Part shown: positions 1 to 64,000 of the stretch, one piece after another
Position numbering within the stretch: the stretch's first letter is position 1
Layout: every line of letters starts with the position of its first letter
NCBI GenBank assembly: GCA_965279375.1
Contig: OZ257156.1
Span: 3,296,001-3,360,000, forward strand
Direction of reading: 5' to 3'
Length of the DNA stretch: 64,000 bases
Origin: Gemmatimonas sp.
GTDB lineage: Bacteria; Gemmatimonadota; Gemmatimonadetes; Gemmatimonadales; Gemmatimonadaceae
The notes under the pieces: model-generated
What the model was told of the DNA's origin: nothing
What the model saw: only the letters and a program-made list of their open reading frames with translations
Databases searched by the model: none
Program-made: the position numbers and the translations under genes

Positions 1-153
1 CGGGACCGTTGCGTGTTTGTTGACCTGCAGAACGATGTAGGCGCCTTCGCGACCATCGACGCGTCCGATCATCCGCCGGTGCTCTACGTCGGCGAGTACG
101 TCAACTTCGATGATCTTGCGCTGCGCAACCTGCGCGAGTTCGAGGGATGGTGA
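1..153 (+). CDS. 3' end of a probable DUF4178-domain protein (partial, runs off window start)
   Basis: Frame 1 is open from base 1 to TGA at 151-153 (RDRCVFVDLQNDVGAFATIDASDHPPVLYVGEYVNFDDLALRNLREFEGW*). It resembles C-termini of DUF4178 proteins in this cluster type and lies 4 bp upstream of the next gene. Confidence 0.6.
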   Translation, partial: RDRCVFVDLQNDVGAFATIDASDHPPVLYVGEYVNFDDLALRNLREFEGW

Positions 154-157
154 GCCG

Positions 158-1462
158 ATGGTGACGACGCTCGATCCGGCGCCGCGCGTACCGCGCGCAT
201 CATCGCTCTCCTGTCCGTCGTGCGGCGCGGCCATCGTGCTCAAGTCGCAGGGGTGGGCTACGACGGTCGCCTGCGCCAGCTGCTCGGCGGTGCTCGACGC
301 CACCGACCCCAACCTCGCAATCCTGCAGCAGCACGGCAGCGCGATGCGAGTCGAGCCCCGCATCCCGCTGGGCTCGCGCGGTACGTGGAGCGGTGCGCCT
401 TGGGAGGTGGTGGGCTTTCAACAAGTCACCATCACCGTGGACGAGGAGGACTACTCGTGGACCGAGTACGTCTGCTTCAACCCGTACCGTGGCTTTCTCT
501 ATTTGTCCGAATACAACGGACACTGGAATGTCATCGAGAAGCTGCGTCGTAGACCGCAGGTGGATACGTCCGGCTCACGTCCCGTGGCCTCGTTGGACGG
601 AAAGTCCTTCAAGCACTTCCAGACGGCGGAAGCGGTCACCACGTTCGCGATTGGCGAGTTCCCGTGGGAGCTGCGCGTTGGCGATCGCCTGCAGGCGCGC
701 GACTTCATCGACCCGCCGTACATCCTGAGCGCAGAAGCCAGCGACGGTGAAGTGACGTGGTCGATGGGTACGTACACCGACAGCGAGCAACTCCGCAAAG
801 CGTTCGGCGTGCCGAGTCCGTTTCCACGGCCGCAGGGTGTCTTCGCGAATCAGCCCAACAGGTTTCGCGGTCCGGCGCGCTCTATCGGGGTGACTGCTGT
901 ACTGTTGCACGTCGCCATGATTGCGATGCTGGTGCTCAACGTGGCGACAGCGGGCAACCAGGTTGTGCTCTCGCAGGCATACACATACGATCGCGCGGAC
1001 TCGACGAACGCGACGCTGGTGACCCCTACGTTCGAGTTGACGGGCCGGCCATCGCGCGTGGCGCTCACGCTCGACACCGATGTGGACAACAACTGGGCGT
1101 TCTTCACGCTCTCGCTGATCAATGAGCAGACGGGTGACGTGCGCGAGGTCGAGCAGCAGGTGAGCGCCTATCACGGCACCGATTCCGACGGGAGCTGGTC
1201 GGAGGGCGGGCAGCGCGAAACCGTGCATCTCTCCTCCGTGCCCTCGGGGCGCTACTTCCTGCGCATCGCTGCGGAAGGCGGCGAGTTCGGTAGGCCGCCG
1301 GTGCGCTACACGCTTGTGGTAAAGCGTGATGTGCCGAGCTATCTGCTGTATTTCTTCGCGGCATTGGCGCTGATCGTGCCGACGGTGTTGGCGTTGTTCC
1401 CGTGGGCCAGTTTCGAAGGACGTCGCTGGTCGGAGAGTGACTATGCCTCGTCGGAGAGCTGA
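158..1462 (+). CDS. DUF4178-domain membrane protein with N-terminal zinc ribbon
   Basis: CPSCG...CASCS zinc-ribbon pair; W-x-E-Y...G-x-x-Y-L-S-E-Y-N-G-H-W and GEFPW motifs; two hydrophobic segments. Start placed at ATG 158, after the upstream stop. Confidence 0.75.
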   Translation: MVTTLDPAPRVPRASSLSCPSCGAAIVLKSQGWATTVACASCSAVLDATDPNLAILQQHGSAMRVEPRIPLGSRGTWSGAPWEVVGFQQVTITVDEEDYSWTEYVCFNPYRGFLYLSEYNGHWNVIEKLRRRPQVDTSGSRPVASLDGKSFKHFQTAEAVTTFAIGEFPWELRVGDRLQARDFIDPPYILSAEASDGEVTWSMGTYTDSEQLRKAFGVPSPFPRPQGVFANQPNRFRGPARSIGVTAVLLHVAMIAMLVLNVATAGNQVVLSQAYTYDRADSTNATLVTPTFELTGRPSRVALTLDTDVDNNWAFFTLSLINEQTGDVREVEQQVSAYHGTDSDGSWSEGGQRETVHLSSVPSGRYFLRIAAEGGEFGRPPVRYTLVVKRDVPSYLLYFFAALALIVPTVLALFPWASFEGRRWSESDYASSES

Positions 1463-1492
1463 GATGACAACGATCGCGGCGGGGGAGCGCTG

Positions 1493-1675
1493 ATGGCCAA
1501 AGTCTACACGGTGTGGGGCACTGCGGTGCTCCTTCTTCTCGGGGTGGCACAGTACCGCGGCTGGTCGCCGACCTCCACCAGCAGTGGCAAGACCAATCCA
1601 CGATCGGTGCGTGCCAATCCTGGTTCGTATCGCTCACCCTATTACCTCCCGGGGCGCACGCTCCGTGGCAAATAA
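1493..1675 (+). CDS. Small single-pass membrane protein (60 aa), unknown function
   Basis: GGGGAG ribosome-binding site upstream, N-terminal hydrophobic helix and basic tail; fills the gap in the operon. Confidence 0.65.
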   Translation: MAKVYTVWGTAVLLLLGVAQYRGWSPTSTSSGKTNPRSVRANPGSYRSPYYLPGRTLRGK

Positions 1676-1690
1676 CGGAGTCATGTCGCC

Positions 1691-1900
1691 ATGGATTCGC
1701 TGACGCAGAACGCAACGAGTGCAGCGGTGTTCGCCACGCTTGGCGTGGTGCTTTTTGTCGTGGCGTTCTTTGTGGTTGATTTTCTCACGCCGGGCAAGCT
1801 GTGGAATGAGATCAGCGAGAAGAAGAACACCGCTGCCGCGATCCTGATGGGTTCCGTGGCGATCGCCTTGGGCATCATCGTCGCGGCCGCGATTCATTGA
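1691..1900 (+). CDS. DUF350 family small membrane protein
   Basis: Two TM helices with D-x-L-T-P-G-x-L-W-x-E-I...N-x-A-A-A-I motif; GGAG RBS; overlaps the next start (TTGA). Confidence 0.8.
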   Translation: MDSLTQNATSAAVFATLGVVLFVVAFFVVDFLTPGKLWNEISEKKNTAAAILMGSVAIALGIIVAAAIH

Positions 1901-3393
1901 ACGTCGCGCTCTTCGTCTCTGTCTGTCTGATTGCCGCGTGCGGGCTCATCTACGAGCTCGTCGCGGGAGCGCTGGCGTCGTACCTGCTGGGCGACAGCGT
2001 CACCCAGTTCTCGACCGTCATTGGCACCTATCTCTTCGCAATGGGCATCGGGAGCTGGCTCTCCCGCTTCATCGTTCGCGGGCTCGTCACGCGCTTCGTC
2101 ATCATTGAACTGCTGGTCGGGATCGTCGGTGGGTTCTCCTCGCTGATCCTGTTTCTGGCCTTTGCGTATACCGATGCCTTTCGCCCGGTCCTGTATGGTC
2201 TGGTCGTCCTGATCGGCATTTTTGTCGGACTCGAAGTCCCGTTGCTGATGCGCATTTTGCGCGATCGCTTCGACTTCAAGGATGTCGTGTCGAATGTGCT
2301 CACCTTCGACTACATCGGTGCGCTCTTCGCATCACTGCTTTTTCCTTTGCTGCTCGTGCCGCGACTGGGGTTGGTGCGTTCGGCGATTCTCTTTGGATTC
2401 ATCAACGTGCTTGTCGGGCTCTGGAGCACGTGGCTCTTTCGTGATGTGCTCGCACGGCCGCGCTGGCTGCAGGCGGGCGGCACGCTGGCGTTGATGCTGC
2501 TTGGTGTGGGACTCTGGAAAGGGCAGGCGATCACCTCGCTCGCGGAAGAGGGGATGTACGCCGATCCCATCATCCTCGCACGCGACACGCGCTATCAGCG
2601 GATCATCCTTACGAACTGGAAGGATGATCTGCGGCTCTATCTCAACGGCCACCTCCAGTTCGCCTCGCGCGATGAGTACCGGTATCACGAAGCGCTCGTG
2701 CATCCGGGGCTGTCGGCCGTGCGCACGCGTGCGCGCGTGCTGGTTTTGGGCGGAGGCGATGGGTTGGCCGTCCGTGAGATCCTGCGATATCCCGACGTGC
2801 AGCAGATCACGCTCGTCGATCTCGATGAGGGCATGACAGCGCTTTTCCGCACGCACGAGCGATTGACCGCGCTCAACAAGCATTCGCTGCTGGATCCCCG
2901 TGTGCGCGTCATCAATGCCGATGCCTTCACCTGGCTCGATCAGACGGCACAGCAGTTCGACTTCGTCGTCATCGATTTCCCCGATCCGTCCAACTACCAC
3001 GTCGGCAAGCTGTACACGAGCGCGTTCTACCGGCTTGTGCAGCGACACATCGCGCCCGATGGGCTGCTGGTCGTGCAAAGCACCTCGCCGATGTTCGCGC
3101 GCCAGTCGTTTTGGAGCATCGTCGCAACACTCCAGGGCGCCGGTCTGCGCACGTGGCCGTATCACGTGTATGTGCCAAGCTTTGGCGAGTGGGGCTTCGT
3201 CATTGCGGGGAACAGCAGCTTTGCCATGCCGTCCACGCTGCCGAACGACCTTCGCTACCTCACCGTCGCCGGCGTGCCGTCGCTCTTCGATTTTCCGACG
3301 GACATGGCCGCGGTTCCGGCGGAGCCCAATCGGCTCAACGATCAGGTTCTCGTGCGCTACTATGAGCACGAGTTCGACGCGATCAATCGGTGA
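1897..3393 (+). CDS. speE: Polyamine aminopropyltransferase (spermidine synthase family) with N-terminal multi-TM domain
   Basis: About 7 TM helices followed by YQRI, LYLNGHLQF, YHEALVHP, VLVLGGGDG and DFPDP aminopropyltransferase motifs. Confidence 0.85.
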   Translation: MNVALFVSVCLIAACGLIYELVAGALASYLLGDSVTQFSTVIGTYLFAMGIGSWLSRFIVRGLVTRFVIIELLVGIVGGFSSLILFLAFAYTDAFRPVLYGLVVLIGIFVGLEVPLLMRILRDRFDFKDVVSNVLTFDYIGALFASLLFPLLLVPRLGLVRSAILFGFINVLVGLWSTWLFRDVLARPRWLQAGGTLALMLLGVGLWKGQAITSLAEEGMYADPIILARDTRYQRIILTNWKDDLRLYLNGHLQFASRDEYRYHEALVHPGLSAVRTRARVLVLGGGDGLAVREILRYPDVQQITLVDLDEGMTALFRTHERLTALNKHSLLDPRVRVINADAFTWLDQTAQQFDFVVIDFPDPSNYHVGKLYTSAFYRLVQRHIAPDGLLVVQSTSPMFARQSFWSIVATLQGAGLRTWPYHVYVPSFGEWGFVIAGNSSFAMPSTLPNDLRYLTVAGVPSLFDFPTDMAAVPAEPNRLNDQVLVRYYEHEFDAINR

Positions 3394-3473
3394 GATCGCC
3401 TCGTGCGCCGATGCGCGCGGTGCGCTCCGCGAGCGTGCGCGCCATCAACTTGTCATGGTGAGGACGACCACCG

Positions 3474-5051
3474 GTGGGTAGCCGCTGGTCGCGTCGCGAT
3501 TTTCTCCAGGCGCTCCCGGCGATCGTTTCGGCGCCCGCGCTGATCGGACTGTCGCGCAAGTCCGGGAGCGATATCGCCGGCGGATTCGTCAGCGATGACA
3601 GCGGGGCAGGGCACGCGCTGCGCGACGGCGTGACGCCTACCAAGGCGAAGGAACGGAATCGTTGCGCGGTCGCTATCATCGGCGGCGGCATTGGTGGGCT
3701 CAGCGCCGCGTGGCAGCTCGATCGCATGGGCATGACCGATTGGTCGCTGCTCGAGCTCGGGGATTCGACGGGCGGCAATGCACGGTCAGGGTCGAATCAG
3801 GTCAGTCGATTTCCGTGGGGGGCGCATTACGTGCCGGTTCCTGCCAAGGATGCCGAGCATGTGCGCGCGCTCTTTCGCGAACTCGGCGTGCTCGGAGCCG
3901 ATGGAAGCTGGGATGAGCGCATGCTCTGTCATTCTCCACAAGAGCGGCTCTTTCAGCACGGGCGTTGGCATGAGGGGCTCGAACCACTCGACGCGCTCAC
4001 TGCGACGGAACGTGCGCAGTTCGCGACGTTCGAGTCGCGCATCGAGGAGTGGCGGGCGACTGGCGCCTTCGCCGTGCCGTCGGCGCCCGGTCACGTGCGT
4101 GGCGAACGTGGTCCACGCGCGGCCGCTCTGCACGCGCTGGACTCGCAGACGGCGGACGCGTGGATGCGCGCGAACGGTTTCACCTCCAAGGCATTGCGCT
4201 GGTGGGTGGAGTACGGCACGCGCGATGACTACGGTGCATCGCTCACGCAGGCGAGCGCTTGGGCGGCGGTGCATTACTTCGCGGCGCGCGAGAGCGACGG
4301 CGAAGGTCCGCTGACGTGGCCCGAAGGAAACGACTGGATTGCGCGCCGCCTTGCGCAGCGGCTCGAGAACACCGCGCCGGGTCGTATCCGTACGAAGGCG
4401 CCAGCCTACGCGATCGAGCGGCTGAACAAGCGGTGGCTGGTGCGCACACCAGCCCTGGATGTGGAGTGCGACGCGGTCATCTGGGCGGCACCATTGTTCG
4501 TGCTGCCGCGCGTGATGCCGTCGGTTGTAGTCCCCGTGAGCGTCGAGTACGCACCATGGGTGGTGGCTAACCTGACGTTGCATCAGGCACCGGGAGAGCG
4601 CGGTGCGCCACTCGCCTGGGACAACGTGCTCTACGACAGTCCATCGCTCGGCTACGTCAACGCATCGCACCAGTCACTCGCGACGCCAACGGGGCGAATG
4701 GTCTGGACGTGGTATCACGCGGTGGTCGATCGCGAGGCGCGAGAGGGCCGCCGATGGATGCAGGCACGGCCGTGGAGCGAATGGCGCGATCAGATCGTCG
4801 CCGACCTGTCGCGCGCACATCCTGACATCGCCAACTGCGTCTCGCGCATCGACGTCATGCGTTGGGGGCATGCGATGGCGCGACCGACGCCCGGTGTCCT
4901 GTCCCGCGTGCGCACGCTCACGTCATGGTCGCCAGCGGACCGCATTTACTGCGCGCATGCAGACCTAAGCGGACTGAGCCTCTTCGAAGAGGCGCAGTGG
5001 CATGGTGTGCACGCGGCTGAGCGTGCGCGTCGAGCAGTGCACGCCGGTTGA
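3474..5051 (+). CDS. FAD-dependent oxidoreductase (amine oxidase-like) with twin-arginine signal
   Basis: SRRDFLQ Tat-like motif; IIGGGIGGLSAA dinucleotide-binding motif; GGNARSG...WGAHY; C-terminal DLSGLSLFEEA. Confidence 0.8.
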   Translation: MGSRWSRRDFLQALPAIVSAPALIGLSRKSGSDIAGGFVSDDSGAGHALRDGVTPTKAKERNRCAVAIIGGGIGGLSAAWQLDRMGMTDWSLLELGDSTGGNARSGSNQVSRFPWGAHYVPVPAKDAEHVRALFRELGVLGADGSWDERMLCHSPQERLFQHGRWHEGLEPLDALTATERAQFATFESRIEEWRATGAFAVPSAPGHVRGERGPRAAALHALDSQTADAWMRANGFTSKALRWWVEYGTRDDYGASLTQASAWAAVHYFAARESDGEGPLTWPEGNDWIARRLAQRLENTAPGRIRTKAPAYAIERLNKRWLVRTPALDVECDAVIWAAPLFVLPRVMPSVVVPVSVEYAPWVVANLTLHQAPGERGAPLAWDNVLYDSPSLGYVNASHQSLATPTGRMVWTWYHAVVDREAREGRRWMQARPWSEWRDQIVADLSRAHPDIANCVSRIDVMRWGHAMARPTPGVLSRVRTLTSWSPADRIYCAHADLSGLSLFEEAQWHGVHAAERARRAVHAG

Positions 5052-5083
5052 GTGTTACAACAATCGCTCATTTCTTTTTTTTT
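5049..5083 (+). terminator. Possible weak intrinsic terminator after the amine oxidase gene
   Basis: TGAGTG/CGCTCA short stem followed by TTTC and a T9 run (5075-5083). Confidence 0.35.
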
Positions 5084-5122
5084 GCGTGCGAGCTGAGCCG
5101 TTACGCAGCTGGCATTAGAATC

Positions 5123-5151
5123 TTGACGAATTGCTGCGCACATCCCACGTT
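5123..5151 (+). promoter_or_regulatory. Candidate sigma70-type promoter for susC
   Basis: TTGACG (5123-5128), 17 nt spacer, CACGTT (5146-5151); the -10 match is weak. Confidence 0.35.
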
Positions 5152-5369
5152 GGCATTGAGTACCGGCTGCGGCTGCTTGAGCGCGGCAATGACCGTGAAC
5201 TGATCGCGATGTGCTGCTGGCGAGCGCGTGCTTTCGCTGCTCGATGCGTTGATAGTCATCAAGAGACGGCCTGACTTCAGGTTGATGCGTTGTCGCTGCT
5301 CGATGAGTGAGAGCGGCGTCCTTCCGTAGGATTGCCCTGCGGTGCAGTACACTCATACCCATCCGGTAC

Positions 5370-8300
5370 ATGCACAAGAAGCCTCTTCGTCGGTTCGCTG
5401 CCGCCGTGCTTCTGGCGACCGCGATCACATCGCTCTCTCCCGTCATCGCCACGGTGGAAGCGCAAAGTGCACAGCGCGTCGTCACGGGAAAGGTCACGTC
5501 TGCTGTCGGCGGACGTGCGCTGCAGGGCGTGACCGTGATCGTGCGTGGTACGCAGCTGGGGACGATCACCAACGCGGCCGGTGAGTATCGACTCCTGCTT
5601 CCCGAGCAAGCGGGCACGGAGATCTTCACGTTTCGACTGCTGGGCTTCAAGGCAATCGACGAGCCGATCCGTGGTCGGACGACGATCAACATGGCGCTCG
5701 AAGAGTCGACGAACACACTCTCCGATGTCGTGGTCACGGCGAATGCGATCGTGCGCGAGACGAAAGAACTCGGCTACGCCATCGCTCAGGTCGAGCCGGA
5801 GAAGCTCACCGTGGCGCGCAGCTCCAACGTGCTCAACGGCCTCGCGGCGAAAGTCTCCGGCGTGCGTATCACGCAGCAGTCAGGCACCGTCGGCGGTTCG
5901 AGCAAGATCGTGATTCGCGGCGTGAACTCCATCGCCTCCGCATCCGAGCCACTCTTCGTGGTCGATGGTGTGCCCATCTCCAACTCGGCCTTCGCCGGGA
6001 CCGAGACGGAGATCGTGACCGGTGGTGTCGATGTGGGCAATCGCGCGCAGGACATCAATCCGGACGACATTGAATCGATGTCGGTGCTCAAGGGCGCCGC
6101 GGCGTCGGCGCTGTATGGGTCTCGCGCGCGAAACGGCGTGATCGTCGTGACGACCAAGCGCGGCTTCCAGGGGCAACCGCGATTCACCTACAACGGAAGC
6201 ACGCGCTCTGACGCGATCTTTCGCGCCCCGAAGTTTCAGAATTCGTACGCGCAGGGATCCCTCGGCGTGTACAACAAGGACCTGTCCAATGGTTGGGGGC
6301 CGCTCATCACCGGCCAACGCGTCGCCAATTTTTACGGCGACAGTGTGAACCTGGCGGCGGACCCGAGCAACTACTCGGACTACTTCCAGACCGGCCTGAC
6401 CAACGTGCATTCCATGGCGGTGTCGGGCGGCAGCGAGACCAGCGACTATCGGCTTGGCGGCACGTTTCTGGGACAGTCGGGCATCGTGCCTAACTCCGAA
6501 CTGCAACGCTACACCTTGGCGTTGAACGCCGGGCAGCGTTTCAAGGAGAAGTTCACGGCCAGAGTCGCGGCCAACTACGTGCGCTCCAATTCGTCCGGTC
6601 GAGCGTCGCAGGGGCAGAATGGGCAGAGCATTCCGACGTCGATCTGGACCTTTGCCTCCCGCACGCTCTCCACGGAGTTTCTGCGCAAGAATCGCGTCGG
6701 TCCGGATGGACGCGCCGGCTCGATCGATGGTACTGGCACCTCCAACAATCCGTACTGGGTGTCCGACAACAATGGGCTGAGCAACTCCACCGATCGGCTC
6801 TTCGGCAACACCTATCTCTCTTACGATGCCAAGCCGTGGTTCAACATCGCGTTCCGTGCGGGTACGGATATCGCGGTCGAAGGGCGTCGGTTCGTCACGC
6901 GCAAGGGAACCCGTGGTCGTCTCGACGGAGAGTTCGACACGCAGGACCTCAACGAGCGTGAGCTGAACACGGACCTTATCGGCACTTTCACGCGTCAGCT
7001 CGCGACGTCGCTGACCATGAAGGCCGTGGTTGGACACAACTTCAACAAGCGCACGTTCAAGCGGCAGCGCGTGTTCAGCCAAGGGCTCAACATCGACCAG
7101 CTGTACACGCAGGCGAACGCGAACGTGAATGCCGCGACGAACTTCTTTTCGGAACGGCAGTTGTACGGAGCCTACACCGATATCGGTTTCGGCTGGCGCG
7201 ACTATCTGTTTGTAAACGTCACCGGACGCAACGATTGGTCGTCCACGCTCCCGGTCGACAACAATAGCTACTTCTATCCGTCGGTCTCCACCGGATTCGT
7301 CGTCTCCGACGCGTTCCGCGAGTCGAGAATCTTCAAGAGCGGACTGGTGAGCTTCGCCAAGGTGCGGGCGAACTATGCGAACGTCGGATCGGATGAGGAG
7401 CCCTATCAGCTGGCCTTCACCTACTCGCCGCTCACGCAGCAGTCTGACATTTACACGTTCAATCAGAACTTCCCGTACAACGGCGCGTCGGCATTCGGAG
7501 CAACGAATGTGATCCCGCCCTCCAACCTGCGTCCGCAGCGCCAGTCGTCGTATGAAGTGGGATCTGAACTTCGGTTCCTGCGCAATCGTGTCGGGCTCGA
7601 CGTGACGTACTACAACGTCCGCAACTACGATCAGATCGTCTCTATCTCCGTGCCCCAGACGACGGGATTCAGCGCGCGCCGTCTCAACGTTGGCGAGATC
7701 TCCAACAAGGGACTCGAGTTGCAGGGGATGTACACGGTCGTGGAGCGTCCCCGAAACGGCTTCAAGTGGGATGTGAACGCCAACTACAGCCGCAACCGCA
7801 ACATCGTGGAGAAGCTGGCGCCGGGCCTCAAGGAATTCTCCGTGACGTCGGGTGATGGCTTTGGCCTGTTCGTGGTGGCGCAGCCGGGCACGACGTTCAA
7901 CCTGCAGGGCGTTGGCTTCCTGCGCGATTCCGTGAGCGGACAGTTCATCATCAATCCGCAGAACGGGCTTCGGATCTCGGGTCCGCGCAAGCTGCTGGGC
8001 AACATCTATCCGGACTGGATCGGTGGCATCAACAACTCCTTCAGCTACAAGAACGCCTCATTCTCGTTCCTCGTCGATGTGCGGCGTGGCGGTGTGATCG
8101 CGTCCAGCACGGTGTCGGCGCTCCGCTCATCCGGGACTGGCGAAGAAACATCCAACAGGACGCCGTTTGTGCAGCCGGGCGTGATTCGTAACGCAGACGG
8201 GAGCACGCGGCCGAATGATGTGCCGGTGTCGAGTGTGCAGGCGTACTGGGGCAATCTCGACAGCTCCGTCAGTCCGGAGAACAACGTGTTCGACGCGTCG

Positions 8301-8543
8301 TATGTGAAGCTTCGCGAGCTGCAGATCAGCTACAAGTTGCCCGGCAGCTGGGCCTCTCGCATGCGCGTACGCGAGGCGACATGGTCGTTGGAAGGGCGCA
8401 ATCTGTGGCTCATCTCGAGCAAGGTGCCCCACATCGATCCTGAGTCGAATGTGCTGGGAACCGGACTCATTGGCGAAGGCATCGAGCGCAACAACATTCC
8501 GTCGACTCGCTCCTTCGGCACCAATCTTCGCTTGACCTTCTGA
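5370..8543 (+). CDS. SusC/RagA family TonB-dependent outer membrane transporter
   Basis: Signal peptide; CarboxypepD_reg-like N-terminus; plug motifs IRGVNSI, PLFVVDGVP and DINPDDIESMSVLKGAAASALYGSRARNGVIVVTTKRG; C-terminal Phe. Start probably ATG 5370. Confidence 0.92.
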   Translation: MHKKPLRRFAAAVLLATAITSLSPVIATVEAQSAQRVVTGKVTSAVGGRALQGVTVIVRGTQLGTITNAAGEYRLLLPEQAGTEIFTFRLLGFKAIDEPIRGRTTINMALEESTNTLSDVVVTANAIVRETKELGYAIAQVEPEKLTVARSSNVLNGLAAKVSGVRITQQSGTVGGSSKIVIRGVNSIASASEPLFVVDGVPISNSAFAGTETEIVTGGVDVGNRAQDINPDDIESMSVLKGAAASALYGSRARNGVIVVTTKRGFQGQPRFTYNGSTRSDAIFRAPKFQNSYAQGSLGVYNKDLSNGWGPLITGQRVANFYGDSVNLAADPSNYSDYFQTGLTNVHSMAVSGGSETSDYRLGGTFLGQSGIVPNSELQRYTLALNAGQRFKEKFTARVAANYVRSNSSGRASQGQNGQSIPTSIWTFASRTLSTEFLRKNRVGPDGRAGSIDGTGTSNNPYWVSDNNGLSNSTDRLFGNTYLSYDAKPWFNIAFRAGTDIAVEGRRFVTRKGTRGRLDGEFDTQDLNERELNTDLIGTFTRQLATSLTMKAVVGHNFNKRTFKRQRVFSQGLNIDQLYTQANANVNAATNFFSERQLYGAYTDIGFGWRDYLFVNVTGRNDWSSTLPVDNNSYFYPSVSTGFVVSDAFRESRIFKSGLVSFAKVRANYANVGSDEEPYQLAFTYSPLTQQSDIYTFNQNFPYNGASAFGATNVIPPSNLRPQRQSSYEVGSELRFLRNRVGLDVTYYNVRNYDQIVSISVPQTTGFSARRLNVGEISNKGLELQGMYTVVERPRNGFKWDVNANYSRNRNIVEKLAPGLKEFSVTSGDGFGLFVVAQPGTTFNLQGVGFLRDSVSGQFIINPQNGLRISGPRKLLGNIYPDWIGGINNSFSYKNASFSFLVDVRRGGVIASSTVSALRSSGTGEETSNRTPFVQPGVIRNADGSTRPNDVPVSSVQAYWGNLDSSVSPENNVFDASYVKLRELQISYKLPGSWASRMRVREATWSLEGRNLWLISSKVPHIDPESNVLGTGLIGEGIERNNIPSTRSFGTNLRLTF

Positions 8544-8581
8544 TCTGCCTTCATCGAACCTCCTGCCTGCGAGCTCACGAC

Positions 8582-10051
8582 ATGACGACAATCAGAACGC
8601 ACATCGCCAAAACGCGCATTGCGCGACCTCTCCGCCGCCTGGCCCAGTGCGCGACGGTGGCGCTGTTGGCCATTCCCGGGGTGTCCTGCTTTTCCGACGG
8701 TAGCCTCAACGTCGATCCCAACCGCTCGACGACCGCCGATCCTGCGCTGCTGTTCACCGGCGCCGAAGTGAAGTTCTCGCTCCTGCGCGTCGGTGAGCTC
8801 ACGTGGCCTATCGCGCTGATGAGTCAGATGTGGGCGTCGGGTGGCCGCTGGGGATTGGAGCAGGCGCGCTACGACCAGACCCGCGTGCGCAGTGCGTGGG
8901 GCAGCATCTATACCGACGTACTGAAGAACCTTGTGCTGGCCACGCGTGACGCCGAAGCGAAGACGCCGAGGCCGAACAACGCGATCGCGCAGCTGAAGAT
9001 CTACACGGCCTTCGTGTACTCGCAGACGAGCTATCTCTGGGGCGACATCCCGTTCACCGAGGCGGCTGGCGGTACGGTTGACTTCCCCAAGTTCGACTCG
9101 CAGGAGTCGGTGCTGAACGGCTGCATCAAGTTGCTCGATGAAGCGATCGCCTCCATCGACGCGAATTCGCAGCGCATTGGTGCACCGAACGATCTGTACT
9201 ACGGCGGCGACATGACGAAATGGCGTCGGTTCGCCAACTCGCTCAAGTTCCGCATTCTGATGACCATGGTGGATGCGGATCCGTCGAAGAGTGCGGCCAT
9301 CGGCGTAATGACTGCCGTGCCCATGATCGCCAGCACGGCCGACGAGATGAAGTTTCCGTACTTCGATTCACCGGGCCGGCAGAATCCTCGCTTTTCATTC
9401 ACGGCAATCTTTCGCGGTGGCGTGCAGTCGGACTGGTACGCGTCCAACGTGATGTTTCAGGAGATGGTGCCGTTCAACGATCCGCGGCTCCCTGTGTTTT
9501 TCCAGCCGGGGCCAGGTGCGCCATCGGGAGTCTACCTCTCGCTAGATCCGGTGCAGACCTACGACCCGGTGCGTTCCTCGCTCGTGAATCTCAACTTGCT
9601 CAAGGCCAATCTCCCCGAGGTCTCGTTCTCGTACTCGGAGCAACTGCTGCTCGAAGCGGAAGCGATGGGGCGTGGCTTCTGGGCGGGCGGTCTTGCGGGA
9701 TCTGAGACGCGCTTTCGGCAGGGCGTTCGCGAGTCGATGCTGGCAGCCGGTGTGGCTGGCAGCGAAGCCGATCGCTACATCACGTCGCTGCCAGCCTTCA
9801 GCGCAGCGAACTTCCGCCGTGAACTGAACCGCCAGCAGTGGCTCGACCTGTTCATGCGTCCTGCAGATGCGTGGGTGCAGTGGCGTCGCAGCGGTGCGAG
9901 CGGACAGGAATACCCGGCGATGACCGTTCCCGCCGGTGCGCTGTCGACCAATCTGATGCGCCGCTTGCTGTATCGGAGCGAGGAGATCAACTCAAACCCC
10001 AATACGCCCACTGGCATCACGGTCGACAAGCCGCTCTGGTTCGACAAATGA
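8582..10051 (+). CDS. SusD/RagB family nutrient-binding outer membrane lipoprotein
   Basis: Lipobox-like GVSC; WGDIPFTEA, DLYYGGDMTKWRRFANSLKFR, DPRL and C-terminal LWFDK; directly downstream of susC. Confidence 0.9.
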   Translation: MTTIRTHIAKTRIARPLRRLAQCATVALLAIPGVSCFSDGSLNVDPNRSTTADPALLFTGAEVKFSLLRVGELTWPIALMSQMWASGGRWGLEQARYDQTRVRSAWGSIYTDVLKNLVLATRDAEAKTPRPNNAIAQLKIYTAFVYSQTSYLWGDIPFTEAAGGTVDFPKFDSQESVLNGCIKLLDEAIASIDANSQRIGAPNDLYYGGDMTKWRRFANSLKFRILMTMVDADPSKSAAIGVMTAVPMIASTADEMKFPYFDSPGRQNPRFSFTAIFRGGVQSDWYASNVMFQEMVPFNDPRLPVFFQPGPGAPSGVYLSLDPVQTYDPVRSSLVNLNLLKANLPEVSFSYSEQLLLEAEAMGRGFWAGGLAGSETRFRQGVRESMLAAGVAGSEADRYITSLPAFSAANFRRELNRQQWLDLFMRPADAWVQWRRSGASGQEYPAMTVPAGALSTNLMRRLLYRSEEINSNPNTPTGITVDKPLWFDK

Positions 10052-10722
10052 CCATGCCACAGTCGATGGTGGGTCGGACTGGCGCTGCTCGCGTGCGACG
10101 CGTCGCCGGCCTACGTCTCGCGTACCTGGCCGCCGCGTTCACCGGCGTACTCGCGAGCGCAGCCGTCTCCGAGGTCGCCGCGGCGCAGGCGACGGGCAAG
10201 GCAACGCATGTTCGCATCGATACGGATCAGGGGGAGATCCTGGTGGACGTCTATCAGGACAAGGCACCGATCACCGCCGCCAACTTCCTCCGATACGTCA
10301 CCGAACAGCGCTACGACGGTGGCGCCTTCTATCGCGTCGTCACCATGCGCAATCAGCCGACGAGTCCGGTCAAGATCGAAGTCATTCAGGGCGGACTCGA
10401 CGCCGACTCAACAAAGCGTCTGCCAGCAATCGCGCATGAAACCAACGACAAGACGGGGATCAAGCATCTCGACGGAACGATCAGCATGGCACGCGGTGCA
10501 CCTGGTACAGCGTCCAGTGAGTTCTTCATCTGCATCAACGATCAGCCGGAACTCGATTTCGGCGGCAAGCGCAATCCCGACGGTCAGGGATTTGCCGCGT
10601 TCGGACGTGTGACGAAGGGCATGGACATCGTGCGGCGTATCCAACAAGCACCCGCGGATTCGGCGCCGCCGCAACGACTCCGCACACTTTCACGCATTCG
10701 GAGCGTTCGGGTCGTCAAGTAA
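10048..10722 (+). CDS. Exported cyclophilin-type peptidyl-prolyl isomerase
   Basis: APITAANFLRYV, FYRVV, IQGG, GTISMAR, SEFFI and AAFGRVTKGMD motifs; N-terminal signal peptide; ATGA overlap with the susD stop. Confidence 0.85.
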   Translation: MTMPQSMVGRTGAARVRRVAGLRLAYLAAAFTGVLASAAVSEVAAAQATGKATHVRIDTDQGEILVDVYQDKAPITAANFLRYVTEQRYDGGAFYRVVTMRNQPTSPVKIEVIQGGLDADSTKRLPAIAHETNDKTGIKHLDGTISMARGAPGTASSEFFICINDQPELDFGGKRNPDGQGFAAFGRVTKGMDIVRRIQQAPADSAPPQRLRTLSRIRSVRVVK

Positions 10723-10749
10723 CGACGGCTCGCGTGGCGCGTGCCCGGT

Positions 10750-12012
10750 CTATTGCCGAAGCGCCTGCACGACCGCCGAAAAGAAGTCTTCGTTGGGCAC
10801 CGCCTCGCCGCCCGTCGGCCTTGTTTGCGCGCACCACTGCACGATCACGACCTGCTCACGCGGATTGATGTAGATCGTTTGGCCGAAAATGCCCTCCGCC
10901 GCGAACGACCCGTAGTTCGGCGAGCCGTCGAGAGCAGCGCTCGGCCACCACATGTATCCGTAGAGCAGCGGCTTGCCGTCGAGTAGCATCTTCGGCGTGC
11001 CGGCCAGATCGCGCCACCCGGAAGGCAGCACGCTGTCGGTGCCCACCACGCCGCCGTTCAGGAAGAACTGTCCGAACCGCGCGTAGTCTCGCAACGTCGC
11101 ACTGAACCCGCTGCCACCGATTTCGTGGCCATTGGGTGAATCCAGCCACCAGCTCGCGTCGGACTGCATGCCGACTCGACGCCAGATCTTCTCGCCGAGA
11201 TAGTCCGCGAGTGACTTGCCGGTCGCGCCGCGCACCACTTCGCCCGCGATCTGCGTCTCACCGGTGCTGTAGTTGTTGGCGCTGCCCGGTGGCGCGGCTC
11301 GAGGCAACGAGGCCATCAGCGCCATCGCCGCGCCGGGGCGTTGTGCGATCTGCACCTCCAGCAGGCGGCGTCGATCCGACGCTGGATCGGTATACGTCTC
11401 ATTCCACCGCACGCCCGACGACATCATGAGCAGCTGGCGAATCGTGACGCCGTCGTACGCGCTGCCGACAAGTGCGGGGACGTACTGCGTGACCGCGTCG
11501 TCGAGACTGCGGATGCTGCCATCCTTGAGCGCGGCGCCTATCAGCGTGGACGTGATCGACTTGGCGACGGACATCGACATCCAGCGCGTCTGCGCGCTGT
11601 TGCCTTCGCGGTAGCGCTCGAGCGCAATGCGACCGCGCTTGAGCACCAGCAATCCAGTCACGCGATTGCGCGACATGAAGGTCTCCATCGAAAGCGTCTC
11701 GCCCGCCGACGTGAATCGTATGTCGTCGAGGGGCGCATCGGCTCGAGGGAGTGGCGAGATCGTTGCGCCGTGCGCGATCACCCGCGTCGGGAACAAGCGA
11801 TCGATGTTTCGGAACGTGTTGACGGCGAGCGTTGGTGACAGCGTGCCATCGTACATCTGTCGCACGGTGCCGATGGAGTCGGACGCGTGCGGGTTCGTGT
11901 AGCTCGTCGAAATCGTGCGAGACGGCGAATGCCAGCACGCGACGACTAGCAGCGCAAGTGCGGCTCGACGCGCGCGCAGGGTCCGTAGCACATACCTCGC
12001 GCGCGTCGTCAC
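10750..12012 (-). CDS. Serine hydrolase, beta-lactamase/NylB (6-aminohexanoate-dimer hydrolase)-like, probable lipoprotein
   Basis: SMSVAKS (SxxK), LLMMSSG, NYST, YGYMWW and GIFGQ motifs; lipobox-like LVVAC. Confidence 0.82.
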   Translation of the reverse strand: MTTRARYVLRTLRARRAALALLVVACWHSPSRTISTSYTNPHASDSIGTVRQMYDGTLSPTLAVNTFRNIDRLFPTRVIAHGATISPLPRADAPLDDIRFTSAGETLSMETFMSRNRVTGLLVLKRGRIALERYREGNSAQTRWMSMSVAKSITSTLIGAALKDGSIRSLDDAVTQYVPALVGSAYDGVTIRQLLMMSSGVRWNETYTDPASDRRRLLEVQIAQRPGAAMALMASLPRAAPPGSANNYSTGETQIAGEVVRGATGKSLADYLGEKIWRRVGMQSDASWWLDSPNGHEIGGSGFSATLRDYARFGQFFLNGGVVGTDSVLPSGWRDLAGTPKMLLDGKPLLYGYMWWPSAALDGSPNYGSFAAEGIFGQTIYINPREQVVIVQWCAQTRPTGGEAVPNEDFFSAVVQALRQ

Positions 12013-12881
12013 GTCGTTGTGGTGTCGAGCACGTGCGCCACGCCGTCCACGCGTGATCGTAGCGCGTCGCTTGCCACGCCAGTGATGAAGCAGGTCGCGC
12101 CGCTTCCACTCAGCATTCCGATGCCGCCGACCCGCTTCGCTTCGTCTCGAACCGATGGCAGGACCACGGCGACGCCGGCGTGCAGCGACATCACGACCGA
12201 CTCGAAGTCGTTGTCAGCGAGGGCACCGATCGACTCCCAACTGCCAAACGCGTCGTGTGCATAGGCGCGCGCGCGCACCTGATCACCACGGGCCTCGCGC
12301 GCGCGAGCGAACGCGCCGTACGCTGCACCGGTGTTCACGCCTTGGTCGAAGCTGAACAGCGTGATGGGCATCGTCGGCAAGGGTGCGAGCGGAAGCAGGC
12401 GATCTCCCCGTCCCCACGCCAGCGCGAGGCTGGTGTCTGCAACGAAGAAGGGAATGTCCGCACCGAGCGCGCCACCGATCTCCATGAGTCGCGCCACGCC
12501 CATTGGTGTTGGCGACAGTGCATCGAGCGCGCGCAACACCGCTGCTGCGTCCGCACTACCGCCGCCCAGTCCTCCGCCGACCGGAATGCGCTTCTCGATC
12601 TCGATCTCCCAACCCGTTTCCCACCCGCTCGCCTGCACGTACGCAGCGGCGGCCCGCCAGGCGAGATTGTCTTCGTCGCGACCGAGTCCGCCCTTGGGCA
12701 TCGTGGGCCCGCTGCACCGCAATGCACGCGCACCGTCGGCCACGCGCACGCGAACCAGATCGTGCAGCGCGAGCAGCTGAAAGAGCGTCTCGATTCCGTG
12801 GTAGCCGCTCGCTTCGCGCGCGAGAATGCGCAACAGCAAGTTCACTTTTGCGTGCGCCTTGAGCTCCACCCAGGGGGGCAT
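12009..12881 (-). CDS. ispE: 4-diphosphocytidyl-2-C-methyl-D-erythritol kinase
   Basis: AKVNLLLRIL, GYHGIET, KRIPVGGGLGGGSADAA (GHMP kinase), GADIPFF, NDFE and SGSG motifs; start at ATG 12881. Confidence 0.92.
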   Translation of the reverse strand: MPPWVELKAHAKVNLLLRILAREASGYHGIETLFQLLALHDLVRVRVADGARALRCSGPTMPKGGLGRDEDNLAWRAAAAYVQASGWETGWEIEIEKRIPVGGGLGGGSADAAAVLRALDALSPTPMGVARLMEIGGALGADIPFFVADTSLALAWGRGDRLLPLAPLPTMPITLFSFDQGVNTGAAYGAFARAREARGDQVRARAYAHDAFGSWESIGALADNDFESVVMSLHAGVAVVLPSVRDEAKRVGGIGMLSGSGATCFITGVASDALRSRVDGVAHVLDTTTT

Positions 12882-12885
12882 TGCG

Positions 12886-13902
12886 TCAGGCTCCAGCGGA
12901 GGGGCCACCTTTCTGCATCGTGCCAACGCTCAGGCCGAGCCGCGCGAAGTACACCGCGCCGATGATCGTGATCGGCAGGAACGTGAGGATGTGGAATCCC
13001 AATGCCCAACTCACCGCGAGCTCCTTGGGTACGCCGTACACACCGAGGCCAACGATGGAGGCCGTTTCGAACACGCCGAAGAAGCCTGGCGAACTGGGAA
13101 TGGCCACGCCGATTGCCTGAATGCCCTGAAGAAACAGCGCTGCCGACAACGGAACCTTGATGCCGACGGCAAGGAATCCGATATACAGGCTGACCGCCTG
13201 TACCACCCAGTGCGCTGCGGCCCAGAAGAGTACGGCGAGAAAGCGGCGGCCGTCCTTGAGCACGGCCAGACCGCCCAAGCCATGCGACACGAGGCGCACG
13301 ATCGTTTCGCTGTACTTGGGCAGCACCCGGTCGGCAATTGCGCGCACGATCGCCATCACGCGCTCATGCTGCATGACCACCGCGTAGCAGACGGCCAGGA
13401 GAGTGAGCACCGCGATGATGCCGCCACTCGCGAGCTGTGGCACCGTACGTCCTGCGATGATGATACCGGGCGGAAACGCGGGATCGAGCATCGCGAGGAA
13501 CATCAGCGCGAAGAGCACGATTGCATCGAAAATCCGATCAACGGCCAGACTGCCGAACGACGTCGTGATGGCGACCTTCGGCACCTCACGCGTGAGCGCG
13601 AAGGCGCGGGCGAACTCGCCCGCGCGCAGCGGAAAGACGTTGTTCATCATCATGCCGATGGCAGTGCTGCGCCACAGCGGCCCAAAGGGCAGCACACCGG
13701 CGACCGGTTCGAGGATCGTGCGCCAACGCCGTGCACGCAGCGGAAAAATGCTCACGTTGACAAGCACCGCCGCCACGAACAGCGGCACGCTCGATTGCCG
13801 CAGAACCGCCCAGACTTCGGTCGGTGAGACTTCGCGCAACGTCCACCACAACAACACACCGCTCAGTGCAAAGCCGAGCGCGCTCTTCCAGTCCAGTTTC
13901 AC
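12886..13902 (-). CDS. Lysylphosphatidylglycerol synthase TM-region (flippase-like) family membrane protein
   Basis: RARRWRTIL, NNVFPLRAGEFARA, VDRIFD and PSSPGFFGVFE motifs; about 8 TM helices; no synthase domain. Confidence 0.85.
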   Translation of the reverse strand: MKLDWKSALGFALSGVLLWWTLREVSPTEVWAVLRQSSVPLFVAAVLVNVSIFPLRARRWRTILEPVAGVLPFGPLWRSTAIGMMMNNVFPLRAGEFARAFALTREVPKVAITTSFGSLAVDRIFDAIVLFALMFLAMLDPAFPPGIIIAGRTVPQLASGGIIAVLTLLAVCYAVVMQHERVMAIVRAIADRVLPKYSETIVRLVSHGLGGLAVLKDGRRFLAVLFWAAAHWVVQAVSLYIGFLAVGIKVPLSAALFLQGIQAIGVAIPSSPGFFGVFETASIVGLGVYGVPKELAVSWALGFHILTFLPITIIGAVYFARLGLSVGTMQKGGPSAGA

Positions 13903-14957
13903 GTGGTCGCCGCCAGGTCGAGCAGGTCCGAGAGCTCTTCAAAGAGCGCGAAAGCCGCCGGGTCGGCGAGCGTTCCGAATTGCCAGTAGGAACGCAGCTC
14001 ATCGCGCACGTCGCGTGCGCGCTTGACCGCCGAGCGGCCGCGATAGAGCAGCGTCTCGATGGGGACGATGACCGCGTCGACCGACGGCACGGCGGCGGGC
14101 TCCATGACCGCACCCACCACCACGCCTGCCTGTGCATCGGCCCAGGCGAAGTTGGCCTCTTTCACGCGCTGGGCGAGTTGCTGGTCGGTGAGTTCACGAT
14201 CCATGAGCAGCATGGCGAACGCCTGAATGGCCGCACGTTCACGTGACTGCGCCAGCGGCGCGCGTGCCATGCGCGTGGCCAACGTCGCGATACTCGCGGC
14301 GCCGTAGCTCTCGCCGACGTCAGCCAATCCAAGCAGCGCGCGACGCACTCCATCGCTCAGCGCCAACTGCGACGGCCCCTGTGGGCTGTTGGCGAGCGCT
14401 TCGGATTCACGAGCCACGCCATCCGCCGCTGCAGCGACGTCGTTGCGGAAGCGCGCAGCGATGGTGATCGGCGGTTCGGGATTGCGCTGCAGTATCGCGG
14501 GCGAGCCGTCTTCGGGGAAAAAGCGCGAGATCGGCACCACCTGACTGGCAGGGGAAGCCGCCGGGCTGCTCGTCGCGAGATATCCCGCAGCCACCGAGGC
14601 GAGCGCCACCGACTGCGTGCGACTGCGACGCTGTTCCGGCTCGCCCCACTGCTGCGCGCGCTCCACCAGCGCGCGCAGTTCAACCAAGGCACCGCGTACG
14701 GCGAAGTGGAGACGCTGATCCCACCGCAGCTCCTGGTCGCGCAGGCCGGTCGCGATTCGCTCGATCGTCGAAGCGAGGTCGGGGAGCCCGTCCAGTCGCG
14801 TCATCGTGGCACTGCCGCGCAGCGCGCGCGCATGCGTGAGAAACGCGTTGGCGTCCGGCACGTGCTGCTCGGCGTCGGACAACAGCTGATCGAGGCGATC
14901 GAGATACTCGGTCGCCTCCTTCTGGAAGAACTCGATCAAGGCCTGCGGTGCGCTCAT
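13899..14957 (-). CDS. HPt (CheA P1-like) domain protein with degenerate phosphoacceptor site
   Basis: LIEFFQKEATEYLDRLDQLL...ARALRGSATM resembles CheA P1; a second degenerate HPt-like repeat follows (RRALLGLADVGESYG). Confidence 0.6.
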   Translation of the reverse strand: MSAPQALIEFFQKEATEYLDRLDQLLSDAEQHVPDANAFLTHARALRGSATMTRLDGLPDLASTIERIATGLRDQELRWDQRLHFAVRGALVELRALVERAQQWGEPEQRRSRTQSVALASVAAGYLATSSPAASPASQVVPISRFFPEDGSPAILQRNPEPPITIAARFRNDVAAAADGVARESEALANSPQGPSQLALSDGVRRALLGLADVGESYGAASIATLATRMARAPLAQSRERAAIQAFAMLLMDRELTDQQLAQRVKEANFAWADAQAGVVVGAVMEPAAVPSVDAVIVPIETLLYRGRSAVKRARDVRDELRSYWQFGTLADPAAFALFEELSDLLDLAATT

Positions 14958-15022
14958 GGCGTCAGGGGTCAGCGGAAACGCACGAACAAAAGGGCATCAG
15001 CAGAGGGCAGACAGCGAACGCG

Positions 15023-15760
15023 TCAGCGCGGGCGCGCCTGATCCATGGCCGATCGGATCTCCCGAACAGCCTCAGCCAGCCCGACAAAGATGGCGCGTCC
15101 AACAATGGCGTGCCCGATATTCAACTCTTCGATTTCCGGAATCGTCGCAACTGGCCCGACATTCTCCACCGACAGCCCATGTCCCGCGTGGACCGCCAGG
15201 CCGAGCGACGCGCCCAACGCCGCACTCTCCGCCAGCGCACGCAGCGTGGCCGGATCGTTCGGAGCATGCGCGTACTGTCCGGTGTGCAGCTCGATGGCGT
15301 CCGTCCCCAAGGCATGCGACAGGCGCACGGACTCGAGCGTCGGGTCGATGAAGAGACTGGCGCGTACCCCGGCACGTTTCAGACGCGCAACGGCACTCCG
15401 CAGCGACTCCGCGCCGCGGACCAGGTCGAGCCCGCCCTCGGTGGTGACCTCTTCCCGCCGTTCGGGTACCAAGGTGACCTCCTTGGGCCGCAGCTGCTCG
15501 GCGAGCGAGATCATCTGGTCGGTGGCGGCGCACTCCAGATTGAGTGCGGTTGTGATACTTGTGGCCAACCGGTGAACGTCGTCGTCCTGTATGTGGCGAC
15601 GGTCCTCCCGCAGGTGCGCGGTGATGCCGTCGGCGCCAGCCTGCTCACACAGCAGGGCGGCGGCGACGGGGTCGGGGAGCAAACCGCGACGCGCCTGCCG
15701 AACGGTGGCCACGTGGTCGATGTTCACATACAGGCGCTGGTACAGCTGCTGATATTGCAT
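15023..15760 (-). CDS. pdxJ: Pyridoxine 5'-phosphate synthase
   Basis: VNIDHVATVRQAR, GITAHLREDRRHI, LVPERREEVTTEGGLD, ELHTG, AGHGL and ELNIGH motifs. Confidence 0.96.
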   Translation of the reverse strand: MQYQQLYQRLYVNIDHVATVRQARRGLLPDPVAAALLCEQAGADGITAHLREDRRHIQDDDVHRLATSITTALNLECAATDQMISLAEQLRPKEVTLVPERREEVTTEGGLDLVRGAESLRSAVARLKRAGVRASLFIDPTLESVRLSHALGTDAIELHTGQYAHAPNDPATLRALAESAALGASLGLAVHAGHGLSVENVGPVATIPEIEELNIGHAIVGRAIFVGLAEAVREIRSAMDQARPR

Positions 15761-15815
15761 GGCAAGTCGAAGACGAGAGTCATCACTACAGGACTGCTTC
15801 ACGCAGGGGGAACTC

Positions 15816-16307
15816 GTGGTCCGTCAGGGAATCTTGGTTGCCGCCGTCGTCGTCCTCTCAGGGACGATCAGCGCGTGCGCCCGTACCGCCGTCACCTCAC
15901 CGCCGGTGATCACTAACAAGAGCGCCGCGGCGCCGGTTGCAGGCAATGCGACCGGAGCGCCCACGTCGCGCGGCGCCGTCGAGGGCTTTCTGGCCACGGT
16001 CAAGGCATCGGATCTGCAAGGGATGTCGGGCACGTGGGGCACCAGCCGTGGGCCGGCGCGTGATCTGATGAAGCGGGAAGAGCTGGAGAAGCGACTGGTC
16101 GTGATGCAGTGCCTCCTGATGCACGACAAATGGCGCTTCGTGGAGGACGAGCCCCGGCTCCAGGCGGGCGGCCATCAGGCCTGGCAGGTGGAGCTGACGC
16201 GTAAGTCGTCCGTCGCCAAAACCACCTTCCAGACCGTCGTCGGCCCTGCTGGCCGCTGGTTCGTGGACGACGTGGACGTGGTCCCGCTCAAGGATTTCTG
16301 CCGCTAG
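15816..16307 (+). CDS. Hypothetical lipoprotein
   Basis: GGGGGA RBS before GTG 15816; hydrophobic stretch plus ISAC lipobox; coding-like codon usage. Confidence 0.65.
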   Translation: MVRQGILVAAVVVLSGTISACARTAVTSPPVITNKSAAAPVAGNATGAPTSRGAVEGFLATVKASDLQGMSGTWGTSRGPARDLMKREELEKRLVVMQCLLMHDKWRFVEDEPRLQAGGHQAWQVELTRKSSVAKTTFQTVVGPAGRWFVDDVDVVPLKDFCR

Positions 16308-16372
16308 GCGCTTCCGTCCGGCCCGGCTGGCGATCTGCAGCCGACGGCTTGTCCACCCGGTTGCCACGGTGG

Positions 16373-16783
16373 CTAGTATTCAGACAATTCGACGAGCACT
16401 CCGCCGGTCGCACTCGGATGCAGGAAGGCGATACGCTTGCCTTCGGCGCCGATGCGAGGATGCTCGTCGATGAGTCGGAGTCCGGCGGTGCGGCACTTTT
16501 CCAGCGTGCCGTCCAAGTCGTCCACGGCGAAGCAGACATGATGGATTCCGGGGCCGCGCTTGGCCACGAACTTCCCGATCGGCGAGTCTTCGGACTCAGC
16601 CTCGAGCAGTTCGACCAGCGAGTCTCCGGCCGCGAGGCCCACGATCGACGCGCCGTCGGCGTCGTCGAGCGGGACCTGAGGCATGCCGAGCACGTCTCGG
16701 TAGAACGGAATCAACGCGTCGAGGGTACGCACAGCGACGCCGATATGGGCGATGCGCGTACCGCGGCGGACAGGTTCGGTCAT
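16373..16783 (-). CDS. mce: Methylmalonyl-CoA epimerase (VOC family)
   Basis: IAHIGVAV, VELLE, SPIGKFVAKRGPGIHHVCFAVDD and IAFLHPSATGGVLVEL motifs. Confidence 0.9.
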   Translation of the reverse strand: MTEPVRRGTRIAHIGVAVRTLDALIPFYRDVLGMPQVPLDDADGASIVGLAAGDSLVELLEAESEDSPIGKFVAKRGPGIHHVCFAVDDLDGTLEKCRTAGLRLIDEHPRIGAEGKRIAFLHPSATGGVLVELSEY

Positions 16784-16876
16784 GGTATGTGGGCGAAGGC
16801 TGACTCCTGAATTCTAATCCTGACGACACGCGCGGGTGAATCCGGTGCACACCGGAGTCGCGCGACGGAGCACACG

Positions 16877-17200
16877 ATGGCGAACGCGGTGGAAGTGAAG
16901 GACGACAACTTCGCGACGGAGATCGAGGCGCAGCCGGGTCTTTCGGTCGTGGATTTTTGGGCCACGTGGTGCGCCCCCTGCCGAATGATCGCGCCGATCG
17001 TCGAGCAGCTCGCGGTGGACTACGCCGGCAAGGCGAAGGTGGCCAAGCTGGACGTGGACAACAACCAGAAGACGGCTGCGCGCTTCAACGTGCGCTCGAT
17101 CCCGACGATCCTGTTCTTCAAGGACGGCAAGCTGGTCGATCAGGTCGTCGGCGCGGTGCCGCGTCCGGCGCTCGAAGCGAAGTTCAAGGAGCACGCCTGA
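16877..17200 (+). CDS. trxA: Thioredoxin
   Basis: DFWATWCAPCRMIAP active site, VRSIPT; GGAG RBS. Confidence 0.95.
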   Translation: MANAVEVKDDNFATEIEAQPGLSVVDFWATWCAPCRMIAPIVEQLAVDYAGKAKVAKLDVDNNQKTAARFNVRSIPTILFFKDGKLVDQVVGAVPRPALEAKFKEHA

Positions 17201-17227
17201 GTCAGGCGGAGTTCCTCTGTGGGATCA

Positions 17228-17263
17228 GTGCCCGGGGCAGCTCGCCCCGGGCACGTTCCGTTT
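17228..17263 (+). terminator. Hairpin after trxA, probable intrinsic terminator or attenuator
   Basis: GTGCCCGGGGC-AGCTC-GCCCCGGGCAC (11-bp perfect stem) followed by GTTCCGTTT. Confidence 0.55.
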
Positions 17264-17305
17264 CAGGCGTCGCCAGTTCCACCGCAACGTCGGCCATGGG
17301 GCATC

Positions 17306-18211
17306 ATGGACACGCTTGAGGCGGCGGACGATCGCAATCGCAGCGCTGAGATCGCCGCCGCCGCGCGCGCCCTGCTCCCCGACGCGGCGACCGCGGGCGC
17401 GCTGCACGTCGTCTCCACGCCGATCGGGCATCTGGGCGACATCTCGCTGCGCGCGTTGGCCGTCCTGAGCGAAGTCGCGGTCGTCTGCTGCGAGGACACG
17501 CGCACCTCGCGCACCCTCCTGCAACGCTACGGCATTCACACGCCCATGCTCGCGCTGCACGAACACAACGAAGCGGAGATGGCGCCACGCCTGCTCGCTC
17601 GCCTCAGGGACGGGGACGCGATCGCGCTCATCAGCGACGCGGGCACGCCACTCGTCTCCGACCCGGGAAGCCGTCTCGTCGACGCGGTGGTGCAGGCGGG
17701 ATTTCGCGTGGTGCCCGTGCCCGGTGCGTCGGCGACGCTCGCGGCACTGGTCGCCTCAGGGATCACACCGCACCCGTGCACCATCCTCGGCTTCCTGCCG
17801 CGAAAGGGCGGGGAACGCGCCGAAGTGCTTCGCATGGCGGCGGCGCTGCCGCACGCGGTGGTGCTCTTCGAGGCGCCGGGACGGGTGGCACAGACGCTCC
17901 GCGACCTGGCCAGCGTGGCCGGCGGAGACCGGCCGGCGGCGGTCGCGCGCGAGCTGACGAAGAAATTCGAAGAAATTCGTCGCGGAACGCTCGACGAACT
18001 CGCTGCGTACTACGAAGATACGGGACCACGCGGTGAGATCGTGCTGGTGCTCGGGGGATTCACGGCCGTTGCCCCGACCGAGACCGATCTCGCAGCCATC
18101 GCGGCGCGCCTGCGCGCCGAGGGCCACAGACCGCGTGACATCGTCCAGCGACTCATGGACGAGCATGCTGCCAGCCGCAACCTCGCTTACCGTCTCGCTC
18201 ACGATACCTGA
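17306..18211 (+). CDS. rsmI: 16S rRNA (cytidine-1402-2'-O)-methyltransferase
   Basis: VVSTPIGHLGDISLRA, CEDTRTS, SDAGTPLVSDPG, ARELTKKFEE and RGEIVLV motifs. Confidence 0.93.
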   Translation: MDTLEAADDRNRSAEIAAAARALLPDAATAGALHVVSTPIGHLGDISLRALAVLSEVAVVCCEDTRTSRTLLQRYGIHTPMLALHEHNEAEMAPRLLARLRDGDAIALISDAGTPLVSDPGSRLVDAVVQAGFRVVPVPGASATLAALVASGITPHPCTILGFLPRKGGERAEVLRMAAALPHAVVLFEAPGRVAQTLRDLASVAGGDRPAAVARELTKKFEEIRRGTLDELAAYYEDTGPRGEIVLVLGGFTAVAPTETDLAAIAARLRAEGHRPRDIVQRLMDEHAASRNLAYRLAHDT

Positions 18212-18227
18212 GGGGCTCCCGATTCCG

Positions 18228-18929
18228 ATGCGGCGTCTGCGTTCCGTCTTCCCGATCGTTCTCGCCGCTACGGCCATGCTGGCCGCTGCGCCGTTCACGC
18301 CCCGCGCCGCCGTCACAGGTCCCGGACGCTTGGCGATCGCCCGCCTGCAGTACGAGGGCGGTGGTGACTGGTACGCCAATCCTTCCAGCATTCCCAATCT
18401 CCTCGCGGCCATCGCCGAGCGCACCGCGCTCCCGGTCGAACGCACCGAGGCCAAGGTCAAGCTCACCGATTCAGCGCTCTTCGACTTTCCGTTCCTGCAC
18501 GTCACGGGACACGGGCAGATCAAATTGAGCGATGTCGAAGTGGTACGTCTGCGCGAGTATCTCACGCGCGGCGGCTTTCTCCACGTGGACGACAACTACG
18601 GACTCGACGAAAGCTTCCGTCGCGAGATCAAACGGGTCTTCCCCGACCGCCCGCTCGTCGAAGTGCCCTCCAAGCATCCGATCTACCACCTGGTCTACGA
18701 CTTCCCCGACGGGCTGCCCAAAGTGCACGAGCACGACGGGAAACCCGCGCAGGGCTTTGGCATCTTCATCGGTGGCCGACTTGCCGTCTACTACACGTAC
18801 TCCGCCGACCTCGGCAACGGTTGGGAAGACGTGGGTACGTATCCTGATCCTCCCGCGCTCCACGAGCAGGCGATCCGCATGGGTGTGAATCTCTTCACGT
18901 ACGCGGCCACGAGCCGGGTGCAGCCGTGA
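18228..18929 (+). CDS. DUF4159-domain exported protein
   Basis: IARLQYEGGGDWY, FPFLHVTGHG, LREYLTRGGFLHVDDNYG, DLGNGWED and GVNLFTYA motifs; signal peptide. Confidence 0.85.
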   Translation: MRRLRSVFPIVLAATAMLAAAPFTPRAAVTGPGRLAIARLQYEGGGDWYANPSSIPNLLAAIAERTALPVERTEAKVKLTDSALFDFPFLHVTGHGQIKLSDVEVVRLREYLTRGGFLHVDDNYGLDESFRREIKRVFPDRPLVEVPSKHPIYHLVYDFPDGLPKVHEHDGKPAQGFGIFIGGRLAVYYTYSADLGNGWEDVGTYPDPPALHEQAIRMGVNLFTYAATSRVQP

Positions 18930-21900
18930 CCGCGCCCGCGATTCGCGGTGCTGCTGCCACCGCCGGCGCGACCAACGCGCTCGAAGCCCGTCTCAAGCAG
19001 GAACTCGGCAAGCTCACGCTCTCGTCGTCGCAGGCGGTCGTGTTCGGCGGCATCACCTTCGCTGCGTTGGCGCTGGGGATCGGCGCTGCGGTGCTGGCCG
19101 ACGGGCGCTGGATGACGTTGCCGCGCGGGCTGCCGCTGCTGTTCTGGTTACTCGCGATCGTGCCCGTGGTGCTGGGCACACGCTGGATGCAGCGCTATCA
19201 ACAGCGCACGCTCTCGATCCGCGCGCTGGCTGGCACGGTCGAGGAAGAGATGCAGTTGCGCGCCGGCTCACTGCGTGGAGCGCTGGAAGTCGGACGCGAA
19301 GGCGTGCTTGGTGCGCGCGCTGCGGCCGATGTCGCCGCACGTCTGTCGCCGGGTACGTTGGCGCCCAAGCTGGCCAAGCAGCATTCGCAGTGGCAGTGGA
19401 CCGCCAGCATTCTCGCGCTCGTGCTGGTGCCGACGCTGATTCTCGTCGCAGGACGCTTTGCCGCCGATGGCGGGCAGGCGGTGTTGCACCCGATTCGCGC
19501 GTGGCGCGGCCTGTTGCTGCCGGCGCTCGCGTTCGACGGACTGCCGACATCGGTTCCGCGCGGCATGCCGCTCACGGTGCGCGTGAGCGCCTCCGGGCGC
19601 ACGCAGGTAACGGTGTCGCGTCGTGCCGCTGGTGAAGCGTGGCGCGACACGACGCTGTCGGTGAACGCGGCTGACGGCACGGTGCAGCTGGCGCTGGGCC
19701 CAGTGCGCGCACCGGTCACGCTGCGTCTCAGCGATGGTCGTGCGCCGTCGACGGAAGCAACGGTGACGGTGGCTGATCGTGGATGGATCGGCGACGTCGC
19801 ACTCTTCGCGCAGTATCCCGCCTACCTGCAGCGCGCCAACGAAACGGTGGAGCCGGTACCGCCGATTCTCGTTCCGCGCGGAACGCATGTGAAAGTGAGT
19901 GCGAATCTGCGTGGCGGTGCGCGCGATGCGTTCCTCACGGACGGCAAGGACACCGTGCGCTTCAGCGGCGATACGTCGGTGAGTGCGGTGCTCACGCTCG
20001 ATCGCGACAGCAAGTGGACGTGGGTGGCGGCGAGTACGGCGCGCGATGGCGCGGCGACGCTGCCGACCGAGCTCCCCGATCCGCTCGCCTTTTCCGTGGT
20101 GCCGGACCGCTCGCCCGAGGTGGTCATTCGCGCGCCGGTGACTGATACCGCGATTGGCACCAAGGGCGTCGTGCCGATCATCGTGCAGGCCAGCGACGAT
20201 CACAACGTCAGCAACATCGCGCTGCAACTCTGGCGTGAAAGCGCGACAGGGACGCCCAAGGACAATGCGCTGCTCAAGAGCAAGCGCGAGTTCATCGACG
20301 TGGTCGATCCGCAGGAGCCGATCTTCATGGGCGGCATTACGGTGCCTCTCGACGGTCGCGATCTGCAACCGGGCGACAAGCTGCACGTGGTCGCCATCGC
20401 GGTGGACGATTCGCCGTGGCGCCAAACGACGGTCAGCCCGGAGATCATCCTGCGTGTGCCCTCGCTCTCGGAACAGCGGGCGATGGCGCGCGACCTCGCG
20501 GATTCGCTCGCCGCGCGTGCCGCCGCGATGGCGGCACAGGAAAAGCGACTCCAGCAAAACACCTCCGACGCTTCACGCAGCCGCGACCTCAAGGCCGGCG
20601 GTTCGGGCGACAAGGCGCAGGGGAGCAACGCGCCCAAGAACGGCGCTGATAACAAGATGAGTTTTGCGGCCGCCGAGAAGGCCAAGCAGCTCGGGCGCGA
20701 TCAGCAGAAGCTGAGCGCGAAGGTCGACTCGCTGCGCGCGAACGCAAAGGAGCTCGAGGAACGGCTCAAGAACGCTGGCGCGCTCGACACGGCGCTCGCT
20801 TCGCGCATGCGCGACGTGCAGAAGATGCTGCGCGACGCGATGTCGCCCGAGATGCAGAAGCAGCTCCAGTCGCTGGAGAAGAGCTCGGAGCGATTGAGTG
20901 GCACCGAAGCACAGCAGTCGATGGAGCAGTTGGCCGCGCAGCAGCAGCAGATGCGCGAACAGCTGGAGAAGAGCGCCGAGATGCTCAAGCGTGCCGCGCT
21001 GGAAGGTGCGATGAGCACGCTGCGCGACGATGCGCGCGACCTGGCCAAGGCCGAGCAGCAGTTGGCCGATCGCATGGATGCCAAGCAGGCGGCCAAGGAC
21101 GGCGGCAAGGGCGGCGATCCGTCCGGCGGCAAGCAGGGCGATCGTCAGAACGCGCAGCCGGGCGAGCCGGGTAAGCAGGACAGCCCGGCGATGGACCCCA
21201 AGACGCTGGCCGAACGCACCAAGGAGCTGGAGGCGGAGATCGAGAAGCTCTCCAAGCGCCTCGAGAGCGCCGGTGCCAAGCCGGGTGCGTCCAAGACCAA
21301 GGCCGCGCAGCCGATGGTGAATCAGGCTGCCGACGCCATGCAGAAGGCCGCTGAGCAGGTCGCCGAAGAAGCGGCCAACGAGAGCGCTGGCGCCAAGCCG
21401 CAGAACGGTAAGCCCGACCCGTCGCAACAGGGCGGCGAGAAGGGGCAGCCCGGCGAGAAGAAGGAAGCAGGGCAGAACGGCCAGCCGCAGCCCGGTGGAC
21501 AGCAGGGACAGCCGCAGCCGGGACAGTCGCAGCAGGGTCAGCCCAAGCCCGGTCCGCAGGGGCAGTCGCAGCAAGGACAGCCCAAGCCGGGCCAGCAGGG
21601 TGAGTCCAAGGACGGCCAACAGGGCCAGCCGGGGCAGCAGGGCGAGAAGGGTGGAGAGAAGAGCGGCCAGCAGGGAGGCGGCGGCGGTGGCGGTGGTGGC
21701 GGCGAAGCGCGCAAGGCAGCCGACGCGATGGACAAGGCCGCCAAGCAGCTCTCGGCCGCTCGCGAATCGCAGGTCGACGCGTGGAAGACCGAACTGTCGC
21801 AGGAGCTCGATCAGTCCATCAACGAAACGATGCAGCTCGCGCGGCAGCAGCAGGAGCTGGAGCAGAAGGCGCGTCAGCAGGGAGGCACACAGGGCATGCA

Positions 21901-22711
21901 GGGCGAGCAGGGTGCGCTGCAGCAGGGCGTACAGCAGGCAGCGGAACGTCTCGAAAAGGCGGGACGCAGTTCGTCATTGCTCTCGCAGCGGTCGCAGAAA
22001 GCGATGGCCGATGCGCAGCGTCGCGTGCAGAACGCCACGCAGCAGATGGCCAACCAGAACCCCGGTGGCGCGGACGCGTCGCAGCAGGCGATGAAGGACG
22101 CCTCCGAGGCGCTCAATCAGGCGCTCAGCTCACTCGTGCGCGATCGCGAAAAGGTGAACAACGCGCAGTCCGCGTCGGGCTTCACCGAGATGATGGAGCA
22201 GCTCAAGCAGCTGGCGCAGCAGCAGGGCAACCTGAACGGCCAGATGCAGGGGCTCAACCTGATGCCGGGCGGCGCGCAGGGGCAGGTCGCGCGCAATCAG
22301 GCGCGGGTGTTGGCGCGTCAGCAGCGCGAAGTGGCCAAGACGCTCTCCGATGTGTCGGACGCGGATGCCACCGGACGCACCGATGCGTTGGCCAAGGAAG
22401 CGCAGACGTTGGCGCAGCAGATGGAACGCGGCAGCATCGATCCGAATGTCGCCGCGCGACAGCAGCAGCTCTATCGTCGTTTGCTCGATGCCGGTCGGTT
22501 CCTCGAGCAGGACGAGAAGGACGATCAGGGGCCGCGTGAAGCGAAGGCAGCAGCCGCTGGTGGAAAGGGCGCGATCGATGGGCCGCAGTCGGGCAAGGCG
22601 GCCAACAAGTTCGCACCGCCCACCTGGAACGAACTGCGCGGACTGGGCGCCGACGAGCGTCGCCTGGTGATCGAGTACTTCCGTCGACTCAATGGCACGA
22701 CGCCCCAGTAG
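18926..22711 (+). CDS. Large DUF4175-like membrane protein: TM helices, Ig-like beta region, coiled coils, Q/G/P-rich disordered segment
   Basis: Three N-terminal TM helices; P-x-Y-L and D-x-x-P-x-V...ASDDH-x-V motifs; long heptad-rich tail; C-terminal IEYFRRL; GTGA overlap with the DUF4159 gene. Confidence 0.7.
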   Translation: MTAPAIRGAAATAGATNALEARLKQELGKLTLSSSQAVVFGGITFAALALGIGAAVLADGRWMTLPRGLPLLFWLLAIVPVVLGTRWMQRYQQRTLSIRALAGTVEEEMQLRAGSLRGALEVGREGVLGARAAADVAARLSPGTLAPKLAKQHSQWQWTASILALVLVPTLILVAGRFAADGGQAVLHPIRAWRGLLLPALAFDGLPTSVPRGMPLTVRVSASGRTQVTVSRRAAGEAWRDTTLSVNAADGTVQLALGPVRAPVTLRLSDGRAPSTEATVTVADRGWIGDVALFAQYPAYLQRANETVEPVPPILVPRGTHVKVSANLRGGARDAFLTDGKDTVRFSGDTSVSAVLTLDRDSKWTWVAASTARDGAATLPTELPDPLAFSVVPDRSPEVVIRAPVTDTAIGTKGVVPIIVQASDDHNVSNIALQLWRESATGTPKDNALLKSKREFIDVVDPQEPIFMGGITVPLDGRDLQPGDKLHVVAIAVDDSPWRQTTVSPEIILRVPSLSEQRAMARDLADSLAARAAAMAAQEKRLQQNTSDASRSRDLKAGGSGDKAQGSNAPKNGADNKMSFAAAEKAKQLGRDQQKLSAKVDSLRANAKELEERLKNAGALDTALASRMRDVQKMLRDAMSPEMQKQLQSLEKSSERLSGTEAQQSMEQLAAQQQQMREQLEKSAEMLKRAALEGAMSTLRDDARDLAKAEQQLADRMDAKQAAKDGGKGGDPSGGKQGDRQNAQPGEPGKQDSPAMDPKTLAERTKELEAEIEKLSKRLESAGAKPGASKTKAAQPMVNQAADAMQKAAEQVAEEAANESAGAKPQNGKPDPSQQGGEKGQPGEKKEAGQNGQPQPGGQQGQPQPGQSQQGQPKPGPQGQSQQGQPKPGQQGESKDGQQGQPGQQGEKGGEKSGQQGGGGGGGGGGEARKAADAMDKAAKQLSAARESQVDAWKTELSQELDQSINETMQLARQQQELEQKARQQGGTQGMQGEQGALQQGVQQAAERLEKAGRSSSLLSQRSQKAMADAQRRVQNATQQMANQNPGGADASQQAMKDASEALNQALSSLVRDREKVNNAQSASGFTEMMEQLKQLAQQQGNLNGQMQGLNLMPGGAQGQVARNQARVLARQQREVAKTLSDVSDADATGRTDALAKEAQTLAQQMERGSIDPNVAARQQQLYRRLLDAGRFLEQDEKDDQGPREAKAAAAGGKGAIDGPQSGKAANKFAPPTWNELRGLGADERRLVIEYFRRLNGTTPQ
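21420..21705 (+). repeat. Low-complexity coding repeats (GQPQPG/GQSQQGQPKPG units and poly-Gly)
   Basis: Near-duplicate QSQQGQPKPG units at the DNA level and a GGC/GGT run encoding about 10 Gly. Confidence 0.8.
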
Positions 22712-24707
22712 CGCCGCGACACGGCTGCACAGCATCGGCTCACGTAGCGCATCGGTTAGCGCATCGGTTAGCGCATCGCGATTCGCATCGCGTTTCGCAT
22801 CGCGTATTGCCTCGCGAAGCGCATGGCGCTGGGTGACGCTCTGCGCGGCGCTGCTGCTCGGCGCGGTGGGCGACGCCGAGAGTGCGTTCGCCCAGGCGCG
22901 CCCGGGTAGCACGGGCGCAGCCAACGCGCCGGCCACGGCGACCGCGACCAAGGCCGATACGGTCGATCCGCTGGGGATCGCGCTCGACGCCGAAGAAAAA
23001 GGTGAGCTCAAGCGGGCAGCGGCTGCGTATCGCGAAGTGCTGTTCCGAGCGTTGCAACCCGGCGCCGGCGACGGCGATCGCGTGGACATGTCGCTGTTGG
23101 GTCTCGAGCGCGTGTGGACCGAAACGGGCGCGCGCGACTCGATTTTGCTTGTCGCGCAGCGCGTGGTGTTGCTGCGTCCCGCCGATCCGGTGGCACGCGG
23201 CATTCAGCTCCGCTCCCTCGTGGGGATGGGGCGCGACGACGAAGCGCGGTCGGCGTTCGCGTCGTGGCGTCGCGCGGCCGGCAACGATGGCGCACCCTTT
23301 CGCGAGTATTCGCGGTTGCTCCTCGCCGCCGGTCGTGCACAGGCCGCCGACTCGGTGCTCAACGAAGCGAGTCGATTGCTTGGCGCGGCCGGTATGCTTG
23401 CCGGTGAAGTCGCGCAGTTGCACGTCGCGCTCGGCCGCTGGAGTGCGGCGGCTGCGGCGTTTCGCGAGTCGCTGAGCAGTCAGCCGTATCTCGAGACAGC
23501 GGCGACGTATGCGCTGCAGCGCGCGCCCAGTACCGTGCGTGATTCGATTCGCACCGTGTTGATCGCCGATCCGGTGGAGCTGTTGCCGCGGCGCTTGTTG
23601 TCGTCGCTGGAGCTGACGTGGGGAGAGCCGCGTCGCGGCTGGACGGCATTGTCCCCGGTGCGCGCTGACGACTCGACAACCGCGGCGTGGCGAAGCTTTG
23701 GTGAACGCGTGGAGTACGCGCAGGCCTGGCCCGTGGCGCGTGACGCGTGGGTGGCAGTGTTCGATCGCGCAGGCGACCTCGAAGCGCAGCAGCATGCCGC
23801 ACAGGCCGCGCTCAATGCGGGGGATGCAGCGGGCGCACTGGCGTTGGTGGCACGAACCGGCAAGCCAGTGGCGACGGCGCGACCGACTAAGCCCGGCGAG
23901 TCGGCCAAGGATGCTGCGGCACGCGAAGCGACGCTGCGCGTGCGCTCGCTACTGCCGATCGAGATTGCGGCACTGGGTGAGCTGGGGCGTGCGAAAGACG
24001 CACAGGCACGGCTCGAAGCCAACGCGGCGCAGCTCGACGATGCCGCACGTGATGCGATGGCGCGCCCGCTCGTGGCCGCGTGGTTGCGCGCCGGTGATCT
24101 GGAACGGGCGCGTGCCGCCGCCAAGGCGACCGACCTTAGTGAGGACGACGAGACCGAAGGCTGGCTTGCACTCTACGACGGCGATCTGGTGACCGCGCGC
24201 AAACGGCTGGTGCGCGCGGATACCAAACGGGGCGAATTGGTGGATGCGTTGGGGCTGCTCGCGCGTACGCGCGCGACGCAGTCCGCCGGCCTGGGACAGG
24301 CGTTTCTCGCGCTCGCGCAGCGCGATAGTGCGACCGCCGCTGCGCGCTTTGTCGCACTCGCCGATTCTCTGTCCGATGCTGCTCCGGCGTTGCTGTCGTT
24401 GGCGTCGCGTATCGAGGCGCGATTGGCGGTACGCAGCGCAGGCAAGGCGCCCACGCCTGCGGCGGTGCCCGCGAAGGCGATGGCATTGTGGGATCGCATC
24501 GTGAAGCAGCATCCCAAGTCCCCCGAGGCGCCGGAGGCGTTGCTCGCCAGTGCGCGCGCGTTACGCGACGCGGGCCAGACGCCGGCTGCGATTCAACGCT
24601 TCGAAACGCTGCTCGTCGATTATCCTGAGAGTGCGCTACTGCCGCAGGCGCGTCGCGACCTAGAACGTCTGCGCGGGAACATCCCGCCGGAGCTGACTGC
24701 CAGATGA
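22692..24707 (+). CDS. Exported TPR-repeat protein (C-terminal CpoB/BamD-like TPR motif); start uncertain
   Basis: Signal-peptide-like segment (VTLCAALLLG...AFAQ); Ala-rich helical repeats; C-terminal HPKSPEAPEAL...FETLLVDYPESALLPQARR. Confidence 0.7.
   Translation: MARRPSSAATRLHSIGSRSASVSASVSASRFASRFASRIASRSAWRWVTLCAALLLGAVGDAESAFAQARPGSTGAANAPATATATKADTVDPLGIALDAEEKGELKRAAAAYREVLFRALQPGAGDGDRVDMSLLGLERVWTETGARDSILLVAQRVVLLRPADPVARGIQLRSLVGMGRDDEARSAFASWRRAAGNDGAPFREYSRLLLAAGRAQAADSVLNEASRLLGAAGMLAGEVAQLHVALGRWSAAAAAFRESLSSQPYLETAATYALQRAPSTVRDSIRTVLIADPVELLPRRLLSSLELTWGEPRRGWTALSPVRADDSTTAAWRSFGERVEYAQAWPVARDAWVAVFDRAGDLEAQQHAAQAALNAGDAAGALALVARTGKPVATARPTKPGESAKDAAAREATLRVRSLLPIEIAALGELGRAKDAQARLEANAAQLDDAARDAMARPLVAAWLRAGDLERARAAAKATDLSEDDETEGWLALYDGDLVTARKRLVRADTKRGELVDALGLLARTRATQSAGLGQAFLALAQRDSATAAARFVALADSLSDAAPALLSLASRIEARLAVRSAGKAPTPAAVPAKAMALWDRIVKQHPKSPEAPEALLASARALRDAGQTPAAIQRFETLLVDYPESALLPQARRDLERLRGNIPPELTAR
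22749..22832 (+). repeat. Degenerate 12-bp tandem repeat, 7 units
   Basis: GCATCGGTTAGC x2, GCATCGCGATTC, GCATCGCGTTTC, GCATCGCGTATT, GCCTCGCGAAGC and GCATGGCGCTGG at an exact 12-nt period. Confidence 0.85.
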
Positions 24708-24757
24708 GTGCCTTCCGTGCCGTGATCGTTTTGCGAGGTATCGAGCGCGCCTTACCC

Positions 24758-26017
24758 ATGCGTACGCTGAGCGCGCTGCTGGCGACACTGCTGCTTGCGG
24801 CGCTGCCGCTGCGCGCGCAGAACATGCTCATCCCGATGGACGATGGGCAGCGCAACCATCTCAAGGCCTACGGCGTGGCGTTTCAAGCGCTCAAGACCGG
24901 ACAGAAGGCGGAGTGGCTGCTCAACTATCGTGGTGGCGCCTTCCTCTTGCCGGATGTGCCCGATCTGCGTCGCCGCGCCGCGCTCGATGGCGTGACCATC
25001 GAGGCGATGAGCGACGGTGCGCTGGTCGCCGCGCGCGCCGAAATCGCCGGCGGTAACATGGATGCCGTGGTGCTCGAGCGCGCACCGCGCATCGCGATCT
25101 ATCGCCCCGTGAACCAGCCGCCCTGGGACGACGCCGTCACGCTCGCGCTCACGTATGCCGGCATCGATTTCACGTCGGTGTGGGACGATGACGTCATGAA
25201 GGGCGACCTGTCCAAGTACGACTGGGTGCATCTGCACCACGAAGACTTCACGGGACAGTTCAACAAGCTCTTTCTCGCCTATCGCGATGCGCCGTGGTTC
25301 ATCGCGCAGCGCGATCGTGATCTGGCGATGGCCCGGAAGTTCGGCCTTGCCGATGTTCCCGCGCTCAAGAAGGCGGTGGCCGACAACATTCGTGGTTTCG
25401 TCGATCGCGGCGGTTTCCTCTTCGCCATGTGCGGCGCCACCGAGTCGCTCGATCTGGCCATCGCCGCCTTCGCGGTCGATATCGCCGGCCCGTTCTCCGA
25501 TGGCACGCCGCCCGCACCTGACGCCGACGCACGTCTCAACTGGATGCGCACGCTCGCATTTTCCGGCGCGCACATCGAGCCGTCGCCGTACATCAACGCC
25601 TTGAGCGATATCGACGGGCATCAGGTCAACGTGCCCGCGCGTCGTCAGCCGCTCGGCGTCTTCACGTTGTTCGACTTCTCGGCCAAGCTCGATCCGGTTG
25701 CGGCGATGCTCGTGCAGAACCATCGGAGCATCATCCCCGACTTCTACGGCGTCACCACCAGCTTCAATCGTGCGATCATCAAGCCGACGGTGACGGTGCT
25801 CGCCTCCGAAGACGGCGCGCCGTGGAGCAAATACCTGCACGGCGACTACGGGAAGGGCTCCTGGACCTTCCTTGGCGGCCATGATCCGGAAGATCCGCAG
25901 CATGCCATTGGCAGTCCGCCGACGGACCTGTCGCTGCGTCCGAATTCGCCGGGTTATCGCCTGATCCTCAACAACGTGCTCTTCCCCGCCGCGAAGAAGA
26001 AGCCGCGGAAGACGTGA
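24758..26017 (+). CDS. Exported class I glutamine-amidotransferase-like protein (family often auto-annotated as asparagine synthetase B)
   Basis: Signal peptide (LLLAALPLRA-Q); NHLKAYG, WLLNYRGGAF, PWDDAVTLALTYA, WVHLHHEDFTGQ, GGFLFAMCGAT (nucleophile-elbow Cys), GGHDPED and SPGYRLILNN motifs. Alternative start 24704. Confidence 0.7.
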   Translation: MRTLSALLATLLLAALPLRAQNMLIPMDDGQRNHLKAYGVAFQALKTGQKAEWLLNYRGGAFLLPDVPDLRRRAALDGVTIEAMSDGALVAARAEIAGGNMDAVVLERAPRIAIYRPVNQPPWDDAVTLALTYAGIDFTSVWDDDVMKGDLSKYDWVHLHHEDFTGQFNKLFLAYRDAPWFIAQRDRDLAMARKFGLADVPALKKAVADNIRGFVDRGGFLFAMCGATESLDLAIAAFAVDIAGPFSDGTPPAPDADARLNWMRTLAFSGAHIEPSPYINALSDIDGHQVNVPARRQPLGVFTLFDFSAKLDPVAAMLVQNHRSIIPDFYGVTTSFNRAIIKPTVTVLASEDGAPWSKYLHGDYGKGSWTFLGGHDPEDPQHAIGSPPTDLSLRPNSPGYRLILNNVLFPAAKKKPRKT

Positions 26018-28608
26018 CGTCGCGCGCTGTTCCCGCCAAGCGCCCGAGCGAGATCGGCGAGACACGCCTCGCGCGCGCCGCGGCGGCGGCCATGCGCACG
26101 GCGATCACGCTGGCTGGAGGCAATGAAGTCTGTTTCGTTGGCTCGCTCGACGCCGACGGCAACATCGAGCGTGCGCGAGTCGTAGCCCGCGGCGATGTGC
26201 GGAGCGTGCTCGCCTTACCCGGCGTTGCCACGCGCGGCGAGATGCTGCTGCACAATCATCCGTCGGGACTGTTGACGCCGAGCGACGCCGATCTGGAAGT
26301 GGCGCACCGCGCGCACATGGACGGCATCGGCTTCGGCATCATCAACAACGATGCGTCGCGCGTTTACGTGGTCACCGAGGTGCCCACGTCAGCCGAGTTG
26401 GTGCCGGTGTCGCTGGATGATGTGGACGTCGTGCTGGGTCCGCACGGACAGATCGCACAGGCAATGCAGACCGTGCTGGGCGCACGCGCGTATGAAGATC
26501 GCCCGGCGCAACGTGCGATGGCGGCCGCGGTGACCGAGGCGTTCAACGGTGGTGGCATCGCCCTGTTGGAAGCCGGCACGGGCGTTGGTAAATCGCTCGG
26601 GTATCTGGTGCCCGCGCTGCGCTGGGCGGCGGCCAACGGTGAGCGCACGATCGTTTCCACCAACACGATCACGCTGCAGGAGCAGCTCGTCAGCAAAGAC
26701 TTGCCGTTCTTGCAGCGAGCCTTGAGCGATCAGCCGGTACGCTTCGCGTTACTCAAAGGGTGGCGCAACTACCTGTGCCTGCAGCGGCTCGAGCAGGCGC
26801 GCGGGGCAGGGGCGGCGCTGTTCGAAGACGGCGCCGCCGGCGATCTCGAAGCGATCGCGCAGTGGGCCGAACGCACGCGCGACGGCTCGCTCTCCGACTT
26901 GCCCGTTACGCCGCGCATGGATGTGTGGGATGAGGTCGCGGCAGAGCCCGATCTGTGCGGGCGACTCAAGTGCTCGTTCTACGACAAGTGCTTCCTGTTC
27001 AAGGCGCGCAAGGAAGCGGCTCAGGCCGACGTGGTGGTGGTGAATCATCACCTGCTGTTGTCCGACGTGGCCGTGCGTCGCACGTCGCAGAACTGGGATG
27101 ACGCCGCCGTGCTGCCGGCGTACAAGCGACTCGTTATCGACGAAGGGCATCACCTCGAAGACGCGGCTGCGTCGCACTTGGGCAGCTCGGTCACTCGGCG
27201 CGCGTTGGCGCGATTATTCGGGCGCATCGAACGACGCGGGAAGGGGCTGCTCCCCGCGCTCGTGGCCAATCTGCGCGGTTCCACCGATGCGTTCAGCGTG
27301 GCCAGTCTCGATCTCGTGCAGGAACGACTCGCGCCCAGCAGTGCGACCGCGCGTGACCGCGCACAGCTCTTGTTCGAACTGCTGGACATCGCACTGCAGG
27401 AATCCAACACGCCGATGATTCGACTCACGGCGGAGTTCGAGCAACATCCCGCCTGGAAGGGCGGCGTGGAACGCGCACTCGATGAGCTGCTCACCGAGAT
27501 CACGATGCTCGGCGATGGATTGCGTCTCGTACGTGAACGCCTCGAAAGCGATCAGCGCAAGAGCGAGCAGCTGGCGCCGCTGGTGGGCGAGTTGCGCGGC
27601 GTGGCGCGTCGACTGGAGAACGCCGGTGACGCGTTGGGGCGCGCGCTGCGCACACCGGCAGCCGGTGCACCAGTGGTGCGATGGATGGAGTTCACCGGCA
27701 AGGCGGGGCCGGAACGTAACCTCGCGTTGCATTGCGTGCCGCTCGACCTCGCGCCGGTGTTGCGTGATGATCTGTTCGGCCGCGTGGACACCGCCATCAT
27801 CACCAGCGCCACGCTCTCCACCGATGGCGGCTTCGAGTTTCTCGAGCAGCGGCTCGGCCTCGACGATCCGCGCGCCAAGCCAACCACGGCGATCTATCCA
27901 TCGCCATTCGACTATCCGCGGCAGGCGCTGCTGGTCATTCCCACCGACCTCCCCGCACCCAACGAAGACGCGCGCGCGCACTTCGTCGCCGTGACGCAGC
28001 AGCTGCGCGATCTGCTGACCGCGAGCGACGGCGGCATCTTCGCGCTGTTCACGAGTCATCGCGATGTGCGCGAGATGGCGGAGCAGCTGCGTGCGTCGGG
28101 GCACGATGCGCGCTATCCGCTGCTGGTGCACGGCGAGGAAAGCCGCGACATCCTGCTGCAGCGCTTTCGCGAAGCGGGGCGCGCGGTGCTGCTGGGTACC
28201 GCCACCTTCTGGGAAGGCGTGGATGTACCGGGCGACGCGCTGCGCGGCCTGCTCATCGCCAAGCTGCCGTTTCGCGTGCCCAGCGAGCCCATGGTCGCCG
28301 CCCAGTGCGAAGCGATCGAAGCGCGCGGCGGAAATGCCTTCGCCGAGTTCATGCTGCCGCACGCCTCGCTGCGCCTCAAGCAGGGGTTCGGGCGACTCAT
28401 TCGCACGGCGAGCGATCGCGGCGTCGTCGTGCTCAGCGATCCGCGGGTGCTCACCAAGCGCTATGGCCGGGATCTGATCAACAGCCTGCCGCCCGCCAAA
28501 CGTTTGACTGGGGCATGGGGAGAGCTGCGGACTCAGGTGTCTGCCTTCTATGACCGGCGGGAGGTAAGTTCTTCGGACCGCAATTCGCTCCCCTCCACAC
28601 GTCGCTGA
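26014..28608 (+). CDS. DinG/XPD-family SF2 helicase with N-terminal RadC-like JAB/MPN domain
   Basis: NEVCF...HNHPSGLLTPSDAD (JAMM motif); Q motif RPAQ; EAGTGVGKS; Fe-S cysteines (NYLC...LCGRLKCSFYDKC); DEGH; TSATL; FWEGVD; QGFGRLIR. Confidence 0.9.
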   Translation: MTSRAVPAKRPSEIGETRLARAAAAAMRTAITLAGGNEVCFVGSLDADGNIERARVVARGDVRSVLALPGVATRGEMLLHNHPSGLLTPSDADLEVAHRAHMDGIGFGIINNDASRVYVVTEVPTSAELVPVSLDDVDVVLGPHGQIAQAMQTVLGARAYEDRPAQRAMAAAVTEAFNGGGIALLEAGTGVGKSLGYLVPALRWAAANGERTIVSTNTITLQEQLVSKDLPFLQRALSDQPVRFALLKGWRNYLCLQRLEQARGAGAALFEDGAAGDLEAIAQWAERTRDGSLSDLPVTPRMDVWDEVAAEPDLCGRLKCSFYDKCFLFKARKEAAQADVVVVNHHLLLSDVAVRRTSQNWDDAAVLPAYKRLVIDEGHHLEDAAASHLGSSVTRRALARLFGRIERRGKGLLPALVANLRGSTDAFSVASLDLVQERLAPSSATARDRAQLLFELLDIALQESNTPMIRLTAEFEQHPAWKGGVERALDELLTEITMLGDGLRLVRERLESDQRKSEQLAPLVGELRGVARRLENAGDALGRALRTPAAGAPVVRWMEFTGKAGPERNLALHCVPLDLAPVLRDDLFGRVDTAIITSATLSTDGGFEFLEQRLGLDDPRAKPTTAIYPSPFDYPRQALLVIPTDLPAPNEDARAHFVAVTQQLRDLLTASDGGIFALFTSHRDVREMAEQLRASGHDARYPLLVHGEESRDILLQRFREAGRAVLLGTATFWEGVDVPGDALRGLLIAKLPFRVPSEPMVAAQCEAIEARGGNAFAEFMLPHASLRLKQGFGRLIRTASDRGVVVLSDPRVLTKRYGRDLINSLPPAKRLTGAWGELRTQVSAFYDRREVSSSDRNSLPSTRR

Positions 28609-28619
28609 GCCCATCCGCC

Positions 28620-29234
28620 ATGCTCTCGCCTTCGAAGATCGTCTGCATCGGGAAGAACTACCGTGAACACGCCCGCGAGATGGGAGGCGAGGTCCCAAAG
28701 GAGCCGCTGTTCTTTCTCAAGGCGCCGTCCTCGATGATTGCGGCCGGTGAGGCGATCGAATTGCCCTCCGGTTCCAGGCACGTGGAGTTCGAAGGCGAGA
28801 TCGCGGTGATCCTGGGATCTCGTTTGCGCCGCGCCTCCGCCGACGAGGCGCGTGCTGCCGTCACCCACGTGGTCGCGCTGAACGACGTGACCGCGCGCGA
28901 TTGGCAGAAGGGCGATGGGCAGTGGACGCGCGCCAAGGGGATGGACACCTTCTGCCCGATCGGTGACCCTGTCCCTGCGCCGGCCGACCTCGATGCCATC
29001 GAATTGGTGACGCGGGTGAATGGCGTCGTCTGCCAGCAGGCGACAGGCGCCGACATGGTCTTCTCCGTGCCGATAGCGCTGGCCTACATTTCCCAGTACC
29101 TCACGCTGGAACCGGGTGACATCATCGCCACGGGCACGCCGGCCGGCACACGCGCCATCAAGCCGGGCGATGTGGTCGAGGTGGAGCTGGTCGGACTCAG
29201 CTCTGTGTCCAACCCGGTTGTGGCTGGCCGCTGA
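28620..29234 (+). CDS. Fumarylacetoacetate hydrolase family protein
   Basis: KIVCIGKNYREH, FFLKAPSS, EFEGEIAV, NDVTARD, KGMDTFCP and GDIIATGTPAG motifs. Confidence 0.92.
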   Translation: MLSPSKIVCIGKNYREHAREMGGEVPKEPLFFLKAPSSMIAAGEAIELPSGSRHVEFEGEIAVILGSRLRRASADEARAAVTHVVALNDVTARDWQKGDGQWTRAKGMDTFCPIGDPVPAPADLDAIELVTRVNGVVCQQATGADMVFSVPIALAYISQYLTLEPGDIIATGTPAGTRAIKPGDVVEVELVGLSSVSNPVVAGR

Positions 29235-29357
29235 TCGCCATCCGCATTCTCGACATGCACACCGCGCTGCTCCGTCGTCGGTTCGTTTCGCCGTCCATCC
29301 CACCGGATTTCCGCATGCGTCGGCACTCTGCATTGAACGTCGGGTAGCAGCAGCCAC

Positions 29358-30398
29358 ATGGCCGTGCTCCCTCCCCCCTCCGACGATACGTCGGCCTCCG
29401 GGCCAACGGACGAGACTCGTACCAGCGAGCCTCGCTCGGGCCGTCGGAAACGGGGCGCGGTCAGCGATCGGGCGCGATTGGGTGGGGCCAATGGCCGCGA
29501 GAAGCGTTCGGCCAAGGCGCTCTCGGTATCCATCGGACTGCACGCGATCGCCGCTGTGGTGTTGGTACAGCTGCTCACGTTCGGGCACGGCCTCTCCGGA
29601 TTTCTCGGGCTCGACAAGGAGAAGGACGCTCGCGAGGAGCGAATCACCTTCGTGTCGCCGCGTCAGCCGAAGCCGCCCGAGGTCGCGCCCAAGTCCAAGC
29701 CAGCGGTGGAGCAGCCGACGACGGACCAGCCGCGTCTTCGTCCGCCCACCACGGGACCTGTGCTCGGCACGCCGGCCGACGCACCGTCCGCAGAGCCCGC
29801 ACCGACGCGTGCGGACACGGGAAGTGGCTTGGCCGCCGGAGCGGAGCCCGTTGGCGCGCTCGACCCGAACCTGCGCGGCGTGAAGCCGGGCTACAACGAC
29901 GTGCGGGTCTGGCGCGGCGCCGGTGGCGGCGGAGCTGGAGCGGCACCGGGACGCAACGGCGCCGAGCGCCTCGACAGCATCATCGGGTATGCGATTGGGG
30001 CCGCGGCGGACTCGCTCGACTCACTCGCCCGCGCGCAGGGGCGCACCGGCCGCAAGCCGGGTGACTGGACCAAGACGGGCCCGGACGGCCAGAAGTGGGG
30101 CTGGGACGGCACGGGTATTCGCCTGGGCAAGGTCACCATCCCCAACGCGCTGCTCGGTCTGTTGCCGCTCAACGCGCAGAGGGGGATGTCGGGCAACTTC
30201 ACCGAGATTCAGCGCGACAAGCGTCTCGCCCTAGCCCGCGAGGACATCATGCGCAACGCCGACCGCGCGCTTGGTGAAGCGGAGTTCCGCAAGCTGGTGG
30301 GCGAACTGCGCGACCGTCGGGAACGCGAACGCCGAGATCGCCTTCGCGCGCCGGACGCCTCGATCGCGCCCGCCAAACCCAACGGTCGCAACGACTGA
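29358..30398 (+). CDS. Hypothetical single-pass membrane protein with Pro-rich linker (TonB-like N-terminal layout)
   Basis: SVSIGLHAIAAVVL anchor (S-x3-H pattern), Pro/Thr-rich and Gly-rich segments, C-terminal globular/coiled region; followed by a terminator. Confidence 0.6.
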   Translation: MAVLPPPSDDTSASGPTDETRTSEPRSGRRKRGAVSDRARLGGANGREKRSAKALSVSIGLHAIAAVVLVQLLTFGHGLSGFLGLDKEKDAREERITFVSPRQPKPPEVAPKSKPAVEQPTTDQPRLRPPTTGPVLGTPADAPSAEPAPTRADTGSGLAAGAEPVGALDPNLRGVKPGYNDVRVWRGAGGGGAGAAPGRNGAERLDSIIGYAIGAAADSLDSLARAQGRTGRKPGDWTKTGPDGQKWGWDGTGIRLGKVTIPNALLGLLPLNAQRGMSGNFTEIQRDKRLALAREDIMRNADRALGEAEFRKLVGELRDRRERERRDRLRAPDASIAPAKPNGRND

Positions 30399-30417
30399 CC
30401 TGCTGCGATCAACGCTG

Positions 30418-30451
30418 AACGACTCGGCCTCAACGCCGAGTCGTTTTGTTT
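30418..30451 (+). terminator. Intrinsic terminator between convergent genes
   Basis: AACGACTCGGC-CTCAAC-GCCGAGTCGTT followed by TTGTTT. Confidence 0.75.
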
Positions 30452-30452
30452 G

Positions 30453-31916
30453 TCAGGCCGTCGCGTCCTGCGCGAGGTATTTCACGGCCGCATCCACACG
30501 GTGCAGGGACCGCTCGCGACCGAGGTACAGCAGCACGTCGAAGATACCCGGGCTCACCGTGAGCCCCGTGAGCGCCACGCGAAGCGGCTGAAAGATCTTG
30601 CCGCCTGAGATGCCCAACTCCTCGGCCAGTTTGCGCAGCGCATCTTCCATCACCTGCGGCTCCCACGTGGGCAGCTCCGCCAACCGTGCACCGGTGGCAG
30701 TCAGCACCTTGGCCGTGGCCGCCACGTCGCGCCATTGCTTGGTCACGGCGTCGGCGTCGTACTCCACGTCGTCACGGAAGAAGTGCGACGCCAGCGCGAC
30801 GATTTCATCCGTTGAGCGTGCGCGCACGCGCAACAGGTCGAGCAAGCCGAAGTACCAGTCCTTGCGTGCGTGCAGATCGGCAGCCGTGGCCAGCCCCGCG
30901 CGCTCGAAGAGCGGCGTCATGAAGGGCTCGAGCGCCTCGAGCGAAATCATCGCCAGATGCTGACCGTTCATCCACTCGAGCTTCTTCGTGTCGAACACAG
31001 CGGCCTTCTTCTGCAGCCCTGCCGTGTCGAAGCGCTGGACGAGCTGCGCCATCGTCATCACTTCCGTGTCGTCGCCCGTGGACCAACCGAGCAGCGCGAG
31101 GAAGTTGAGCATCGCGGTGGGGAGAAGCCCCTTGTACTGGTAGTCGCCTACTGCAGTCGCGCCGTGACGCTTGGAGAGCTTCTTCCCGTCGTCGCCCAGA
31201 ATCATGGGCACGTGCGCGAACTGCGGCAGCTCCGCCTCCAAGGCGCGATAGAGCAGCACCTGCTTGGGGGTGTTGGAGATGTGATCGTCACCGCGCATCA
31301 CCAGCGTAATGCCCATCGCGATGTCATCGGAGACGACAGCCATGTTGTAGACCGGCGTCGCGTCCGAGCGGAGGACGACGAAATCCTCGATGTCCTTGTT
31401 GGGGAACGCGATGCGCTCGTGCACGAGATCGTACCACTCGGTCACGCCGTCGGGCACCTTAAAACGAATGGCGAATGGCTCGCCGCGGGCCAGCTTCTCC
31501 GCCTCCTGCTCGGGCGTCAGCAGCGCGATGCGGCGATCGAAGCGGAACGTCAGTCCGCGCGACTCGGCGTCGTTGCGCAGCCGCTCCAGCTCCGACTGCG
31601 GCGTGAAGTCGCGATAGGCCCAGCCGTTGGCGAGTAGTCGCTGTGCATCGACGCGATGGCGCTCGAGGTTGGAGCCCTGGTAAACGACCTCTTCATCCCA
31701 ACTCAGGCCGAGCCACTCGAGCCCTTCGAAGATGGCGCGGGTGCTTTCGTCCGTGCTGCGGGCGCGATCGGTGTCCTCGATCCGCAGCAAAAAGTCACCG
31801 TCGAACTTGCGCGCATAAAGCCAGTTGAACAGCGCGGTTCGGGCACCACCCACGTGCAGAAAGCCCGTGGGAGACGGAGCAAAGCGCACACGTGGGCGCT
31901 TGGGCACAGACGACAT
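30453..31916 (-). CDS. gltX: Glutamate--tRNA ligase
   Basis: RVRFAPSPTGFLHVGGART, LRIEDTD, RGDDHISNTPKQ and KKLSKRHG motifs; start ATG 31916. Confidence 0.96.
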   Translation of the reverse strand: MSSVPKRPRVRFAPSPTGFLHVGGARTALFNWLYARKFDGDFLLRIEDTDRARSTDESTRAIFEGLEWLGLSWDEEVVYQGSNLERHRVDAQRLLANGWAYRDFTPQSELERLRNDAESRGLTFRFDRRIALLTPEQEAEKLARGEPFAIRFKVPDGVTEWYDLVHERIAFPNKDIEDFVVLRSDATPVYNMAVVSDDIAMGITLVMRGDDHISNTPKQVLLYRALEAELPQFAHVPMILGDDGKKLSKRHGATAVGDYQYKGLLPTAMLNFLALLGWSTGDDTEVMTMAQLVQRFDTAGLQKKAAVFDTKKLEWMNGQHLAMISLEALEPFMTPLFERAGLATAADLHARKDWYFGLLDLLRVRARSTDEIVALASHFFRDDVEYDADAVTKQWRDVAATAKVLTATGARLAELPTWEPQVMEDALRKLAEELGISGGKIFQPLRVALTGLTVSPGIFDVLLYLGRERSLHRVDAAVKYLAQDATA

Positions 31917-32058
31917 ATGACGAAACCGGACCGGAAGGTCGGGGGAAACGATCACGATTGGAGTCGCGGGCCGCATCCGATGCGATGAGACATTCGCGAC
32001 ACGCCAACTGGACAAACGACAACGCGGGCCCGCCGGCAAGTGCAGCGGACCCGCGGAG

Positions 32059-32148
32059 CGGAGGAAGCGGGATTCGAACCCGCGATAGGGGTTGACCCCC
32101 TATGCCGGTTTAGCAAACCGGTGCCTTCAGCCTCTCGGCCATCCCTCC
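32059..32148 (-). tRNA. tRNA-Ser(GCU)
   Basis: GGAGGGA/TTCCTCC acceptor stem; CCGGT-TTGCTAA-ACCGG anticodon arm; long variable arm; GGTTCGAATCC T-loop; G discriminator; CCA not encoded. Confidence 0.96.
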
Positions 32149-32186
32149 TCTGACGTTGCCACAGATCGTGGCGCGGACAGGAAGGG

Positions 32187-32215
32187 AATCTGACCCGGTG
32201 GCAGGCGTGGGTCAA
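32187..32215 (-). promoter_or_regulatory. Candidate promoter for tRNA-Ser(GCU)/gltX
   Basis: Minus strand TTGACC, 17 nt spacer, CAGATT. Confidence 0.45.
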
Positions 32216-32285
32216 CCACAAAATCGGAAGCTGATCGGCGATTCACGCCGCGGCCCCATGTGCGCGAATGGACTGGCAGAACCAA

Positions 32286-32372
32286 CGGCGTAGGTGAGAT
32301 TCGAACTCACGGAACCCTTTCAGGTTCGGCGGTTTTCAAGACCGCTGCCTTAAACCACTCGGCCACCACGCC
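32286..32372 (-). tRNA. tRNA-Ser(UGA)
   Basis: GGCGTGG/CTACGCC acceptor stem; GCGGT-CTTGAAA-ACCGC anticodon arm; long variable arm; AGTTCGAATCT T-loop; CCA not encoded. Confidence 0.96.
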
Positions 32373-32381
32373 AGCGCATGG

Positions 32382-32411
32382 ATCATATCACGGGGCACCG
32401 CTCTCTCACAA
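32382..32411 (-). promoter_or_regulatory. Sigma70-type promoter for tRNA-Ser(UGA)
   Basis: Minus strand TTGTGA, 18 nt spacer ending TG-N, TATGAT (extended -10); the start site would fall a few nt before the tRNA 5' end. Confidence 0.65.
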
Positions 32412-32458
32412 TTGCGCGGAGAGCACTCGCCGTGCTGTCCATTCGAACGACCGGTGCG

Positions 32459-33490
32459 ATGCTGTGCGCGGCGTTCGGCGCTGGCGGCACGTTGCACGCG
32501 CAGGGTGCGAGTGCGTCGCCGCGCGTGACGTCGCAGCCCACCGGCACCACGGCTTCGCTGTTCGGCATCTTCCCCGTGTCCGAGCAGGTCGTGTGGGCGA
32601 GCGGCAGCAAGGGGGTGGTGCTGCATACTCGCGATGGCGGCACCACATGGGAACGGAAGGCGATGCCCGGTGGCGATTCGCTGCAATTCCGCGACATTCA
32701 CGCACGAGGCGCCGACACCGCGTGGGCGCTCTCGATCGGCAACGGCGCCGCGTCGCGCATCTACTTCACCGCCGACGGTGGCAGCACGTGGCGCGAGCAG
32801 TTCCGCAATGCGGATAGCGCGGCCTTCTACGATTGCATCACGATGCTCGACGCCAAGGTGGGGATCGTGTTCGGCGACGCGGCGCATGGACAGACGCAGA
32901 TTCTGCGCACGACCGATGGCGGCAGCCACTGGGCGCTGTTGCCCGCGACCCAGGTGCCGACGCCGCTCGAGGGCGAAGGGGCGTATGCGGCGAGTGGCCG
33001 CTGCGTCGTAAGCGCAGGCCCCAAGCACGTCTTCATTGCCACCGGCGGACCGGGCTCGCGCCTGTTCACCAGCGATGACGCTGGCGTGCATTGGACCGTG
33101 CGCGCGACACCGTTCGTGCACACCAAGTCGGCGGGCACGAGTGGGCTCGACTTCCGCGATCCCAACAACGGCATCGGCGTGGCCGGCGACATGACCAACT
33201 TGCGCAGCGACACGGCGAGTGCGGTGGTGGCGGTGACGACCAATGGCGGCAAGTCATGGGAGCTTCGCACGCGACCGCCGCTTGCGGGATCGCTCACGGG
33301 CGCGGTGTGGGTGACGGGCGCCGGTAAGGAGACAGCCATTGCCTTGGGCTTTGGCGGCGCGTTCAGCACGCGCGATGGCGGCCGCACGTGGACGGTGTTG
33401 AGCGACAAGGGACACACCGGCATCGGCAGCTTCGGCAAGACGGCGTGGCTCGGCGGCACCAACGGAACCATTCTTCGGGTGGACTACTGA
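32459..33490 (+). CDS. Exported BNR/Asp-box beta-propeller (Ycf48-like) protein
   Basis: Repeated T-x-D-G-G-x-T/S-W Asp-boxes (TRDGGTTW, TADGGSTW, TTDGGSHW, SDDAGVHW, TTNGGKSW, TRDGGRTW); signal peptide. Start uncertain. Confidence 0.85.
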   Translation: MLCAAFGAGGTLHAQGASASPRVTSQPTGTTASLFGIFPVSEQVVWASGSKGVVLHTRDGGTTWERKAMPGGDSLQFRDIHARGADTAWALSIGNGAASRIYFTADGGSTWREQFRNADSAAFYDCITMLDAKVGIVFGDAAHGQTQILRTTDGGSHWALLPATQVPTPLEGEGAYAASGRCVVSAGPKHVFIATGGPGSRLFTSDDAGVHWTVRATPFVHTKSAGTSGLDFRDPNNGIGVAGDMTNLRSDTASAVVAVTTNGGKSWELRTRPPLAGSLTGAVWVTGAGKETAIALGFGGAFSTRDGGRTWTVLSDKGHTGIGSFGKTAWLGGTNGTILRVDY

Positions 33491-34386
33491 TGCACCAACT
33501 GCTTCAGACGCTCTGGACTGCACTCGCGCGCAGCACGCGCGGACGGCTCCTGCGACAAGCCGTCGCCGTGCTGGCACTGCTCGTGGCGATTCCGCGCGTA
33601 GCACACGCCACCTGGTCGGTGATTGCGATCGATATGGCGACCGGACGCGTGGTGATTGCGTCGGCCACCTGCGTGAACAACAACGACATGTTTCTGATGG
33701 GCATCCAAGCGGTGGTGGTGCCGGGAAAGGGAGTGGCCGCGTGTCAGGCCGGTGTCGACGGCACGCATGCCAACCAGATGCTGGTGTACAGTGAATTGCA
33801 GAAGGGCACCGACCCGGCGCGCATCATCGAGCTGCTCTCGGCCGACCCCGCGTTCCAGTCGCGACAGTTCGGCATCCTCGATCTCACCGGACGCAGTGCG
33901 GGGCACTCGGGGTTAACCAACGGTTACGTCTCGCAGGACATCCAGGGGCGGGTGCCGGGCACGCAGATCTACTACTCGATCCAGGGCAACATCCTGCGGC
34001 CGGGTGAAGTAATTCCCAACGCGGTGAAGGCGTTCGTGTACACCAAGGGCGCCATCACCGATCGCGTCATGGCCGCGCTCGAAACCGCCGACCAGTATGG
34101 TGGTGACAGTCGCTGCGTCTGCCCGCCGCTCCCAGCCGATGGCAGCAAGCCGGCGAACCCGTGCGAAGGACGTACCGCGTATGTCGCCTACATCCTGATG
34201 GCCAACAAGACCGATACGAACGGTGACTCGCACAACAACGGCAAGTACGCGATGTATCTCACCGTCGCGCAGCCGGAGCAGGGCGGAGCGAACGCCATCA
34301 AGCCGGGGGAAAATCTGAATCCCGTGAAGACGTTGCGCGCCCGCTACGATGCGTGGCGCAAGACGCAGCCGGCGTCGTTCCAATGA
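33490..34386 (+). CDS. DUF1028 family Ntn-hydrolase-like exported protein
   Basis: Signal peptide ending AHA followed by TWSVIAID; VPGKGVAACQA, RQFGILD, QGNIL and GGDSR motifs; TGATG coupling. Confidence 0.8.
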   Translation: MHQLLQTLWTALARSTRGRLLRQAVAVLALLVAIPRVAHATWSVIAIDMATGRVVIASATCVNNNDMFLMGIQAVVVPGKGVAACQAGVDGTHANQMLVYSELQKGTDPARIIELLSADPAFQSRQFGILDLTGRSAGHSGLTNGYVSQDIQGRVPGTQIYYSIQGNILRPGEVIPNAVKAFVYTKGAITDRVMAALETADQYGGDSRCVCPPLPADGSKPANPCEGRTAYVAYILMANKTDTNGDSHNNGKYAMYLTVAQPEQGGANAIKPGENLNPVKTLRARYDAWRKTQPASFQ

Positions 34387-35054
34387 GCGCGCGTCTCGTG
34401 AGTTCATCGCGCGCACTCGCGCACTTCGCGTTGCTGCTGTCGGCGAGCGCAGTGTGCGCACCGATGCTCAGCGCACAGAACCCGCCGCCGGCAGCACCTG
34501 CACCCGCTGCAGCGCCTCCCGCTGGCCGTGGCGGCGGTGCCGCGCGCCCCCGTGCGATTCGCGTGATGTCGCTGACGTCGTCGGCGTTTGCCGATGGCGG
34601 CAGCATCCCCGCGCGTCATGCGCAAACCGGACGCGATGTATCGCCCCCGTTGGCGTGGAGCGGCGTCCCGGATTCCACGCAGAGCCTCGTGCTCATCGTG
34701 CACGACGCCGACGCCGCCATTGGTGATGGCAACGACGACCTGCTGCACTGGATGGTCTGGAACATCCCCGCGTCGCTGACGTCGCTCGCAGAAGGCGTAC
34801 CGCAGGGTGCACAGGCCTCGAACGGCATGCGGCAGATCAGTGGCACGGGGCCCTACTATCGCGGGCCTGCGGCGCCATCCACCGGACCCGCGCATCACTA
34901 CGTGTTCGAGTTGTACGCACTCGATGTTCCGCTCAACGTGGCGGCGGTTGGCATGTCGCCGCCGGCCACGCGTGCCGCCGTCGTTGCCGCGATGGCGTCG
35001 CATATTCGCGGCAAGGCCGTGCTGGTGGGACTCTACAAGCGCCCAGCACCGTAG
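34383..35054 (+). CDS. YbhB/YbcL (PEBP/Raf kinase inhibitor-like) exported protein
   Basis: LTSSAFADG, SPPLAWS, LIVHDADA, HWMVWNIP, YRGPAAP and HHYVFELYALD motifs; ATGA coupling. Confidence 0.9.
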   Translation: MSARLVSSSRALAHFALLLSASAVCAPMLSAQNPPPAAPAPAAAPPAGRGGGAARPRAIRVMSLTSSAFADGGSIPARHAQTGRDVSPPLAWSGVPDSTQSLVLIVHDADAAIGDGNDDLLHWMVWNIPASLTSLAEGVPQGAQASNGMRQISGTGPYYRGPAAPSTGPAHHYVFELYALDVPLNVAAVGMSPPATRAAVVAAMASHIRGKAVLVGLYKRPAP

Positions 35055-35075
35055 CAGGCAGACGAGCGGCACACC

Positions 35076-35118
35076 AAACAACGAAGGGCCGCGATCATCT
35101 CGCGGCCCTTCGTCGTTT
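35076..35118. terminator. Bidirectional intrinsic terminator
   Basis: ACGAAGGGCCGCGA-TCATC-TCGCGGCCCTTCGT 14-bp stem flanked by AAAC and GTTT, between convergent genes. Confidence 0.8.
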
Positions 35119-35142
35119 CCACCTCAACACTCCGTCCCTGTT

Positions 35143-37506
35143 CTACTTCTTGGGCTCGACGCCCGGCGGTGCGCCACCGGGCTGTCCGGGCGGCACGAGC
35201 AGTTGCTGCACGGAGGTATCGCCGCCGGGCATGGCCGGTGAGGTCTGCCGGTCGAAGCCGAACACCTTCTCGCGACGCATCGCCTTGGCCACGGCACGCG
35301 AGCTCTGGAAGACTGCCTCGGACTCACGCAGACGACCGGTTGCCGCAAGTGCTTCGGCCAGCGTGATGCCGCTGATCACGTACAGGTCGGGAATGCCGAC
35401 CGACGCATCGTCCACCCAGCCGTCGCGCTTGGCGAGCGACTTGTTGGCGGTGAAGACGTCGTTCCAGAGCGCGAGCGAACGCTTCACATCCACCAGCCCT
35501 TCGCCCTGAATCAGCACCGTGTCCTTGCTGGGGAGGAGCTGATGATCGGACAACTTCTTGGCCATGCCCTGCGTGACGATGTAGCGCTCGAGACCGAGCT
35601 CGTACGGATAGCCACCTGCGGTGCGGCTGAAGTAGATCGGACGCTTGGGGAAAGCATCGCGGATCATGAAGTACACCAGCTGGTCGGCGCGCATCAGCTG
35701 CTGCAGGCGCGGCGTGGCGGTGATGCCGCCGCTCTGGAACGCCATGTTCTGCGGGATCGCGATCGCGAGCGGAATCGCGTCCGCTTCCTCGAAGTTCATC
35801 TTGACCGGCGAACCTTCCGGCTTGGGCCACTGCTGATTGCGATAGATCGCGGGCCCCTTGGCCGCGTCGTACTCGAACACCGGGCGACGAATGAGCTGAC
35901 GCGTGTACCAGTCGGTGTTGAGCAACGACGTGTTGGCCACGACGACGTCCTTGCGAATGCCTTCGACTTCCTGCGCATACCACAGCGGGAAGGTGTCGTT
36001 GTCGCCGACGGTGATCAGGATGCCGTACGGTTCGACCGAGTTGAGCAGATCGCGGGCGAAGTCCGTCGTATCGGTCTGGTTGGAGCGCGACGCCTGCGTC
36101 CAGTTGCCGAAGAGCGGGATGAATGCCACGGCGAGCAGCGGCGTGGCCAGCAGGAAGCTGCGCTGGCGCGGTTCGCTGATCGTTTCGCGGCCAAGCTTCA
36201 CTTCATCCGAACCAAACAGGCTGGCAACGGTCTCCCACAAGTACACGAGTCCGAGCGCGGCCCAGACGCTGAGCGCCGAGAAGCTCCACAGGTAGAAGTA
36301 GTCTCGGTCACGCACTTCGCGGTTCACCGAGTCGCCAAGCTCCGGCGACTGCGAATGCCCGTACTTGAAATTGAGGTAGTAGATCAGCCCCAGTGTCATG
36401 GTGAACACCAGCGGCCCGAAGAACCAGAAACTTCGTCTGTCCTTGCGGTAGTGCATCCACCCGCCGATGCCCACCAGGATGAAGAAGAACACCGCGAGTC
36501 CGTTCTGCAGCCCGGGACGCTCGCCGTACGCATCGCGCAGCCACTGCCACTTCCAGTAGAGCCACCACATCCCCATCTGCGCCGTGAGGGGCGCCTGACG
36601 CTCGCCCAGCTCCGGCTTGCCGTACTGACCGCGATTGAAGTTGTACATGAAGCGGTCGTACGTCAGCGCCGAGAAAGTGCAGCTGGCCTTGAGTTCCATG
36701 GCGCAGCCGGTCGGCTCGCCTTCGTTCATGGCGGGGAAGTGCGCCGCGCGAATGGGCTGCGTGGCAAAGGGCGTGATGCCGAACGCGAGCGCTGCAGCGC
36801 ACGCCAGCAACAGCTTCCAGCGCAGCACGGTCCTAGGGCTGCGCACCAGCACTGCAAAGCCCACCGCAGGCGCCGCGAGCATGCCGGCCATGTGGTTCGC
36901 GTAGCCCAATCCCAACAAGTACGCCACGAGCACCAGCAGACGGTCTGCGCCCGGCTCTTCCGGGTCGTCGCACCAGCGCACGGTGAGCCAGCAGACGATA
37001 GCCAGACCGAGTAGCGAGACCGTGTACACCTTCTCGTTCACCACCGACTGATTCCACACCGTGAACGCCGTCGCGCCGATCAATGCCGCCAGCGATCCGC
37101 CGGCGATGCGCTGCCAACGACGCGGCAACCACGACACCAGCACGCGTTCGGTCACGAGGAACCAGAAGGCCGCGGACACCGCGCTCGAAACGGCCGCCAG
37201 CACGTTGATCCGCATCGCTACCGTGGGCGCGATCGGCAGGATCGAGAAGACGCGCCCGATCAGTACGAAAAACGGGTTGCCGGGCGGATGCGGAATGCCC
37301 AGCACGTAGGCCGCGGTGATGTACTCGCTCGTGTCCCACATGGACGTCGTCGGCGCGAGCGTGATGATGTACAACAGGAAGACCACCAGCCCCGCGATGG
37401 TGGCGGCGAGGTACGACGGTCGGTAGTCGAGTTCGGCCACACCAGCTTTGGAGCTGGTCGTGGACCCAACGGCGGCAGTCGCGGATGCGGTGGCGGCGAC
37501 GGTCAT
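35143..37506 (-). CDS. DUF2723 (TMEM260-like, GT-C fold) integral membrane glycosyltransferase
   Basis: TLAPTTSMWDTSEY...GIPHPPGNPFF, EKVY, REVRDRDYFY and GDNDTFPLWYAQEVEG motifs; about 11-13 TM helices plus a soluble C-terminal domain; start ATG 37506. Confidence 0.85.
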   Translation of the reverse strand: MTVAATASATAAVGSTTSSKAGVAELDYRPSYLAATIAGLVVFLLYIITLAPTTSMWDTSEYITAAYVLGIPHPPGNPFFVLIGRVFSILPIAPTVAMRINVLAAVSSAVSAAFWFLVTERVLVSWLPRRWQRIAGGSLAALIGATAFTVWNQSVVNEKVYTVSLLGLAIVCWLTVRWCDDPEEPGADRLLVLVAYLLGLGYANHMAGMLAAPAVGFAVLVRSPRTVLRWKLLLACAAALAFGITPFATQPIRAAHFPAMNEGEPTGCAMELKASCTFSALTYDRFMYNFNRGQYGKPELGERQAPLTAQMGMWWLYWKWQWLRDAYGERPGLQNGLAVFFFILVGIGGWMHYRKDRRSFWFFGPLVFTMTLGLIYYLNFKYGHSQSPELGDSVNREVRDRDYFYLWSFSALSVWAALGLVYLWETVASLFGSDEVKLGRETISEPRQRSFLLATPLLAVAFIPLFGNWTQASRSNQTDTTDFARDLLNSVEPYGILITVGDNDTFPLWYAQEVEGIRKDVVVANTSLLNTDWYTRQLIRRPVFEYDAAKGPAIYRNQQWPKPEGSPVKMNFEEADAIPLAIAIPQNMAFQSGGITATPRLQQLMRADQLVYFMIRDAFPKRPIYFSRTAGGYPYELGLERYIVTQGMAKKLSDHQLLPSKDTVLIQGEGLVDVKRSLALWNDVFTANKSLAKRDGWVDDASVGIPDLYVISGITLAEALAATGRLRESEAVFQSSRAVAKAMRREKVFGFDRQTSPAMPGGDTSVQQLLVPPGQPGGAPPGVEPKK

Positions 37507-37618
37507 GAGGCGGACGGAAGGGTTCAACAACGAGTGCTCCCAGTACAGCTCCCAAAGTTGGCGGAGGGGGGCCACCCAGACAACTCGGCCGCCCCGCTTT
37601 TCGCCACATTGACGCGGG

Positions 37619-40267
<2,649 letters not shown>

Positions 40268-40274
40268 GGCGAGC

Positions 40275-40832
40275 TCAGTCGGCTGTCAGCGCGCGCTGCA
40301 GGAATGCGCGCGCGATGACCCAGTCTCGTTTGACGGTCCGTTCGGACACGCCGAGCACCTGGGCCGTCTGTTCGACGGACAGACCGCCGAAGTAGCGGAG
40401 CTCGACGACCTTGGCTTGGCGCGCATCGAGTGCCGCGAGTTGCTCGAGTGCGGCGTCCACCTCGAGCAGCTGCTCCGATTCCTGTGCCGCGGCGTCCATG
40501 CCATCGCGCAGTCGCACGACGTTGTCACCACCGCGCTTTTCGGCGCGACCACGACGCGCATGGTCCACGAGAATACGCCGCATCACCGTGGCCGCGATGG
40601 CGTAGAAGTGCCCGCGGTTCTCGAAGGTCGCATCGCGCTGATCGATCAGCCGCAGGTAGGCTTCGTGCACCAGCGCTGTGGGCTGCAGCGTGTGGCCCTC
40701 CGCTTCGTGCTGCAGCGAACGCGCGGCCATGCGGCGCAGCTCGTCGTAGACCAGCGGCAGCACCGCGTCGTACGCGCCGGGCTGTCCGAGCTGGACGCGC
40801 TGCAGCAGCGCGGTGATGGAGGAGGCGGGCAC
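40275..40832 (-). CDS. ECF sigma factor, kinase-associated (ECF43/TIGR02999-like)
   Basis: ITALL...LPLVYDELRRMA, HTLQPTALVHEAYLRL, MRRILVDHAR and VVELRYFGGLS...SERTVKRDW motifs; probable GTG start at 40832. Confidence 0.9.
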   Translation of the reverse strand: MPASSITALLQRVQLGQPGAYDAVLPLVYDELRRMAARSLQHEAEGHTLQPTALVHEAYLRLIDQRDATFENRGHFYAIAATVMRRILVDHARRGRAEKRGGDNVVRLRDGMDAAAQESEQLLEVDAALEQLAALDARQAKVVELRYFGGLSVEQTAQVLGVSERTVKRDWVIARAFLQRALTAD

Positions 40833-40957
40833 CTGGCAACGATCCGGATGGGGTCGCCGGAGCGTACGCGTTGGGCGGGGGCGGAGCAAGAAGGCCTGCA
40901 TGCTTACTCCGCGTGATCCCCGCCCAAACCGGGCCATCCGAACGACGAACGTGCCGA

Positions 40958-42490
40958 CTAGTGCCGGAAGAGGCGCTCGCCCGTAAAGATCATCGCGATG
41001 CCATGTTCGTCGGCCGCGGCGATCACTTCCGCGTCACGCACCGAGCCACCGGGCTGCACGATCGCCGTCACGCCTGCTGCGGCCGCTTGATCGATGCCGT
41101 CACGGAACGGGAAGAAGGCGTCGGAGCCAAGCGCGGAACCGGCGGTCGCGTGTCCGGCGCTCTGCGCCTTGTGGGCCGCCAGGAACGACGAGTCCACGCG
41201 CGACATCTGCCCTGCGCCGATGCCGATGGTCGCGCCGTCGCGCACGAGCACGATGGCGTTGGACTTCACGCTCGCGACCGAGCGCCACGCGAAGGCGAGA
41301 TCGCGCTGCTCCTGCTCGGTGGGCTGGCGCTTGGTGACGGTTTCCCAGCGCGCCGGATCGGTCGCGGTGGGCGCACGATCCTGCACCAGCAGCCCGCCAC
41401 GCACCCGTTTGAAGTCCATGCCGCCGGCGGGCCACTGCGCGCTGCCGGCCAGCACGCGCAGGTTCTTCTTCTTGCCGAGAATGTCCACCGCTTCGTCGGC
41501 GAAGGAGGGCGCCACGATGCACTCGACAAACAGGCTGGAGATCGCTTCGGCGGTGGCCGCATCCACCGGCACCGAGAACGCGATCACGGAGCCGAACGCC
41601 GACACTGGATCGCAGGCGAGCGCCTTCTGGTAGGCGTTGAGCGCATCCGTGCCTGTGGCGAGGCCGCACGGCGTGGTGTGCTTGATGATCGCACAGGCCG
41701 GCTGCGCACCGAACGGCTCGATGGCGAGCATGGCGCCTTCGAGATCGAGGAAGTTGTTGAACGAGAGCTCCTTGCCGCCCAGCTGCTTGAGCGCGCCCAG
41801 TCCCGTTCCCGTCTTCTCCACGTAGAACGCGGCGCGCTGCTGCGGGTTTTCGCCGTAACGGAGCGACTGCTGCTTCTCGAAGGTGAGCGGATAGCGATCG
41901 GGGAAGGGCTCGTTGCGCTGCGCGGCAAACCACTGCGCGATGGCGGCGTCGTAGCCGCTGGTGTGCGCATAAACCTTCTCGGCCAACAGGCGACGCATCG
42001 ACTGGTCGTCGCTGCCCGCAGCGATGATCTCGAGCACCGGCGCATAGTCGGCCGGGTCCACGATGACCCACACCGCCGCGAAGTTCTTTGCCGCTGAGCG
42101 CAGCATGGACGGGCCGCCGATATCGATGTTCTCGATGACTTCTTCCGGGTGCACGCCTGGCTTGGCCGCCGTCTCGCGGAACGGGTACAGGTTCACGACG
42201 ACGAGGTCGATCGTGCCGATGTTGTGCGCCTTGATCGCGTCCATGTGTTCCGGCAGATCGCGTCGGGCGAGCAGGCCGCCGTGCACCACCGGGTGCAACG
42301 TCTTCACGCGGCCGTCGAGCATCTCCGGGAATCCGGTGATGTCGCTGACGTCGAGCACCGTGAGCCCGCTCTCACGCAACGTGCGTGCGGTGCCGCCCGT
42401 GGACACGAGTTCAAAGCCGAGCTGCGCGAGACGTGTGGCGAAAGGAACCAGTCCGCTCTTGTCGGACACGGAAAGCAGGGCGCGAGGCAT
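40958..42490 (-). CDS. purH: Bifunctional AICAR transformylase/IMP cyclohydrolase
   Basis: [55 protein letters not shown] and SDAFFPF motifs. Confidence 0.97.
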
Positions 42491-42505
42491 TGCGATGAGG
42501 GGCGA

Positions 42506-43273
42506 TCAGCGAGGAAAGAGACGTGCGACGTCGGAAGCGATCGTCGCCGGGTCGGACAAACTTGGCGCTTCGGGCCGTGGATCGGCCGTCAGGGAAAAGC
42601 GCAGCTCGGGGAAATCGGGCGGAAACGAGATGCCGAATTCGCCGTGCGTGCGGCCATCGTCACCAAGCTCGACGCCGCCGCAGGCTATTGCCGCGACGCA
42701 GAGCGGATAGAGCCGATGCTCCACGCGCAGCACGCGCGCCGCGAGCACCGAGGGCGTGTCGCCGGGGAGCACGGGTACCGGCCACTGCGCCACGATCGCG
42801 CCGCGGTCGAACTCTTCATCCACGAAGTGCACCGTCACGCCCGAGAGCGTAGCGCCCGACTCGAGCACGGCGGCGTGCACGCGCTGGCCGTACATGCCGG
42901 CGCCACCAAACGCCGGCAGCAATGACGGATGCACGTTGAGCATGCGACCGTGGAAGGCACGCACCACGGGAGCGGGTACGAGCTTGAGGTAGCCGGCCAG
43001 GACCAGCAGATCCACGCGCGCGACGGTCAGCGCATCGAGAATGGCGTCTGCGTCAGCCGGGTCTTCGATGACGGCCGTGGGGATCCCGGCGGCGCGCGCA
43101 CGCTCCAACGCGCCGGCATCCGCAGCGTTGGAGGCCACCCATACGATCTCGCCCGCCTGCGACGCACTCGACGCGAAGTGATCGATGAGCGCCTGCAGGT
43201 TGGTGCCACCGCCGGAGACGAGCACGCCGATGCGTGAGACACCAACGCGTGCGACTGTTGCGGAGCCGTTCAT
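42506..43273 (-). CDS. purN: Phosphoribosylglycinamide formyltransferase
   Basis: VLVSGGGTNLQA, LAGYLK, NVHPSLLPAFGG, GVTVHFVDEEFDRG and EHRLY motifs. Confidence 0.95.
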   Translation of the reverse strand: MNGSATVARVGVSRIGVLVSGGGTNLQALIDHFASSASQAGEIVWVASNAADAGALERARAAGIPTAVIEDPADADAILDALTVARVDLLVLAGYLKLVPAPVVRAFHGRMLNVHPSLLPAFGGAGMYGQRVHAAVLESGATLSGVTVHFVDEEFDRGAIVAQWPVPVLPGDTPSVLAARVLRVEHRLYPLCVAAIACGGVELGDDGRTHGEFGISFPPDFPELRFSLTADPRPEAPSLSDPATIASDVARLFPR

Positions 43274-43851
43274 GTGCGTTCCACGAAAAAGGCAGCGATG
43301 TCGTCCAACGCGATGGTGACGGCGTCGAGCACCGACTCGGCAATGCGTATGCGCGGCGAGAGCTGTTCGCGCGTGGCCTCCAGATCGGCCTCAGGCGTTT
43401 CCGCGCCGGGCACCAGCACGCCCAAGCCACCGGTGCTCAGGGCAGGCTGCACGTCACGCCAGCGATCGCCGATGTACGCGGAGCGGGCGAGATCGATGTC
43501 GAATCGTGCGGCGGCCTGCTGATACATACCCAGCTTGGGTTTGCGACAGTCGCAGTCGCCGCCGTGCTCCGCGTGATGCGGACAATGATACGTCGCGTCC
43601 ACCTGCGCTCCGTCGCGCGCGAGCAGCGCGTTGGTGCGGTCGCGCACCGCCTCGTACTGCGCGGTGGTGATCATGCCGCGCGCAATGCCCGACTGATTCG
43701 TCACGACGATCGCGAGCACGCCGGCGGCGTTGACGCGCGACACGGCCGCTGCCGCGCCGCGCAGCAGGCGCACCTGCGCAGGATCAGCGAGGTAGTGCGC
43801 GTCCGCGATGAGCGTGCCATCGCGATCGAGGAAGATGGCCGGACGCGTCAC
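43270..43851 (-). CDS. gmhB: HAD IIIA phosphatase, D-glycero-D-manno-heptose 1,7-bisphosphate phosphatase-like
   Basis: FLDRDGT, VTNQSGIARG, CPHH...CDCRKP and IGDRWRD motifs. Confidence 0.8.
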   Translation of the reverse strand: MTRPAIFLDRDGTLIADAHYLADPAQVRLLRGAAAAVSRVNAAGVLAIVVTNQSGIARGMITTAQYEAVRDRTNALLARDGAQVDATYHCPHHAEHGGDCDCRKPKLGMYQQAAARFDIDLARSAYIGDRWRDVQPALSTGGLGVLVPGAETPEADLEATREQLSPRIRIAESVLDAVTIALDDIAAFFVERT

Positions 43852-45197
43852 GCGGGCGGCTTGCGGGGCGCCGCCGTCGCGCTGTCCTTCTTCACGGTCG
43901 TGCTGTCCTTCTTCACCGGCGCCTTGGGCGTCGTGAGCGTGCGCGCAGGCGAGCGCACGGTGCCCGAGAGGCTCCGAATGGACTGCACCTGCACACGAAA
44001 GATGGACGCGGCAGGCAACGGCTCGGCGAGCGTCACGTACAACTCCGCGTACACCGGATCGCGACGCATCTTGGGCGGCGGTGTGGTGTCGCGCGGCGGC
44101 AACGGCTTGTTGCCGCGGAGAATCGCGAGGCGCCGAGCTTCACGGTCTGCGCGCTCCACCAGAACGAGGCTGTCGAGGCGACGCTTGCGGGCCACCGAGT
44201 CGGCGCGCGCGCGGGCGGCCGCGCTGGTGTCCACCTTCACCGTTTTCGCAATGGAGTCGGCCGTCGCTTTTCGCGCCAGCGAGTCGTAGAGCATTCGGAT
44301 CGGAACGGTTTCGATCTTGACCACACGCAACTCGGTGGAGTCGGACTTCTTGATCGTCACACGGCTCCGGTCGAACACCTGCTCGGGCGAGTACGGCTTG
44401 TCCAACGTCAGCTTGATCACGCGGCCGCTGTCCTGCACGGCCATTTCCGAGATCCGGATCCCGACGGTGTCGTGCGGGAACGTGTACAACTCGGCGTTCG
44501 CGCTCGCCGTGATGGTGCGGCGCGTCGTGTCCCATGATTCGGACGGATCGAGCTCGCGATTGGAATTGCGGTCGCCGTACGCGCGGATGGTGTAATCGCC
44601 CGGCGGCATGTAGCGCAGGTCGTATCGGCCCACGCTGTCGGTCAGCACCTGATAGACGGTGCTGTCGTATCCGATCGCTTCGACCAGCGCCTTGGGCGAC
44701 GGCTTGCCCGCCACCCAGTCGAACACCACGCCGGTGATGCTGGTCTTCGGGATCTCGCCGCCGGTGCTGAACACGAGTCGGATCGTGCTGTCGATGCCGT
44801 TATTCCGCAGATCCGAGATGCCGGGGCTCACCGTGATCGAATAGACGGTGTTCGGCTTCCATCCCTTCTTCGGACTGATGGAGATCTTCGTGCGTCCCCA
44901 GTCCACGCTTGGCTTGCCCGCCTTCGGACTGATGAAGACGAGCTGGTCGAGCGTGGGTGCCCCGCGCGGGGTTTCGCTGATGACTTCATTGAACTGAATG
45001 ACGACGGACTTGGGCTTCGCGCCAACCGCGCCGTTGCCGGGCGAGATCTTGGTGACCCAGGGCGCGTCGAGGTCGGGTGGACCGCCTTCCGGCGCAGTCA
45101 CGTTGGCGCACGCGGCCGCGATGCTGGCGGTGATCGTGGCCGCCAGCACCCACAGCCCAACCGCGCGTACCCGCCGCGACCGAGATCCGTCGCTCAT
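43848..45197 (-). CDS. Lipoprotein with Big_5 (SbsA-like) Ig domain and carboxypeptidase-regulatory-like domain
   Basis: IAAAC lipobox followed by A-x4-P-x-G-G-P-x-D; FNE, W-x-P-N-T-x-Y, DLRNN and FSTG motifs; ATGA overlap with the valS stop. Confidence 0.8.
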   Translation of the reverse strand: MSDGSRSRRVRAVGLWVLAATITASIAAACANVTAPEGGPPDLDAPWVTKISPGNGAVGAKPKSVVIQFNEVISETPRGAPTLDQLVFISPKAGKPSVDWGRTKISISPKKGWKPNTVYSITVSPGISDLRNNGIDSTIRLVFSTGGEIPKTSITGVVFDWVAGKPSPKALVEAIGYDSTVYQVLTDSVGRYDLRYMPPGDYTIRAYGDRNSNRELDPSESWDTTRRTITASANAELYTFPHDTVGIRISEMAVQDSGRVIKLTLDKPYSPEQVFDRSRVTIKKSDSTELRVVKIETVPIRMLYDSLARKATADSIAKTVKVDTSAAARARADSVARKRRLDSLVLVERADREARRLAILRGNKPLPPRDTTPPPKMRRDPVYAELYVTLAEPLPAASIFRVQVQSIRSLSGTVRSPARTLTTPKAPVKKDSTTVKKDSATAAPRKPPA

Positions 45198-47953
45198 GCG
45201 CCGAACGACAGAAGCTTGGCCGCGAGCTGTTCGCGCTTGGCCCGCCACTCCACCAGCTTGGCGCGCTCTGCCTCCACCACGGCGGGAGGCGCCTTGGCGG
45301 TGAACTTCTCGTTGGAGAGTCGACCGTCGAGCGCATCGATCTGCTTGTCGAGCCCCTCCAGTTCGGCACGGATCTTCGCCGCTTCCTTGGCGATGTCGAT
45401 CATGCCGGCCAGTGGCACGATCAGTTCGAGTCCCACGGCCACGACCACGTGCGCTGCCGCGCCCGCCGGTGCCGCATCTGCCATCGTCACCTTGGCACGA
45501 GCCAGCGATCCGATTGTGCCCAACTGCGGCGCCAGCGCGACCGCGAGATCGCCATGGGCCACGAGCGTTGCATCCACCCACGCGCCGGGCTGCACGCCGT
45601 TCTCGTTGCGTACGGTTCGAATCGCCTGCACGACCGAACGGGCCGTGTCGAACGCGTCGCCCGCACTCGTGCGTGTCGCACGCGGACGCGGCCACGCGGC
45701 CTGCGCGATGAACGCGTTGGCTGGCGTCGTCGGGAGCTGCTGCCACAGCTCTTCGGTGATGAACGGGACCACCGGCTGCAACAGCCGCAGCGCGCCGTCG
45801 AACGCATGCGCCAGCACGGCGCGCGCGACTTCGCGATCATCTCCCTCGGCCATGAGGCGCGGCTTGATCGACTCGAGGTACCAGTCGGCGAGCTCGTTCC
45901 ACACGAAGCGACGCGCGGCTTCGGCGTACTCGGACAGGCGCAGCCCCTTGCCGCGCTCCCCCTCGGTCCATGCCACGCCGTCCGCCGGTCGCGCGGGTCC
46001 CAGTGCGGCCTCGCAATCGTTGATCGCCTGATCGAGGCGATCGAGAATCCACGCGTCGGCCGCGGTCAGTGACTCGGGCTTGAGAAGGCTTACGGCGAGC
46101 ACCGGCTCGGTGCCCACGCGTGACAGCAAAAAGCGACCAATGTTCCAGAGCTTCGTGCAGAAGTTGCGCCCCGGCGCGAACGACTTGTCGAGGTCGTTCG
46201 GGTCGAGCATGACGTCCACGCCGAGCCCGAGGCCAGCGACCATCGTCCAACGCAGCGAGTCGGCGCCGTAGAGGCGCACCACGTCCAGCGGATCGATGCC
46301 GTTGCCCAAGCTCTTGGACATTTTGCGGTGCTGCATGTCGCGCACCGTGCCGTGCAGGTACACCGTGTGGAACGGCGACTTGTTCATGAACCAGCAGCCG
46401 GACATCACCATGCGCGAGACCCAGAAGAACAGGATCTCCGGCGCCGTCACCAGCACATCGCCTGGATAGAACGCCTTGAGATCGGCGCTCTCCATATTGG
46501 GCCAGCCCAGCGTGGACATTGGCCACAGCCACGACGAGAACCAGGTGTCGAGTACGTCCTCGTCCTGACGCACCGCGCCGCCGCAGGTAGGGCAGGCGGT
46601 GACGTCGGTGCGCGAGACGATGGGTTGCGCGCCGTGTTCCTTGGCGCACGCATCGCAGTACCACACCGGCACGCGATGGCCCCACCAGATCTGTCGCGAG
46701 ATGTTCCAGTCGCGAATGCCTTCCAGCCAGTTCACATACACCGCTTCCCAGCGATCCGGCAGAATGCGCAGCTCCCCGCTGCGCAGCACGGCCAGCGCGC
46801 GTTCGGCGAGCGGCTGCATGCGCACGAACCACTGGTCGGAGAGACGCGGCTCCACCACCGTGTCGCAGCGATAGCAATGCCGCACACTGTGCTGATGCGG
46901 CTCGATCTTCACGAGCGCGCCAGCGTCCTGCAGCATGGCCACGATCTTCGTGCGCGCCTCGGCGCGGTCCACGCCGCTCAGTGCGGCCGGCACGCGACCG
47001 GCGGCCAGCTCCACTTCGCGCACAATGCCATCGGCGTCGATGATGACGGGCATCGGCAACGCGTGGCGCTTGGCCACTTCAAAGTCGTTCGCGTCGTGCG
47101 CGGGGGTGATCTTCACGGCGCCCGAGCCGAACGCGGGATCGGTGTAGCTGTCCGCCACCACGGGAATGCGCACGCCGTTGAGCGGCAGAATGAGCTCCTT
47201 GCCCACGAACGCCATGTAGCGCTCGTCTTCCGGATTCACCGCCACCGCCACGTCGCCGAGCATCGTTTCCGGGCGCGTCGTGGCCACGGTGATCGACTGC
47301 GTCGGGTCTTCCGCCAGCACGTACTTGAGGTGGTACAGTTTGCCGGCGGTCTCGGTAAACTCGGCTTCCTCGTCGGACAGCGACGTGCCGCAGCGTGGGC
47401 ACCAATGAATCACGCGATGGCCCTTGTACACGAGGCCATCCTCGTGCAGCCGCACGAATGCCTCGCGCACGGCCACCGACAGCTCGGGCGAGAACGTGTA
47501 CGCGGTGCGCGTCCAGTCGGCGCTCGTACCAATCGCCTTGAGCTGGTTGAGAATCTCGCCGCCCGTCTGCTCCACGAACTCGGCCACGCGCTGCACAAAC
47601 GGCTCGCGCCCCACGTCAAAGCGGGTCTTTCCTTCGGCGGCCAGCTGCTTCTCCACCACGTTCTGCGTGGCGATGCCCGCGTGGTCGGTGCCGGGGAGGA
47701 AGAGCGCTTCGTCGCCGGCCATGCGGCGCCAGCGGATCAGGACGTCCTGCACCGTGTTGTTGAGACCGTGGCCCACGTGCAGCACGGCGGTGACGTTCGG
47801 CGGCGGCATCACGATCACGAACGGCTCGTGATCGGCGGCGCGTGCGGCGCTGGCCGTGAACACACCGTGTTCGGTCCAGCGCGGATACCAGGCGGCCTGT
47901 GAAGCGGCCGCATCGTGGTTCGGGGGGAGCGGATTCTGGTCGGGCGATGTCAT
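45194..47953 (-). CDS. valS: Valine--tRNA ligase
   Basis: PPPNVTAVLHVGH, GTDHAGIATQ, ATTRPETM, DWNISRQIWWGH, DVLDTWFSS and KMSKS motifs; C-terminal coiled coil. Confidence 0.97.
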   Translation of the reverse strand: MTSPDQNPLPPNHDAAASQAAWYPRWTEHGVFTASAARAADHEPFVIVMPPPNVTAVLHVGHGLNNTVQDVLIRWRRMAGDEALFLPGTDHAGIATQNVVEKQLAAEGKTRFDVGREPFVQRVAEFVEQTGGEILNQLKAIGTSADWTRTAYTFSPELSVAVREAFVRLHEDGLVYKGHRVIHWCPRCGTSLSDEEAEFTETAGKLYHLKYVLAEDPTQSITVATTRPETMLGDVAVAVNPEDERYMAFVGKELILPLNGVRIPVVADSYTDPAFGSGAVKITPAHDANDFEVAKRHALPMPVIIDADGIVREVELAAGRVPAALSGVDRAEARTKIVAMLQDAGALVKIEPHQHSVRHCYRCDTVVEPRLSDQWFVRMQPLAERALAVLRSGELRILPDRWEAVYVNWLEGIRDWNISRQIWWGHRVPVWYCDACAKEHGAQPIVSRTDVTACPTCGGAVRQDEDVLDTWFSSWLWPMSTLGWPNMESADLKAFYPGDVLVTAPEILFFWVSRMVMSGCWFMNKSPFHTVYLHGTVRDMQHRKMSKSLGNGIDPLDVVRLYGADSLRWTMVAGLGLGVDVMLDPNDLDKSFAPGRNFCTKLWNIGRFLLSRVGTEPVLAVSLLKPESLTAADAWILDRLDQAINDCEAALGPARPADGVAWTEGERGKGLRLSEYAEAARRFVWNELADWYLESIKPRLMAEGDDREVARAVLAHAFDGALRLLQPVVPFITEELWQQLPTTPANAFIAQAAWPRPRATRTSAGDAFDTARSVVQAIRTVRNENGVQPGAWVDATLVAHGDLAVALAPQLGTIGSLARAKVTMADAAPAGAAAHVVVAVGLELIVPLAGMIDIAKEAAKIRAELEGLDKQIDALDGRLSNEKFTAKAPPAVVEAERAKLVEWRAKREQLAAKLLSFGA

Positions 47954-47978
47954 CCGAGAAAACTAAGTACGCGAGGCG

Positions 47979-48491
47979 TCAGTCGGCGCGGGGCACGCGG
48001 ACAGTCGGTGCATCCTGCACATCAAGTTGCTCGATCACCCGACGCACGCCGGGGACGCCGCGCGCGAGCGTACGAGCATAGGCGACCTCCTGCGGCCCAT
48101 CGACCCAGCCCGTCAGCTCGATGTCGCCGGCCGAGATCGCGCCGATGTCGATCGAGCGCTCGCTCAGAATCGGGTCGTTACGAAAGGCCTCGAGCACCCG
48201 CCGTTCGAGTTCGATCTCTCGTGCGAACCCATCGGTGGAGGGCGACGGCGCGGACAGAGGACGTCGGGCGTCCCTGACGGTCCGTTGCTGCTGCTTCGGT
48301 GGCGCATGCGGCCGGGGCCTCTCCTGGCTCAGCGCGCGCGGGGCGGTAGGCCCACGGCGCGCGCCGAGCACCAGCGCGACCCCCGCGGTGACACCCACGG
48401 CGAGCAACAGAAGAGAAGCGGCTCGTCCGCGCTGGTCCCAGCCAGCGGGATCCTCGGCGTGGCGCAGCGAATATCTCGGCGATCTGGACAT
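47979..48491 (-). CDS. BON-domain membrane protein
   Basis: One TM helix, then LERRVLEAFRNDPIL...IELTGWV...ARGVPGVRRVIEQL (BON pattern). Confidence 0.75.
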   Translation of the reverse strand: MSRSPRYSLRHAEDPAGWDQRGRAASLLLLAVGVTAGVALVLGARRGPTAPRALSQERPRPHAPPKQQQRTVRDARRPLSAPSPSTDGFAREIELERRVLEAFRNDPILSERSIDIGAISAGDIELTGWVDGPQEVAYARTLARGVPGVRRVIEQLDVQDAPTVRVPRAD

Positions 48492-48541
48492 GGGATCTCT
48501 CTGGTGGCGCGTGTATCCGCGAATCGGTAAGTTGCCTTTCT

Positions 48542-48618
48542 CGCGCGGCGGGCATCGGGAGTATTCCGGTGCGCGCCGCGCGTGGCCATCCGGGACCTCG
48601 ACGGTCATTCGGATGGCC
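48542..48618. promoter_or_regulatory. Two adjacent strong hairpins upstream of thrS
   Basis: CGCGCGGCG-G-GCATCGG-(GAGTATT)-CCGGTGC-G-CGCCGCGCG (48542-48582) and GGCCATCCG-G-GACC-(TCGAC)-GGTC-ATT-CGGATGGCC (48584-48618). Confidence 0.55.
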
Positions 48619-48672
48619 TCAGCTCCTGGGCCAGTGCATCGGCCAGTTCAGCCTTTCTCCAGTCCGCTTCCG

Positions 48673-50682
48673 ATGATCGCCGGTCCGTCAAACGCTGCCC
48701 CCGAGTCGCTGCTAGTCCTCACGCTCCCGGATGGTTCCACGCGCGAAGTGCCGTATGGCACCCTCGGGCGTGACGTGGTGGCAACGATTGGCGCCCGTCT
48801 GCTGCAGGCCTCGGTGGCGGTCGCGGTCGATGGCGAAGTACAGGACCTCATGACGCCTCTGCGCAAGTCCGGTGCCTTCGTCGTCATCACCGACAAGGAC
48901 CCGCGTGCACTGGCGGTGCTGCGGCATTCCGGCGCGCACATCCTGGCCACGGCGGTGCGCCGTTTGCGCCCCGATGCGCACATCGGCTTTGGCCCGGCCA
49001 TCGACGACGGCTTCTACTACGACTTCGAAGTGGCGCAGCCCTTCACGCCCGAGGACCTCGAGGCGTTCGAAGCGGAGATGAAGAAGGTGGTGGCCGAGAA
49101 GCTGCCGTTCGTGCGCGATGAAGTGACGCTGGCCGAGGCGCGCGTGCGCTTCGCCGACGATCCGCTCAAGCTCGAGCGCCTCGACGACTTTGAAGGCTCG
49201 GACGAAGTCATCTCCACGTACACGGACGGTCCGTTCGTGGACCTCTGCCGCGGCCCGCACGTGCAGGACACATCGTACCTCAAGCACTTCAAGCTGCTGT
49301 CGGCCGCAGGCGCGTATTGGCGCGGCGACGTCAAGCGACAGATGCTGCAGCGCATCTACGCGACGGCGTTCTTCAAGAAGGACGAGCTCGACACGCATCT
49401 GCACCAGCTCGAGGAAGCGAAAAAGCGCGATCACCGCGTGCTGGGCAAAGCGCTGGATCTGTTCCAGTTCTTTCCCGTCTCGCCGGGCGGTGTCTTCTGG
49501 ACGCCCAAGGGCACGACGATCTACAACACGCTCGAAGCGTTCGTGCGCGAGCGGCAGAAGGAGTCGTTCAAGGAGATCAAGACGCCGCTCCTGTACAACT
49601 CCAAGCTCTGGGAGCAGTCGGGGCATTGGGGCAAGTACAAGGAGAACATGTTCCTCGTCCACAACAACGAGACGGGTGAACATGACATGGCGCTCAAGCC
49701 GATGAACTGCCCGTCGCACCATCTGTTCTTCGCGGCGTCCAAGCATTCGTATCGCGACCTGCCGATGCGCTACGTCACGTTCGACGTGCTCCATCGCAAC
49801 GAACTTTCCGGCGCGTTGTCGGGGCTCACGCGCGTGCGTCAGTTCTCGCAGGACGACTGCCACGTCTACCTGCGCGAAGATCAGATCGCCGACGAAGTGC
49901 AGTTCCTGATGACGTTCATTCTTGGCTACTACGACGCGTTCGGGCTGACGGCCAAGCTCAAGTTCGCCACGCGTCCCGAGCAGCGCATTGGCTCCGATGA
50001 GCTGTGGGATCGCGCGGAAGGCGCGCTCAAGGCGGCGCTGGAAGCGACGGGGCGGCCGTACGAACTCAAGGAAGGCGACGGCGCGTTTTATGGTCCCAAG
50101 ATCGACTTCGACGTGACCGACAGCATCGGGCGCGCGTGGCAGTTGGGCACGATCCAGCTCGACTACAACGCACCGGAACGATTCGATCTGTCGTACACGG
50201 GCGAAGACAATGCGGCGCACCGCCCGGTGGTGATTCATCGCGCAGTCAGCGGCTCGTTCGAGCGGTTCATCGCCATCCTCATCGAGCACTTTGCCGGCGC
50301 GTTCCCCGTCTGGCTCGCGCCCGAACAGGTGCGCGTGATCCCCATCGCGATCGACTACAACGAGTATGCCGGCGCGCTGGTGCAGCGCATGAAGGACGCG
50401 GGTATTCGCGCGACGCTCGATGCGCGCAACGAGACGCTCAACTACCGCGTCCGCGAGGGCGAAGTGGCCAAGATTCCGTACATGTGCGTGATCGGCAAGC
50501 GCGAAGCGGATGAGGGCAACGTCGCGTTGCGCGTGCGTGGCGCTGGGAAGAAGCAGGAGATTCTGTCGTCCGATGCCTTCGTGGCGCGAGTGCTCGACGA
50601 AATCGCCACGCGCGCCCTGACGCCGTCCTCCGATGGTCAGGCGACCGAGGCAAGCGCCGGCGCAGCAGAGGCCACCGCGTGA
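48673..50682 (+). CDS. thrS: Threonine--tRNA ligase
   Basis: TGS domain; RHSGAHILA, GFYYDF, DLCRGPH, RDHRVLG, KPMNCPSH, HRNELSGALSGLTRVRQF, GAFYGPKID and HRAVSGSFERF motifs. Confidence 0.97.
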   Translation: MIAGPSNAAPESLLVLTLPDGSTREVPYGTLGRDVVATIGARLLQASVAVAVDGEVQDLMTPLRKSGAFVVITDKDPRALAVLRHSGAHILATAVRRLRPDAHIGFGPAIDDGFYYDFEVAQPFTPEDLEAFEAEMKKVVAEKLPFVRDEVTLAEARVRFADDPLKLERLDDFEGSDEVISTYTDGPFVDLCRGPHVQDTSYLKHFKLLSAAGAYWRGDVKRQMLQRIYATAFFKKDELDTHLHQLEEAKKRDHRVLGKALDLFQFFPVSPGGVFWTPKGTTIYNTLEAFVRERQKESFKEIKTPLLYNSKLWEQSGHWGKYKENMFLVHNNETGEHDMALKPMNCPSHHLFFAASKHSYRDLPMRYVTFDVLHRNELSGALSGLTRVRQFSQDDCHVYLREDQIADEVQFLMTFILGYYDAFGLTAKLKFATRPEQRIGSDELWDRAEGALKAALEATGRPYELKEGDGAFYGPKIDFDVTDSIGRAWQLGTIQLDYNAPERFDLSYTGEDNAAHRPVVIHRAVSGSFERFIAILIEHFAGAFPVWLAPEQVRVIPIAIDYNEYAGALVQRMKDAGIRATLDARNETLNYRVREGEVAKIPYMCVIGKREADEGNVALRVRGAGKKQEILSSDAFVARVLDEIATRALTPSSDGQATEASAGAAEATA

Positions 50683-51926
50683 CCCCCGAGGCGCTCCTCG
50701 ATCTCTTCGTGCTCGCACCGGTCGGTCTGGTCGCGATCGATCTGGATGGGCACGTGCAGATGGCCAATCTCGCGGCGCGTCGCCTGTTGACGCCGTTCGT
50801 GAATGCGGGATCGCTGGAGAACCTGTTCGACGCGTTGGGCGACGTCATGCCGGACTTGGGCGCGCGTGTGCGCGCCTTCGAGGGACAGCGCGGCGTCATC
50901 GTGGAAGGGCTCGATCTGCTCGCGCCTGGTCAGTCGCATGGCGTGCAGGTGGCATTGGTGAAAGTAGGAGCCACCCGAGTGGTGGCGGTGGCGACCGATG
51001 CGGGCAATCTCGCTGAGGCCTTGGGTACCGTGAGTCGTCTCGAACAGCGGATGCGCGCTGTCGAAGTCACGGTGCGCGATTACGCCATCTTCACTGTCTC
51101 GCGCGACGGCCTGGTCGACTCATGGAACGAGGCGTCGGAGCGCGTGCATCAGTGGCCCGCGGCAGAAATCCTCGGCCAGTCCCTCGACGTGCTGCAGCCG
51201 AGCGAGATGGCGGGGCTGACCAACCTCGGCGACACGCTGGCCCTCGCCGCGCGCAACGGCTGGTGCGAAGAAGAGGGCAATCGCTCGCGGCGCGACGGAA
51301 CGACGTTCTGGGCAAATACCGTCATCACCGCGCTGCGTGGCACCGATGGGTCGGCGATCGGCTTCTCCGTGGTGACGCGCGACCTGTCCGATCGACGCAA
51401 GCTCGATTCGTTCACGCGCGAAGACGCCGCCAGCAACACGGATTACCTCACCGGGGTCAGCTCGCGCCGCGCCTTCTTCGAAGTGGCTGGCTCGGAGGTT
51501 GCGCGCGGTCGTCGTTACGCGCAGCCGCTGTCGCTGCTGCTGGTGGACCCCGATCGCATACACGAGCTGGTGGAACAGCATGGCCAGCCCTTTGCGGACG
51601 AATGGCTGCGCGCGATCGCGTGGGTCTGCCGGCAGGAATCGCGCACCACGGACGTCGTGGGACGAGTCGGCGGCGAGCAGATTGCGGTGTTGCTCCCCAG
51701 CACCGAACTCTCGGGCGGCCTGGTGCTCGCCGAGCGTATCAGAGAGCGCATGCAGCGCCATGTCTTTCAGGGCGACTATCAGGCGGTGCGCTGCACGTTG
51801 AGCGTGGGTGTGGCGGAGCTGAGCGACGGCGTGACGAGCGTGGATGGGTTGCTCACCGCCGCGTCGACGGCCGTGCAACGTGCGCGGCAGGCGGGGATGA
51901 ATCTGGTGGTGGGGTACGACGCATAG
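50679..51926 (+). CDS. PAS-PAS-GGDEF protein with degenerate catalytic site
   Basis: DYAIFTVSRDGLVDSWNEASE...RRDGTTFWANTVIT (PAS/PAC); TDYLTGVSSRRAF; RTTD-VVGRV-GGEQI; TLSVGVA; GTGA overlap with thrS. Confidence 0.85.
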   Translation: MTPEALLDLFVLAPVGLVAIDLDGHVQMANLAARRLLTPFVNAGSLENLFDALGDVMPDLGARVRAFEGQRGVIVEGLDLLAPGQSHGVQVALVKVGATRVVAVATDAGNLAEALGTVSRLEQRMRAVEVTVRDYAIFTVSRDGLVDSWNEASERVHQWPAAEILGQSLDVLQPSEMAGLTNLGDTLALAARNGWCEEEGNRSRRDGTTFWANTVITALRGTDGSAIGFSVVTRDLSDRRKLDSFTREDAASNTDYLTGVSSRRAFFEVAGSEVARGRRYAQPLSLLLVDPDRIHELVEQHGQPFADEWLRAIAWVCRQESRTTDVVGRVGGEQIAVLLPSTELSGGLVLAERIRERMQRHVFQGDYQAVRCTLSVGVAELSDGVTSVDGLLTAASTAVQRARQAGMNLVVGYDA

Positions 51927-51932
51927 CCTCTG

Positions 51933-52006
51933 GGTCGCGTGTAGGTCGCAGGTAGATCGGGCGTGGTTTGCGTTTTGGTGATCCTGCAGCACATTCGCAG
52001 CAGATT
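51933..52006 (+). repeat. Two sets of 11-bp-period direct repeats in the intergenic region
   Basis: GGTCGCGTGTA/GGTCGCAGGTA/GATCGGGCGTG (51933-51965) and GCAGCACATT/GCAGCAGATT (51986, 51997). Confidence 0.55.
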
Positions 52007-52038
52007 TTCGGTACTCCGCTCTTCGCCCCGATCGAATC

Positions 52039-53775
52039 GTGAACCGACCCGTCCGCGCGCTGTTCGCTGCCTGCTGTCTGCTGTTCCTCTCTGCACAACG
52101 CTCCCAGAGCACGCCAACGTTTGCGCAAGCGGTCGATCAGTATCTCGACGACTTCGCACGTCGACATCCGTCGATCGCGGCGGGCAACGGCCTGCATCAG
52201 CACGACGATCTGCTCGATGACTACACCGCGGCGGGAATTCGCGCCGAGATCGCGTCACTCAAGCAGCACTCGGCGCGACTGCGTGCCTTCGGTGCGAAGA
52301 CGCTCACGCCCGACGAACGCGTGGACCAGCGCATCCTCCTCGGCGTCATCGATGGATGGCTGCTGGAGCAGGAGACGCTCGCCAACTGGAAGCGCAATCC
52401 CATGCTCTACGGAAGCGCGCTGACTGACGGCGTACACAACCTGATGACGATGGAGAGCAGCCCGGCACCGCTCCGTATGCGGCGCATCATCAGCAAGTTG
52501 CGGCAGGTACCGACGCTACTCGGCGCAGCGCGCACCAATATCGTCAATCCGCCTCGTCTGTTTGCCGAACGCGGCGCCGCCATGATGCACGGCGCCGTGG
52601 ACATGCTCGGTAAGGACCTCGATCTCGCGTTCGCCCGTGTGCCCGACGCAGCGCTGCGTGATTCGTTGCGGCGCGCGGCAGACGCGGCCATCCCGCAGGT
52701 GAACGCGTACATCGCGTACCTCGAGAAGGACGTCATCCCCAAGGCGAATGGCGACTTCACGATCGGCGCCACCAACATCGCGCGTCGATATCGTGCCGAA
52801 GAGCTGATCGATTCGCCGCTCGACAAGATGGTCGCGATCGGTGAGCGCGAGCTGACCGTCTCGCAGCGCGAGTTCCGTGCGGCCGCGGAGCGGTTGGCGC
52901 CGGGCAAGGATCCGCTCACCACATGGCTCGCGGTGCGCAAGGAACATCCCAAGATGGGCGGCGTGGTTGCAGCCACGAAGCGTGTCGTCGATTCGCTCAC
53001 GGCGTTCGTGGCACGCAAGGGCATCGCATCGTTACCGCCGACGGAGCGGGTGATCGTGGAGCCGGCGCTGCCGTTCGATCTGGGCTTCGCGTCGATGCAT
53101 GCGTCGCCGCCTCTCGAGGTCACACCGGTGCGCAGCATCTACTACATCACCGATGCGCGCGCAGATTTGCCGACAGCCGAGCAGGACGCGTGGCTCGAGC
53201 GATACAACTACGCGTCGTTGTCCAACACATCGGCGCACGAGGCGATGCCGGGGCACTGGCTGCACTCCACCTATATGCGGAAGACGCCGGGCAAGGTGCG
53301 ACGCATCTGGATCGGTCTCAATCCGTTTCCACAGCCGTCGTCGGGGCAGGATGGTTGGGCGCACTATGCAGAGCAGATGGTGCTCGATGAAGGGTACGGC
53401 AACGGCGATCCCAAGCTGCGACTGGCCCAGCTTTCCGACGCGCTCACGCGCATCTGCCGCATGATCTCGGGCATCAAGGTGCACAGCAAGCAATGGACGC
53501 TCGCCGACGCGCAGCGCTGCTTCGAGGAGCAGGCGTACGTCGCGGCTCCAGCGGCGAAGCGCGAAGCCGAGCGTGCCACCTACGATCCCACCTACGGCGG
53601 CTACTTCCTCGGCAAGCGAGGCATCCTCAAGCTGCGCGACGACTATGCGGCGCGTATGGGGAGCAAGTTCAACTTGCGCGAGTTTCACGAGCGCGTGATG
53701 ACCAACGGGATCGCGCCTATCTGGGCGCATCGACAACTGCTGCTACCCGGTGACACTGGGGAGATCATTCACTGA
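52039..53775 (+). CDS. DUF885 family protein, exported
   Basis: Signal peptide; HEAMPGH, DGWAHYAE, Y-x-L-G-K-x-x-I and FNLREFHERVMTNG motifs. Confidence 0.85.
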   Translation: MNRPVRALFAACCLLFLSAQRSQSTPTFAQAVDQYLDDFARRHPSIAAGNGLHQHDDLLDDYTAAGIRAEIASLKQHSARLRAFGAKTLTPDERVDQRILLGVIDGWLLEQETLANWKRNPMLYGSALTDGVHNLMTMESSPAPLRMRRIISKLRQVPTLLGAARTNIVNPPRLFAERGAAMMHGAVDMLGKDLDLAFARVPDAALRDSLRRAADAAIPQVNAYIAYLEKDVIPKANGDFTIGATNIARRYRAEELIDSPLDKMVAIGERELTVSQREFRAAAERLAPGKDPLTTWLAVRKEHPKMGGVVAATKRVVDSLTAFVARKGIASLPPTERVIVEPALPFDLGFASMHASPPLEVTPVRSIYYITDARADLPTAEQDAWLERYNYASLSNTSAHEAMPGHWLHSTYMRKTPGKVRRIWIGLNPFPQPSSGQDGWAHYAEQMVLDEGYGNGDPKLRLAQLSDALTRICRMISGIKVHSKQWTLADAQRCFEEQAYVAAPAAKREAERATYDPTYGGYFLGKRGILKLRDDYAARMGSKFNLREFHERVMTNGIAPIWAHRQLLLPGDTGEIIH

Positions 53776-54920
53776 TGACGGACGTGCGACGCAAGACAGC
53801 AGTGCCGGGAACGGTGAAAGTGGGTGTGTTGGGGGCGGGGGCGTGGGCCGAGTTTGCACATTGCCCGGGGTACAAGCGCGATGCACGCTGCGAGTTGGTG
53901 GCGATCGCCGATCCGATCGTCGAACGCGCGCAAGCATTTGCGGAGAAATTCAACATCCCGCGCGTGTATGCCACGCACGCCGAGCTGATCGCGCAGGAAG
54001 ACATCGACTTGGTGGACGTGTGCACGCCAAGTGCGACGCACTTTTCGCTCAGCATGGCCGCGCTCGAAGCCAACAAGCATGTGTTGTGCGAGAAGCCCGT
54101 GGCCTACGACTTCACCGAGACGCGCCGCGCGGCCGCGTTGGCTCGATCGAAAGGACTCAAGACCAAGCTGGGCTTCACGTTTCGCTATAGCCCGGCCATG
54201 CAGTACATGAAGGAGCTGATCGAGCAGGGGTTCATCGGGACGCCGTTCATCTTCAACGGTTACGAGCAGAACTCGCAGTGGCTTGATCCGCAGAACCCGC
54301 TGCGTCAGGTGGACCACGAGGCCGATCAGTCGCAGATCCACGTATCGTCGCTGGAAGGCTACGGTGCGCCGATCATGGACATCGGGCATCTGTTCATGGG
54401 CAGTCGTTTCCAGTCGGTGGTGGGGACGATGAAGAACTTCATCCCTGAGCGCATGGTGCGCGCCACCGGCACGATGATGCGCATGAACATCGACGATGGT
54501 GACATCTTCATCGGCGAGTACGCCAACGGTGCCATCGGTTCCATCCAGACCAGCTTCGTCACGGTGGGCAACTACCCGGGCATCGAAGCTCGTGTGTACG
54601 GCAGCAAGGGCGCGCTCATCTGCCGTCTGGTGGAAGAGAACGGCATCTGCGAGTCGCTCAAGGCGGCGTCGGCCGATCAGGTGGAGTTCCGCGAGATCGA
54701 GGTGCCGGAACGCTTCTATCCGCCTGGCGGCAGCAAGCGCGAGTCGTGGCGTTCGCTCTTCTACGCCAACCTTGTCAGCTCGTTCATCACGGAAATTCTG
54801 AGCGACGAACCGGAGAACGAAGGCAACTTCGAAGACGGTGCACACGTGCAGGAGCTGATCAACGCCGTCGAGCAGTCTTTCCGCGAGCGCCGCTGGGTCT
54901 CCATTCCACTCGGCTCGTGA
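53775..54920 (+). CDS. Gfo/Idh/MocA family NAD(P)-dependent oxidoreductase
   Basis: VGVLGAGAWA, DLVDVCTPSATH, KHVLCEKP and GFTFRYSP motifs; TGATG coupling. Confidence 0.9.
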   Translation: MTDVRRKTAVPGTVKVGVLGAGAWAEFAHCPGYKRDARCELVAIADPIVERAQAFAEKFNIPRVYATHAELIAQEDIDLVDVCTPSATHFSLSMAALEANKHVLCEKPVAYDFTETRRAAALARSKGLKTKLGFTFRYSPAMQYMKELIEQGFIGTPFIFNGYEQNSQWLDPQNPLRQVDHEADQSQIHVSSLEGYGAPIMDIGHLFMGSRFQSVVGTMKNFIPERMVRATGTMMRMNIDDGDIFIGEYANGAIGSIQTSFVTVGNYPGIEARVYGSKGALICRLVEENGICESLKAASADQVEFREIEVPERFYPPGGSKRESWRSLFYANLVSSFITEILSDEPENEGNFEDGAHVQELINAVEQSFRERRWVSIPLGS

Positions 54921-56608
54921 GCGCCGCGCTCGACCGCTTCCTCGAGCACTATTTTCGCCGCCGTCCGGTGAACGCGACGTTCACCGGCGTGCACGAGTAT
55001 GACGATGCGTTGCCGGACTGGAGTGAGTCGGGGCTCTGGTCGCTCGACGCGGAGATGCATGCGCTCCGCGCGGAATTGGTCGCCGCGTATCCTCACGTAG
55101 CGACAGCCAGCGCGCAGGCACTGGCCGAGGATGTCGATCTGCTCGATGCGCGGTTGGCGATCGCGTTTCTGGACGTGCAGCTCGCGGAGAATGCCAGTCG
55201 GCATGGGCCTCGAGGGAATCCCGCGCTCTGGAGTGGCGAGGCGGTCTTCTCCGTCGTGTCGCTGGTGATTCGCGATTTCGCGCCGGCGGTGCAGCGCGCG
55301 AACGCCATCGTGGCTCGCCTGCAGGCGATCCCGGGCTTCTTCACCAACGCGACGCGTGTACTGGAGCACGCGCCCATTCCGGCGGCGTCGGCAGACAAGG
55401 CGCAGCGCGACTGCACGGGCGCGGCGATTCTGCTCAAGCACGGTCTCGAGACGTGGCTGGCGGAGCAAGAGGGCGTGGTGTTGGCCGACGTCGCGTTGTC
55501 GATGCGCGCGCACGCGGATGCCGCGCTCGTTGCGTTCGAGCAGTTTGCGCAGTGGCTGCGCGCGCGGCCTGAGGCACCGGACGCCGGTATGTCTTGCGGC
55601 GCGGAGCTGTACGATCTGCTGCTGTCGCAGGGACACCAGTGCGAACGGTCGCGTGCAGAGCTGCTGGCCGACGCTCGAACGGCGATAACCTCGGCCAAGG
55701 CGCGACTACATGCGTTCGCGCAGGCGACCGCCGGCTCATGGGACAAAGCGCAGGCGCTTATGGCGGCCGATCACGCGGCGCCTGAAGGGTATCTCGATGC
55801 GTTTGCGCGCACGTGGGCACGCTGCCGCGAGCATGCGCTCCGCTACGATGTGGTGACCTGGCCCGAGTGGCCGCTTCGGTATGTGACGTTTCCCGCTGCG
55901 ACGCGCGATGCTGCGCCGTACCTGTACTACCTCTACTATCGTTCTCCGGCGCCGTTCGACCCGTATACGACGTACGAGTATGTCGTACCTCCGCTGCCTA
56001 CCGCCCCTGACGCAGTGGAGCGCCATCTGCGCGTGTGGAATGCGAGTGCGGTGACGCTGAATCACGTGGTGCATCATGGTGCGATCGGGCACCACGTGCA
56101 GAACTGGCACGCATATCATCAGGCCACGTCGCGCATCGGACGCATCGCCGCCGTTGATTGCGCCAATCGCGTCGGCATGTTTTGCGCTGGCACGATGGCC
56201 GAAGGGTGGGCGTGCTATGCGACCGAGTTGATGGAGGAGCTCGATTTCCTCTCGCCGCTGGAACGCTTGTCCGAACAACATTCGCGCATTCGCTTCCTCG
56301 CGCGCGCGATCGCGGACATCGAACTGCATCAGGGATCGATGAGCGTTGACGAAGTCATTCGCTTCTACGTGGACGAAGTGGGGATGTCACCTGAGGTAGC
56401 GCGCGCGGAGACGATCAAGAACGCGATGTTCCCGTGCACGGCCGTCATGTACTGGCTGGGTACGCAGGGCATTCTCGATCTGCGGAAGACGCTCCAGCGC
56501 ACGCAGGGTGCGCAGTTCAATCTCAAACGGTTTCACGACACGCTGCTCGGCTATGGTTCCATCCCGGTGCCGCTCGTGTCGCGACTCATGACGGCGGAGT
56601 CCGAATGA
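54917..56608 (+). CDS. DUF885 family protein, cytoplasmic, variant metal motif
   Basis: No signal peptide; PVNATFTGVHEYD, HHGAIGHHVQ, EGWACYA, YWLG and FNLKRFHDTLLGYG motifs; GTGA coupling. Confidence 0.8.
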   Translation: MSAALDRFLEHYFRRRPVNATFTGVHEYDDALPDWSESGLWSLDAEMHALRAELVAAYPHVATASAQALAEDVDLLDARLAIAFLDVQLAENASRHGPRGNPALWSGEAVFSVVSLVIRDFAPAVQRANAIVARLQAIPGFFTNATRVLEHAPIPAASADKAQRDCTGAAILLKHGLETWLAEQEGVVLADVALSMRAHADAALVAFEQFAQWLRARPEAPDAGMSCGAELYDLLLSQGHQCERSRAELLADARTAITSAKARLHAFAQATAGSWDKAQALMAADHAAPEGYLDAFARTWARCREHALRYDVVTWPEWPLRYVTFPAATRDAAPYLYYLYYRSPAPFDPYTTYEYVVPPLPTAPDAVERHLRVWNASAVTLNHVVHHGAIGHHVQNWHAYHQATSRIGRIAAVDCANRVGMFCAGTMAEGWACYATELMEELDFLSPLERLSEQHSRIRFLARAIADIELHQGSMSVDEVIRFYVDEVGMSPEVARAETIKNAMFPCTAVMYWLGTQGILDLRKTLQRTQGAQFNLKRFHDTLLGYGSIPVPLVSRLMTAESE

Positions 56609-58266
56609 TGCGATGGAAGAGTGTGCGCCGTGGAGCGGCGTCGGCGGCGGGTGCTGCGGCATTGGCGCTCGTGGCAGCGTGTGGCAAGTCGGAGTCGTCG
56701 GCGAGCACGCCCGCGGCCGCCGCTGCTTCCGGTGCATCCAACGAGCTGCTGATCGTCGGCTACGATCGCGAGCCCGACACGATGAATCGCTACGCCACGC
56801 ACATTCTCGAAGACATTCAGACGTGCGTGATCGAAGGGCTCGTCACCAGCGACGAGCACATGCAGGTGGTGCCCGTGCTCGCCACTGAGATTCCCACGGT
56901 GGCCAACGGCGGCGTGAAGATGCGCGCCGACGGTGGGATGGATGTGACGTGGAAGCTGCGCCCTGGAGTGAAGTGGCACGATGGCGTACCGCATACTTCG
57001 GCCGACGTGAAGTTCACCGTCGATGCCATGATCAAGGGCGACTGGAAGCCGGAGAGCACAGACGGCTTCGATCGCATTTCGTCGGTGGATACCCCCGATT
57101 CGTTGACGGCGGTCGTGCATTACAAGGAAGTGTATGCGCCGTATCAGATGCAGTTCGCGCGCGGCACGCTCCCCAAGCATGTGCTGCAAGGACGCGATAT
57201 CGACAAGGCGGGCGACTACAATCGCAATCCGCTGGGCACTGGCCCGTATCGCGTGGTCGAGTGGAAGACCGGCGAGCACGTCCTGCTCGAGAAAGTGAAG
57301 GACTACTGGCGAGGCCCCGAGTTCCCGAAGATCAATCGCATTCTATTCCGTTTTGTCACCAACACCAACACGCGCATCAACCAGCTCAAGAGCGGGGAAG
57401 TGCACATGGTCGCGTTGGTGGCGTGGGATAAGGTGCGCGAGCTCAAGGACATGCCGTCGATCCGCTTGAATCGCGTGATCGGCAACGGCTACGAGCACGT
57501 CTCGCTCAACGAGAAGCACTTCCCAGCCTTCGCCGATGTGCGCGTACGCCGCGCGCTCGCTCACGCCATCGATCGCGAGCAGATCACGGAGAAGATGCTC
57601 GACGGACTGGTGTCGGTGGTGAACGGGCCCATTCAGCCCCTCTCCTGGGCCTACGAGTCGAATGTGCAGAAGTACGAGTTCCGGCCCGCGTACGCGCGCG
57701 CTTTGCTCGACTCGGCGGGGTGGGTCGTCGGCGCTGACGGCGTGCGCGCCAAGGATGGCAAGCCGCTGGCCTTCACGCTGATCACGCAGGCGGGGTTCAC
57801 TATTCGTGAGAACGTCGCGCAGGTGCTGCAGAAGCAGTTCAAGGACGTCGGCGTGAACGCGACCATCAAGCTCATCGACGGGACGTCGATCAGTAGTGTC
57901 TGGTTCGCCGGCGACTTCGACGCGATGCTGCATTGGTGGCAGTCGGGGGCCGATCCCGAGATCACGCTGTTCTTCGCCTCCGATCGCACGCCGCCCGCTG
58001 GACGGAACATCAACAACTTCGCCGACGACTCGCTGACGAAGCTGTTGTATGCATCCGATCGCACCGCCGATCAGGCAAAGCGTGGCGCGCTGCTCAAGCT
58101 GGCGCAGAAGCGCGTGGCGGAGTTGGTACCGGAGCTCGTGCTGTACAACACGGCCAAGTTCGACGCGATCCCGATGGCGATGCTCAACTTCAAGGGCAAT
58201 CCCACCAATGCCGGACCCTTTTGGAACGTGCATGAGTGGTACTTCGCGGGGCCGAAAGCGCAGTGA
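56605..58266 (+). CDS. Peptide/nickel ABC transporter substrate-binding lipoprotein (family 5)
   Basis: LVAAC lipobox; PVLATEIP, LRPGVKWHDGVPHTSADVKFT, PLGTGPY and DVRVRRALAHAIDR motifs. Confidence 0.92.
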   Translation: MMRWKSVRRGAASAAGAAALALVAACGKSESSASTPAAAAASGASNELLIVGYDREPDTMNRYATHILEDIQTCVIEGLVTSDEHMQVVPVLATEIPTVANGGVKMRADGGMDVTWKLRPGVKWHDGVPHTSADVKFTVDAMIKGDWKPESTDGFDRISSVDTPDSLTAVVHYKEVYAPYQMQFARGTLPKHVLQGRDIDKAGDYNRNPLGTGPYRVVEWKTGEHVLLEKVKDYWRGPEFPKINRILFRFVTNTNTRINQLKSGEVHMVALVAWDKVRELKDMPSIRLNRVIGNGYEHVSLNEKHFPAFADVRVRRALAHAIDREQITEKMLDGLVSVVNGPIQPLSWAYESNVQKYEFRPAYARALLDSAGWVVGADGVRAKDGKPLAFTLITQAGFTIRENVAQVLQKQFKDVGVNATIKLIDGTSISSVWFAGDFDAMLHWWQSGADPEITLFFASDRTPPAGRNINNFADDSLTKLLYASDRTADQAKRGALLKLAQKRVAELVPELVLYNTAKFDAIPMAMLNFKGNPTNAGPFWNVHEWYFAGPKAQ

Positions 58267-58299
58267 CCCTGCGTTCCGCAGCGGCTCACTGACCCGCTC

Positions 58300-59259
58300 G
58301 TGCTGCGATTCGTAGCGCGCCGCTTGGCGCAGGCCGTGCCGTTGCTACTGGTGGTCTCACTCCTCGTGTTCGCGCTCATTCACGCGGTGCCGGGCGGCCC
58401 ACTCTCGCTCTACCTCGAAAACCCGAACGTGCGTCCGCAGGACATCGAGCGTCTGCGACGCGCGATGGGACTCGATCGCTCGTTGGCTGCGCAGTACTGG
58501 TCGTGGCTCGTGGCATTCGTGCGCGGCGACTGGGGGTACAGTTACGCTGATGGTCGGCCGGTGCTCGAGCGCATCGCGGAACGCATTCCGGCGACGCTGC
58601 AGCTCGTCGCTACCTCCACGGCCGCCGCGGTCGTCGTCGCGCTGACCGCGGCATTGCTCAGCGCACGCCATCGCCTCGCGGACCGCGTCGGCATGTTGGT
58701 AGCCGTCGCTGGCATTTCGCTCCCCGTCTTCTGGTTCGGTCTCGTCCTGCAACTCGTCTTCAGCAGTTGGCTGGGGTGGCTCCCCTCGTCGGGGCGCGCG
58801 TCGTTCAGCGCGATCGCCACGGGAGGATCGCTGGTTGATCGGCTGCAGCACCTCCTGTTGCCGGCCACGGTGTTGGCCGGGGCGCACGCGGCGGGGTGGA
58901 TGCTCTATCTGCGAGGTTCGCTCCGAACGACACTCGCCATGCCGCTCGTGCCGGCAGTGCGAGCCCGCGGCGTGGGCGAGACGCGCATTCTGTTGCAGCA
59001 CGCACTGCGCTTGTCGCTGCTTCCGTTTCTCACCGTCGTGCTGCTCGATGCGTCGATCATGGCATCGGGCGCTGTGGTCACTGAAAGTGTGTTCGCGTGG
59101 CCGGGCATCGGCAGTCTGTTCACCGAAGCACTCGCCAAGCGCGACTACACCGTGCTGATGGCGTTCCTCATGTGCGCCACGATCGCCGTCGTGATGCTCA
59201 GTGCGATTGCCGACATCGCGGTCCATGCACTCGATCCGCGCACGCGGTCGGCCGCGTGA
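58300..59259 (+). CDS. Peptide ABC transporter permease (DppB/OppB-like)
   Basis: MLRFVARRL, GDWGYS, RIPATLQL, SLPVFW, ARGVGE...HALR, ESVFAWPGIG and DPR motifs. Confidence 0.92.
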   Translation: MLRFVARRLAQAVPLLLVVSLLVFALIHAVPGGPLSLYLENPNVRPQDIERLRRAMGLDRSLAAQYWSWLVAFVRGDWGYSYADGRPVLERIAERIPATLQLVATSTAAAVVVALTAALLSARHRLADRVGMLVAVAGISLPVFWFGLVLQLVFSSWLGWLPSSGRASFSAIATGGSLVDRLQHLLLPATVLAGAHAAGWMLYLRGSLRTTLAMPLVPAVRARGVGETRILLQHALRLSLLPFLTVVLLDASIMASGAVVTESVFAWPGIGSLFTEALAKRDYTVLMAFLMCATIAVVMLSAIADIAVHALDPRTRSAA

Positions 59260-59286
59260 AACTGGTGATGCCCGCGTGAGCGCGCG

Positions 59287-60168
59287 ATGAGCGGCAGCGT
59301 CTCCACGTCCGGCTTTGCGTCCGCCTCGTCGCGGTCGAAGGCGTCGCGCATCACCACACTGCGCACCGCATCGTTCGTACTGGGCGCGCTGCTCATCGCG
59401 GCGCTCTGTGCGCCGATCGTCGCGCCGTACGCAGCGGACGCGGTCGATCTCGCCAACCGTCGCGCGGCGCCGTCCGCCACGCACTGGTTCGGCACTGACG
59501 AACTCGGTCGCGACTTGCTCACGCGCGTGCTCTTTGGCGCGCGCATCTCGCTGGCGATCGGTTTGCTGTCGGCTGCGGTAAGTGCGGGCATCGGCGTGTT
59601 GATTGGCGCGACGGCTGGATACGCTGGCCGCTGGGTCGATGCGCTGTTGATGCGATTCACCGAGGCGATGCTCTCAGTACCGCGCCTGCCGCTGCTCATG
59701 ATCGCCGCTGCAGTGCTCGCACCCAGCGTTCCGCTCCTGATTCTGCTGGTGGGCCTGCTCGGGTGGATGGAGACGGCGCGTGTGATGCGCGCCGAGGTGC
59801 AGTCGCTGCGCGCTCGTGATTTCGTGTCGGCGGCGCGCGCGGTCGGTGCGCCGTCGGCGCGGATCGTCTGGCGTCATATCCTGCCCGGCGTCGTTCCGTC
59901 GGCGGCCGTTGCCGTCACACTGGCGGTCGGACGGGGGATCCTGCTCGAAAGCGCGATGAGCTTCTTCGGCGTGGGTGTTCAACCGCCGACGGCGAGTTGG
60001 GGGAACATGCTCTATCAGGCGCAGTCCACCATGAGCTCCGAGCCTTGGCTGGGCATCTTCCCGGGTGCGTTCATCTTTCGCACGGTGCTGTGCTGCAACC
60101 TGATCGGAGACGTGCTGGCCCGGGACCGACGGTCCGGCCCCTCGGTGTCACAAAGCACATCGCGTTGA
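59287..60168 (+). CDS. Peptide ABC transporter permease (DppC/OppC-like)
   Basis: HWFGTDELGRD, GARISL, DFVSAARAVGA...RHILP, ESAMSFFG, PPTASWG and NLIGD motifs. Confidence 0.92.
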   Translation: MSGSVSTSGFASASSRSKASRITTLRTASFVLGALLIAALCAPIVAPYAADAVDLANRRAAPSATHWFGTDELGRDLLTRVLFGARISLAIGLLSAAVSAGIGVLIGATAGYAGRWVDALLMRFTEAMLSVPRLPLLMIAAAVLAPSVPLLILLVGLLGWMETARVMRAEVQSLRARDFVSAARAVGAPSARIVWRHILPGVVPSAAVAVTLAVGRGILLESAMSFFGVGVQPPTASWGNMLYQAQSTMSSEPWLGIFPGAFIFRTVLCCNLIGDVLARDRRSGPSVSQSTSR

Positions 60169-60200
60169 GTACTCCCGCGAGATGCGGTTAGCTTTCCGGC

Positions 60201-61415
60201 ATGACAGATCTCTCCCGCCAGCCTGTGATCGTCGGCGCCGCGCGCACGCCGATCGGACGGTACCTTGGGGGGCTCGCCCCTCTCTCCGCGCCCGAACTTG
60301 GCGCCATCGCTATTCGTGCCGCGCTGCAGCGCTCCGGTGTGTCGCCGGACGATGTGCAGGAAGTCATCATGGGGCACGTGCTGCAGGGTGGCACGGGACA
60401 AGCGCCCGGGCGCCAGGCCATGCTCAAGGCCGGCGTGCCTGCAACTGTCTCAGCGGTCACCATCAACAAGGTGTGTGGCTCGGGACTCAAGGCCGTCATG
60501 CTCGCCGCGCAATCCATCAAGGCGGGTGACGCGCAGGTGATCATCGCCGGCGGACAGGAGTCGATGTCCAACGCACCGCACTACGTGTACGGCATGCGCG
60601 GCGGCATCAAGATCGGCGACCAGACGATGGTCGACGGCATGATCAAGGACGGCCTCTGGTGCGGCACCTGCAACGTGCACATGGGTTCGCACGCCGAGTA
60701 CACGGCGCGCAAAGCGAACGTGACGCGCGCGCAGCAGGACGAGTTCGCGGCCGCATCGCATCGCAAGGCCGTTGCCGCGCAGACCGCGGGCAAGTTCGAT
60801 GCGGAGATCGTGCCGGTCGAGATTGCCGGACGCAAAGGCCCCACGATCATCAGCGTCGATGAAGGCCCGCGCGCCGATACCACACTCGGCTCGCTCGCCA
60901 AGCTGCGCCCCGCGTTCCCCGACAAGAACACCGACCCCGCAGAGCTCACGGTCACGGCGGCCAATGCGTCGTCGCTCAACGACGGTGCCGCTGCAGTGGT
61001 TGTGACGAGCGAAGCGTATGCTCGCGAGCACGGCCTCAAGATTCTCGGGCGCATCACTGGCTACGCCACCGGTGCCGGCAACCCGCAGGATCTGTTCTTC
61101 GCGCCGATCACCGCCGTGAACAACCTGCTCAAGAAGACCGGCACCACGATCGGCGACTACGATCTCATCGAAGCCAACGAGGCCTTCGCGTCGCAGTCCA
61201 TCGCCGACGGCAACGGTTTGGGGTGGGACTTCGACAAGGTCAACGTCAACGGCGGCGCGATCGCGCTGGGGCACCCCATCGGTGCCAGCGGCGCGCGCGT
61301 GCTGGTCACGCTGCTGCATGCGTTGGCTGATCGTCAGCTGTCGCGAGGCCTCGCAACGCTGTGTCTTGGTGGTGGTGACGCCGTCGCGCTGTCCGTGGAG
61401 CGGGTCGTCGAGTGA
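60201..61415 (+). CDS. Acetyl-CoA C-acetyltransferase (thiolase)
   Basis: [40 protein letters not shown] and LCLGGG motifs. Confidence 0.95.
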
Positions 61416-62334
61416 TCGCACGACCGCGGGGCGGTGGGTTGCCGCTCGCGGATGCACCGACGTGGCTGTACGCGGCGCCGGGTCAGTTGCGCGCGCCGTT
61501 TCGCTTGATGTGTTTCGGCGCAGCGCTGTTTCTCGCGCAGGGCATCGCCGAGTCGTTCCTCGGCCCGCCTTCGCCGCGCTCTCGGAGTTGGTGGGAGAGC
61601 CGATTGCGGCGTACCCGTGGATGATGCTCGCCGGTGTGCTCGGCGCACTTGGCGTCGCGCTGCGCCTCGTGGACGACAGGCCGTGGACCGATATCGGGCT
61701 TGACTGGCGCGCGTGGCGACCGCGTGCGATTGGCGTGGGTGCGGCGCTGGGTGGCGGTGCGATCGCCGTCACCGCGCTCCTGCTCTGGATCACGGGCGCG
61801 CTGCACGTCGAGGCCTCGCCGCTGCTCGACGGGGCCGCGTCCGTTGGTCGCGCGTGGAGCGGCACGGCGATGCGGCTGGCGATCATGCTCGCACCCGCCG
61901 CGCTCTGGGAAGAACTGATCTTCCGAGGCTATCTCTGGCGCGTCATGCACGATGCAGGCGGCCCTCGCGTCGCGCTGTGGAGCAGCAGCGTCGCCTTCAG
62001 TTTTGTGCATCTGCTCAATCCGGGTGCTGGCGTGCGCGCTGGCGCGCTCGTGCTGCTCGCTGGCCTCTGTCTCGCGCTCTTGCGCGCGCATTTCGACAGC
62101 CTGCCCGCGGCCTGGGCTGGTCACGTCGCCTGGAACTGGACCATGGCCGCGCTGCTGCACGTTCCGGTGAGTGGGCTTCCCTTTGCAACGCCGGGCTATC
62201 GCGTCGTGCTCCAGGGTCCCGACTGGCTCACCGGCGGTACGTGGGGGCCCGAAGGCAGCCTCGCTGCAGCGCTGGTGATGATCGGCCTTCTCGTGTGGTA
62301 TCACCGCGCGTCGCGCGGACAAGCGATCCTGTAG
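61412..62334 (+). pseudogene. CPBP (CAAX/Abi) intramembrane metalloprotease with apparent 1-bp frameshift near 61564-61567
   Basis: The GTG at 61412 overlaps the thiolase stop and reads ...QLRAPFRLMCFGAALFLAQGIAESFLG. The hydrophobic continuation PAFAALSELVG...WEELIFRGY...FSFVH...H-x-x-WN...GPEG is in another frame. Confidence 0.7.
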
Positions 62335-62369
62335 CAATTCATTCTGCGATTCATGCAGCGATTCATCGA
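62334..62369 (+). repeat. Three 12-bp direct repeats upstream of hbd
   Basis: GCAATTCATTCT, GCGATTCATGCA, GCGATTCATCGA. Confidence 0.65.
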
Positions 62370-62390
62370 TGATCCGGAGAGACTGATTCC

Positions 62391-63254
62391 ATGAGTGCAA
62401 TCACGACCGAACGCGAGCGTATTGCCGTTGTCGGGGCAGGGCAGATGGGCAACGGCATCGCGCATGTGTTCGCGGCCGCCGGCCACGAGGTCACGATGAT
62501 CGATGTGAGCATCGAGGCGCTCAGCCGTGGCAAGGAGACGATCGCGCGCAACCTGGATCGTCAGGTGAAGAAGGGCACGCTCACGAGTGATGACGCCGCG
62601 GCCGTGCTCGCGCGCGTGCACACCGAACCGTCGTTGGACGCGGCGTCGCAGGCGACGCTTATCGTCGAAGCGGCCACCGAACGCGTCGATCTCAAGTTCC
62701 GCATCTTCGAAGATCTCGACCGCATCGCGCCGGCGGGTGCAATTCTCGCATCGAACACCAGTTCGATCGCCATCACCGAAATCGCCGCACGCACCAAGCG
62801 CCCCGAGCAGGTGATCGGCATGCACTTCATGAATCCGGTGCCGGTGATGCAGCTGGTCGAAGTCATTCGCGGACTCGCCACGTCCGATGCCACCACGCAG
62901 CACGTCATGGCGTCGGCCAAGGCGCTCGGCAAGACGCCGGTGGAAGTGAACGACTTCCCGGGTTTCGTGGCCAATCGCATCCTGATGCCGATGATCAATG
63001 AGGCGATCTACTGCGTCATGGAAGGCGTCGGCACCCCCGAGGCGATCGACACGGTGATGAAGCTGGGCATGAATCATCCCATGGGACCGCTCACACTCGC
63101 GGACTTCATCGGACTCGATACCTGCCTCGCCATTCTCGAAGTCTTGCACAATGGCTTGGGCGATCCGAAGTACCGCCCGTGCCCGCTGCTCCGAAAGTAT
63201 GTCGCCGCTGGTTGGTATGGCCGAAAGAGCGGTCGCGGCTTCTACACGTATTAG
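62391..63254 (+). CDS. hbd: 3-hydroxybutyryl-CoA dehydrogenase
   Basis: [42 protein letters not shown] and [15 protein letters not shown] motifs. Confidence 0.93.
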
Positions 63255-63272
63255 ACGGACCTGACTCCAGAC

Positions 63273-64000
63273 ATGTCGCTGCTCCCGCTGACCGAAACAC
63301 AGAAGGAAATTCAGCTGCTCGCGCGCTCGTACGCGCAGCGTGAACTCGCCCCCAAGGCCGCACAGCGCGATCGGGACTCGTTCTTCGATCCGCAGATGGT
63401 CGCGCAGCTCGCCGAGCTGGGCTTCTTCGGCATGCTCACGCCGGAGAAGTACGACGGCTTGGCGCTCGACGTGACCAGCTATCTGCTCGCGCTCGAGGAG
63501 ATCGCCGTGGGCGACGCGTCCGCCGCCGTGCTGCTGAGTGTGCACAACTCGCTGCCGACGCAAATGCTGATGAGCTTCGGCACCGAGGCGCAGAAAGACC
63601 GCTACCTTGCGCCGATGGCGCGTGGCGAGACGCTTGGCGCGTTCATGCTCTCCGAAGCGGATGCTGGCTCCGACGCTGGCTCGTTGCGTACGCAGGCCGT
63701 GCGCGATGGCGACGATTGGATTCTCAACGGCACCAAGGCCTGGGTCTCGCACGGCAGCGAGGCCGGTGTGCTGCTCTGCATGGCGCGCACCGACACACCC
63801 GACGCGCGGAAACGGAGTGGCATCTCCACGTTCATTCTGACGCCGGATCTCCCGGGCTTTCAGCTGGGGAAGAAAGAGAACAAGATGGGACTCCGTGCCT
63901 CGCCCACGCTGCAGATCATGCTCGACGGCTGCCGCGTGCCCGGCGACCGACTGCTTGGCGAGGTAGGCAAGGGCTTCACGTACGCGCTCGGTTCGCTCGA
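63273..64000 (+). CDS. Acyl-CoA dehydrogenase (partial, runs off window end)
   Basis: Manual translation from ATG 63273 is open to the end: LAELGFFG, LEEIAVGDAS, SVHNSL, FGTEAQK, GAFMLSEADAGSD, LNGTKAWVS and KMGLRAS motifs. Confidence 0.93.
   Translation, partial: MSLLPLTETQKEIQLLARSYAQRELAPKAAQRDRDSFFDPQMVAQLAELGFFGMLTPEKYDGLALDVTSYLLALEEIAVGDASAAVLLSVHNSLPTQMLMSFGTEAQKDRYLAPMARGETLGAFMLSEADAGSDAGSLRTQAVRDGDDWILNGTKAWVSHGSEAGVLLCMARTDTPDARKRSGISTFILTPDLPGFQLGKKENKMGLRASPTLQIMLDGCRVPGDRLLGEVGKGFTYALGSL

What the first reader, a model, noticed from the sequence alone, without database searches (positions are those of the whole stretch)
35143..37506. TMEM260-like GT-C (DUF2723) as candidate initiating protein O-glycosyltransferase
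Seen: a multi-TM protein with an acidic first-loop motif (WDTSE), HPPG and conserved RDRDY and GDNDTFPLWY blocks, plus a soluble C-terminal domain. Established: DUF2723 is the N-terminal domain of human TMEM260, a protein O-mannosyltransferase that uses a lipid-phosphate-mannose donor. Inference: this enzyme modifies the D-S/T sequons enriched in exported proteins of this window. To my knowledge the transferase for that sequon is not firmly assigned, so this is a testable enzyme-substrate pairing.
Basis: partly seen in the sequence, partly recalled or inferred. Interest (0 to 1): 0.72.

Follow-up and report, generated by a model that had tools for sequence, protein, structure and literature searches.

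The report
Candidate missing bacterial protein O-mannosyltransferase
This gene is an intact bacterial relative of the human protein-mannosylating enzyme TMEM260, and it is a strong but untested candidate for the still-unidentified enzyme that puts the first sugar on exported proteins of Bacteroidota and related phyla.

Summary
The gene is real: 787 aa, PF11028/GT117, GT-C fold, in a Gemmatimonas-like genome. All six active-site residues needed by human TMEM260 are kept in 59 of 59 aligned FCB-group homologues. One correction: WDTSE D58 matches donor-binding D52; the catalytic base D441 matches D502 of GDNDT.

The D-S/T-hydrophobic sequon is enriched genome-wide in exported proteins (O/E 1.55 versus 0.93 cytoplasmic) and only beyond the membrane span of 15 receptor kinases (3.17 versus 0.92). 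Three Proteobacterial controls show none (0.90). In the window, one lipoprotein carries most of the excess.

The family occurs in 120/121 Gemmatimonadota and 400/401 Bacteroidota genomes. One Fibrobacterota operon joins it to a polyprenol-P-mannose-synthase-like gene, a flippase-like gene and rmlD. Published Tn-seq marks it essential in 5 of 6 Bacteroidales strains. A 2025 review calls the initiating enzyme undiscovered.

Against: one closed Fibrobacterota genome lacks the gene but keeps the sequon excess (1.85); this genome has a second paralogue and about ten other GT-C genes; no activity was measured. Best reading: the initiating protein O-mannosyltransferase (about 0.64). This scan reached the same idea earlier on other DNA.

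The parts
35143..37506 (-). Gene for the GT117/TMEM260-like GT-C glycosyltransferase (787 aa; start could be 37440)
36832..37335 (-). PF11028 (DUF2723/TMEM260-like) domain, residues 58-225
   Evidence: E 2.3e-48
37324..37338 (-). WDTSE motif; D58 = human D52 (donor binding)
   Evidence: alignment; 59 of 59 rows; role
37279..37290 (-). HPPG motif; H73 = human H67
36622..36633 (-). RGQY motif; R292/Y295 = human R264/Y267 of the donor-loading loop
   Evidence: the aligned stretch scores weakly on its own (4.2 bits)
36298..36312 (-). RDRDY motif; R401 = human R355; R399 is invariant in the bacterial rows and has no basic counterpart in human
35977..36006 (-). GDNDTFPLWY motif; D502 = human D441, the proposed catalytic base
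35281..36090 (-). Soluble, inferred periplasmic region (about residues 473-742): alpha/beta domain followed by helices
   Evidence: secondary structure of the model; sidedness inferred from human TMEM260
35081..35113 (.). Perfect 14-bp inverted repeat between this gene and the convergent PEBP-family gene; probable terminator
   Evidence: read from the sequence; not listed by the consensus scan
43848..45149 (-). Exported Big_5-domain protein with 13 sequons against 2.1 expected; candidate substrate
37619..40267 (-). Upstream membrane Ser/Thr kinase with TPRs; 6 of its 9 sequons lie after the membrane span; candidate substrate, not a dedicated partner

Best explanation
The protein is an inner-membrane GT-C enzyme that starts general protein O-glycosylation in this bacterium and across the FCB group. 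A DPM1-like GT2 makes polyprenyl-phosphate-mannose in the cytoplasm, and a flippase-like protein moves it across the membrane. This enzyme binds it through D58, H73, R292, Y295 and R401, and D502 activates the Ser/Thr hydroxyl of a D-S/T-hydrophobic motif in an exported, still unfolded chain. Other transferases then extend the mannose. Shown here: family, fold, residue conservation, distribution, gene context in relatives and sequon statistics. Taken from papers: the human mechanism and the essentiality lists. Inferred: donor identity, acceptor, order of steps, and that Gemmatimonadota proteins are actually glycosylated.
For: (1) D58, H73, R292, Y295, R401 and D502 align with human D52, H67, R264, Y267, R355 and D441 and are invariant in 59 of 59 rows; the human mutants lose all or about 80% of activity. 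(2) The Bacteroidota core glycan starts with a hexose (mannose), its transferase is 'undiscovered', and the review suggests looking for O-mannosylation homologues. (3) PF11028 occurs in 120/121 Gemmatimonadota, 400/401 Bacteroidota, 51/51, 49/51 and 50/51 genomes of three further phyla, 1 of 14 control genomes (B. thetaiotaomicron) and 0 of 4 Proteobacterial replicons; the tree follows phyla. (4) Sequon O/E in this genome is 1.55 exported (2356/1520) versus 0.93 cytoplasmic (1927/2078); DS is first among the dipeptides and DSL first of 5260 tripeptides; E- and N-variants are not enriched. In 15 membrane kinases O/E is 0.92 before and 3.17 after the membrane span. Pooled controls without the gene give 0.90 (125/139) and eight FCB genomes with it give 1.80 (659/366). 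(5) Operon in G623: GT117, GT4, flippase-like, GT2, rmlD-like, DPM1-like, GT2; similar neighbours in L048, L054, L074, L078, L098. This genome has the DPM1-like gene (59-61% identity) two genes from a GT4, with an 8-helix membrane gene between them. It occurs in 149/151 Bacteroidota genomes. (6) In P. vulgatus Tn-seq the DUF2723 gene, a polyprenol monophosphomannose synthase and one flippase-like gene have zero insertions, while three O-antigen ligases, a PMT-like gene and two GtrA genes tolerate them. A P. gingivalis waaL mutant did not shift glycoprotein Mfa2. STT3 passes its cut-off in only 2 of 61 Bacteroidota genomes.
Against: G621, a single-contig 1.6-Mb Fibrobacterota genome, has no detectable homologue (family HMM, own profile, relative's protein and two exact motif scans). 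It still shows the sequon excess (93/50 = 1.85) and keeps the DPM1-like, GT4 and flippase-like genes. Two of eight FCB genomes with the gene showed no excess in the samples taken (G121 0.81, G126 0.98), pooled Bacteroidia loci only 1.30 versus 1.13, and three relatives of G395 0.88 (11/13). This genome has a second paralogue with the same catalytic residues and about ten other GT-C-like genes. The window gene has no glycosylation neighbours. The commonest neighbour in relatives is a CE4 deacetylase (21 of 75 loci), which fits glycolipid modification. BT3247 is not marked essential. The reducing sugar is reported as Gal in T. forsythia. PF11028 clusters also occur in Myxococcota and Thermodesulfobacteriota, which I could not test for the sequon. 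Co-occurrence across one clade is shared by any FCB core gene.
Confidence: 0.64

Rival explanations
1. The enzyme decorates a glycolipid or envelope polymer (lipid A, LPS core or similar) from a polyprenyl-phosphate sugar, as ArnT-type GT-C enzymes do, with the neighbouring CE4 deacetylase preparing an amino-sugar donor. The sequon is served by something else.
For: A CE4 deacetylase follows the gene in 21 of 75 loci. ArnT is among the top fold matches. Essentiality also fits an envelope-lipid role. G621 keeps the sequon excess without the gene. The GT2 + deacetylase + GT-C design for lipid A is recalled, not from a call.
Against: The deacetylase tolerates insertions at 71% of sites in P. vulgatus while this gene tolerates none. 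No CE4 gene flanks it in the window or in the four Gemmatimonadota loci listed. The only sequence relative with a structure is a protein O-mannosyltransferase, and its soluble-domain catalytic base is kept. The profile's C-terminus matches TPR proteins. No ArnT/PMT_2 family match for P0001.
Confidence: 0.12
2. It belongs to the same protein O-glycosylation pathway but at another step: it transfers a pre-built Man-Rha disaccharide en bloc, or it is the ligase or an elongating enzyme for the protein-linked core.
For: The published model has a core disaccharide assembled on Und-P and a separate unknown ligase. rmlD-like, GT4 and rhamnosyltransferase-like GT2 genes share operons with it; these are cytoplasmic-type enzymes that would act before flipping.
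Against: The donor-site residues match a monophosphate-mannose user. Loss of the outer glycan is viable, whereas this gene is marked essential in 5 of 6 strains, which argues against the ligase version. The en-bloc version differs from the best explanation only in donor size.
Confidence: 0.1
3. The family is right but this copy is not the general enzyme in this genome: the 619-aa paralogue (G000:C1:3493474-3495333) serves the sequon, and the window copy has a narrower substrate.
For: The paralogue keeps all six catalytic residues. It sits at the ftsH-folP/cdaA...yggS-divIVA site used by full-length copies in other Gemmatimonadales.
Against: The paralogue is on a very long branch (2.56) and is shorter, while the window copy has a short branch (0.11) inside the family's main clade. 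Six loci from same-family genomes with a single PF11028 match (G010, G051, G084, G087, G095, G109) fall in the window copy's clade.
Confidence: 0.07
4. An enzyme of an unrecognised family, or a PglL/WaaL-type O-OTase, initiates sequon glycosylation; GT117 is an unrelated FCB core gene that merely shares the distribution.
For: G621 has the sequon excess, the DPM1-like, GT4 and flippase-like genes but no GT117. Wzy_C genes are present in G000, G623, G212 and G121.
Against: G621 also lacks PMT_2 and Wzy_C matches. Of its 30 sampled relatives, 29 match PF11028 and the last has a partial hit at a contig end. Its operon is broken at large repeated genes, so recent loss or an assembly deletion is plausible. 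O-antigen ligases tolerate insertions, and waaL loss has no effect on Mfa2, although redundancy could hide either.
Confidence: 0.07

Closest known systems
Human TMEM260 (CAZy GT117; PF11028; PDB 9RQL/9RQM/9RQN), ER protein O-mannosyltransferase for IPT domains
   Same: PF11028 domain, GT-C membrane region followed by a soluble alpha/beta domain, and the six residues D52, H67, R264, Y267, R355, D441.
   Different: The human enzyme recognises a long Pro/Gly-rich IPT sequon using a five-helix TPR domain. That pattern matched only 3 of 4327 called proteins here, 1 of them exported. The bacterial rows have invariant R399 and N503-D504-T505 without human counterparts, and Ser (51 of 59) where human E466 contacts the residue before the acceptor. 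No bacterial member has a reported activity in the papers I could search.
Bacteroidota general protein O-glycosylation system (D-S/T-A/I/L/V/M/T sequon; core Man-Rha-GlcA)
   Same: Same motif, preference for Ser and for L, T, V, I, A at +1, no enrichment with Glu in place of Asp, confined to non-cytoplasmic regions.
   Different: Described as unique to Bacteroidota, with motif enrichment also noted for Fibrobacterota. Here the signal is in Gemmatimonadota and in samples of Zixibacteria and Marinisomatota. Its initiating transferase is unassigned, and the published model assumes an en-bloc OTase.
Other GT-C enzymes: PglB/STT3, Pmt4/PMT, ArnT
   Same: Same overall fold; these fill the top Foldseek ranks (E 1e-6 to 1e-4, TM-score about 0.35).
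   Different: About 9-16% identity and no Pfam match to their families. STT3 is rare in Bacteroidota, and PMT_2 did not ring in the B. thetaiotaomicron control.

Membership tests
GT117 / TMEM260-like (PF11028) | PF11028 match above the curated cut-off | tested here: met
   164.8 bits versus 24.2
GT117 / TMEM260-like (PF11028) | GT-C membrane fold followed by a soluble Rossmann-like domain | tested here: met
   model pLDDT 88.9; all 20 Foldseek hits at E<=0.001 are GT-C enzymes or complexes containing them; sequence match to human residues 291-480. 9RQL itself did not appear in the fold results, so no direct overlay was made
GT117 / TMEM260-like (PF11028) | Donor-binding D52, H67, R264, Y267, R355 | tested here: met
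   D58, H73, R292, Y295, R401; 59 of 59 rows
GT117 / TMEM260-like (PF11028) | Catalytic base D441 in the soluble domain | tested here: met
   D502 in GDNDT; 59 of 59 rows
GT117 / TMEM260-like (PF11028) | C-terminal TPR domain with an asparagine ladder | tested here: inconclusive
   the family profile's positions 740-900 match TPR proteins; P0001 has four helices at 674-742 but no TPR Pfam match; the ladder was not examined
GT117 / TMEM260-like (PF11028) | Transfers mannose from a polyprenyl-phosphate donor to protein Ser/Thr | not testable with these tools
   needs an assay; a DPM1-like gene exists in the genome
Human TMEM260 pathway (IPT-domain specific) | Substrates carry the long IPT-domain sequon | tested here: not met
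   my regular expression for the published pattern matched 3 proteins, 1 exported
Bacteroidota general O-glycosylation system | D-S/T-hydrophobic motif enriched in non-cytoplasmic proteins only | tested here: met
   (own gene caller and signal-peptide heuristic)
Bacteroidota general O-glycosylation system | The motif is actually glycosylated, with a Man-Rha-type core | not testable with these tools
   no Gemmatimonadota glycoproteome among the 5 papers listed
Bacteroidota general O-glycosylation system | Outer-glycan locus (metG, wzx, glycosyltransferases) | not tested
   not looked for in G000
PglL/WaaL-type O-OTase | Wzy_C (PF04932) domain | tested here: not met
   no match for P0001 at E<=0.01
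ArnT/PMT_2-type GT-C | PMT_2 (PF13231) family match | tested here: not met
   no match for P0001; the window gene is not among the 10 PMT_2 matches of G000

The most novel reading that the evidence does not exclude
A three-gene core (polyprenyl-P-mannose synthase, flippase-like protein, GT117) has installed O-mannose on D-S/T-hydrophobic sequons since the ancestor of the FCB group. It is the sought initiating step of Bacteroidota O-glycosylation and is needed for growth in most gut Bacteroidales. It gives Gemmatimonadota an undescribed glycoproteome of over a thousand sites per genome, and it is the short-sequon bacterial form from which animal TMEM260 derives (this last link was not tested: no eukaryotic row was in the tree).
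Probability: 0.5. Interest if true: 0.88.

Novelty: new variant of a known kind. Interest (0 to 1): 0.74.

Why it matters
A 2025 review lists the core-glycan flippase, transferase and ligase of Bacteroidota protein O-glycosylation as undiscovered, although about half of the non-cytoplasmic proteins of these bacteria carry the motif. This work names one gene per model strain (for example BT3247 and M0N98_00463), a catalytic residue to mutate, and donor and flippase candidates, so the question becomes a direct experiment. If true, the system extends from one phylum to much of the FCB group, including soil and freshwater Gemmatimonadota. It would also supply a three-residue-sequon O-glycosylation enzyme for engineering, a possible phylum-selective essential target, and a bacterial model for the enzyme family behind a human congenital disorder.

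Tried and rejected
Local operon as evidence: rejected. The neighbours are a PEBP-family gene, a Ser/Thr kinase and an ECF sigma factor, and the window-level sequon excess rests mostly on one protein.

A spirochaete as a horizontal-transfer test case (L087): rejected, because its genome falls in the Bacteroidota set.

Apparent gene losses as natural experiments: G642 and G704 have partial hits at contig ends. G395 shows no excess (20/25), but neither do its three sampled relatives with the gene (11/13), so the pair is uninformative. G115 and G628 (fragmented assemblies, no hit) were not sampled for sequons. G621 went against the expectation and is reported as counter-evidence.

TMTC (PF08409) as a rival: 0 of 61, but no control rang, so inconclusive.

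Overlay on TMEM260: not possible, since 9RQL was not among the fold results; residue equivalence rests on sequence alignment.

Plasmids and phages: five plasmid-collection hits, all Bacteroidota replicons, and one 7.3-kb viral-collection contig; not pursued.

The first maximum-likelihood tree did not finish; the FastTree result was used, and the paralogue's position on it is unsure.

Coyne et al. 2013 was not held. Searching the text of papers for BT3247 found nothing relevant. No enzyme-peptide complex and no RNA-read test were run. No non-FCB genome carrying PF11028 could be reached for a sequon test.
Full report
OBSERVATION. The interval 35143-37506 on the minus strand is one open frame of 787 codons. 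It matches PF11028 at E 2.3e-48 and nothing else in Pfam at E<=0.01, nothing in NCBIfam, and one PDB sequence, human TMEM260. Close homologues are named DUF2723 or glycosyltransferase family 117 proteins of Gemmatimonas and Gemmatimonadaceae (best 120 of 6382 hits among 8000 scored candidates), so the host is Gemmatimonas-like. The model from a 59-row alignment (pLDDT 88.9) has about 11 long membrane-type helices, an alpha/beta domain from about residue 473 and four C-terminal helices. Foldseek returns GT-C enzymes (PglB, Pmt4, ArnT, STT3 complexes). Local neighbours are unrelated to glycosylation.

ACTIVE SITE. In the TMEM260 structure preprint (10.64898/2026.03.17.711096; I read parts 1-3 of 6: abstract, results, discussion; supplements closed), D52, H67, R264, Y267 and R355 hold Dol-P-Man, and D441 is the proposed base. 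Counting along the printed alignments gives D58, H73, R292, Y295, R401 and D502 here; the R292/Y295 stretch is a weak-scoring segment. All six are invariant in 59 of 59 rows spanning the FCB group. Human E466, which contacts the residue before the acceptor, aligns with Ser in 51 of 59 rows, and the bacterial rows add an invariant R399 near human positions that touch the peptide. That this suits an Asp before the acceptor is my inference; I had no coordinates.

IS THE QUESTION OPEN? The review PMC12871550 (main text read, figures not seen) gives the sequon and the Man-Rha-GlcA core. It states that the core flippase, OTase and ligase 'remain undiscovered', and advises looking for homologues of eukaryotic O-mannosylation. 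PMC8729774 (passages) also calls the transferase unknown and reports no shift of Mfa2 in a waaL mutant. The TMEM260 discovery paper notes only 'distant homologs in bacteria' (PMC10214176, passages). Full-text searches for DUF2723 (1 paper), GT117 (3 listed), TMEM260 with bacteria or structure, Bacteroidota O-glycosylation enzymes and Gemmatimonadota glycoproteins showed no paper assigning this family, judged from listings. Passages of PMC12645811, PMC11292533, PMC11858162, PMC13764152, PMC13721041 and 10.64898/2026.09.21.753134 added none. Subscription journals and preprint supplements are outside the library, so an assignment in print cannot be excluded.

SEQUON IN THIS GENOME. I called 4327 genes with my own hexamer model and classed them by a signal-peptide and hydrophobicity heuristic; misclassification should dilute the contrast. 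D[ST][AILVMT] has O/E 1.55 in 1118 exported proteins (2356/1520) and 0.93 in 2116 cytoplasmic ones (1927/2078). The exported/cytoplasmic ratios for E[ST]-hydrophobic, N[ST]-hydrophobic and reversed [ST]D are 0.79, 0.98 and 0.96. DS is the top dipeptide, the +1 preference is L, T, V, I, A, and DSL, DSA, DST, DSV are among the top five of 5260 tripeptides. DT alone is not enriched. In 15 single-span Ser/Thr kinases the motif is at 0.92 on the kinase side (16/17) and 3.17 beyond the membrane (74/23). The z-values assume independent sites and overstate.

CONTROLS. Samples from three Proteobacterial replicons without PF11028 (800 kb) give 0.99, 0.86 and 0.58, pooled 0.90 (125/139). Eight FCB genomes with the gene (120-200 kb each) give 2.24, 3.22, 1.80, 1.59, 0.81, 0.98, 1.77 and 1.80, pooled 1.80 (659/366). 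So 6 of 8 are enriched, and a Bacteroides sample is not, although the system was described in that genus. Bacteroidia loci pooled gave only 1.30 versus 1.13. Proteins under 80 aa were dropped throughout, and proteins with a Big_2-like repeat motif (label recalled) were dropped.

DISTRIBUTION. PF11028 was found in 120 of 121 Gemmatimonadota and 400 of 401 genomes of the Bacteroides phylum. It was found in 51/51, 49/51 and 50/51 genomes of the phyla of G124, G123 and G125 (records titled Cloacimonadota, Fibrobacterales, Neomarinimicrobiota), and in 1 of 14 control genomes. Of these, 116 carry names I place in or beside the FCB group (grouping from my own knowledge), 4 are unnamed, and 1 labelled Sphaerochaetaceae lies in a genome of the Bacteroidota set. 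The tree of 80 rows follows phyla (FastTree, midpoint root). Related PF11028 clusters also exist in Myxococcota and Thermodesulfobacteriota. Kin are not independent, so this profile shows an FCB core gene, not co-evolution with the sequon.

CONTEXT IN RELATIVES. Among 510 neighbours from 75 loci, a CE4 deacetylase follows the gene in 21 loci. DPM1-like GT2, rhamnosyltransferase-like GT2 and GT4 clusters each occur in 4 ('DPM1-like' is my label, and NCBIfam matches stay below their cut-offs). G623 has ribH, nusB, GT117, GT4, flippase-like, GT2, rmlD-like, DPM1-like and GT2 in one run. This genome keeps nusB followed by the same GT4 without GT117 between them. It holds the DPM1-like gene (59-61% identity to two such queries) elsewhere, beside an 8-helix membrane gene, a GT4 and a GT2. 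The DPM1-like gene is present in 149 of 151 Bacteroidota genomes.

PUBLISHED FUNCTIONAL DATA. In PMC13114119 (passages and supplement rows) the P. vulgatus DUF2723 gene has insertions at 0% of TA sites, against 78% and 71% for its flanks. The reciprocal-best-hit table marks it 'y' in 5 of 6 strains, not in B. thetaiotaomicron; I read 'y' as essential from the paper's text. The polyprenol monophosphomannose synthase is marked in 5 of 6 and one LPG-synthase-TM (flippase-like) gene in 6 of 6. Three O-antigen ligases, a PMT-like gene and two GtrA genes tolerate insertions. I did not check by sequence that this synthase is the orthologue of the DPM1-like neighbour. In PMC10897501 (passages and supplement rows) the P. 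intermedia DUF2723 protein is an inner-membrane protein, itself O-glycosylated at two sites, and a Big_5 lipoprotein carries 7 sites.

AGAINST. G621 (one contig, 1,596,744 bp, 32% GC) gave no hit with PF11028, the 59-row profile, a relative's protein or exact HPPG-type and GDND scans. Its exported proteins still show O/E 1.85 (93/50 in 67 proteins from 460 kb), against 2.24 and 3.22 in two relatives. It keeps the DPM1-like, GT2, GT4 and flippase-like genes, scattered, with long repeated genes at the breakpoints, and has no PMT_2 or Wzy_C match. Of 30 relatives, 29 match PF11028 (this tally includes one unpublished genome, G703, on which no claim rests alone). Recent loss, an assembly deletion or a different enzyme all remain possible. 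In this genome the 619-aa paralogue keeps the catalytic residues and the position used by full-length copies in other Gemmatimonadales, but lies on a very long branch. About ten PMT_2-type genes also exist.

VERDICT. The protein is a member of GT117 by every sequence and fold feature I could test except the TPR region, which is inconclusive. It is not a member of the human IPT-specific pathway. The best-supported function is initiation of sequon-directed O-glycosylation with a polyprenyl-phosphate mannose donor (0.64). The rivals are lipid or polymer modification (0.12), another step of the same pathway (0.10), the paralogue doing the job (0.07) and an unrelated enzyme (0.07). Earlier notes of this scan proposed the same pairing on other DNA. 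They are not independent evidence; two gave leads that I checked (essentiality, Big_5 glycosylation).

Noticed in passing
window 43848-45149 (-): Exported Big_5-domain protein with 13 sequons against 2.1 expected; a P. intermedia protein with the same domain label has 7 measured O-glycosites. Orthology was not tested.
   Followed up: partly
window 37619-40832 (-): ECF sigma factor gene directly upstream of a membrane Ser/Thr kinase with TPRs; the genome has at least 15 such single-span kinases whose outer parts are sequon-rich.
   Followed up: partly
window 12886-13902 (-): LPG-synthase-TM / flippase-like gene (PF03706, TIGR00374), the family found in GT117 operons of relatives and marked essential in Bacteroidales; here it lies upstream of an ispE-like gene (label recalled).
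   Followed up: partly
window 32058-32148 (-) and 32285-32373 (-): Two tRNA-Ser genes (GCT, TGA) upstream of gltX.
   Followed up: no
window 5370-10051 (+): SusC-like TonB-dependent receptor followed by a probable SusD-type partner; plasmid-collection hits are almost all Bacteroidota, plus Gemmatirosa.
   Followed up: no
G000:C1:3493474-3495333 (L002): Second GT117 gene, 619 aa, long branch, between a cdaA-like gene and yggS/divIVA-like genes (labels recalled), with all catalytic residues intact.
   Followed up: partly
G000:C1:3755786-3764458 (-): Run of genes ending in GT2, GT4, an 8-helix membrane gene and the DPM1-like synthase; an exported protein in the same run has 19 sequons against 2.3 expected, the largest excess in the genome.
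   Followed up: partly
window 35143-37506, residues 392, 479, 662, 763: The enzyme carries sequon-like sites of its own; D-S/T is kept in 68, 120, 80 and 93 of 120 close homologues. The site at 479 may be structural.
   Followed up: partly
G621 (L259, L274, L348, L357): Small AT-rich closed genome with many near-identical long repeat-domain membrane genes sitting at operon breakpoints; lacks GT117, PMT_2 and Wzy_C matches.
   Followed up: partly
L032:1293-4322 (+): A full-length Bacteroidales-type GT117 gene on a 7.3-kb contig of the viral collection; probably host DNA.
   Followed up: no
L087: Record titled Sphaerochaetaceae, but its genome is grouped with Bacteroidota and the gene sits before a CE4 deacetylase as in Bacteroidales.
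   Followed up: yes

Follow-up and report, generated by a model that had tools for sequence, protein, structure and literature searches.

Does a bacterium of the Gemmatimonadota attach sugars to its exported proteins at the motif that the Bacteroidota use for general O-glycosylation? This question is raised by the window analysed here, a stretch of 64,000 nucleotides from Gemmatimonas sp. (assembly GCA_965279375.1, contig OZ257156.1, positions 3,296,001 to 3,360,000), in which a lipoprotein with a Big_5 domain repeatedly carries the sequence D-(S/T)-(A/I/L/V/M/T), referred to below as the strict motif. An earlier note on this DNA had proposed that the organism, probably a member of the Gemmatimonadota, runs the same glycosylation as Bacteroidota and that this lipoprotein is heavily modified. 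The phylum can be accepted, given that the named homologues belong to Gemmatimonas or Gemmatimonadaceae and that a TMEM260-like enzyme of the window groups with named Gemmatimonadaceae loci.

In the available parts of a 2025 review (PMC12871550), D-(S/T) glycosylation is called unique to Bacteroidota, with motif enrichment mainly in Bacteroidota and Fibrobacterota, and the initiating transferase (OTase) is listed as undiscovered. The same parts give L/I/V/T/A/S as the measured third-position preference, describe a core glycan that begins with mannose, point to homologues of eukaryotic O-mannosylation, and state that the LFG outer-glycan locus is not phylum-wide even among Bacteroidota. Neither Gemmatimonadota nor TMEM260 appears in that portion of the text; Fig. 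2A, which takes in all GTDB genera, may plot a Gemmatimonadota signal without comment. Our literature searches, outside which most subscription literature lay, found no paper linking Gemmatimonadota with O-glycosylation and none linking TMEM260 with Bacteroides; DUF2723 led to the human paper only, and GT117 to no paper that joins these subjects.

The Big_5 lipoprotein and other proteins of the window

The lipoprotein (P0001, 449 aa) is encoded at 43848..45197 on the reverse strand, as are all its parts given below. Of its 30 Asp residues, 15 are followed by Ser or Thr and 13 lie in strict motifs (DST x4, DSV x2, DSL x2, DTT x2, DTV, DSI and DSA), so our recount reproduces the figures of the earlier note; DSG256 and DTS323 are two extended motifs. 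Composition predicts 2.2 strict motifs, and 13 or more arose in 0 of 100,000 shuffles. The lipoprotein ranks third in motif enrichment among about 4,040 scored proteins of the genome. PurH, for which about one D-(S/T) among about 31 Asp had been claimed, indeed has 31 Asp, one D[ST] and 0 strict motifs.

All features of the Big_5-lipoprotein family (lipobox, Big_5 domain and second beta-sandwich) are present. The signal peptide and lipobox, assigned from sequence (45108..45197), end on Cys30, which is the same residue in 32 of 32 aligned sequences. The Big_5 Ig-like domain (residues 44-145, 44763..45068; Pfam PF13205, E 2e-14) contains site DST136. A second beta-sandwich with a linker (residues 153-245, 44463..44741) holds DST178, DSV187, DTT223 and DTV243, and its residues 153-208 match CarboxypepD_reg (Pfam PF13620, E 2e-8). 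The AlphaFold2 model (mean pLDDT 81.6, pTM 0.63) predicts three beta-sandwich regions and, within the third, a helical hairpin (residues 298-360, 44118..44306). In this model, sites 136, 178, 187, 223, 243 and 286 occupy turns, the hairpin helices (298-319 and 326-360) contain DSL305, DSI314, DSV333 and DSL342, and DTS323 sits at the turn. Because sites 305, 314, 333 and 342 lie within predicted helices, a role as cap or turn would not apply to them. A flexible tail (43878..43907, pLDDT under 50) carries DST431 and DSA438. A PDB search with the lipoprotein profile for a solved sequence relative returned 0 matches, and Foldseek with the model gave generic tandem Ig-like matches only (TM-score at most 0.21 over the query).

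Site conservation was read from the best 120 of 383 matches to the lipoprotein (50-73% identity, query counted), and the counts in this paragraph refer to that set. The motifs per protein have a median of 14 and a range of 10-19, and for 8 of the 13 strict sites the motif persists in 113-119 of the 120 homologues. By site, DST136 is kept in 108; DST178, DSV187, DTT223 and DTV243 in 118, 94, 113 and 119; and DSL305, DSI314, DSV333 and DSL342 in 119, 119, 115 and 119. At site 286 the motif is kept in 49 and DSS stands in 68 more. The tail sites DST431 and DSA438 shift column, with a motif nearby in 107 and 71 homologues, respectively. At the sites Asp is invariant, and around it Ser and Thr, and likewise A/I/L/V/T, replace one another; site 314, for example, reads DSV in 42, DSI in 40, DSA in 17 and DSL in 15. 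The D-T sites of the family are conserved and exchange with D-S. Given this pattern, the lipoprotein is likely an O-glycosylation substrate and heavily modified, and we infer occupancy of its 13 sites.

Several other proteins of the window had been described as carrying the motif, and each was compared with 5,000 shuffles. The description holds for an exported TPR-like protein (22833..24707, forward strand; 7 strict motifs, 2.1 expected, p 0.003), whose Pfam support is a weak YfiO match only, and for a membrane Ser/Thr kinase (37619..40267, reverse strand; 9 against 3.4, p 0.007), in which the claimed part after the transmembrane segment (TM) has 6 against 1.8. It also holds for a single-pass membrane protein (29358..30398, forward strand; the 29358/29478 protein) with the tandem DSL-DSL of the ADSLDSL stretch (3 against 0.7, p 0.02). 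For the exported BNR-repeat protein (32459..33490, forward strand) the count of 4 is right, and its enrichment is borderline (1.5 expected, p 0.05). Motifs were likewise correctly seen in the SBP (4 against 1.6, p 0.07), the cyclophilin (2 against 0.7, p 0.15) and SusC (2 against 2.7, p 0.76); taken singly, these three counts are at chance level. The kinase gene stands between purH and the TMEM260-like gene. Between the lipoprotein and enzyme genes lie the genes assigned by their motifs as purH and purN, and that of a gmhB-like phosphatase (40958..43851, reverse strand); their products serve as cytoplasmic controls, and each has 0 strict motifs.

Motif enrichment across the genome and across the membrane

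For the genome-wide comparison, 4,127 genes were predicted with a self-trained model rather than Prodigal, and proteins were classed by heuristic signal-peptide and hydropathy rules rather than SignalP, so that topology here means hydropathy prediction. Counting proteins of 100 aa or more, the strict motif was observed 2458 times against 2391 expected in 2,243 cytoplasmic proteins, 1318 against 928 in 670 signal-peptide proteins, and 514 against 319 in 229 lipoproteins. With a stricter cytoplasmic set of 1,585 proteins, from which proteins with an early hydrophobic stretch were excluded, the ratio was 0.92 (1474/1605); 894 predicted exported proteins gave 1.46 (1823/1245, z 16.3 from 30 local shuffles). 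The enrichment thus persists under control for composition, the point on which the proposal of the earlier note could have failed, and it also appears as a contrast across the membrane within single proteins. At least one motif is present in 652 of 899 exported proteins.

The signal is specific in sequence. The dipeptide D[ST] was dropped as a signal since it is flat genome-wide (0.94 in signal-peptide proteins, 1.07 in lipoproteins); the excess sits in the tripeptide, mainly in D-S-(A/I/L/V/T), which in exported proteins reaches 1.98 (1151/581), with D-T at 1.04 (637/614). D-S-M showed no enrichment in the exported proteins of the genome. At the third position of DS in the exported classes, A/I/L/V/T are enriched 1.6-2.6x and G/P/D/E/N stand at 0.3-0.7x. 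When 7,803 tripeptides were ranked by exported-versus-cytoplasmic excess, DSL, DSV, ADS, DSA, RDS and DST made up six of the top seven. For X-[ST]-hydrophobic in signal-peptide proteins and lipoproteins, the observed/expected ratios were 1.39 and 1.55 with Asp and 0.86 and 0.76 with Glu, and at most 1.15 with the remaining residues, except Cys at 1.30 in lipoproteins.

Two trivial sources were rejected. A repeated DNA word is not the origin, as Asp and Ser codons within the motifs show normal usage. Neither are a few outlier proteins, as the enrichment survives removal of the top 25, 50 and 100, with the DS motif at 753/501 once the 100 most enriched proteins are removed. The highest motif excess belongs to a lipoprotein beside lptC (19 motifs; no Pfam match and a weak LptC-type match), followed by a family-5 solute-binding lipoprotein (14), the Big_5 lipoprotein (13), a membrane kinase (14) and TamB (22). 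The 50 large OMP-like proteins are unenriched (138/153); the 849 other exported proteins gave 1694/1095.

The same contrast was examined within single proteins. For the 22 Ser/Thr kinases that have a single TM, the motif is found 18 times against 22.9 expected before the TM (0.79) and 123 times against 34.4 after it (3.57), where the control motifs E-, N- and G-[ST]-hydrophobic stand at 1.08, 1.12 and 0.99. Ten kinases without a TM gave 13/15.4. In nine sensors with two TMs, the loop gave 19/6.4 (2.96) and the tail 10/10.6 (0.94). Since the two sides belong to the same proteins, effects of gene-level composition and codon use are removed. These data show an enrichment of the motif that is confined to sequence with a predicted passage across the inner membrane, with selection for D-S-hydrophobic there.

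Comparison with other genomes and known systems

Other genomes were compared with one simplified pipeline on samples of 200-600 kb, and the observed/expected counts that follow are for the exported class. Enrichment was found in G000, sampled twice (56/35 and 57/34), in a further family of Gemmatimonadota (38/23) and in Fibrobacterota (57/36). Zixibacteria G152 gave 75/43, and its cytoplasmic class was equally enriched (122/71), partly through two mis-started surface-type proteins. In Bacteroidota, 59 pooled loci gave 146/114, Lewinella 58/50 (not significant), and Dyadobacter was unenriched (35/44); as ratios, the Bacteroidota samples stand at 0.79 and 1.17, and at 1.28 pooled, and the genome-wide 1.46 here is higher. 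Latescibacterota G151 has four copies of PF11028, the family of the TMEM260-like enzyme, and yet is depleted in the motif (36/69). The motif signal is thus missing from some FCB genomes too. Three non-FCB replicons of 66-69% GC were flat, namely Azospirillum plasmid p1 (62/63), G174 (43/47) and G171 (8/15); a search for PF11028 in G171 and G174 found none. As these GC-matched controls are flat, the signal is not a trait of high-GC exported proteins. Pooled mixed-GC control sets were excluded, with gene-call coverage of 0.43 and 0.31 and 1/3 and 8/4 motifs in seven proteins each.

An orthologue of the lipoprotein is present in 40 of 41 Gemmatimonadota and 5 of 5 other FCB genomes, with about one strong match per genome, and in none of four non-FCB genomes searched, which gave one weak non-orthologous match. 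The orthologues carry 11 motifs in Zixibacteria, 11 in Dyadobacter (1.9 expected), 18 in Fibrobacterota, 11 in Lewinella and 5 in Latescibacterota G151 (1.6 expected), where 1.6-2.5 are expected overall. A Big_5-repeat protein of the spirochaete-phylum genome G257 has 26 Asp and no D[ST]. None of the five aligned orthologues from outside Gemmatimonadota showed the helical hairpin and its five sites.

On the one hand, the pattern resembles Bacteroidota O-glycosylation in many respects. The motif is D-(S/T)-(A/I/L/V/T) with Ser preferred and in non-cytoplasmic sequence only, periplasm-facing parts of membrane proteins are enriched, and Asp is required at position -1, with Glu no substitute as judged here by enrichment. 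The top families also agree: an OstA-like or lptC-linked protein, a Big_5 lipoprotein and a kinase, with TamB/DUF490 in both. Among the glycoproteins of P. intermedia (PMC10897501), an OstA-like protein has the most sites, 10, followed by a Big_5 lipoprotein and a kinase with 7 each. This lipoprotein, Prevotella intermedia BWX39_01155, has seven mapped glycosites, and its DTA176 corresponds to the loop of DST178 here when compared visually by way of the orthologues from Dyadobacter and Lewinella. It is larger, 77 kDa against 449 aa here, and the orthology comes from annotation and one peptide rather than a full alignment. On the other hand, the present case concerns another phylum and a putative glycan, D-T and D-S-M are unenriched, and there is no metG-wzx locus. 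Bacteroidota use both Ser and Thr with Ser slightly preferred; here the genome-wide ratios are 1.98 for D-S and 1.04 for D-T, but the D-T sites of the Big_5 family are conserved and exchange with D-S.

On this evidence, the Gemmatimonas-like bacterium probably glycosylates the D-(S/T) motif by a system of the Bacteroidota type, as the earlier note had supposed. The motif enrichment supports that proposal; glycosylation itself, the sugar and the occupancy of sites are what we infer from it. Most likely, a known glycosylation system here extends to a further phylum, Gemmatimonadota.

Candidate machinery and its meaning

The best candidate for the transferase is encoded in the window itself, about 6 kb from the lipoprotein gene. 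It is a TMEM260-like (DUF2723, PF11028) GT-C glycosyltransferase of 765 aa (35143..37440, reverse strand; Pfam E 2e-48) that scores 164.8 bits against a profile cut-off of 24.2. Its sole PDB sequence match is human TMEM260 (GT117, PDB 9RQL, chain 9rql_A), of the same GT-C family, and the two share a second matching segment (441-517). Asp36 sits in the first external loop and aligns with the catalytic Asp52, so that the catalytic Asp is intact by alignment; the D52A variant of the human enzyme is inactive, according to PMC10214176. The human enzyme differs in that it is specific for IPT domains and a long motif (P...P...P..GG...T; bioRxiv 10.64898/2026.09.21.753134), and the bacterial substrate and donor are candidates only.

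PF11028 is present in 150 of 151 Gemmatimonadota, 61 of 61 Bacteroidota, 31 of 31 Fibrobacterota and 26 of 26 Latescibacterota, and in one of 14 control genomes, that of B. thetaiotaomicron. It exceeds the cut-off in 12 of 51 genomes from the phylum of a record titled Deltaproteobacteria and in 18 of 51 from that of a Brevinemataceae record. The 80 titled loci from the motif scan comprise 59 Bacteroidota, 7 Gemmatimonadota and 14 others. A FastTree tree, built without the strongest Eisenbacteria copy, covers 62 proteins, among them those from 19 of the 59 Bacteroidota loci; it is rooted at the midpoint, and its support values are SH-like only. In this tree the window enzyme falls within a 45-row clade (support 98) of Gemmatimonadota, Fibrobacterota, Zixibacteria, Latescibacterota, Ignavibacteria/Kapabacteria and Bacteroidota subgroups. 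The copies of the delta group and of spirochaetes are found outside this clade, apart from a single Sphaerochaetaceae row that is nested within the Bacteroidales and may be a misbinned contig. Presence of PF11028 alone was dropped as a predictor of enrichment, as two non-FCB genomes with a copy outside the FCB clade have none (G221, 24/23; G195, 15/15). The genome-wide ratio is also not one-to-one with the enzyme, given the values of G151, Dyadobacter and Lewinella.

The lipoprotein gene and the enzyme gene share a strand, at a distance of 5-12 kb, in 20 of 29 genomes of the order; of the other nine, five have no listed enzyme match and four are unlinked among the listed matches. In genomes of other classes with both genes listed, they are on separate contigs, and the lipoprotein gene was found at 0 of 120 enzyme loci of the collection scan (40 of them shorter than 700 bases). 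With housekeeping genes between the two in G000, we take the linkage as conserved ordinary gene order and dropped it as proof of an enzyme-substrate pair.

We propose that, after export, a periplasm-facing membrane-bound transferase would add the first sugar, probably mannose on a polyprenyl-phosphate carrier, to Ser (less often Thr) following Asp. The TMEM260-like protein is the candidate for this initiating step, with the chances about evenly balanced. The donor may be made by a DPM-synthase-like GT2 (C1:3755786-3756484), whose best PDB match is dolichol monophosphate mannose synthase (E 4e-29). The Big_5 lipoprotein would be among the most heavily modified substrates, and the genes for any outer glycan would differ from the Bacteroides LFG: a metG-wzx (LFG) locus was not found in the genome, where metG (C1:2694829) has no adjacent flippase or glycosyltransferase run and the two Wzx-like genes lie at distances of 147 and 260 kb, and a search of the genome for a GtrA flippase found none. 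The glycans may stabilise or hydrate periplasmic proteins or domains, a role borrowed from hypotheses in PMC12871550.

Another initiating enzyme, a different GT-C protein or an en-bloc O-OTase, may instead glycosylate the motif, with the TMEM260-like protein serving Ig/IPT-like domains or a glycolipid; this is possible, though we lean against it. The genome has ten other GT-C (PMT_2) matches, a second PF11028 copy and one Wzy_C match, the human enzyme uses an IPT-domain motif, G151 is depleted despite an FCB-type enzyme, and any vertically inherited FCB core gene would be distributed alike. However, B. thetaiotaomicron matches PF11028 and not PMT_2, the Big_5 orthologue of G151 still exceeds expectation, and the mannose-first core together with the O-mannosylation homologues named in the review favour a TMEM260-like enzyme.

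That the Ser carries some other modification outside the cytoplasm (e.g., phosphate or phospho-alcohol), or that the motif is an inactive relic of ancestral glycosylation, seems improbable. The strong preference for Ser over Thr and the missing Bacteroides-type outer-glycan locus would suit such a reading, but the third-position preference fits the glycosylation motif and the catalytic Asp of the enzyme appears intact; moreover, the breadth of the enrichment beyond the top 100 proteins and its strength in post-TM kinase domains argue for ongoing selection and against a relic. Least probable, and very unlikely, is that D-S/T-hydrophobic is an unmodified helix cap or turn-to-strand element of exported beta-sandwich or repeat proteins: folds do differ between exported and cytoplasmic proteins, six sites are modelled in turns and DTS323 before a helix start, but the high-GC control replicons and the large OMP-like proteins are unenriched, N-, G- and E-[ST]-hydrophobic show no excess, the G257 Big_5-repeat protein lacks D[ST], and four near-invariant sites are predicted in mid-helix.

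Returning to Bacteroidota-type glycosylation, we tentatively consider, with slightly less than even confidence, that D-(S/T) O-glycosylation is an ancestral FCB system active in Gemmatimonadota, Fibrobacterota and Zixibacteria, that TMEM260-like proteins of the FCB clade, passed on vertically, provide its first enzyme, and that the Big_5 lipoprotein is an ancestral multi-site substrate. If this is true, the missing enzyme would be the bacterial equivalent of an O-mannosyltransferase involved in human disease. The search for it would be narrowed to genes common to these phyla, among which the TMEM260-like family stands out, and the roughly 14 conserved sites of the Big_5 lipoprotein would make it a ready reporter. 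A clear Gemmatimonadota signal would date the system back to the base of the FCB group.

Gene order and copies of the candidate transferase

On the window, an ECF sigma factor and a membrane Ser/Thr kinase (37619-40937) separate purH from the TMEM260-like (PF11028) gene. In two other DNA stretches, L030 and L107, the enzyme gene directly follows purH with nothing between them; accordingly, the sigma factor and kinase pair looks like an insertion.

Many Gemmatimonadota have two to four PF11028 copies. The second copy of our Gemmatimonas genome (contig C1:3493474-3495333, L002; 619 aa) is divergent and forms a long branch inside the Gemmatimonadota group of the tree. In the same tree, the PF11028 protein of L070, an 8 kb contig recorded as Sphaerochaetaceae, is nested among Bacteroidales sequences, which may reflect either a misbinned contig or a transfer. 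The PF11028 motif pattern was also matched by seven stretches of viral contigs from a viral collection (L003-L009); these are pattern matches, in putative genes or host flanks.

Candidate donor locus and motif load in Gemmatimonas

A glycosyltransferase cluster (C1:3755786-3759938, L309), lying directly downstream of an lptC-rpoN-like run, comprises the DPM-synthase-like GT2, a second GT2 (319 aa), a 372-aa glycosyltransferase-like gene and an LPG_synthase_TM (PF03706) membrane protein, the putative flippase. We consider this cluster a candidate locus for donor synthesis and flipping.

The highest motif enrichment of the whole genome belongs to a 572-aa lipoprotein (C1:3762740-3764458, minus strand; L310:1340-3058) with 19 strict motifs. 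It adjoins lptC, shows a weak LptC-type match and no Pfam match, and is probably an LptA/OstA-like protein. Motif load differs strongly among paralogues, as a family-5 solute-binding lipoprotein (C1:2739909-2741468, L312) carries 14 strict motifs, whereas its window paralogue (56605-58266) carries 4. Two exported-looking window proteins of 1261 aa (18926-22711) and 419 aa (24758-26017), with a DUF4159 gene upstream, gave no Pfam match; the latter has no D-S/T despite 37 Asp residues.

Motif depletion in a Latescibacterota genome

One Latescibacterota genome (G151) has four PF11028 copies, two of them with DSA in the tail. In a 420 kb sample (L150-L159, L230-L239 and L028), the motif was nonetheless about twofold rarer than expected in its exported proteins (36 observed versus 69; Poisson p about 1e-5). 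This depletion may represent avoidance of an active sequon.
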